The position numbers and the translations under genes were made by a program. The notes beneath the pieces are model-generated. The model did no database searches and had not been told where the DNA came from. It saw nothing but the letters and a program-made list of their open reading frames with translations. DNA of 14,112 nucleotides from Candidatus Heimdallarchaeota archaeon. Lineage in GTDB: Archaea; Asgardarchaeota; Heimdallarchaeia; JABLTI01. The DNA lies in contig JAUVZH010000029.1 of the NCBI GenBank assembly GCA_030602675.1, positions 1-14,112 of the forward strand, in the 5' to 3' direction. Shown piece after piece: positions 1 through 14,112 of this stretch. Position 1 is the stretch's first letter; the number at the start of each line of letters is the position of its first letter.

Positions 1-880
1 CTTCAGTCAATTTAAAATCAGTAATCTCTTCACTTGTTTTGCTACTCATACTTTCAAATAAAACAAAAATCTGATGATTTAATGCAGATTCCTCTTCTTC
101 CAGTATTCCCTTTTCACCAAGCAATTTGTTATGTTTGCTCACCAATTTTTCCAGTTGCTTGTATTTTTGATCATATTCTTTGTATGTTATTCTTAACCCC
201 AAAAGGTTCTTTTTATCATTTTTCATTTGAGTTTTCTTTTCAGTGATATTAGCTTCGATTTCTGGTAACTGTGTAAGATCTTTGCTAATAATGCCAATAT
301 AATTTTCAAGATTATTTATTTCTGAATTAATGATTTTCTCTACTTTAGATAAATTACTCCAAGCCTTTTCGTAACGATCTATTTGGAATAATCTGTCGAA
401 CAACTTCTTTCGTTCTTTATCTTTTGCTGTTACAATTTGACCAATTTCCCCTTGAGAAGCATATACTGCACTAATAAATGTTGTAGCATCTATATCCAAA
501 ATTTCTTCCATTTTGAGTCGAACTGCATTTCGTCCTTCTGCTATTGTCTCTTCCAGTGTTTCATTAATCAAAACTTGTGTTTGTGTTGCTCTTGTCTCTT
601 CTCTTTTAGTTAATTCGTCTGTTATTCTATAGTTGGAACCATCAACATTAAATCGAATAGTGATTTTACCTTGCTTCTCCCCGTACCTTATCATATCAAC
701 TAAATTTCTTCCGGAAACTGTTTCTCCAAATAACGATAGATAAATGCTTTCGAGAATAGTGCTTTTTCCTGCCCCATTCTCACCTATTAGGACATTATTT
801 CCTTGATAGAAATCTATTTTTTCATATTTGTAGGTCTTGATGTTCTCAAGTTCAATACTGGAAATTTCGAATGTTTTCAT
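1..880 (-). CDS. rad50: Rad50 ATPase, N-terminal 293 codons; the CDS continues beyond the left edge of the window
   Basis: Not in the ORF track because it is open-ended. I translated the reverse strand from the ATG at 880..878 and found no stop down to position 1. The product begins MKTFEISSIELENIKTYKYEKIDFYQGNNVLIGENGAGKSTILESIYLSLFGE (Walker A GENGAGKST). It continues through a Q-loop (SAVYASQGEI) and a KKLFDRLFQIDRYEKA block into Lys/Glu-rich coiled-coil-like sequence. A strong SD, AAGGAGGGGGAG, ends 5 nt before the ATG. The start lies 1 nt after the mre11 stop. Confidence 0.9.
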   Translation of the reverse strand, partial: MKTFEISSIELENIKTYKYEKIDFYQGNNVLIGENGAGKSTILESIYLSLFGETVSGRNLVDMIRYGEKQGKITIRFNVDGSNYRITDELTKREETRATQTQVLINETLEETIAEGRNAVRLKMEEILDIDATTFISAVYASQGEIGQIVTAKDKERKKLFDRLFQIDRYEKAWSNLSKVEKIINSEINNLENYIGIISKDLTQLPEIEANITEKKTQMKNDKKNLLGLRITYKEYDQKYKQLEKLVSKHNKLLGEKGILEEEESALNHQIFVLFESMSSKTSEEITDFKLTE

Positions 881-881
881 A

Positions 882-2300
882 CTACTCCCCCTCCTTAAAG
901 AAATGCTCTAAATCAGCCTGTTTTGTCACTTTATTGTTTTGATTAACAATTTTAGGTGGTCCGCTTACTGATTTTTTACTTGTTTTTGGTTGTTTTGCTG
1001 GCTGACTTTTGGATTTCTTTGTTTTGATTTTTGTAGTTGCAATTTTTTTGATATCAGATTCAGTTAATTGTGATGAAATTTCAGATACTAAATTATAAAT
1101 TGCCTTAACTTCATCTGCTAAATCCGATGATATTATTTTTTGCCCAAGAACCTTAATGGTTTCATTAGTTATGTCTAACCATTTGTTAACTGAACTCTTC
1201 TTGATGTTATATGATTTTTCTAGCAGTGCTTTTAATGCTTCTTCTGAGGTTAATCCTACTTTTGCTTTATCCAAAATGATGTTTGATACTTGCTGATTTG
1301 ATATTATATGCAGTGCTTTTGACTCTTTTATTGCTGGAAGTTTTGTAAAATTAACCAAGTTTTGCTTTCCTAAAGGTAATTCACCTACAAAATCATATCT
1401 AATAATGGCACCTTCTAAATCATGTTTCTTGACAAAAACATTAGCCTTTTCCATAATTTCATCGATCGTTGAATCATCTGTAAAATTGTATGTGAATCGT
1501 CCTTTTGGTCGAACATCAAATTCCTGTCTTTCAACTTTCAAATCCCAAGAATTTTCTTCTGGATTTAAAGTTGTTTTAATGCTATAATATCCTGATTTTC
1601 TTAAGAAACCATCTTTGTCTGGTTTTCCCCAATCGTTCAAACTTGTTTGTTCAGTTGAACCGGGGCAATAAATATTGTTTTCAGTTTCTTCCCATACTTT
1701 ATGATAGTGACCTAATGCTATGTAGTCAAAACCTATACTTGCTAATTGATAACCTGAAATATCAAAAATTGAATCACTTACTTGCCCTTGTAAATAACCA
1801 TGAAGTGCTAAAATATTGAATTTTGATCCATCAAACGGATTATTTCTTAAAACAGTTTCAATTACATCTCCAGTGGTTTTGCCGTACTCACCAATACCAG
1901 TAAACCGAATGTGCTCATTAATATCAATTGTTTCATCTTGAACATACTGAAGATAACCCAAATCATCTAGGAATTTCAGAACCGTACCACCAAATCTTTG
2001 AGCTTGAGCTTTTGAAGCATCATGATTTCCTCTAATAACATAAAAGGGAATATTTGCTTGTCTAAACTTGTCAAGTATTTGAATAGAAAAACGTAAAGCC
2101 CCAGGAGATGGTCTAAATTGGTGAAACAGATCACCACAATGAATAACAAAATCTGGTTTTTCTTCAATCATTAATTTTGTGCATTCATTCGCAGCTTCAA
2201 AGAAATCATACCACCGCTCTCTTTTTTGGTATTGAAAATAATCTAAATGCCAATCAGCAGTATGGCAGAAATGATATTCCTTATTCTTTTTCTCGCTAAT
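882..2300 (-). CDS. mre11: Mre11 nuclease (calcineurin-like phosphoesterase); 5' end unresolved, with the conservative ATG at 2171 and the homology-supported frame extending to 2303
   Basis: The ORF-track product carries Mre11 motifs: GDLFH, RGNHD, ILALHGY and LGHYH. My translation of the in-frame upstream stretch 2303..2172 gives KISEKKNKEYHFCHTADWHLDYFQYQKRERWYDFFEAANECTKL. This supplies the missing motif I (D-x-H within HTADWHLD). There is no ATG, GTG or TTG between the in-frame TAG at 2306..2304 and the ATG at 2171. An ATT at 2300..2298 sits 7 nt after an AGGTGA SD-like site at 2313..2308. Stop is TAG at 884..882. Confidence 0.85.
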   Translation of the reverse strand: MSEKKNKEYHFCHTADWHLDYFQYQKRERWYDFFEAANECTKLMIEEKPDFVIHCGDLFHQFRPSPGALRFSIQILDKFRQANIPFYVIRGNHDASKAQAQRFGGTVLKFLDDLGYLQYVQDETIDINEHIRFTGIGEYGKTTGDVIETVLRNNPFDGSKFNILALHGYLQGQVSDSIFDISGYQLASIGFDYIALGHYHKVWEETENNIYCPGSTEQTSLNDWGKPDKDGFLRKSGYYSIKTTLNPEENSWDLKVERQEFDVRPKGRFTYNFTDDSTIDEIMEKANVFVKKHDLEGAIIRYDFVGELPLGKQNLVNFTKLPAIKESKALHIISNQQVSNIILDKAKVGLTSEEALKALLEKSYNIKKSSVNKWLDITNETIKVLGQKIISSDLADEVKAIYNLVSEISSQLTESDIKKIATTKIKTKKSKSQPAKQPKTSKKSVSGPPKIVNQNNKVTKQADLEHFFKEGE

Positions 2301-2359
2301 TTTCTATTCACCTGTGAATTTTATTACTAAATTCTTCATTTTGGACAAATTGAGTTCCA

Positions 2360-4048
2360 TTATTTATCCAATTTAAAGTCATCTTCATATTTTTGTGGTT
2401 TTCTCATCGAACTTTTTTGTTTTTCAAGAGCTGCTTTCCAAGATTCAGTAATTTGAACTCCTTTACCTCCAAGTTTTCCATCAAATGTAGCTATACTAAC
2501 TAACGCTGGTATCGGTAAACTTGGACCAACTATTACTGCTTCTCCTACATTTAATGCTGGTAGGTCATTCAGTAAATCTTCGCTCATACTCTCACTTGAT
2601 CGTAAAATTTGTTGCTGATCATAAGGATTTACTATTTTTAGGATGATTTGTGTGTTACATTGTGATAACACATCACTATCTAATCTTCCAGGTCGTTGTG
2701 AAACGAGACCTAATCCCACACCGAACTTTCTTCCTTCTGCAGCAATCTGTTTTAGGATTGAAGATGATCTACCTGAACCAGGTATGAAGTTATGAGCTTC
2801 TTCTATAATCATTAAAACCGCACATGGTAATTTATGAGGTGTTAGTTCATTTCTTACTTGTGCTTTGCCAGCATTGAAAATCTTTCTGGCAATTAAATCA
2901 ACAATTGTTTGTTGAGTTTTGGAGCCTAATCCTGTTAGTGTGATAATACTTATTTGATTTGGTTTTACTAATGAGGGACCACTTGCATTATAAACAGGAA
3001 GTTCTGAACTTTTGGTTAATACATCTCTTGCAGGAGCAAGATCTATTCTTGAAAACAAACCAAATTTGGAATTCTCTAAACAATTTGCTTCCGTTTTACT
3101 GCTCTTTCTAATTTGCTCCTTTCCTTTATCATCTATAACTACATCTTCTCTTAGATCTTTTATTATAGCATTAATTTCATTTTTTAGATCTTGTAAATCC
3201 CAATCGACTTTCTTTTCTTGTAAACGCCAATAGGCTCTACTTAGTAAATCCCTTTGAATAGTTGCTTGCTCTGGTATCTCGAGAAGATCTAGAAGTGCAG
3301 TATGACTAAAATTACTTAATTTGAAAGCAATTCTTTGCCTTCCGGTTGTTCTTTTTGCTGAAAAAACAGCAATATTACCATTAATATTCTTATTTTTTAT
3401 AAATGGCACATAATCCTCATGCGGATCAACTATGACAACTGAACCTTGAAGATTATTGATTATCCTCGAGACAATTACAGCGACACTATAGGATTTACCA
3501 GCTCCTGTAATTGCTAGAACTGCAAAGTGTTTTGAGACCAATTCATCAACATCTAATTTTACTTCTACTCCTTTATGTGAACGTAATTCACCTACTGAGA
3601 TGTGCCCTTTTCCGAAGATTTTCGATAAGATTCCAGAAGGTGCTCGAGAGACTTTTGCACCTGGATAAGGTGGAAAACGTGGAGTAACAATGCGATCCCT
3701 TTCCTCATCTAAATAGCCTAGAATTCTTGCTGCTGCTCCCAATCGTTCTCCTTCTTCGATACGCCCGAGTAATTTAAGACGATCTATCGATTCAGGAGAT
3801 TTGATTAAACTTTCAACTAAGTTTTCATTACTTAGAGCTATTTTTGAAATCATAGCAATAACAGGTTTTGCTACAAGATTTTTAGGATAATCAATAACTA
3901 CTAGCTCACCTAACTCCAGAGGTGTTGTTCGAGCAATTTTAGGATCAACAATTAAATTAACCTCAGAGGGAGTTGAAATACCAACAATAATGGCTACAGC
4001 TTTATTATTATCTCGAGAATTGGATTTTTTAGGCAAAGTATTGAACAC
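2360..4048 (-). CDS. herA: HerA-type hexameric DNA helicase/translocase (FtsK/HerA ATPase superfamily)
   Basis: 562 aa with a GTG start at 4048..4046. Walker A is LAITGAGKSYS and the Walker B region is VLMIIEEAHNFIP. The N-terminal region is barrel-like (GELVVIDYP) and the C-terminal region contains GEAVIVGP. It sits immediately upstream of mre11-rad50, the classic archaeal arrangement. Confidence 0.9.
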   Translation of the reverse strand: MFNTLPKKSNSRDNNKAVAIIVGISTPSEVNLIVDPKIARTTPLELGELVVIDYPKNLVAKPVIAMISKIALSNENLVESLIKSPESIDRLKLLGRIEEGERLGAAARILGYLDEERDRIVTPRFPPYPGAKVSRAPSGILSKIFGKGHISVGELRSHKGVEVKLDVDELVSKHFAVLAITGAGKSYSVAVIVSRIINNLQGSVVIVDPHEDYVPFIKNKNINGNIAVFSAKRTTGRQRIAFKLSNFSHTALLDLLEIPEQATIQRDLLSRAYWRLQEKKVDWDLQDLKNEINAIIKDLREDVVIDDKGKEQIRKSSKTEANCLENSKFGLFSRIDLAPARDVLTKSSELPVYNASGPSLVKPNQISIITLTGLGSKTQQTIVDLIARKIFNAGKAQVRNELTPHKLPCAVLMIIEEAHNFIPGSGRSSSILKQIAAEGRKFGVGLGLVSQRPGRLDSDVLSQCNTQIILKIVNPYDQQQILRSSESMSEDLLNDLPALNVGEAVIVGPSLPIPALVSIATFDGKLGGKGVQITESWKAALEKQKSSMRKPQKYEDDFKLDK

Positions 4049-4132
4049 TCTCTTCGTTTCTACCTTCTGGGAGTAAAATATTAACTAATAATTTTTCGTA
4101 TTATCTTTAGTTCTTACCTATTAAATGAAGGG

Positions 4133-4420
4133 TTAAAGATACATATATCCTGCTAAGATACCTCCTCCTGATAGTAGCGAAATAGCAACTAAAACAATCC
4201 CCTTGACAATTGTTTTTTTACCATTACGTTCATCCCAACCAGTCGCCCACTGAATCGCTCCTACAATAGCCAACACTACTCCAATTGCAAAACAAATAGC
4301 TACTAAGAAAGCTATAGCGTTGCTTAGAATAGACTGAATGTTATTAGGAATGTCCTTTAAGTTTTCAATAATATCGAGCTTAACTTGCAAGAATTGATCC
4401 TTGGGTCTGGATATCATCAT
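4133..4420 (-). CDS. Small membrane protein, 95 aa, two predicted TM helices, unknown function
   Basis: The ORF has a polar N-terminal ~33 residues followed by two hydrophobic stretches, AIAFLVAICFAIGVVLAIVGAI and GIVLVAISLLSGGGILAGYMYL. They are separated by the charged loop QWATGWDERNGKKT. It is on the same strand as its neighbours, with short gaps to them. I recognise no family. Confidence 0.55.
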   Translation of the reverse strand: MMISRPKDQFLQVKLDIIENLKDIPNNIQSILSNAIAFLVAICFAIGVVLAIVGAIQWATGWDERNGKKTIVKGIVLVAISLLSGGGILAGYMYL

Positions 4421-4477
4421 GAATCAAATAAATGTAACAATTTGGGAATAAAAACCCTAAAGATTAGGACCTTTGAC

Positions 4478-5605
4478 TTATAGACCATGTTTTACGAAAG
4501 CTCCCATAAGAGCTAATGCAGTTGTTGAAAAGGCTATGATTATTCCTGTAGTCAGTGCTAAGTGCCAGTGTTTCATTTTAGATTTTGTAGTGAATGGTAT
4601 GTAAAGAGTATAACACCAAACACCGTATTGAATTAAAAAGACCCAATAGAGGGAATTAAAGGAAATGAATGCAAGAAAAGAACTTTTGTAGAGATCATAT
4701 TTTTTGATATAGGATAGGATGATCAAACCAATCCAGACAATTATGATTAATAAAGTAAGAATCATGCGAATAATATCAGCAGCACTTTCTGAGGAAAATG
4801 GTAGAGAAAGTAAAGCGAAAATTGGACCTAAATCATGCTCCCGAGTAACATGTACACCTAGAACCCCTTGAATGTAGGTTTCTAAATCATTTAAAAAAGG
4901 AATGCTAAACAGCAGAACAACGATTAACATTGTTGCTATCATAGCAAGAATCTTATCGAAATTGCGTTCACGAACATTTTGAAGGAAGAAGAAAGGAACA
5001 AGAATTAATGCAATAGGTTTAGTTAGAATTGCCAAACCAAGGAAGAAAGCTTCGAGGAAGAAATAATCTTGATCATGGAATATGAAAGCAAGTAGAATAA
5101 AAACAAACATCAAAGAATCAAACTTACCATGCATAGAACTAGTCATCAAAACCATGGGAGTAATAAACCAAACAGCAATGGGTATTTTTAACCGCCAAAC
5201 ATTTTCTACTTTTGGTTTTAGTAAAATGTAAAGTAAAATAACTACTTGAATATCGAATAAGAGAATTAGACCTTTAATAATCGGAAAGAACATCCCTTCG
5301 GGGAAAACAAGCAAAACTAAAGAGCTAATATACATCCATAAAGGAAAATAAGCATAAAAGTGTTTAATACCCTTATTTTGGAAACTCTCAAGAGTAGTTT
5401 CATATGGATTTTCACCATTAAGGAAAAGTTCAGCTGCTTGTTTCCAGACATTCATATCTGACGAGGTAAAGTCCCAGAGAAAAATACGAACGATTATACC
5501 TGCGAGAATAATGCTACCAAAAACAAGCCAGGAGGTATTACTTGTAGTGAAAAATTCTTTCAGCTTTGGAAATCTTGAATCGGTTATTGCTCTTTCTTCG
5601 TACAT
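4478..5605 (-). CDS. Polytopic GT-C-fold glycosyl/mannosyltransferase, PIG-M / PIG-U / DUF2029-like
   Basis: 375 aa, hydrophobic throughout (about 9-11 TM segments by eye). The first extracytoplasmic loop reads FTSSDMNVWKQAAELFLNGENPYE...HFYAYFPLWMY. This matches the D-x-x-V-(F/W)-x-x-AA-x-L-x(3)-G-x-x-PY ... Y-x-Y-x-PL signature I remember from PIG-M ([30 protein letters not shown]) and related GT-C families. Confidence 0.55.
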   Translation of the reverse strand: MYEERAITDSRFPKLKEFFTTSNTSWLVFGSIILAGIIVRIFLWDFTSSDMNVWKQAAELFLNGENPYETTLESFQNKGIKHFYAYFPLWMYISSLVLLVFPEGMFFPIIKGLILLFDIQVVILLYILLKPKVENVWRLKIPIAVWFITPMVLMTSSMHGKFDSLMFVFILLAFIFHDQDYFFLEAFFLGLAILTKPIALILVPFFFLQNVRERNFDKILAMIATMLIVVLLFSIPFLNDLETYIQGVLGVHVTREHDLGPIFALLSLPFSSESAADIIRMILTLLIIIVWIGLIILSYIKKYDLYKSSFLAFISFNSLYWVFLIQYGVWCYTLYIPFTTKSKMKHWHLALTTGIIIAFSTTALALMGAFVKHGL

Positions 5606-5797
5606 GTTTTCAACTCAATTAGAAGTCAAATTATTAGTATATTAACACCTACACATTTGATGAAAATGTTGAGAATAAATATTAAAAGATATTAGATAAA
5701 CTTAGAAAATACAATGATGTTTTTGATGTCATTTCTGGAAGAAAATAAAAAAATACACTAAAATGTTATCTTTTATGCATTATTTTTACTTTCGCCT

Positions 5798-5805
5798 TTT
5801 AAATA
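5798..5805 (+). promoter_or_regulatory. Candidate archaeal TATA box (TTTAAATA) for the left 48-codon gene
   Basis: TTTAAATA matches the archaeal TTTAWATA consensus and is preceded by the G/C patch CGCC. It lies about 50 nt upstream of the GTG at 5858, which would leave a short leader containing GGAG (5844..5847). AT-rich background makes chance matches likely. Confidence 0.3.
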
Positions 5806-5843
5806 TATTCTATTTTGGAATCTTATTTTGAAACATTATATTT

Positions 5844-6004
5844 GGAGACTAAAAAACGTGAAAAAAATCAATCCTAAAATACTCGGTATAACCTTCATGA
5901 TTTTATCAATGCTTGTTGCTGGTGGTTTAGCAGCAAAGACTGCTATCGCAACTCCTGGTTCAGCAATTGGAGATGATTCAAATCCAGGTAATGGAGGAAA
6001 TTAA
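5844..6004. repeat. Left arm of a diverged 161-nt inverted repeat (SD plus 48-codon gene)
   Basis: This stretch aligns colinearly with the reverse complement of 7872..8032. The GGAG position, start position, length and stop position are all identical. The first 66 coding nt differ at 8 positions by my count. Confidence 0.75.
5858..6004 (+). CDS. 48-aa small protein with N-terminal signal-peptide/TM-like segment and G/P/N/D-rich tail (twin-peptide copy L)
   Basis: My translation, with a GTG start, is MKKINPKILGITFMILSMLVAGGLAAKTAIATPGSAIGDDSNPGNGGN followed by a stop. GGAG lies exactly 10 nt upstream. A paralogue sits at 7872..8018 (32/48 identical residues), and the differences in the conserved N-terminal part are mostly synonymous. 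A T-rich tract follows the stop. Confidence 0.7.
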   Translation: MKKINPKILGITFMILSMLVAGGLAAKTAIATPGSAIGDDSNPGNGGN

Positions 6005-6115
6005 TTTATTTTTTCCTCTTTAATTTATTTTATTTAGTAAGAACAAGTATCTATTTATAAATTAATTTTTTAAGAAAGCTTAAATGTGATATGAATTAAA
6101 TTATCACAGATAAAT

Positions 6116-7846
6116 TTGAATGTTGTAAAATCTAAAAAAGAGATAAGAAATGAAATTCAGATAGTATTTAATGAGATTAAAGAAGAAACAGGTTGGGAAT
6201 TTATAAAATTACCAAATGAATTATATATTGATATAGGTGATGCATCAGAATATTACGAAAGCTTTGGTGTCAACAGAACAAAAGAGAAATCAATATTTGG
6301 TTCATGGATAGAAGATGTAAAACATGAATATAACAAAGATGTAATTTGGGAAATGGTAATAATAAGAGAAGCATTTTCACTTTTCATTGAAGAAAAAATA
6401 TTATATTGCGAATTGAGTGAATTAACAAATTTCTTTTTAAATATTGTTGCAATTAGCTACATTCAAAAGAAATATCCAGATATTGAATTAAATGTAAAAA
6501 TCACAACTGTAAGATCGCGATTTAGAGCACAACGGGAAGGTTTAAACGAAAGAGAAAAAGCGCTTCATTTAAAAATTGGGGCGCTTCTAGATGAAGTTAT
6601 AAACCAGAGAATTTCATACAAACTTATTTTAAATACATATTTTCATTACCTTGAAGATTATGATAAGAAGGATTTTGATGTCATTGAATTACTAGAAGAT
6701 TTTTCAAGATATTTATCAAGTAGCTCCGAGGAAATTGCTGCACCCATTTTTCTAAAAGAAAAAACAAAAAGGGTTTTTAAAGAACTATATAAAGGTGGAT
6801 ATAAAACAACAGCACTTAAAATAGCTGAAAGACTTAATGTCAATCAATCAACTATATCTAGACAATTGAGCAAAATTGATTCAAGATTCTATGCTAAGTG
6901 GAGAGCAATGAAAAATTGGAAAAATCTTGGTTTATATACACATTTAATTATAGTTAAGCTTCCGATTGATGATAAAAATAAAATTACTGGAATAACAAAG
7001 GTATTAATGGAAAATAGATATATTTTTCAAATTTATGAAGGTAAAAATAATGAAAATATATTCATTTATACAATTCTTCATTGTCCTTTAATTGTTGCAC
7101 AAAATATTGAAAATAAACTTTCTAGATTACTAAAGAAGGGAATAATTACTTCTTTTGTGATTAAACCTATCGTAAACACAACATACAAAACTGCTGTTGT
7201 TACAAAACGATTTAAACATTCAATAGAGAATTTTAAAAAGCTATTAAACAATGAAATCCCTTGCGATAGAATCTGTTTATGGAATACAGATATTTTTCAA
7301 AAAACAGATATAACAATATTAGACAAAAATGACAAAGATTTACTACACTTTCTATCTATTTTAATATCAAACTCTATTAAACAAAGCGGTGTTTATGGTT
7401 GTTGGGTACCTAAGACTAAGCAGCTTTTAGAAAAGAACAATATTGATATTAATAATGCTCAAGAATCTGCATCATTCTTGAACAAATTTAGAAATCAAGC
7501 AATGGAAAGAAATCTGTTAGACTATATGATAATGGTTTCATTAAATACAGCAACTTCAAACTATTTAATTATACATATTAAACATAATCCAAAGGACAAC
7601 ATTATAAAGAAATTAAGTGACGATCTTTCTTGTTTTACTTCAATTGTATTTTTATCTTCATATCAAGACCTAATAATATCATTAATTGGACCTCAGTATA
7701 GTGATTCATTAACAAAAATTATAATCGATAGAATAAAAAAAGATAATATTGATTTTGAATATTTCTCATGTCAAGTAAAGAATTGGCGTTATCTCCCATT
7801 AAATGAATTATATGATTTCGAAAGCAAAAAATGGTTGATAAAATAA
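6116..7846 (+). CDS. 576-aa putative transcription regulator: helical N-terminal domain of unknown family plus two tandem HTH + Lrp/AsnC(RAM)-like units
   Basis: The TTG start at 6116 is the only canonical start before residue 79. A clear HTH is present: YKTTALKIAERLNVNQSTISRQLSKI. It is followed by RFYAKWRAMKNWKNLGLYTHLIIVKLP...ITGITKVLMENRYIFQIYEGKNNENIFIYTILHCP, which fits the Lrp/AsnC linker and beta-alpha-beta-beta-alpha-beta effector-domain pattern. A second unit starts at ILDKNDKDLLHFLSIL, continues through ERNLLDYMIMVSLNTATSNYLIIHIKHNP and ends at SSYQDLIISLIG. Confidence 0.6.
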   Translation: MNVVKSKKEIRNEIQIVFNEIKEETGWEFIKLPNELYIDIGDASEYYESFGVNRTKEKSIFGSWIEDVKHEYNKDVIWEMVIIREAFSLFIEEKILYCELSELTNFFLNIVAISYIQKKYPDIELNVKITTVRSRFRAQREGLNEREKALHLKIGALLDEVINQRISYKLILNTYFHYLEDYDKKDFDVIELLEDFSRYLSSSSEEIAAPIFLKEKTKRVFKELYKGGYKTTALKIAERLNVNQSTISRQLSKIDSRFYAKWRAMKNWKNLGLYTHLIIVKLPIDDKNKITGITKVLMENRYIFQIYEGKNNENIFIYTILHCPLIVAQNIENKLSRLLKKGIITSFVIKPIVNTTYKTAVVTKRFKHSIENFKKLLNNEIPCDRICLWNTDIFQKTDITILDKNDKDLLHFLSILISNSIKQSGVYGCWVPKTKQLLEKNNIDINNAQESASFLNKFRNQAMERNLLDYMIMVSLNTATSNYLIIHIKHNPKDNIIKKLSDDLSCFTSIVFLSSYQDLIISLIGPQYSDSLTKIIIDRIKKDNIDFEYFSCQVKNWRYLPLNELYDFESKKWLIK

Positions 7847-7871
7847 TAAAAAAAATATTGAAAAGAGGTTC

Positions 7872-8018
7872 TTATTCTCCTCCATTTCCTGGATTGTCAT
7901 CAGATGTCATTCCTGCAGCGCCCGGTGAAATAGCAGTTTTTATTCCAAAACTACCAGCTACAAGCATTGATAAGATCATGAAAGTTATTCCGAGAATTTT
8001 AGGATTAAGTTTTTTCAT
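7872..8018 (-). CDS. 48-aa small protein, paralogue of 5858..6004 (twin-peptide copy R)
   Basis: My reverse-strand translation is MKKLNPKILGITFMILSMLVAGSFGIKTAISPGAAGMTSDDNPGNGGE followed by a stop. ATG is at 8018..8016, GGAG lies 10 nt upstream (8032..8029), and a TATAAATA-like box is at 8075..8068. The plus-strand ORF-track entry 7831..8025 is its antisense shadow. Confidence 0.7.
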   Translation of the reverse strand: MKKLNPKILGITFMILSMLVAGSFGIKTAISPGAAGMTSDDNPGNGGE

Positions 8019-8032
8019 TTTATAGTTGCTCC
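7872..8032. repeat. Right arm of the diverged 161-nt inverted repeat
   Basis: This is the reverse-complement partner of 5844..6004. See the left-arm entry. Confidence 0.75.
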
Positions 8033-8067
8033 ATTATTTAATTATCAAAGTATAATCTGAAATCTAG

Positions 8068-8075
8068 TATTTATA
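8068..8075 (-). promoter_or_regulatory. Candidate TATA box (TATAAATA on the minus strand) for the right 48-codon gene
   Basis: It occupies the same relative position, about 50 nt upstream of the start, as the TATA-like box of the left copy. Specificity is low in AT-rich DNA. Confidence 0.25.
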
Positions 8076-8132
8076 CGGAAATGTTGAAAAATAATTGTAC
8101 ACAAAGAAGAGTTGAAAGTGATTTTTATCGAA

Positions 8133-8852
8133 TTATGCACTTTCTTCTATTCTTTCGGATATATCTCCAAATTTCCTTTCTTCTTTTGCAATGAGTCGTT
8201 TAATGTTATCCCTGTGTCTGAAGAGAATAAAAACTCCTGCTAAGAACCCTCCGATTAAGAGTGGTATGCATGTAATAATATCAAACTTCATTATATAGTA
8301 GGTTTCGAGAAAGATGAATATTGGCAAAGTTGGAGTAGTAACCACATTTGCTAGTGATGTATATCTTGTTGTAAAAACAATTGTGAACCACACTACAGCT
8401 AACCCAACTGTTGATACTGGTACGAAGTTAAGGAATACTCCTGCAGTTGTTGCCATACCTTTCCCACCCTTAAATTTTAGCCACACAGGATAGTTGTGTC
8501 CTAATACTGACATTATTCCTGCTCCTACTACTACTGCTTGTCCTATTGGATCTGTAAAACCGAGAGTGTACACTTTTATTGGATTTGGTTGTATTACCAC
8601 TAATCCTACTATCAGTCTTGCTGCCCAAGCCAGTACTCCTCCTTTGATTACTACATCTCCTATGATTGTTAAAGCAGCTGCTTTTTTCCCTATTAGTCTA
8701 TAAACATTTGAAAAACCGGTATTCCCACTCCCATAATCTCTAATGTCAATTCCTTTCATTATCTTTCCTAATACCCATCCCGTTGGAAAGCTTCCTACCA
8801 GATAACTTCCTATTAGAACTAATACGTATACTACTGCTTCGTGTATTGCCAT
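8133..8852 (-). CDS. plsY: Glycerol-3-phosphate acyltransferase PlsY (acyl-phosphate dependent)
   Basis: 239 aa and multi-TM. The PlsY signature motifs are present: GSFPTGW, DIRDYGSGNTGFSN, GDVVIKG, and GHNYPVWLKFKGGKGMATTAG. A C-terminal HRDNIKRLIAKEE block is also present. An SD-like AGGAAG lies upstream of the ATG at 8852. Confidence 0.9.
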   Translation of the reverse strand: MAIHEAVVYVLVLIGSYLVGSFPTGWVLGKIMKGIDIRDYGSGNTGFSNVYRLIGKKAAALTIIGDVVIKGGVLAWAARLIVGLVVIQPNPIKVYTLGFTDPIGQAVVVGAGIMSVLGHNYPVWLKFKGGKGMATTAGVFLNFVPVSTVGLAVVWFTIVFTTRYTSLANVVTTPTLPIFIFLETYYIMKFDIITCIPLLIGGFLAGVFILFRHRDNIKRLIAKEERKFGDISERIEESA

Positions 8853-8920
8853 TTTATTATACTACTTCCTGTTTCATTCAATTATTTTATTGTTTTTTAA
8901 AAGAGTTCCGCTTATACTTA

Positions 8921-9763
8921 CTACTTTTTTATATATGTGAAGAACAGTGATCCTGGTCCTAAATGGCTTCCTACTACTGGTCCTACTAATCCTATGTATT
9001 GCACTCTGCATCTAAATGTTCCTTCCACTCTTCTTCTGAATACTTCTGCTACGTCTGGCATGTTTCCATGCGTCAATGCTATTATTGATGTGCTATCCAA
9101 TCCTTCTTCTTTCAGGTGTTCTATCATCCAATCCATTGCTCCCTCTGCTCCTGGAACTGTTGTTAAGCTTGATGTTTCTCCTTCAGCTATTGTTAGTATT
9201 GGCACTCTTCCTAATAATCTCCCTACTAATCCTCTTGCTCTACCTATTCTTCCTCCTTTTACTAGATACTTTAACGTGCTTGGAAAGCCTATTACTCTCA
9301 CGTGTTTTATTGCAGTCTTTACTATATCACATACCTCATCAATAGTTAATCCTTCATTTACTGCCCATGCTGCCATTAATACTACCAAACCTAATGATGC
9401 TCCTGTAGCAAAGGAGTCGAAAATCCTGATATCCATCATTGGTAGCATGCTTCTGGCTTGTTCTGCTGATTCTATTGTAAAACTCATTTGTCTCGAGATA
9501 TGTATTGAGACTATTGTTTCTGCTTCGCTTGTAGCATCTTCATATGCTTCAAAAAACAGTGCTGGTGATGGTGGGTTCGTTGAAGGAGTATCTCTTAGGA
9601 AAGGCATTTTATCGTAGAATTCTTCTGCTGTAAGGTTAATTCCTGCAGTAAATGTCTCTTCATCCATAAAAACTTTCAATGGTACAACTATTATCCCTAA
9701 TTCTTCCACTACTTTATCTGGCAAATCGCATGTACTATCAGTTACTATCTTGACCTTTTGCAA
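8921..9763 (-). CDS. degV: DegV-family fatty-acid-binding protein (FakB-like)
   Basis: 280 aa with a TTG start at 9763 preceded by GAGGAAAG. The N-terminus KIVTDSTCDLPDKVVEELGIIVVPLKV is the canonical DegV opening. Length and the remaining blocks (e.g. KGGRIG) fit the family. Confidence 0.88.
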   Translation of the reverse strand: MQKVKIVTDSTCDLPDKVVEELGIIVVPLKVFMDEETFTAGINLTAEEFYDKMPFLRDTPSTNPPSPALFFEAYEDATSEAETIVSIHISRQMSFTIESAEQARSMLPMMDIRIFDSFATGASLGLVVLMAAWAVNEGLTIDEVCDIVKTAIKHVRVIGFPSTLKYLVKGGRIGRARGLVGRLLGRVPILTIAEGETSSLTTVPGAEGAMDWMIEHLKEEGLDSTSIIALTHGNMPDVAEVFRRRVEGTFRCRVQYIGLVGPVVGSHLGPGSLFFTYIKK

Positions 9764-9828
9764 TGCCTACTTTCCTCAAACCATTAACATTAGCATTTAG
9801 CACTATTGCAATAATAAAAGTATTTGAT

Positions 9829-9867
9829 AAAAAAAAAGAGTATTATTTCCTCCAAAAAGGAGGAAAT
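9829..9867 (-). terminator. Hairpin plus oligo-T downstream of the fakA-like gene
   Basis: A perfect 9-bp stem, ATTTCCTCC (9845..9853) pairing with GGAGGAAAT (9859..9867), has a 5-nt AAAAA loop. On the minus strand it is followed after 7 nt by a T9 run (plus-strand A9 at 9829..9837). It sits 19 nt after the fakA-like stop and upstream of the degV start. Confidence 0.5.
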
Positions 9868-9885
9868 TTATTTCTATATTTAATT

Positions 9886-10827
9886 TTAACTTGCTTCTTC
9901 TACGAATAAGAATTCTCTGTGTTGTTTTGACATGTCATCAATCTTGAGTCGGGATATCGCACCATGTTCTTTGCATCGTTTTATTAGTACTTTTGGTTCA
10001 TTTGTATGTATGTGGACTCGTATCATATTATCATTCTTTGCCACTACTAATGATCCACCCATGGTACCAAGCATTTCTCTTGCGAATTCTGCTGTTAGAT
10101 CATCTGATTCAATGATAAACTCTGTACAGAATTGATATTCATCATCTTCTTCTGTATCTCGAGCTATTGCTTTAACTTCAGCTACTTCACCGACATCATC
10201 AAGATCTTCATTCTTGAAGGCTTTAATCCATCCTTCCATAATATAGACGAATCCTTGTCCTCCAGCGTCTACTACTCCTGCTTTTTTGAGCACTGGTAGT
10301 AATTCTGGTGTTTTTTCAAGGGTTCCTTGTGCAGCTTCATATGATGTATCTAGCATATCTAAGAAACTAGAGCCATTTTTTGCAGCTAAACTTGCTGCTT
10401 CAGCTGATTTTCTTATTACGGTTAAAATGGTTCCTTCTTGTGGATTAAGAACTGCTTCATATGCTTTTGCTGCGCCATCAACAAAAGCTTGTGAGAATTC
10501 TGCTGGTCCTATTTCGCTATAATTATCAAGAGAATTACTAAATCCACCAAAAAACTGTGATAATATAACTCCTGAATTTCCGGTTGCACCCATGAATGAT
10601 CCACGGGCAATTAATTGTGCTGTTTCTATTGTATTTGAGGCTTCATTGTTATCTAATTCTTCAATAATAGCCTCTACTGTTAAGTACATGTTTGCTCCTG
10701 TGTCACCGTCAGCAACTGGAAAAACATTTATTGCATTTAAGTGTCTGCGATACTTTTTCAGCAGATTTGCGGAAGCGCGCATCATATCTGATAATAGTTC
10801 GCCACAGAATAATTGAAGTGTTGCCAT
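9886..10827 (-). CDS. fakA: Dak2/DhaL-domain protein resembling the N-terminal and middle domains of fatty acid kinase FakA (YloV family), lacking the C-terminal domain
   Basis: 313 aa. The Dak2 signature LNAINVFPVADGDTGANM and GATGNSGVILSQFF are present. The C-terminal part (YQFCTEFII...GGSLVVAKNDNMIRVHIHTNEP...ISRLKIDDMSKQH) matches the block that follows the Dak2 domain in YloV/FakA proteins as I remember them. Canonical FakA is about 550 aa. Confidence 0.75.
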   Translation of the reverse strand: MATLQLFCGELLSDMMRASANLLKKYRRHLNAINVFPVADGDTGANMYLTVEAIIEELDNNEASNTIETAQLIARGSFMGATGNSGVILSQFFGGFSNSLDNYSEIGPAEFSQAFVDGAAKAYEAVLNPQEGTILTVIRKSAEAASLAAKNGSSFLDMLDTSYEAAQGTLEKTPELLPVLKKAGVVDAGGQGFVYIMEGWIKAFKNEDLDDVGEVAEVKAIARDTEEDDEYQFCTEFIIESDDLTAEFAREMLGTMGGSLVVAKNDNMIRVHIHTNEPKVLIKRCKEHGAISRLKIDDMSKQHREFLFVEEAS

Positions 10828-11259
10828 TTTTATATGTCTCCTGTTTATTTTTGGTATAAAACTATCTTTTTACCAATTTCTAATCTTTATTTATCTATGA
10901 CACATTTAAACATTTCTTTTACGACTAAAAAATACTATGAAAACGCGTCACAATATGCGAAAAAATTCTTTAAATATACGAAAATTGATGTTTTTATTGT
11001 TGATTAATTTACTCTTTAGAAGATTTTCTGTTGAAAAAAGTGCGAATTCTTTTGTCAAAAAAAGCATTTTTTTACTAAATTGCTTTATTTGAGTTTTTTA
11101 TAGTTGACTAAAATATTTAACTTTAACGATTTATATTAATATATATTTGAAAAAATAATAATAGGTTTGTGATATTAAATCAAAGTAATGTAAAAAATTA
11201 ATTAATTGTTGGCTTTTTTGGAAGATTTAGTGAATAAAAATTTATAAGATAGTGAAAAT

Positions 11260-12108
11260 ATGAGATTTGGTGCCCATATATCAATTTCAGGTTCAATAGC
11301 TAATTCAATCCCAAGAGCTATAGATTTAGGGTGTGACACTTTTCAGATTTTTACTCGAAATCCACGTAGTTGGACATCAAAAGAATTAACAAATGAAAGG
11401 ATTTTGGAGTTTAAAATGAATATTTCAAGCTCAGATCTTAAACCAGTCTTTGTACATATGCCATATCTGCCAAATTTAGCTAGTCCTGATCCTGAAATGT
11501 GGGAAAAATCGATTTTTTCTTTAAAAGAGGAGCTAAATAGATGCGATTTACTTGAAATTCCCTATATTGTTACCCATCTAGGCAGTCCCAAAACATCTGG
11601 TAAGGAAAAAAGTGTAGAAAAAGTGATTCAATCTTTGAATAAAGCACTTACTAATTACAATGGAAATACAACAATTTTACTTGAGAATACTGCAGGAAAG
11701 AATGAATCTTTAGGATCAAACATTGATGATATTTGTAATATTATTACAAAAACAGAGGTCCAAGATAAACTCGGTTTATGCTTGGATACTTGTCATGCAT
11801 TTGCTTCTGGTTATGATTTAAGAGATCAAACTGTTATTACTAAACTGATTGAACAAATAGATGGTTGTATTGGTTTGAATAAACTTCTATTAATACATGC
11901 AAATGATGCAAAATTTGACTTAGGTGAAGGAAGAGACAGACATGAGCACATTGGTTTAGGTAAAATTGGTGAAATAGGATTTAAATTACTGCTAAAAGAA
12001 AAAAAACTTAGAAAAGTCCCCTTTATTTGTGAAACACCTGTTGATGAAAGACGGGATGGTAAAGGGAATTTGGAATATTTAAGGAAATTACTAGAAAAAG
12101 CTAAATGA
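11260..12108 (+). CDS. nfo: Endonuclease IV (AP endonuclease family 2, TIM barrel)
   Basis: 282 aa. It opens MRFGAHISISGS...DTFQIFTRNPRSW. The metal-ligand blocks VHMPYLPNLAS, THLGS, LENTAG, LDTCHAFASGYD, IHANDAK and GRDRHEHIGLGKIG are all present and in the expected order for Nfo. Confidence 0.92.
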   Translation: MRFGAHISISGSIANSIPRAIDLGCDTFQIFTRNPRSWTSKELTNERILEFKMNISSSDLKPVFVHMPYLPNLASPDPEMWEKSIFSLKEELNRCDLLEIPYIVTHLGSPKTSGKEKSVEKVIQSLNKALTNYNGNTTILLENTAGKNESLGSNIDDICNIITKTEVQDKLGLCLDTCHAFASGYDLRDQTVITKLIEQIDGCIGLNKLLLIHANDAKFDLGEGRDRHEHIGLGKIGEIGFKLLLKEKKLRKVPFICETPVDERRDGKGNLEYLRKLLEKAK

Positions 12109-12127
12109 GATAAACTTCATCGCGTAA

Positions 12128-13267
12128 TTATGCGAAAACATCACATGTGCTTGCTTCTCTGGCAATTATTGGTGCTAAATAATCCATCTTTTTCGAGAAA
12201 ATGGGATTCATACTCTTTGCTATCGTAACAATTATGCTCATTTTTTCACTGTTAAACATAGGTGCAACTGTACTAATGTCACCCTTTGATACTTCTTTTC
12301 TCATTGCTAATTCAGCTAAAATACTTGCACTTGTGATTATTTCACTTATTTTGTCATTTACCCTTTGAACTACAGCTTTTTCATCTCTTCCTTGAAGATT
12401 TGATAATAAATCTTTGCAGAATTTACTCGAATCTCCACCTGATACTTTGCCCTTTAATAGATCAACTACAACAGCATCATCATATGCTTTAGCAATGTTC
12501 CTTTTTGTTCCAATTAAATCGGCTTCTACGATTTGATTTGTCCAAAAAACCTTTTTTAATTCTTTATGCGGGGCAAAAATCTCGAGACTAGCAATTGCAA
12601 TTTCGGTCATTACTTCATCGCCTGTCACAATTACAGGTTTCCCAATTAAAATAGCCATAATTGCTTTGTCTAGATCCTTTTTTATGACCTTATTTAGAAA
12701 CTGCATACTACCTTTAGTCTTTGATTTAGTTATTGTTATTTTTCTAGATGCATAAAATTCCTCAATTTCTACTTTATATGATTGAATGTCTAACAAAGAA
12801 TCAATTTTTTGTTTAATTAGATTTGGTAATGATTTGCCGAAAACATATTTCTCTCTGATTAGATTGCTAACTCTCTTGCATTGTGTAGAGAGAAATGGTG
12901 CCATCCTATACATTTGAAGTTGTTCTTTTGAATCCATAAGAACAATTAATGAACAAGATCTTTGACCACCTCTTATTTTTGGAGCAGGAATTGTGAATAA
13001 ATATGAAAATGCAATCATATTTTGCTTGCTAAAGGGAATAATTGACTCACCACAAAGCTCACTTTTATCATCTGTGTGTAATGATAAAGAACCTATCATT
13101 ACTTTAACAGCTATTTCGCTTGCAGATTGATCATTTAGAAACTTATGATAAGCACTTATAGGACCAATTGCATCATCAAATGTTGCGAAACAAACTGACA
13201 CCTTATTTTCTGATTGCAATTTTACATTCCTACTGTTATTTTTTAGAAGTTGTGGATTAAATGTCAT
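12128..13267 (-). CDS. Folliculin-like two-lobed protein (N-terminal longin/uDENN-like domain plus C-terminal DENN-like domain)
   Basis: 379 aa. The N-terminal lobe contains VSVCFATFDDAIGPISAY and later AFSYLFTIPAPKIRGGQRSCSLIVLMDSKEQL...APFLSTQCKRVSNLIREK. Compare human FLCN as I recall it: VALCHFCELHGPRTLF and [46 protein letters not shown]. The C-terminal lobe contains IMAILIGKPVIVTGDEVMTEIAIASLEIFAP...DLIGTKRNI...DAVVVDL. Compare FLCN: [33 protein letters not shown]...FLGLSPHV...FAVIVEV. The ATG at 13267 overlaps the upstream stop (ATGA), with the SD AAGGGGG 8 nt upstream. Confidence 0.6.
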   Translation of the reverse strand: MTFNPQLLKNNSRNVKLQSENKVSVCFATFDDAIGPISAYHKFLNDQSASEIAVKVMIGSLSLHTDDKSELCGESIIPFSKQNMIAFSYLFTIPAPKIRGGQRSCSLIVLMDSKEQLQMYRMAPFLSTQCKRVSNLIREKYVFGKSLPNLIKQKIDSLLDIQSYKVEIEEFYASRKITITKSKTKGSMQFLNKVIKKDLDKAIMAILIGKPVIVTGDEVMTEIAIASLEIFAPHKELKKVFWTNQIVEADLIGTKRNIAKAYDDAVVVDLLKGKVSGGDSSKFCKDLLSNLQGRDEKAVVQRVNDKISEIITSASILAELAMRKEVSKGDISTVAPMFNSEKMSIIVTIAKSMNPIFSKKMDYLAPIIAREASTCDVFA

Positions 13268-13506
13268 TCAAAGCCCCCTTCTGATTTGGTTCCATATAGA
13301 CAAATCATAGAAGTTAAAGTTCTTCTTGATTCGTGAGTACTTTGGATTTTTTGGCTATGTTGACATTTGTAACAATTTGATACAATAAGTTTTGAATTAC
13401 TTTGAGGGCACTGAATTTCTTTGAATTTAATGTTTTTTTTATGTACAGCTGCGTTTTTTTCTGATCTTTTTGCTTTAGAAAAATTCTCAACGTTATGCAT
13501 CAACAA
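13264..13506 (-). CDS. Small basic Cys/His-containing protein (78-80 aa), unknown function, translationally coupled to the folliculin-like gene
   Basis: The ORF's stop overlaps the downstream ATG by 4 nt (ATGA at 13267..13264). The start is either TTG at 13506 or ATG at 13500. It contains C-x11-C-x2-C-x-H (IQCPQSNSKLIVSNCYKCQH), a possible but non-canonical metal site. I recognise no family. Confidence 0.5.
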   Translation of the reverse strand: MLMHNVENFSKAKRSEKNAAVHKKNIKFKEIQCPQSNSKLIVSNCYKCQHSQKIQSTHESRRTLTSMICLYGTKSEGGFE

Positions 13507-13599
13507 CTTACATTCCCAAGTAGTATTTTCTGAACTGTTAACTCATAAAATATTCTAAATTTTAACTTAAAAACCCAAACTTTTTGAAATAAATCATAA

Positions 13600-14091
13600 T
13601 TAGTTATTAATCACTTTAAGTAATCTCTCTTTAAATTTCGAATCAGCAAAATTAAATATCTTTACTTCTCCCCATCCAACATTTTTAGCATATTTCTTAA
13701 TTAAGTCAACATGATCTTTTTTATTAGTAATAATAACAGCAAGTCCATCTTTCTTCATCTTTAATGTAGCAGCAGCAATTAATGCTTTTAATTCGTCCTT
13801 TTTTTCTTGTAGAATCGATGTATTATTTTCTGTTACTATGATAGCATCATTGCACCATATACTACCTACTATTGCAGATTTGGGTATCTCAAAAGCAAAC
13901 TGCCAGCTTTTTTTTGTTAAACCAAATTCATTCCAATTTGGAAAGTCTATTCGTCTTATTACTGTTTTAATTCGATCCTTTCTACATATTCGTCTAATAG
14001 TTTCGTAAATTATTTTCTGCTCCATGTAAGGAGTTGAAGAAAATATATGGAACGATCCTGAAGGATATGAAATGCTTTGTTTATATAGCAT
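13600..14091 (-). CDS. Hypothetical 163-aa protein with an alternating alpha/beta pattern, unknown family
   Basis: A complete ORF with an ATG at 14091, on the same strand as and 93 nt upstream of the small Cys protein gene. It contains the segments WQFAFEIPKSAIVGSIWCNDAIIVTENN and LAVIITNKKDHVDLIKKYAK. Any longin/roadblock-like reading is only a guess from secondary-structure periodicity. Confidence 0.6.
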   Translation of the reverse strand: MLYKQSISYPSGSFHIFSSTPYMEQKIIYETIRRICRKDRIKTVIRRIDFPNWNEFGLTKKSWQFAFEIPKSAIVGSIWCNDAIIVTENNTSILQEKKDELKALIAAATLKMKKDGLAVIITNKKDHVDLIKKYAKNVGWGEVKIFNFADSKFKERLLKVINN

Positions 14092-14112
14092 GCCTGTTTT
14101 GACTAATTTATT

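Follow-up and report, generated by a model that had tools for sequence, protein, structure and literature searches.

In the window analysed here, that is, the whole stretch of 14,112 nucleotides from Candidatus Heimdallarchaeota archaeon (GCA_030602675.1 JAUVZH010000029.1:1-14112), two small genes in inverted orientation bracket a gene encoding a 576-aa helix-turn-helix (HTH) protein. The initial annotation read the small genes as encoding secreted pro-peptides beside a receptor-regulator, which raises the question of whether this locus is a peptide signalling cassette. We know of no peptide signalling system established in archaea, and a literature search found no such archaeal system and nothing on this peptide/regulator family. 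Signalling is the reading of the cassette that we prefer, although with some reserve, and we tentatively regard the cassette as an Asgard-specific two-component unit of one or more putative exported pre-peptide genes and a putative cytoplasmic DNA-binding regulator of new architecture.

Two Paralogous Protein-Coding Genes Flank the Regulator Gene

Two 48-codon ORFs had been reported on either side of the 576-aa gene, and both were found there. The pepL gene (5858..6004, plus strand) encodes the pre-peptide MKKINPK / ILGITFMILSMLVAGGLAA / KTAIA / TPGSAIGDDSNPGNGGN, and pepR (7872..8018, minus strand) encodes MKKLNPK / ILGITFMILSMLVAGSFG / IKTAIS / PGAAGMTSDDNPGNGGE. The start codon of pepR is ATG; that of pepL, a point missed in the initial annotation, is GTG and not ATG, as it is in the orthologous peptide copy on the GT87 side in the relative L001. 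A Shine-Dalgarno-like GGAG lies exactly 10 nt ahead of both starts (5844..5847 on the plus strand for pepL and 8029..8032 on the minus strand for pepR). The TATA-like boxes, described as about 50 nt upstream, were read from the sequence at 5797..5807 for pepL (plus strand, TTTTAAATATA) and at 8069..8076 for pepR (minus strand, TATAAATA), 51–61 nt from the starts. Judging from its sequence, the T-rich stretch past the pepL stop codon (6005..6036, plus strand) is a putative archaeal oligo-T terminator. The convergent intergenic spacer of 25 nt between pepR and the regulator gene (7847..7871, minus strand) carries T8 on the minus strand and is terminator-like for pepR only.

Among relatives, a TTTAATAT-type box was found at −55 to −60 from the start codon in 8/16 family promoters, and GGAGAC or a close variant at an equal distance from the start in 17 of the 19 aligned peptide-family genes; this core promoter and Shine-Dalgarno architecture is common to regulator-linked and orphan peptide copies. 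Because 8-mer enrichment in 16 peptide promoters was no better than in shuffled controls, neither the upstream CAC...TGCA spacing nor the TGTGATA-N10-TATCACA repeat before the regulator start is claimed as an operator; no common operator emerged, and this counts against signalling. An Rfam search of the window gave no match.

The products of pepL and pepR are identical at 32 of 48 residues (67%), and the first 22 codons differ, start codon apart, by 5 synonymous third-position changes and one I/L replacement, as had been counted before. The nucleotide similarity of the two genes spans only GGAG to the stop codon, and the flanks are unalignable. Confinement of the similarity to the ORFs and the synonymous bias of the changes bear out the claim that the two arms are protein-coding paralogues and not a non-coding repeat. 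Since database matches to the peptide reach E-values of 1e-11 to 1e-25, its similarity is not due to chance. The dN/dS of the pair in the window was 0.53 overall, ~0.24 in codons 2–25 and ~1 in the tail, and other pairs of the peptide family gave 0.16–0.33.

Comparisons within single genomes identified the selected part of the peptide. The tails encoded at L011 and L013, which belong to one genome, share all of their residues (16/16) despite 9 synonymous differences (binomial p ~1e-5), and those of the paralogues at L006 and L017 are identical at 20/20 residues despite ~14 codon differences. Such paralogues of one genome differ in their N-terminal parts and are saturated in synonymous change, yet their tails are unchanged. 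The C-terminal 16–20 residues, on which strict purifying selection acts, are the selected product of the peptide gene. Among the more than 63 peptide clusters, several conserved classes of tail can be told apart.

The Peptide Family and Its Predicted Export Features

The peptide family comprises at least 63 clusters with members of 41–56 aa, and all of its named sources are Asgard archaea; for the peptide and regulator families alike, these are Heimdallarchaeota, Thorarchaeota or Asgard group archaea. The peptide layout proposed earlier was recovered: the N-terminus is K-rich, the uncharged core that follows has 19 residues, and small residues lead over to a C-terminal tail. Over 67 members, the median number of N-terminal K/R residues is 3, the uncharged run, with Lys at both ends, is never shorter than 18 residues (median 19), GG lies at position 22 (median), and the tail is acidic. 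The GG-x-A pattern occurs in 53/66 members. Features of a Sec (class I) signal peptide, which has a positive n-region, a hydrophobic h-region, a helix breaker and small residues at −3/−1 of its cleavage site, are present, but an uncharged run of 19 residues would suit a signal anchor as well. Just after the A-I-A / A-I-S site noted in the initial annotation, the strictly conserved block begins at [AS]-P. Most members have Pro after the A-I-A site, and signal peptidase I cleavage there is therefore disfavoured. This counts against signalling, as does the conservation of the MKKxNPK motif and the hydrophobic core, which is unusually high for a signal peptide that is to be discarded; the lysine-bounded uncharged run of 19 residues fits a retained membrane anchor equally well.

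Other export classes were also considered. A lipoprotein reading was rejected on the lack of a lipobox Cys. Archaeal class III signals carry a [KR]-[GA] cleavage motif right before the hydrophobic stretch of a longer pilin-like protein; such a (type IV pilin-like) signal was rejected on N-P-K/R before the core, no G/A at −1 and a length of only 41–56 aa. Matches of Pfam DUF7503 and DUF2759 to the peptides were sub-threshold and sporadic.

Predicted Architecture of the Regulator

A first structure prediction of the regulator, from 5 homologues only, had a pLDDT of 53.7 and was replaced by an AF2 model from 51 sequences (pLDDT 90.5, pTM 0.83). In this model, residues 1–210 (6116..6745, plus strand) form a helical N-terminal domain with a small β-sheet. 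They are followed by a first Lrp/AsnC-like unit of residues 211–395 (6746..7300, plus strand), with a winged HTH at ~211–270 and a RAM-like β-α-β-β-α-β part at ~271–395, and by a second unit of residues 396–576 and the stop codon (7301..7846, plus strand), HTH-like at ~396–465 and RAM-like at ~466–576. No membrane segment is predicted. The N-terminal domain had no match in Foldseek against the PDB, a PDB profile search or Pfam, and hhalign gave no signal between it and unit 1 (probability 0.3%). As hhalign also gave no signal between units 1 and 2 (probability 1.2%), their internal duplication is argued from the fold only. In family alignments, the C-terminus carries the invariant motif LYDF-x-x-KKW. 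The recognition-helix block (residues 241–270) is the most conserved regulator segment between divergent alleles of close relatives, and the first HTH is the best-conserved part of the regulator.

The best Foldseek match to the regulator in the PDB was NirDL (E 2e-7 over 379 columns), with Lrp/AsnC proteins next, and the PDB profile search matched P. furiosus LrpA (1i1g) to residues 223–320 (E 9e-5). No Pfam or NCBIfam model scored above threshold: Pfam HTH matches at residues 213–258 were sub-threshold, there was no AsnC-type Pfam match, and the NCBIfam Lrp model reached 18 bits against a cut-off of 190. Neither collection placed a transposase or recombinase domain in the regulator. NCBIfam, too, gave HTH-level matches and nothing further. 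PADLOC returned for the regulator only HTH-level matches to CARF/Csa3/CasR regulator models (E 7e-5 to 1e-2, residues 183–268) and none for the peptides, and no defence or toxin-antitoxin (TA) model was matched. From the structural model, we conclude that the regulator is predicted to combine an unmatched N-terminal domain with two Lrp/AsnC-like HTH+RAM units, which is a new architecture.

The regulator resembles Lrp/AsnC proteins (LrpA 1i1g, PH0061 2dbb, E. coli AsnC 2cg4) in its winged HTH followed by a RAM α-β sandwich, according to the fold and a weak profile match. The usual member is a single unit of ~150 aa, whereas the regulator has two units without detectable mutual sequence similarity in one 576-aa chain behind a 210-residue domain, and it falls below all family-model thresholds. 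Lrp/AsnC RAM domains are known to bind amino acids and small metabolites but are not known to bind peptides, which counts against signalling. To our knowledge, no solved protein other than NirDL carries two Lrp/AsnC-like units in a single chain. The best structural match of the regulator, NirDL / AhbA-AhbB sirohaem decarboxylase (4ch7, 4czd), shares this arrangement of two units per chain; however, identity is only 10–11%, no haem or d1-haem biosynthesis genes lie nearby, and the window regulator keeps a highly conserved HTH-like recognition helix and has the extra N-terminal domain.

The cassette had been likened to bacterial RRNPP systems, and part of this likeness remains. As in RRNPP(A) systems (PlcR-PapR, NprR-NprX, Rgg-SHP, AimR-AimP), a ~45–50-codon pre-peptide gene with a putative Sec-type N-terminus stands beside a putative cytoplasmic HTH protein, and the conserved product appears, from the sequences, to be the C-terminal part of the peptide. 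What defines the receptors of those systems is a peptide-binding core of 5 TPRs (bioRxiv 10.1101/2023.09.19.558401). Pfam found no TPR domain in the window regulator at E≤0.1 or in 51 family members at E≤0.01, and Foldseek against the PDB with the regulator model returned no RRNPP receptor. Because tandem Lrp/AsnC-like HTH+RAM units and an unmatched N-terminal domain take the place of TPRs, the regulator is not an RRNPP member, and kinship with these receptors was not upheld; the cassette may nevertheless follow an RRNPP-like logic on a non-RRNPP fold. The cassette also differs in its host, an Asgard archaeon as against Bacillota (Gram-positive) and their phages/mobile elements, and in its longer tails rich in Gly, Pro and Asp.

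Peptide and Regulator Genes Are Linked across the Regulator Family

An exhaustive search gave a regulator family of 117 representatives, whereas a word-indexed protein search returned only 5 matches. The initial annotation suggested testing whether the small genes co-occur with homologues of the 576-aa protein, and searches of related genomes showed that they do: a family peptide gene adjoins 14 of 15 non-redundant regulator-family loci, from 53% down to ~22% identity. At L009, the sole locus without one, the upstream contig extends for only 253 nt. Of the refuting outcomes named in the initial annotation, none that sequence comparison could address was observed. Regulator homologues at 53, 45, 41, 41, 40, 39, 38, 36, 36 and 36% identity all have an adjacent peptide gene, and in the distant clade (~22–24% identity) two members have a peptide gene, divergent or two genes away, beside a receiver-domain gene. 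Linkage of the peptide and regulator genes holds throughout the regulator family. Because the pairing recurs across Asgard archaea, the cassette is a candidate, as yet unproven, peptide signalling system.

Convergent, twin inverted and divergent layouts were found among the relatives, and the convergent one, that of pepR and the regulator gene, is the most widely kept. Rgg-SHP groups likewise occur in several gene orientations. Convergent spacers measure 12–28 nt in 6/9 convergent loci and 12–34 nt in 7/9, the exceptions being L004 (207 nt) and L005 (86 nt). At the same PlsY/GT87 locus, L001, L015 and L018 also carry twin inverted copies. Ancestrally, the unit has one peptide gene, either convergent or divergent, and the twin inverted layout of the window is a derived peptide-gene duplication, the state of one locus. 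At least six genomes have the locus in synteny, and neither gene was found in IMG/VR viral contigs. Peptide genes without a regulator occur at L013 and L017; these orphans, and the lower divergence of peptides than of the regulator, speak against signalling. Tail type tracks regulator clade, and simple co-duplication would give the same result.

The Cassette Is Inverted and Hyperdivergent between Close Genomes

Comparison of the window with L001 by blastn showed that the flanks (3–6036 and 7848–14112) match in reverse at 94% and that 5845–8052 matches forward at 68%. The segment 5845..8052, bounded by the inverted peptide genes, is thus inverted relative to its flanks. The L001-type orientation is shared by independent assemblies of one genome (L001, L002) and by L004, L015 and L018. 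Apart from the window itself, only L005, with its single peptide gene, has the window orientation. An assembly artefact was rejected on this independent recurrence and on the short length of the exact matches shared by the window arms.

Flank genes of the window and L001 are 92–98% identical (dS 0.08–0.36), whereas the regulators are 53% identical (dS 1.27, dN 0.35) and the peptides have a dN of 0.15–0.16. Between L015 and L018, flanks are 92–97% and regulators 49% identical. Peptide identity between close genomes falls within codons 27–39 and is gone past the stop codon, and the peptides diverge much less than the regulator. The regulator and the peptide-tail patch diverge far faster than the surrounding genome. 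At pherotype loci (B. subtilis comQXP, S. aureus agrBDC, B. cereus plcR-papR groups), the signal/receptor cassette is likewise far more divergent than its flanks. The Asgard cassette shares this contrast with conserved flanks among close relatives, but its receptor candidate diverges much more than the peptide, and it is also inverted between relatives.

Proposed Mechanism and Alternative Explanations

Under the signalling reading, the pre-peptide would enter the Sec pathway via its MKKxNPK n-region and a 13–19-residue hydrophobic core, and would be cut after the conserved GG-x-A and/or near [AS]-P, so that an acidic Gly/Pro-rich peptide of ~17 residues is released or exposed outside the cell. 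The regulator would govern the peptide promoters and respond directly or indirectly to the peptide, closing an autocrine or cell-to-cell signalling loop. The receptor half would diversify into allelic types, as at bacterial pherotype loci, and the twin inverted peptide genes would permit the regulator segment to be inverted and to undergo gene conversion. In RRNPP(A) systems, the mature peptide returns to the cell through Opp and binds the receptor. The cassette contains no importer, protease or exporter for a peptide, which weighs against signalling. It is possible, but rather doubtful, that the cassette is the first archaeal system of peptide-based cell-to-cell communication/kin recognition, with a receptor fold (tandem Lrp/AsnC behind a new N-terminal domain) that has no relation to the TPR receptors of bacteria and with divergent allelic types exchanged between strains by recombination in the inverted peptide genes.

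The main rival, which we hold to be possible although on the unlikely side, joins a regulator to its local target: the tandem Lrp-like protein would sense a small metabolite via its RAM domains and switch the neighbouring peptide gene(s), and the exported or surface-tethered peptide, for instance a cell-surface, matrix, metal-binding or protective peptide, would be an effector without feedback on the regulator. Local regulators often adjoin their own targets. The Lrp/AsnC-like fold, the divergent layout in L021 (a classic regulator-target arrangement), orphan copies that work without a neighbouring regulator and the core promoter/Shine-Dalgarno architecture common to linked and orphan copies all agree with this explanation. 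However, it accounts neither for the replacement or hyperdivergence of the regulator in close genomes, twice independently, nor for the co-divergence of the peptide tail patch, and in the dominant convergent layout the short spacers of 7/9 loci mean that there is no shared control region.

The export features can also be read as those of a retained single-pass membrane peptide, an uncleaved small modulator with its N-terminus inside and its tail outside. Such a peptide might tether or titrate the regulator via its cytoplasmic MKKxNPK stub, or tune another membrane protein in MgrB-PhoQ style. MgrB has 47 aa, one helix and a short external tail, and is tied to the membrane kinase PhoQ; the ~47-residue Asgard peptide similarly has one helix, a short putative external tail and a linked regulatory gene, but its partner is a predicted soluble DNA-binding protein and selection is concentrated on the tail. 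The length of the uncharged run (median 19, minimum 18) with Lys on either side, charges that obey the positive-inside rule, conservation of M-K-K-x-N-P-K and the core beyond that of usual signal peptides, and Pro at +1 of the A-I-A site suit retention. Yet in same-genome paralogues the N-terminal part is free to diverge and the tail is frozen, an indication that the specific element is the extracellular tail and not the helix; a stub of 7 residues offers very little interface, and the regulator model has no membrane segment. We consider this explanation improbable.

Much less credible is a RiPP-like precursor, that is, a ribosomal natural-product precursor for which one of the winged-helix domains of the regulator would be the recognition element and not a DNA binder. 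Winged-helix domains can bind peptides in RiPP systems, every residue of a 16–20-mer is strictly conserved, and NirDL is a case of a tandem Lrp fold that lost its DNA-binding role; but the neighbourhoods hold no conserved modifying enzyme, a Sec-type N-terminus is atypical of RiPP leaders, and the HTH recognition helix, as the most conserved segment, looks like a DNA-reading head. A type I TA-like pair, in which a hydrophobic membrane toxin would be checked by antisense read-through from the convergent regulator gene, has a marginally smaller chance still. It would suit a small peptide with a single hydrophobic helix, the convergent gap of 12–34 nt in 7/9 convergent loci and a spacer oligo-T terminator on the peptide strand only, but not selection on the acidic Gly/Pro tail instead of the helix, nor twin, divergent and orphan layouts that lack antisense geometry, nor the absence of matches to defence or TA models. 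Finally, non-coding inverted repeats at the ends of a mobile element or of a programmed invertible switch, with the regulator as transposase or invertase, would fit inverted arms that bracket an HTH protein and a segment found in both orientations among relatives, but are effectively refuted by arms that are coding and under selection, with ORF-limited, synonymous-biased similarity, by a family of more than 63 peptide clusters that is often single-copy, by a fixed chromosomal position syntenic in at least six genomes, and by the lack of transposase or recombinase domains and of copies in viral contigs.

Significance for Asgard Archaea

The cassette is a concrete and widely conserved signalling candidate in genomes of Heimdall-, Thor- and other Asgard-group archaea, the archaeal group closest to eukaryotes. 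It offers synthesisable peptides of ~17 residues, a candidate cytoplasmic partner with a high-confidence predicted structure and a natural allelic series for specificity. If there is no signalling, the cassette is still a new regulator architecture and a clear example of conserved synteny around a regulator gene that is hyperdivergent and invertible. If the peptide does signal, communication by a peptide and a cytoplasmic receptor would have arisen independently on an Lrp scaffold, and cell–cell interaction in the closest prokaryotic relatives of eukaryotes would be opened to experiment.

Layout of the cassette and its neighbourhood

The initial annotation had described twin inverted 48-codon genes on both sides of an HTH gene, and this layout was present in the window. 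The pepL gene (5858-6004, + strand) and the pepR gene (7872-8018, - strand, inverted relative to pepL), each of 48 codons, bracket the regulator gene (6116-7846, + strand, 576 codons, TTG start). Its details of the pair also held, namely 32 identical residues out of 48, GGAG exactly 10 nt 5' of both start codons, TATA-like boxes upstream of both genes (51-61 nt before the starts), and five synonymous changes plus one I/L replacement in codons 2-22; one detail is corrected, as pepL starts with GTG. When the arms were aligned together with 120 nt of flanking sequence, similarity was confined to the stretch from GGAG to the stop codon, and the dN/dS of the pair was ~0.24 in the N-terminal half and ~1 in the C-terminal tail.

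The convergent spacer (7847-7871) contains a plus-strand A8, which is a T8 terminator serving pepR only. On the regulator strand, the first oligo-T run is found only at ~7938, inside pepR, so the regulator transcript may run antisense into the tail-coding part of pepR. A TGTGATA-N10-TATCACA inverted repeat (6085-6091 and 6102-6108) is located immediately 5' of the regulator TTG; it is not conserved at three relatives' loci (L001, L004, and L005), and is probably at chance level for AT-rich DNA.

The neighbouring genes encode Mre11, HerA, a GT87-like glycosyltransferase, PlsY, DegV, a Dak2/FakA-like protein, endonuclease IV, and a folliculin/longin-like protein. PlsY, DegV (FakB-like), and Dak2 (FakA-like) are consecutive at 8133-10827 (-); with them, this Asgard genome encodes an acyl-phosphate route to phospholipids of the bacterial type. 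A related genome has a second PlsY paralogue (L011, 594-1355) 3.6 kb from its second peptide-regulator cassette. The 379-aa protein encoded at 12128-13267 (-) matches the Pfam Folliculin N-terminal/longin-like domain (E 2.8e-6), with a weak C9orf72-like match; it is a eukaryote-signature protein and is 96% conserved in the close relative L001. A conserved 95-aa predicted membrane protein without family assignment is encoded in the HerA-GT87 interval (4133-4420, -), and its gene is syntenic in L001, L015, and L018.

A family peptide gene accompanies the regulator

Regulator homologues were sought by word-indexed protein search and by genome and metagenome scans, supplemented by context look-ups from peptide matches and an exhaustive profile search, and the presence of a homologue at each locus was confirmed by tblastn. 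The profile search yielded 117 regulator-family representatives, and the E-value was below 1e-30 for 67 of these. All named relatives belong to Heimdallarchaeota, Thorarchaeota, or the "Asgard group". Each regulator homologue at 36-53% identity was directly adjoined by a peptide gene of the family, and the co-occurrence asked about from the window extends to all of these as well as to two members of a distant clade; the peptide-regulator cassette is conserved. Twin inverted copies were found in L001, and in L015 and L018 at the same PlsY/GT87 locus, while L004 has two tandem copies downstream of the regulator. One convergent copy each was found in L005, L006, L008, L010, L011, and L019/L020, with a stop-to-stop gap of 86 nt in L005 and 12-34 nt in the others, and L016, a short contig, carries a co-directional copy. 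The sole locus without a peptide gene was L009, where the contig has just 253 nt 5' of the regulator. The survey indicates that the conserved unit is the regulator with one peptide gene, and that the twin copies are derived, having arisen at the PlsY/GT87 locus.

The two distant-clade members (the clade has regulators of ~590-600 aa, roughly 22-24% identity) have a divergent peptide gene 330 nt upstream (L021) and a peptide gene two genes away (L022). In both, the peptide gene and the regulator are beside a single-domain response-regulator receiver gene (L021, 1512-1883, -; L022, 1724-2206, -), which suggests that this clade has a three-gene signalling unit of receiver, peptide, and regulator.

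The peptide family comprises at least 63 clusters, with two orphan copies, L013 and L017, away from any regulator homologue. The L013 gene (5001-5135, +), which belongs to the L001 genome, faces a convergent gene for a 703-aa M28-family peptidase/DUF4910 protein (5296-7407, -) in the regulator's place. Between the tandem peptide genes of L004 lies a 25-aa copy of the regulator C-terminus (2508-2585, +; MKLEKWRYLPYSVLYDFQSKKWKIK), which is the trace left by a tandem duplication that took in the regulator 3' end and the peptide gene. The gap from regulator stop to peptide stop in L005 is filled by ~2.5 copies of a ~31-nt direct repeat (2970-3055; aaattattgaagaaaaaaaagttaatatact).

Selection acts on the peptide tail

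Across 67 family members, the median length was 46 residues, with three K/R residues preceding a hydrophobic, uncharged run (median 19 residues), GG at position 22 (GG-x-A in 53 members), and an acidic tail of which G/P/S/A/N/D make up ~70%. The decisive comparison was between same-genome paralogues. The regulator-linked L011 peptide and the orphan L013 share the same 16-residue tail, SPSGFGQGDAGTGGGG, with nine synonymous and zero non-synonymous differences (binomial p ~1e-5), and L006 and L017 share a 20-residue tail, IAPPSGGISPGDDGTGGGGS, despite ~14 codon differences (binomial p ~2.5e-5); the N-terminal parts have diverged in both pairs. These results indicate that the C-terminal 16-20 residues are the sequence-specific product, and that selection acts on the tail. 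The tail begins at [AS]-P, just after the A-I-A/A-I-S site noted initially. The N-terminal part appears to behave as an exchangeable targeting segment. Candidate mature peptides are TPGSAIGDDSNPGNGGN-like or SPSGFGQGDAGTGGGG.

The twin copies of L015 showed the opposite pattern, as their first 21 codons are identical (63/63 nt) and their tails differ; the inverted arms have undergone gene conversion. The tail classes of L015 are orthologously conserved in L018 by side, GGFGPDPN at PlsY and GGV-x-x-DPNP at GT87.

The regulator has an Lrp/AsnC-like fold

Pfam, NCBIfam, and PADLOC gave solely sub-threshold HTH matches for the regulator (residues ~183-268). An AlphaFold2 model from a 51-sequence alignment (pLDDT 90.5, pTM 0.83) had as its top Foldseek match in the PDB the tandem Lrp/AsnC-like NirDL (E 2e-7, 379 columns), followed by many single-unit Lrp/AsnC regulators, and the family profile matched Pyrococcus LrpA (E 9e-5, residues 223-320). 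These results point to an unmatched N-terminal domain (residues 1-210) and two HTH+RAM units (211-395 and 396-576), between which no sequence similarity was detected. The initial annotation had likened the protein to RRNPP receptors. However, the defining feature of RRNPPA receptors is a 5-TPR core (bioRxiv 10.1101/2023.09.19.558401), whereas the regulator has tandem Lrp/AsnC-like units and no TPR domain; it is therefore Lrp-type, and not an RRNPP receptor.

The regulator segment is hyperdivergent and inverted

The window and L001 (GCA_019058195.1) share 94% nucleotide identity over 6 kb per side, whereas 5845-8052 of the window matches L001 7737-9939 at only 68% and in the opposite orientation to the GT87/PlsY flanks. 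Amino acid identity was 92-98% for flanking genes (dS 0.08-0.36, dN 0.008-0.039), 53% for the regulator (dS 1.27, dN 0.35), and 72-77% for the peptides (dS ~0.5, dN 0.15-0.16). Fine mapping showed that the peptide promoters and codons 1-26 are highly identical, that identity falls in codons 27-39 and recovers at DDSNPGNGG, and that there is no similarity past the peptide stop codons. Identity in the regulator promoter region was at the random level (0.55 versus 0.54 shuffled). The best-conserved part of the regulator is the recognition-helix block (241-270), and the least conserved are RAM1 and HTH2. The hyperdivergence recurred in another pair of close relatives, L015 and L018 (flanks 92-97%, regulator 49%, peptides 78%). 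Relative to the GT87/PlsY flanks, the regulator is oriented one way in the window and L005 and the other way in L001, L004, L015, and L018; the GT87-side peptide copy retains its GTG start in the window and L001. Relaxed selection alone cannot give such elevated dS. We propose allelic replacement or long-lived alleles, in which the conserved inverted peptide genes would be the recombination arms.

A candidate peptide signalling system

We tentatively propose that the cassette is a peptide signalling system. The peptide would be exported through Sec and cleaved after GG-x-A and/or near [AS]-P, and the regulator would sense it and control the peptide promoters. This reading fits the depth of linkage, the frozen tails, the existence of further genes for an identical tail, the receiver-domain genes beside the cassette in the distant clade, and the pherotype-like polymorphism. 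Against it, no transporter was found in the cassette, and no operator motif exceeded shuffled controls in the peptide promoters. The main rival, somewhat doubtful in our estimate, is that the Lrp-type regulator senses a metabolite and the exported peptide is its local target. Third comes a peptide retained in the membrane, an improbable reading that draws on the length of the core (19 residues) and on the conservation of MKKxNPK. A RiPP precursor, a type I toxin, and a mobile element are all unlikely explanations.

In the literature searched, we found neither a description of this peptide-regulator family nor an archaeal RRNPP-type system. The logic is similar to that of systems of a known type. 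Three features are new, namely the fold of the candidate receptor, the domain of life to which the host belongs, and a layout that is inverted and recombining.

What the first reader, a model, noticed from the sequence alone, without database searches (positions are those of the whole stretch)
8133..10827. Complete bacterial-type exogenous fatty-acid activation route (FakA-like, DegV/FakB, PlsY) clustered beside archaeal DNA-repair genes
In bacteria, FakA phosphorylates a fatty acid held by a DegV-family FakB protein. The resulting acyl-phosphate is the specific acyl donor of PlsY, which acylates sn-glycerol-3-phosphate to form lysophosphatidic acid. All three components sit consecutively on one strand here. 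The surrounding genes (herA-mre11-rad50 order, folliculin-like protein) point to an archaeal, possibly Asgard, host. Archaeal membranes are canonically isoprenoid ethers on glycerol-1-phosphate. A co-localised Fak/PlsY set therefore implies a capacity to build ester-linked fatty-acyl G3P lipids, which bears on the lipid-divide problem. Scattered bacterial-type lipid genes have been discussed for some uncultured archaea. The tight three-gene clustering is what I can see directly.
Basis: partly seen in the sequence, partly recalled or inferred. Interest (0 to 1): 0.6.

Follow-up and report, generated by a model that had tools for sequence, protein, structure and literature searches.

The report
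Heimdall archaeal fatty-acid kinase–PlsY cassette
An Asgard (Heimdall-group) archaeon natively carries a stripped-down bacterial-type gene set that should turn free fatty acids into acyl-phosphate and ester-link them to glycerol phosphate, which would explain how archaeal PlsY gets its substrate and gives a cloneable test of whether relatives of eukaryotes make ester lipids.

Summary
Positions 8133-10827 (minus strand) encode three genes. [quoted passage not shown] The second is a DegV/FakB-like fatty-acid binder. The third is a canonical PlsY with all 12 functional residues. The genes are native, not chimeric: a 98%-identical relative has the same neighbourhood on a 1.55-Mb contig.

In the 400 Asgard genomes searched, FakA-like and DegV genes occur only in class Heimdallarchaeia, and never with the C domain. 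The three genes keep this order in two further families. In one family PlsY and the kinase are a single polypeptide.

The host family lacks PlsX, PlsC, GpsA, G1P dehydrogenase and detectable GGGPS. It keeps CarS, one DGGGPS-like prenyltransferase, G3P-handling enzymes, and a 3,581-aa PfaA-like megasynthase beside acetyl-CoA carboxylase. It also has 10 divergent PlsY-like and 9 further DegV paralogues.

Best reading: free fatty acid → acyl-phosphate → 1-acyl-glycerol phosphate. The fate of that product is unknown.

PlsY in Asgard archaea is published. I found no paper on the Fak link. This scan has noted similar cassettes before on other DNA (DPANN, Hodarchaeales, another Heimdall genome).

The parts
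9886..10827 (-). FakA_NL: fatty-acid-kinase-like catalytic subunit. It has the Dak2 ATP domain and the middle domain with Cys (..QFCTEF..) and His-x-His (..VHIHT..). It has no C-terminal FakB-binding domain.
   Evidence: Dak2 6.5e-43, FakA-like_M 2e-22, TIGR03599 334.5 bits over model positions 1-299 of 530; 206 bits to S. suis FakA 7w7h_A residues 7-322, with DGDTG, CTE and HxHT aligned; the closest homologues are all 312-316 aa.
9829..9867 (-). 9-bp hairpin (ATTTCCTCC / GGAGGAAAT, loop TTTTT) followed by a run of nine T, in the 122-nt spacer after the kinase stop codon. It looks like a terminator or attenuator, so the three genes may not be one obligatory transcript.
   Evidence: Read directly from the sequence. 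Not tested further.
8921..9763 (-). DegV/FakB-like fatty-acid-binding protein (280 aa, TTG start preceded by GAGGAA).
   Evidence: PF02645 2.1e-66 over 1-278 of 280, TIGR00762 246 bits; aligns full length to T. thermophilus DegV 2dt8 and S. aureus FakB2 4x9x. The conserved S/T (..PSTNPPSP..), Ser (..QMSFT..), Arg (..GGRIG..) and His (..SHLGPG..) are present.
8133..8852 (-). Canonical PlsY, the acyl-phosphate:glycerol-phosphate acyltransferase. It has a roughly 20-aa loop insertion after TM2.
   Evidence: TIGR00023 156.2 bits against a 137.2 cut-off; aligned to A. aeolicus PlsY 5xj5. S35, N37, T41(S), R45, H92, G102, G103, K104, G105, S142, H177 and N180 are all kept.
10828..11259 (.). 432-nt AT-rich divergent intergenic region between the kinase gene and nfo. 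It presumably holds the promoter. An AGGAG lies 9 nt before the kinase ATG.
   Evidence: Sequence. No promoter test was run.

Best explanation
These are three native genes of a Heimdallarchaeial (Asgard) archaeon. Together they form a minimal fatty-acid kinase plus acyltransferase module.

Inferred mechanism:
- DegV (FakB-like) holds a free fatty acid.
[quoted passage not shown] It does this without the usual FakB-docking domain.
- The membrane enzyme PlsY uses the resulting acyl-phosphate to ester-link the acyl chain to glycerol phosphate. The acceptor is G3P, which this genome can handle, or possibly G1P in sister families. The product is 1-acyl-glycerol phosphate.
- No PlsX exists in this genome, so the Fak pair is the only visible source of PlsY's acyl donor.
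- The fatty acid may be scavenged. It may also come from the lineage's own PfaA-like type I megasynthase, which lies next to acetyl-CoA carboxylase.

Shown here: gene identity, catalytic residues, native status, class-wide distribution, conserved order, a PlsY-kinase fusion, and absence of PlsX and PlsC.

Inferred, not shown: every enzymatic step, the glycerol-phosphate isomer used, and what happens to the lyso-lipid.
For: Identity and residues. The functional residues are defined in PMC5700162 (PlsY) and PMC9136124 (FakA Cys240, His282, His284).

A kinase without the C domain can work: S. aureus FakA_NL is catalytically active, with Km for FakB1 of 0.99 against 0.09 uM (PMC9136124).

Native status: the same 20-kb context lies on a 1.55-Mb contig. 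The cassette is conserved in seven congeners and relatives, with graded divergence: FakA 74-98%, DegV 51-94%, PlsY 62-96% identity.

Functional linkage:
- Family f6 has the same FakA_NL-DegV-PlsY order at about 30% identity.
- Family f7 has one polypeptide PlsY+Dak2+FakA_M of 585 or 602 aa, followed by an overlapping DegV gene.
- Within f6 the three genes are present or absent together: 9 genomes have all three, 11 have none, 2 are partial.
- Natural FakA_NL-DegV fusions exist in WOR-3 and Hydrothermota bacteria.
- Li et al. 2017 reported bacterial PlsY-DegV fusions.

Distribution: FakA-like and DegV genes were found in 71 of 400 Asgard genomes, all in class Heimdallarchaeia. None has the C domain.

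No PlsX was found. G3P-handling genes are present: GlpD/GlpA-type and GDPD. The megasynthase plus ACC is in families f1-f5.
Against: - There is no biochemical, transcript or lipid evidence.
- No FakA_C domain is present, so how DegV docks is unknown.
- The kinase and DegV score below NCBIfam equivalog cut-offs: 245 against 975 for FakA, 125 against 350 for FakB1.
- No PlsC-family enzyme was found in this genome or in any of 43 genomes of families f1-f3, so a diacyl phospholipid cannot be made by the known route.
- The only cultured Asgard lipidome, from a Lokiarchaeon, showed archaeal lipids only (cited in PMC13400652).
- The PlsY proteins linked or fused to the kinase in f6 and f7 lack S35, H177 and N180, so in those families the acceptor may not be G3P.
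- The spacer after the kinase carries a terminator-like hairpin.
- The region is a mild compositional outlier: tetranucleotide r 0.863 against a genome 5th percentile of 0.877, and GC at the 93rd-97th percentile of ORFs.
Confidence: 0.62

Rival explanations
1. The chemistry is the same, but the role is minor or non-structural. The cassette salvages or detoxifies environmental free fatty acids, or makes a small pool of acyl-glycerol phosphate for signalling, protein lipidation or storage. The bulk membrane stays isoprenoid ether lipid.
For: CarS and one DGGGPS-like prenyltransferase are retained. No PlsC is present. The cultured Lokiarchaeon showed only archaeal lipids (PMC13400652). In Firmicutes, Fak is a scavenging system (PMC9136124).
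Against: The host family lacks G1P dehydrogenase (0 of 12 genomes, against 69 of 71 in the other families) and any detectable GGGPS. The canonical first ether step is therefore not visible either. The PlsY-like and DegV families are strongly expanded, and an endogenous megasynthase plus ACC is present. Both argue for a larger role.
Confidence: 0.22
2. The DegV proteins bind carboxylates other than ordinary fatty acids, for example isoprenoid acids or megasynthase-specific products. The PlsY enzymes then transfer those acyl groups, possibly to acceptors other than glycerol phosphate.
For: All ten PlsY-like paralogues keep the acyl-phosphate hole (H92, GGxG) but lose the G3P clamp. There are ten DegV paralogues for one kinase. 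The PlsY proteins linked to the kinase in f6 and f7 also lack G3P-pocket residues.
Against: The window's own PlsY keeps the complete G3P pocket and passes the equivalog cut-off. The window's DegV aligns full length with fatty-acid-bound FakB structures and keeps the carboxylate-binding residues.
Confidence: 0.12
3. The kinase is a DhaL-type subunit of a dihydroxyacetone kinase, with the EDD-fold DegV standing in for DhaK. The PlsY adjacency would then be coincidental.
For: The Dak2 domain is shared with DhaL, and DegV and DhaK share the EDD fold (PMC9136124).
Against: YloV scores 334.5 bits against 28.6 for DhaL. The FakA-specific middle domain with Cys-His-His is present. Gene order with PlsY is conserved and the two are fused in f7.
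Confidence: 0.02
4. The three genes are bacterial DNA mis-binned or mis-assembled into an archaeal MAG.
For: The composition is mildly atypical. The nearest non-Heimdall homologues are bacterial at about 40% identity.
Against: The context is identical on a 1.55-Mb contig of a relative. The cassette is conserved across the family. Every closest homologue from 50 to 98% identity is Heimdall or Asgard. The f1-f5 kinase sequences form a clade with UFBoot 100.
Confidence: 0.01

Closest known systems
FakA/FakB fatty acid kinase of Firmicutes (S. aureus, S. suis, B. subtilis YloV/DegV; PDB 7w7h, 7rm7, 4x9x, 5woo)
   Same: It has the Dak2 ATP domain with the DGDTG metal site, the middle domain with the Cys-His-His triad, and a separate DegV-fold fatty-acid carrier with conserved carboxylate-binding residues. 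One kinase serves several DegV paralogues.
   Different: The kinase lacks the whole C-terminal FakB-binding domain. This holds across all 71 Heimdallarchaeial genomes with a hit. In one family (f3) the N and M domains are even separate genes. Identity to bacterial FakA is about 40%. Both proteins score below NCBIfam equivalog cut-offs. The host is archaeal. No PlsX partner exists to pass acyl groups to ACP.
S. aureus FakA_NL truncation construct (Subramanian et al. 2022, PMC9136124)
   Same: The domain content is exactly the same (N plus L/M). It was shown in vitro to be an active fatty acid kinase.
   Different: That construct is a laboratory truncation with 10-fold weaker Km for FakB1. Here the truncation is the natural, conserved form. 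It is presumably compensated by operon, fusion or membrane proximity to PlsY.
Bacterial PlsX/PlsY/PlsC phosphatidic acid pathway (A. aeolicus PlsY, PDB 5xj5)
   Same: The window PlsY passes the TIGR00023 equivalog cut-off. It keeps every residue of the acyl-phosphate hole and the G3P pocket.
   Different: PlsX and PlsC are absent from this genome and from its family. Ten extra PlsY-like paralogues have an altered acceptor pocket. The window protein has a roughly 20-aa loop insertion.
Previously reported 'orphan' PlsY and PlsC genes of Asgard archaea (Villanueva 2017; Coleman 2019, PMC6431249; Manoharan 2019, PMC6737245; Rieche 2026, PMC13400652)
   Same: This is the same PlsY family in the same phylum, and it bears on the same lipid-divide question.
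   Different: Those papers found no source of acyl-phosphate. Coleman et al. found PlsX absent from Archaea and judged a lipid role unlikely. Here PlsY is physically linked, and in one family fused, to a Fak-type kinase.
PlsY-DegV fusion proteins in two bacterial UniProt entries, noted by Li et al. 2017 (PMC5700162), and FakA_NL-DegV fusions of WOR-3/Hydrothermota bacteria
   Same: These are Rosetta-stone evidence that the acyl-phosphate producer and PlsY, or the kinase and DegV, act as a complex.
   Different: The Heimdall family-f7 fusion joins PlsY directly to the kinase (PlsY-Dak2-M). I did not find that architecture described.

Membership tests
FakA (fatty acid kinase catalytic subunit; TIGR03599 YloV / NF038248) | N-terminal Dak2 ATP-binding domain with the DGDTG Mg2+ site | tested here: met
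   PF02734 6.5e-43; aligned to 7w7h_A and 7rm7_A, with ..PVADGDTGANM.. conserved.
FakA (fatty acid kinase catalytic subunit; TIGR03599 YloV / NF038248) | Middle (L) domain carrying the catalytic Cys240/His282/His284 triad | tested here: met
   PF21645 2e-22...QFCTEF.. and ..VHIHT.. align with ..YCTEI.. and ..VHVHT.. of 7w7h_A. The triad is defined in PMC9136124.
FakA (fatty acid kinase catalytic subunit; TIGR03599 YloV / NF038248) | C-terminal EDD-fold domain (PF13684) that binds FakB | tested here: not met
   the protein ends at model position 299 of 530; the only PF13684 hits in the genome are weak hits on two DegV paralogues; 0 of 400 Asgard genomes reach the full-length cut-off.
FakA (fatty acid kinase catalytic subunit; TIGR03599 YloV / NF038248) | Score above the curated family cut-off | tested here: not met
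   TIGR03599 334.5 against 396.1 bits. NF038248 245.4 against 975 bits.
FakA (fatty acid kinase catalytic subunit; TIGR03599 YloV / NF038248) | ATP-dependent phosphorylation of a FakB-bound fatty acid | not testable with these tools
   This needs an enzyme assay. The equivalent S. aureus FakA_NL is active (PMC9136124).
FakB / DegV family (PF02645, TIGR00762) | Full-length DegV two-lobe domain above the cut-off | tested here: met
   PF02645 224.6 bits (cut-off 27). TIGR00762 246.2 bits (cut-off 99.7).
FakB / DegV family (PF02645, TIGR00762) | Carboxylate-binding Thr/Ser, Ser, Arg and His residues of FakB | tested here: met
   the T of ..STNPPSP.., the S of ..MSFT.., the R of ..GGRIG.. and the H of ..SHLGPG.. 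align with FakB2 4x9x and DegV 2dt8. The residue roles come from my own knowledge of the FakB literature and from PMC9136124 (Arg173).
FakB / DegV family (PF02645, TIGR00762) | FakB1 equivalog score | tested here: not met
   NF038249 125 against 350 bits. The protein is a DegV-family member but not a FakB1 orthologue.
PlsY (TIGR00023, PF02660) | Score above the equivalog cut-off | tested here: met
   156.2 against 137.2 bits.
PlsY (TIGR00023, PF02660) | Acyl-phosphate 'phosphate hole' (T41, H92, G102-G105) and G3P pocket (S35, R45, K104, S142, H177, N180), plus N37 | tested here: met
   12 of 12 residues kept. T41 is Ser here. T41S keeps about half of the activity in aaPlsY (PMC5700162).
PlsY (TIGR00023, PF02660) | Seven-TM fold with the active site at the cytoplasmic face | not tested
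   The protein aligns end to end with 5xj5. No topology or structure prediction was run.
Bacterial PlsX/PlsY/PlsC phosphatidic-acid pathway (as a complete system) | PlsX acyl-ACP:phosphate transacylase | tested here: not met
   no PF02504 match in the genome, which is 84.5% complete.
Bacterial PlsX/PlsY/PlsC phosphatidic-acid pathway (as a complete system) | PlsC-type lysophosphatidic acid acyltransferase | tested here: not met
   none in this genome, and none in 0 of 43 genomes of families f1-f3. It is present in f4-f7.
Bacterial PlsX/PlsY/PlsC phosphatidic-acid pathway (as a complete system) | G3P supply | tested here: inconclusive
   There is no GpsA. A GlpD/GlpA-type dehydrogenase and three GDPD hits are present. 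The FGGY kinase is ambiguous between GlpK and XylB.

The most novel reading that the evidence does not exclude
In this Heimdallarchaeial family no G1P dehydrogenase, GGGPS or PlsC was found, but CarS and one DGGGPS-like prenyltransferase are retained. I propose that PlsY has taken over the first chain-attachment step of membrane lipid synthesis. A PfaA-like type I megasynthase, fed by acetyl-CoA carboxylase, would make the fatty acid. FakA_NL with DegV would convert it to acyl-phosphate. PlsY would ester-link it to G3P. The second chain would be added either by the prenyltransferase, giving a hybrid ester/ether lipid on G3P, or by one of the ten PlsY-like paralogues with remodelled acceptor pockets, which stand in for the missing PlsC. 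If so, a living relative of the eukaryotic ancestor would sit part-way across the lipid divide.
Probability: 0.2. Interest if true: 0.95.

Novelty: new variant of a known kind. Interest (0 to 1): 0.7.

Why it matters
Eukaryotes have bacterial-type ester lipids, yet their host lineage is thought to be Heimdall-related. A 2026 Nature analysis (PMC12872458) still calls the membrane switch an enigma.

Asgard PlsY genes have been known since 2017. They were discounted because no acyl-phosphate source (PlsX) exists in Archaea (PMC6431249). A conserved, sometimes fused, Fak-type kinase supplies that missing step.

Three further observations make a concrete pathway hypothesis: a class-wide megasynthase plus ACC, the lack of PlsC in families f1-f3, and the lack of G1P dehydrogenase in this family. 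The three small window genes can be cloned and assayed with methods already published for the bacterial enzymes.

The work also defines a natural C-domain-less form of FakA. That form is informative for the Fak mechanism in general.

Tried and rejected
- IQ-TREE on all 172 FakA sequences timed out. I used FastTree on the full set and IQ-TREE on a 68-sequence subset.
- The PF13684 hits in the own genome are DegV paralogues on C196 and C57. They are not a detached FakA_C.
- The two Fe-ADH hits are generic alcohol dehydrogenases, not G1P dehydrogenase.
- A PLD-like gene lies next to a PlsY-like/DegV pair on C91 and looked like a cardiolipin or phosphatidylserine synthase. NCBIfam matched only nuclease and defence models, and those weakly, so I dropped it.
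- The FGGY kinase on C403 cannot be called GlpK. It scores 367 bits for GlpK and 364 for XylB, both below cut-off.
- The listing of cluster members gave no organism names for the fusion clade. One genome-contig scan then named WOR-3 and Hydrothermota.
- The DhaL reading and the chimera reading were considered and rejected (see rivals).
- No structure prediction was run. Monomer models would not answer the docking question.
None returned a paper linking FakA or DegV to Asgard archaea. The library lacks most subscription journals, including Villanueva 2017, so prior mention cannot be excluded.
Full report
**Observation.** The window is contig C408 of a 2.99-Mb MAG with 459 contigs, 84.5% complete and 3.5% contaminated. 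Three minus-strand ORFs fill exactly 8133-10827.
- ORF 9886-10827 (313 aa) has Dak2 (6.5e-43) plus FakA-like_M (2e-22). It matches the YloV/FakA model only over positions 1-299 of 530 (334.5 bits, below the 396 cut-off). It scores 28.6 bits on DhaL.
- ORF 8921-9763 (280 aa) is a full-length DegV (2.1e-66).
- ORF 8133-8852 (239 aa) is PlsY, above the equivalog cut-off (156.2 against 137.2 bits).
- The flanks are HerA, Mre11, Rad50, a folliculin-like protein and endonuclease IV.
- Earlier notes of this scan place the genome in Heimdallarchaeia. The names on the closest homologues agree.

**Catalytic residues.**
- Aligned to S. suis FakA (7w7h_A, 206 bits), the kinase keeps the DGDTG metal site, the Cys (..QFCTEF..) and the His-x-His (..VHIHT..). 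These correspond to S. aureus Cys240, His282 and His284 (PMC9136124).
- The kinase ends just after the start of the dimerisation helix. It has no FakB-binding C domain. The only PF13684 hits in the genome are weak hits on two DegV paralogues.
- That paper shows the laboratory construct FakA_NL is an active kinase with about 10-fold weaker Km for FakB1. The natural architecture here is therefore plausibly functional.
- DegV aligns end to end with fatty-acid-binding FakB and DegV structures and keeps the carboxylate-binding S/T, Ser, Arg and His.
- PlsY aligns with A. aeolicus PlsY (5xj5). It keeps all 12 residues that Li et al. 2017 (PMC5700162) assign to the acyl-phosphate hole, the G3P pocket and the oxyanion. 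The only change is the conservative T41S.

**Not chimeric.**
- A 98%-identical kinase lies on a 1.55-Mb contig (GCA_050009915.1). The order there is EMG1, HypD, RPA, folliculin-like, nfo, then FakA-DegV-PlsY, then HTH cassette, HerA, Mre11, Rad50.
- The cassette is present in seven further genomes of the family with graded divergence.
- The closest homologues of all three proteins, from 50 to 98% identity, are Heimdall or Asgard proteins. After a gap, bacterial homologues appear at about 40% identity, largely Clostridia and Peptococcaceae where named.
- The region is a mild compositional outlier: tetranucleotide r 0.863 against a genome 5th percentile of 0.877, and GC at the 93rd-97th percentile of ORFs. 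This is compatible with an old foreign origin or with protein composition. Given, it is not evidence of misassembly.

**Distribution.** I searched 400 Asgard genomes.
- The FakA model hits 71, all in the window's class. By family the counts are f1 8/11, f2 1/1, f3 31/31, f4 3/3, f5 11/12, f6 9/22 and f7 2/2. None is full length.
- DegV has the same distribution and is found in none of 317 genomes of the other classes.
- PlsY-family hits are wider. They include about 400-aa ORFs in 77 of 135 genomes of another family, f20.
- In f3, the N and M domains of the kinase are separate genes.
- In f6, the order FakA_NL-DegV-PlsY recurs at about 30% identity. The three genes are present or absent together among the 22 genomes.
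- In f7, two genomes encode a single PlsY+Dak2+FakA_M polypeptide of 585 or 602 aa, followed by an overlapping DegV gene.
- Li et al. 2017 noted bacterial PlsY-DegV fusions.
- Together these are strong comparative evidence that kinase, carrier and acyltransferase act together.

**Phylogeny of the N+M region.**
- The f1-f5 proteins form a clade: FastTree 0.886 and UFBoot 100.
- Their union with f6, f7 and one full-length protein is weakly supported (0.919, UFBoot 62).
- The next sister is a clade rich in FakA_NL-DegV fusion proteins of 592-645 aa (0.949, UFBoot 86). One cluster of these comes from candidate division WOR-3 and Ca. Hydrothermota bacteria.
- A bacterial donor that already lacked FakA_C is therefore suggested. 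It is not established.

**Genome context.** Not found in this genome:
- PlsX.
- PlsC. It is also absent from 0 of 43 genomes in f1-f3 but present in f4-f7. This is consistent with Wu et al. 2022, who noted that Ca. Heimdallarchaeum lacks it.
- GpsA.
- GGGPS. It is mostly undetected in f1-f5 but found in 19 of 22 f6 genomes and 2 of 2 f7 genomes.
- G1P dehydrogenase. The class-level counts are 0 of 12 in f1 against 69 of 71 in the other families.

Found in this genome:
- CarS.
- One DGGGPS-like UbiA prenyltransferase next to PolD.
- A GlpD/GlpA-type dehydrogenase and GDPD.
- An ambiguous FGGY kinase.
- On C450, acetyl-CoA carboxylase subunits beside a truncated megasynthase.

The full megasynthase ORF in a congener is 3,581 aa. 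Its domain order is ER(NMO/FabK)-KS-AT-ACP-KR-DH-PPTase. Its best match is PfaA (868 bits, below the cut-off). It is flanked by carboxyltransferase, biotin carboxylase, BCCP and an alpha/beta hydrolase. It is near-universal in f1-f5: 11/11, 1/1, 28/31, 2/3 and 11/12. It is essentially absent from f6 and f7 and sporadic elsewhere in the phylum. A megasynthase with an integral ACP cannot feed PlsX. Release of a free acid followed by Fak activation would be a coherent route to PlsY. That link is inference.

**Paralogue expansion.** The genome has 10 more PlsY-like and 9 more DegV genes but only one kinase. Adjacent PlsY-like/DegV pairs lie on C91, C351 and C162, and a tandem PlsY-like pair lies on C21. 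All ten PlsY-like proteins keep H92 and the GGxG loop, which form the acyl-phosphate hole. They lose different combinations of the G3P-pocket residues. The PlsY expansion is specific to family f1. The DegV expansion is shared with f3. PlsY copy number is highest where PlsC is absent. This suggests, but does not show, that some paralogues replace PlsC. The genomes are related to one another, so the pattern cannot be tested statistically.

**Literature.**
- PlsY and PlsC in Asgard archaea are published (PMC6431249, PMC6737245, PMC8813620, PMC13400652).
- Coleman et al. found no archaeal PlsX and doubted a lipid role.
- Rieche et al. 2026 showed that bacterial PlsY accepts both G1P and G3P, and named Asgard plsY.
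- I found no paper linking FakA or DegV to Asgard archaea. The library is incomplete.
- NCBI already annotates these proteins as 'DAK2 domain-containing', 'DegV family' and 'PlsY'.
- This scan has noted comparable cassettes before in DPANN archaea, Hodarchaeales and another Heimdall genome. I treat those notes as leads only.

**Verdict.** The most likely mechanism is free fatty acid → DegV-bound acyl-phosphate, made by a natural FakA_NL → 1-acyl-glycerol phosphate, made by PlsY. I put confidence at about 0.6. The fate of the product is unknown. I classify this as a new variant of a known system, with high relevance to the lipid-divide question.

Noticed in passing
G000 contig C450 (L042:3-3854 minus strand, truncated); full ORF in congener L052:8256-19001 (G085:C22): A giant single-ORF PfaA-like type I megasynthase of 3,581 aa, with domain order ER(NMO/FabK)-KS-AT-ACP-KR-DH-PPTase. 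It is flanked by acetyl-CoA carboxylase subunits (CT, BC, BCCP) and an alpha/beta hydrolase. It is near-universal in Heimdallarchaeial families f1-f5, essentially absent from f6 and f7, and sporadic in two other Asgard families.
   Followed up: partly
G000 contigs C91, C351, C162, C21, C456, C369, C378, C282, C439 (PlsY-like); C196, C44, C57, C278, C441, C446, C162, C351, C91 (DegV): Ten divergent PlsY-like and nine extra DegV paralogues accompany a single kinase. Three PlsY-like/DegV pairs are adjacent and two PlsY-like genes are in tandem. The PlsY-like proteins keep the acyl-phosphate hole but lose the G3P pocket. The PlsY expansion is specific to this family.
   Followed up: partly
Whole genome G000 and 82 other genomes of the class: Family f1 has no detectable G1P dehydrogenase (0 of 12 genomes, against 69 of 71 in the other families). 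Pfam-type GGGPS is mostly undetected in f1-f5. PlsC-type acyltransferases are absent from f1-f3 (0 of 43) but present in f4-f7. CarS is present almost everywhere.
   Followed up: partly
L017:3098-4855 minus strand (G079) and L018:2717-4525 minus strand (G080): A natural fusion protein PlsY-Dak2-FakA_M of 585 or 602 aa, followed by an overlapping DegV gene, in two genera of Heimdallarchaeial family f7.
   Followed up: partly
L021:4835-5518, L022:4718-5347, L023:4703-5023 (complete genome G015, family f3): In family f3 the kinase is split. There are two separate N-domain genes of about 210-227 aa and a free-standing 106-aa middle-domain gene, at distant loci.
   Followed up: no
L038-L041 (candidate division WOR-3 and Ca. 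Hydrothermota bacterial contigs): Bacterial proteins of 592-645 aa in which FakA N+M is fused directly to a genuine DegV domain in place of FakA_C. At least nine 50%-identity clusters exist. In the trees they group next to the Heimdall kinases (FastTree 0.949, UFBoot 86).
   Followed up: partly
Family f20 genomes, e.g. G270:C6:56828-62954: ORFs of about 400 aa with an N-terminal PlsY-like domain (model positions 1 to about 155) occur in 77 of 135 genomes of another Asgard family, sometimes several in a row. That family has no FakA-like or DegV gene.
   Followed up: no
window 8133-10827: The cassette is a mild compositional outlier. Tetranucleotide correlation to the genome is 0.863 (genome 5th percentile 0.877). 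Gene GC is 37.2-38.6%, at the 93rd-97th percentile of ORFs.
   Followed up: yes

Follow-up and report, generated by a model that had tools for sequence, protein, structure and literature searches.

A folliculin/SMCR8-type longin-DENN protein of Heimdallarchaeia, a probable regulator of a small GTPase

The DNA analysed here (hereafter the window; 14,112 nucleotides, i.e. essentially the whole 14.1-kb contig) encodes a 379-amino-acid protein in which a longin domain at the N-terminus is followed by a DENN domain at the C-terminus of the same polypeptide, as both a structural model and Foldseek comparisons indicate. An earlier note, made from the letters alone, had proposed a two-lobe protein resembling folliculin (FLCN) at this position, and profile, fold and context tests all support that proposal. 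We consider it rather probable that this is a compact Heimdallarchaeial longin-DENN protein of the FLCN/SMCR8 type that regulates a small GTPase encoded elsewhere, most likely as a GAP acting through R99. Longin-DENN GAPs (i.e. FLCN–FNIP, SMCR8–C9orf72 and GATOR1) control the Rag/Arf GTPases that govern lysosomal nutrient signalling, and longin-DENN proteins in Heimdallarchaeia bear on the pre-eukaryotic origin of this signalling machinery.

DENN proteins have been reported across Asgard archaea by Liu et al. (bioRxiv 10.1101/2020.10.19.343400), who proposed GEF rather than GAP activity for the Asgard DENN module. According to a more recent study of 15 Asgard longins (Traffic 2025, PMC12290439), heimdallarchaeial FLCN/SMCR8-type longins carry a GP motif and an arginine finger, and a shared GAP activity on ArfR or Rag/Gtr GTPases was raised there as a possibility. 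The novelty that the earlier note implied therefore does not hold: the architecture and motifs of Heimdall FLCN-like proteins are already published (Liu et al. 2020/2021; PMC12290439), and our finding confirms this knowledge without extending it. Most simply, the window protein is a member of the described class, of which it is a well-defined, compact and strongly conserved representative. Because it carries both catalytic-site motifs, it is a good candidate for a GTP-hydrolysis test.

The open reading frame at 12128–13267 that the earlier note had singled out is real and has the length given there, with the correction that the coding strand is the minus strand; over the same interval, the frame on the plus strand is full of stops. 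The gene, its parts and its upstream neighbours are as follows.

12128..13267, minus strand: FLCN/SMCR8-type longin-DENN gene, ORF of 379 aa plus stop
12848..13204, minus strand: longin lobe, residues 22–140, from model secondary structure, Foldseek and Pfam Folliculin
13160..13165, minus strand: GP motif (G35–P36) at the start of beta 2, from conservation and the motif placement in PMC12290439
12959..12973, minus strand: RGGQR loop, residues 99–103, between beta 4 and beta 5, with R99 as candidate arginine finger
12707..12847, minus strand: inter-lobe linker, residues 141–187, comprising two helices and then a loop modelled at low confidence
12131..12706, minus strand: DENN lobe, residues 188–379, with an alpha/beta core (188–291) and an all-helical region (296–378)
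13264..13500, minus strand: 78-aa four-cysteine small protein adjoining the FLCN-like gene upstream, a candidate partner
13600..14112, minus strand: 3' part (170 aa) of a ~420-aa upstream protein, cut by the window end, a candidate cassette member

All four sequence blocks that had first drawn attention to the protein are present in its translation (residues 25–36, 87–112, 206–233 and 264–270). The block at residues 25–36 is VCFATFDDAIGP, and the block at residues 87–112 (FSYLF...LMD), which covers the arginine-finger region, reads FSYLFTIPAPKIRGGQRSCSLIVLMD in the window protein. In the DENN lobe, residues 206–233 run ILIGKP...IFAP, and residues 264–270 (DAVVVDL) overlap a beta strand at 266–269 in the AlphaFold model.

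We compared the window protein with human FLCN, whose sequence was checked against PDB chain 6ulg_L (579 residues). The top Smith–Waterman alignment is the longin 'hallmark' block (score 52), in agreement with the resemblance claimed for it earlier, and it pairs R99 with R164 of FLCN; this score was reached by 9 of 500 shuffles at full length and by none of 500 when the longin halves only were aligned. The similar claim for the DENN block stands in part: in pairwise comparison, 445 of 500 shuffles reach its score, which is not above chance, but its register was recovered by profile methods. When the family profile was aligned by hhalign with the single FLCN sequence, residues 203–256 matched FLCN 365–422 (E 0.006, probability 6%), so that only the DENN core was recovered, and the register was the same as in the match of the family profile to SMCR8 (E 1.5e-4). 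BLASTP of the window protein against human FLCN gave no significant similarity (E 0.84). In brief, the longin block alone is marginally significant and the DENN block needs profile or fold evidence.

Such evidence is provided by domain and family profiles, a check that the earlier note had proposed. The window protein reaches 27.7 bits (E 2.8e-6) with Pfam Folliculin (PF11704), whose gathering score is 23.3, over residues 81–140 and over part of the Pfam model (positions 43–100 of 166). The second match, to the C9orf72-like family, is below threshold (16.9 versus a cut-off of 27). The Pfam uDENN, DENN and dDENN models gave no match for the window protein (E up to 1) or for 64 of its relatives (E up to 0.01), NCBIfam contains no model for the FLCN-like protein, and a single-sequence phmmer search of PDB sequences with the window protein returned no match. 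A search for close homologues yielded 33 proteins with 61–100% identity, and an exhaustive phmmer search extended the family to 191 cluster representatives (E ≤ 1e-3), the most distant with ∼22% identity; a profile search of a 5.8-billion-protein database mostly found the same orthologues again. The family profile was built from a 64-sequence alignment drawn from the 191 phmmer representatives. Searched against PDB sequences, this profile finds the crystal structure of a Lokiarchaeal longin (8yqg; E 3.9e-5) and human SMCR8 (E 1.5e-4, the best stretch being the DENN core at SMCR8 723–798), and not FLCN. Among the 64 alignment members themselves, eight match Folliculin, five match C9orf72-like and four match Folliculin_C (best E 5.9e-6), and precomputed SMCR8_C matches are found on several homologues, including P0029 and P0035.

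The structural expectation of the earlier note is borne out as well. An AlphaFold run with close orthologues only reached a pLDDT of 62.6 and left residues 170–281 unmodelled, and this model was discarded; with a deep alignment, the pLDDT rose to 89.9 (pTM 0.66). In the latter model, the longin lobe has a beta-beta-alpha-beta-beta-beta-alpha topology (i.e. E24–31, E35–42, H46–61, E73–79, E84–94, E102–112 and H113–140), with block-mean pLDDT values mostly of 81–97 and a dip at residues 61–70. It is connected to the DENN lobe by the linker helices H149–159 and H161–175, and the pLDDT falls to ∼55 around residues 171–180.

A Foldseek search of the PDB places human FLCN (8dhb_J) at rank 1, with an E-value of 1.9e-10 over ∼385 columns at 16% identity, and further FLCN chains (6nzd_H and 6ulg_L) match at 8.1e-9 and 9.5e-9. 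They are followed by C9orf72 (2.3e-8), DENND1A/B (∼7e-7), DENND10, FNIP2 and SMCR8, and the top 15 structural neighbours of the model are a full set of longin-DENN proteins. The crystal structure of the FLCN C-terminal domain (3v42_A) is matched at E 1.8e-4 with a TMt of 0.58, while the longin lobe matches the Lokiarchaeal longin 8yqg (TMt 0.66), the Lst4 longin 4zy8 and, over ∼137–157 columns, chains of GATOR1/SEA-complex entries. Taken together, chains of the GATOR1 and SEA complexes align over ∼137–174 columns, a span roughly as long as the longin lobe itself, with E-values from 3e-3 to 0.17. Global TM-scores are ∼0.35–0.41; that for FLCN is 0.35, and the full-length FLCN alignment has an rmsd of more than 20 Å, which indicates that the lobes superpose but the whole molecule does not. 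Structure 8yqg, for which we found no literature, was deposited as a dimer.

We then focused on the motifs associated with catalysis, for which residues 87–112 of the window protein were compared with FLCN 152–178 and SMCR8 about 133–162. R99 is aligned with FLCN R164 by Smith–Waterman and falls in the same profile column as SMCR8 R147 (in ARGFVR). FLCN R164 and SMCR8 R147 are the published arginine fingers according to PMC12290439, which also describes the GP motif at the beta 1/beta 2 junction as specific to GAP-type longins and absent from DENND proteins. The model places R99 in the loop of the beta 4/beta 5 hairpin, between E84–94 and E102–112, and its position makes it a candidate arginine finger. 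Across 30 orthologues, R99, G100 and R103 never vary, and neither do G35 and P36, which open strand E35–42. In the wider family (n = 64), the G and P of the GP motif are found in 46 and 49 sequences, respectively, and an arginine occupies the R99 column in 20, which belong to subfamilies that have RGG or RRGG loops; the most conserved positions family-wide are P233, D250, G253 and P355 of the DENN lobe. Since only about one-third of the wider family has this arginine, GAP activity would not be a property of the whole family.

Human FLCN is an Arg164-dependent GAP for RagC/D that acts in complex with FNIP (PDB 8dhb, 6nzd, 6ulg and 3v42). The window protein shares with it the order of longin and DENN domains, the Pfam Folliculin match, the arginine (R99/R164) and the GP motif (HGP in FLCN), and its PAPKIRGGQRSCSL pairs with a 14-residue FLCN stretch. 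It differs from FLCN in length (379 versus 579 aa), as the long insertions of FLCN are missing, and it has no adjacent FNIP-like gene and no Ragulator or mTOR context. SMCR8 and C9orf72, which form the CSW complex (PDB 6lt0, 7mge and 7o2w), are an Arg147-dependent GAP for Arf/Rab. The family profile matches the SMCR8 DENN core and puts the RG loop column in register with R147; C9orf72 provides the best full-length TM-scores (0.40–0.41) and the lowest rmsd (9 Å), and on the Pfam side C9orf72-like is the second match of the window protein while SMCR8_C is found on orthologues and relatives. By contrast, SMCR8 has 937 aa with a large disordered insertion, and no WDR41-like partner as in the CSW complex was seen for the window protein. 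The profile and fold signals for affinity to FLCN versus SMCR8 are mixed: Pfam and Foldseek favour FLCN, whereas the profile search of PDB sequences favours SMCR8.

The Rab35 GEFs DENND1A/B, and likewise DENND10 (PDB 3tw8, 6ekk and 8p0v), have the full-length longin (uDENN) plus DENN fold (E ∼7e-7 to 9e-7), but FLCN and C9orf72 are matched more strongly, and at 9–11% identity the likeness is one of fold only. NPRL2 and NPRL3 of GATOR1 align over the longin length only, and the C-terminal lobe of the window protein matches DENN proteins instead. The Asgard FLCN-like and 'Folliculin/SMCR8 longin domain-containing' proteins of Liu et al. (2020/2021) and PMC12290439 share lineage, domain organization, GP motif and arginine finger with the window protein. 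The DENN operon highlighted by Liu et al. (a LAMTOR1-like roadblock protein, a Rab-like GTPase and a DENN protein) differs from the arrangement in the window.

The host of the gene is a Heimdallarchaeote, as homologue labels and synteny indicate; the earlier note had correctly guessed an Asgard host. The 33 close homologues all derive from Asgard or Heimdall MAGs. Among those that carry a name, the label is nearly always Heimdallarchaeota or Asgard group archaeon; one protein is labelled Thorarchaeota and one locus Bathyarchaeia. Orthologues are confined to Heimdall MAGs, whereas distant paralogues are spread across Asgard. An orthologue with 96% identity sits on a 1.55-Mb contig, and the source of orthologue P0015 is a public Heimdall MAG. 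The named distant relatives belong to Hodarchaeales, Hermodarchaeota, Promethearchaeota and Jordarchaeum, and all those with a named source are Asgard archaea. One Heimdall MAG encodes orthologue P0016 as well as a paralogue, P0185, whose loop reads VRGGKR, and no longin-DENN paralogue lies next to the FLCN-like gene. The other genes of the window encode Rad50, Mre11, HerA, a GT87-like membrane protein, a 576-aa HTH protein, PlsY, DegV, a FakA-like protein and Nfo, a gene content usual for such an archaeon. The same neighbourhood occurs in 12 loci from different Heimdall MAGs, across which the FLCN-like protein retains 65–96% identity, compared with 51–92% for the product of the neighbouring nfo gene.

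We also searched for a GTPase that could be the partner, scanning 6–10 kb per locus examined. None of the window ORFs scanned gave a Pfam match to a small GTPase or roadblock family, in line with the earlier statement that the window lacks a GTPase gene, and none turned up within 10 kb in the orthologous loci L001–L004. The surroundings of five distant relatives (P0060, P0035, P0043, P0044 and P0039) likewise yielded neither kind of gene, and no GTPase fusion was detected in 40 longer relatives.

These data bear on whether the resemblance to FLCN is genuine and whether the gene is truly archaeal. That the resemblance arose by chance or convergence in an unrelated fold family might be suggested by the insignificant BLASTP result, the 6% hhalign probability, the DENN block that does not exceed shuffled sequences and the poor first AlphaFold model from a shallow alignment. 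It is opposed by the Pfam HMM match above threshold, the profile match to SMCR8, the matches of relatives to related Pfam families and a confident model whose top 15 neighbours are longin-DENN proteins; since these independent lines of evidence agree, chance similarity is effectively excluded and we give it a close to negligible probability. That the gene is a eukaryotic contaminant of the assembly, or was recently acquired from a eukaryote, is only slightly more probable and still very improbable. FLCN, SMCR8 and DENN proteins were long held to be eukaryote-specific, which would favour such an origin; yet the gene is flanked by archaeal genes (i.e. nfo, HerA–Mre11–Rad50 and the FakA/DegV/PlsY cluster), its neighbourhood recurs in the 12 Heimdall loci, including the 1.55-Mb contig, its similarity to human FLCN is insignificant by BLASTP and amounts to 16% identity in Foldseek, and each source-named protein among the 191 distant relatives is from an Asgard lineage. 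Contamination is effectively refuted by this synteny.

A more serious alternative, to which we attach appreciable weight while considering it the less likely reading, accepts true longin-DENN homology and assigns the protein a role as a GEF or as a scaffold or adaptor that senses nucleotide state (cf. DENND1–Rab35) rather than as a GAP. The strong fold matches to the DENND1A/B–Rab35 GEF structures and to DENND10 (E ∼7e-7) point in this direction, as do the family-wide conservation maxima in the DENN lobe instead of at the arginine and the GEF function proposed for the Asgard DENN module by Liu et al. On the other hand, the best fold and profile matches are to the GAP-type members FLCN, SMCR8 and C9orf72, and the RGxxR loop is invariant in the orthogroup together with the GP motif, which is specific to GAP-type longins according to PMC12290439.

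Under the preferred GAP reading, the FLCN-like protein would regulate a GTPase of the Rag/Gtr-like or Arf-related type whose gene lies elsewhere, most likely by inserting R99 into the nucleotide pocket of the GTPase. Points against this reading are the GTPase- and roadblock-free surroundings of the loci examined, the low frequency of the arginine in the wider family, the GEF proposal of Liu et al. and the low global TM-scores to FLCN. By analogy with FLCN–FNIP, SMCR8–C9orf72 and NPRL2–NPRL3, it would probably dimerize by way of both lobes, longin and DENN. Speculatively, it may be co-expressed with an upstream gene, and a putative membrane anchor encoded there could supply localization.

The upstream genes form part of a conserved cassette, consisting of the ∼420-aa protein, the 78-aa four-cysteine protein and the FLCN-like gene, in that order. 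In the accessible parts of Liu et al. and PMC12290439, we found no mention of a cassette with 78-aa and putative membrane-anchored proteins, and this conserved cassette with its two uncharacterized partner genes is the only possible addition to published knowledge. It is seen in all 11 orthologous loci for which the upstream flank was captured. In the window, the stop of the 78-aa ORF overlaps the start of the FLCN-like gene by 4 nt (ATGA), and the two genes are probably translationally coupled; the overlap suggests, speculatively, a stoichiometric partner. We think it quite doubtful, and clearly less likely than the GEF or scaffold role, that the cassette encodes a membrane-tethered GTPase-regulator complex in which the two partners take the roles of FNIP and Ragulator, as dimer partner and as membrane anchor; if true, such a complex would represent a minimal forerunner, in archaea, of the lysosomal FLCN module.

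Neither the 78-aa nor the ∼420-aa protein has a significant Pfam or PDB sequence match. In the 78-aa protein, C33, C45, C48 and C69 are invariant across four loci and M3 is the conserved start. The ∼420-aa protein, which is full-length in L002, L003 and L004, begins with a hydrophobic segment that is a putative membrane anchor, continues with an acidic linker and ends in a conserved domain, and only three further homologues of it were found. Across loci, the FLCN-like protein shows 65–96% identity and is the best conserved of the three cassette members, the two other proteins having 29–90% and 38–94% identity.

The FLCN-like gene, which encodes a longin-DENN relative of human folliculin, lies in a neighbourhood of the following features (window coordinates unless a locus in another assembly is named):

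13600-14112, minus strand: ∼420-aa protein, truncated where the window ends; the complete form is at L002 8403-9674
13264-13500, minus strand: 78-aa small ORF; its product has cysteines at four invariant positions (C33, C45, C48 and C69)
11260-12108, plus strand: nfo, endonuclease IV (TIGR00587, 267 bits); nfo also at L005 1326-2147 and L006 59-733
8133-10827, minus strand: bacterial-type lipid genes of this Heimdallarchaeote (FakA-like, DegV/FakB-like and PlsY)
8937-9617 and 9076-9345, plus strand: long ORFs of 226 and 89 aa antisense to the DegV gene (ORF list)
6116-7846, plus strand: 576-aa protein with a TTG start and a weak central HTH (score below Pfam cut-offs)
1-4048, minus strand: archaeal double-strand-break repair operon
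2360-4048, minus strand: HerA
882-2300, minus strand: Mre11
1 to about 883, minus strand: Rad50, N-terminus (Walker A, GENGAGKST)

Gene order upstream of the FLCN-like gene is constant: the gene for the ∼420-aa protein always comes first, followed by the small ORF and then by the FLCN-like gene itself. The 78-aa ORF is found in all orthologous loci with an upstream flank (11 of 11) and belongs to no known family; its product also has a conserved RTLTSxIC motif. In the mechanical ORF list its first codon is a TTG, two codons upstream of the conserved ATG start. In the window, its stop overlaps the start of the FLCN-like gene (ATGA). In the ∼420-aa protein, a hydrophobic segment at the N-terminus, which is a putative membrane anchor, is followed by a long linker, acidic and of low complexity, and by a conserved C-terminal domain of ∼200 aa. 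Neither Pfam nor the PDB sequences gave a match to the protein, and searches for further homologues yielded only three.

On the other side, nfo immediately adjoins the FLCN-like gene in convergent orientation at nearly all Heimdall loci. The distant Jordarchaeum relative P0060 also adjoins nfo, but in divergent orientation. This adjacency is an unexpected long-range synteny without an obvious functional link.

The lipid gene cluster is kept in the orthologous loci L001 and L003 and is partial in L004, where no DegV gene is called. PlsY, at 156 bits, exceeds its equivalog cut-off of 137. The 313-aa FakA-like kinase matches only positions 1–299 of the 530-position YloV model, so it lacks the C-terminal third. 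Together, the three genes suggest a fatty-acid kinase plus an acyl-phosphate:glycerol-3-phosphate acyltransferase; such a cluster in a Heimdallarchaeote bears on the archaeal/bacterial 'lipid divide'. Translations of the two ORFs opposite DegV are of low complexity, with Leu, Ser and Pro abundant; both are almost certainly shadow ORFs rather than genes.

The 576-aa protein gene sits where the window is richest in AT (GC about 26%). Its product has no family match in Pfam or NCBIfam and is conserved in L001 and L003. Compared with the window, the entire block from FakA through this gene is inverted in L003.

Within the repair operon, the first ATG, GTG or TTG of the Mre11 ORF falls downstream of phosphoesterase motif I (HTADWHLD), and the 472-aa product, as called in L001, is obtained only with an ATT codon at 2300. 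Together, these two features suggest that the Mre11 start codon is non-canonical.

Longer relatives of the FLCN-like protein also occur. P0040 and P0045 from Hodarchaeota carry an extra N-terminal domain of ∼170 aa before the longin-DENN unit, and P0066 (763 aa) seems to have two DENN-like units; no GTPase family was matched by any of these extensions. Among the close orthologues, P0006 is named 'polyhydroxyalkanoate synthesis regulator phasin' by JGI. P0026 is labelled Thorarchaeota and locus L014 Bathyarchaeia, and both are 75–78% identical to Heimdall orthologues. In these public records, the name of P0006 and the labels of P0026 and L014 are probably wrong, through errors of annotation or binning.
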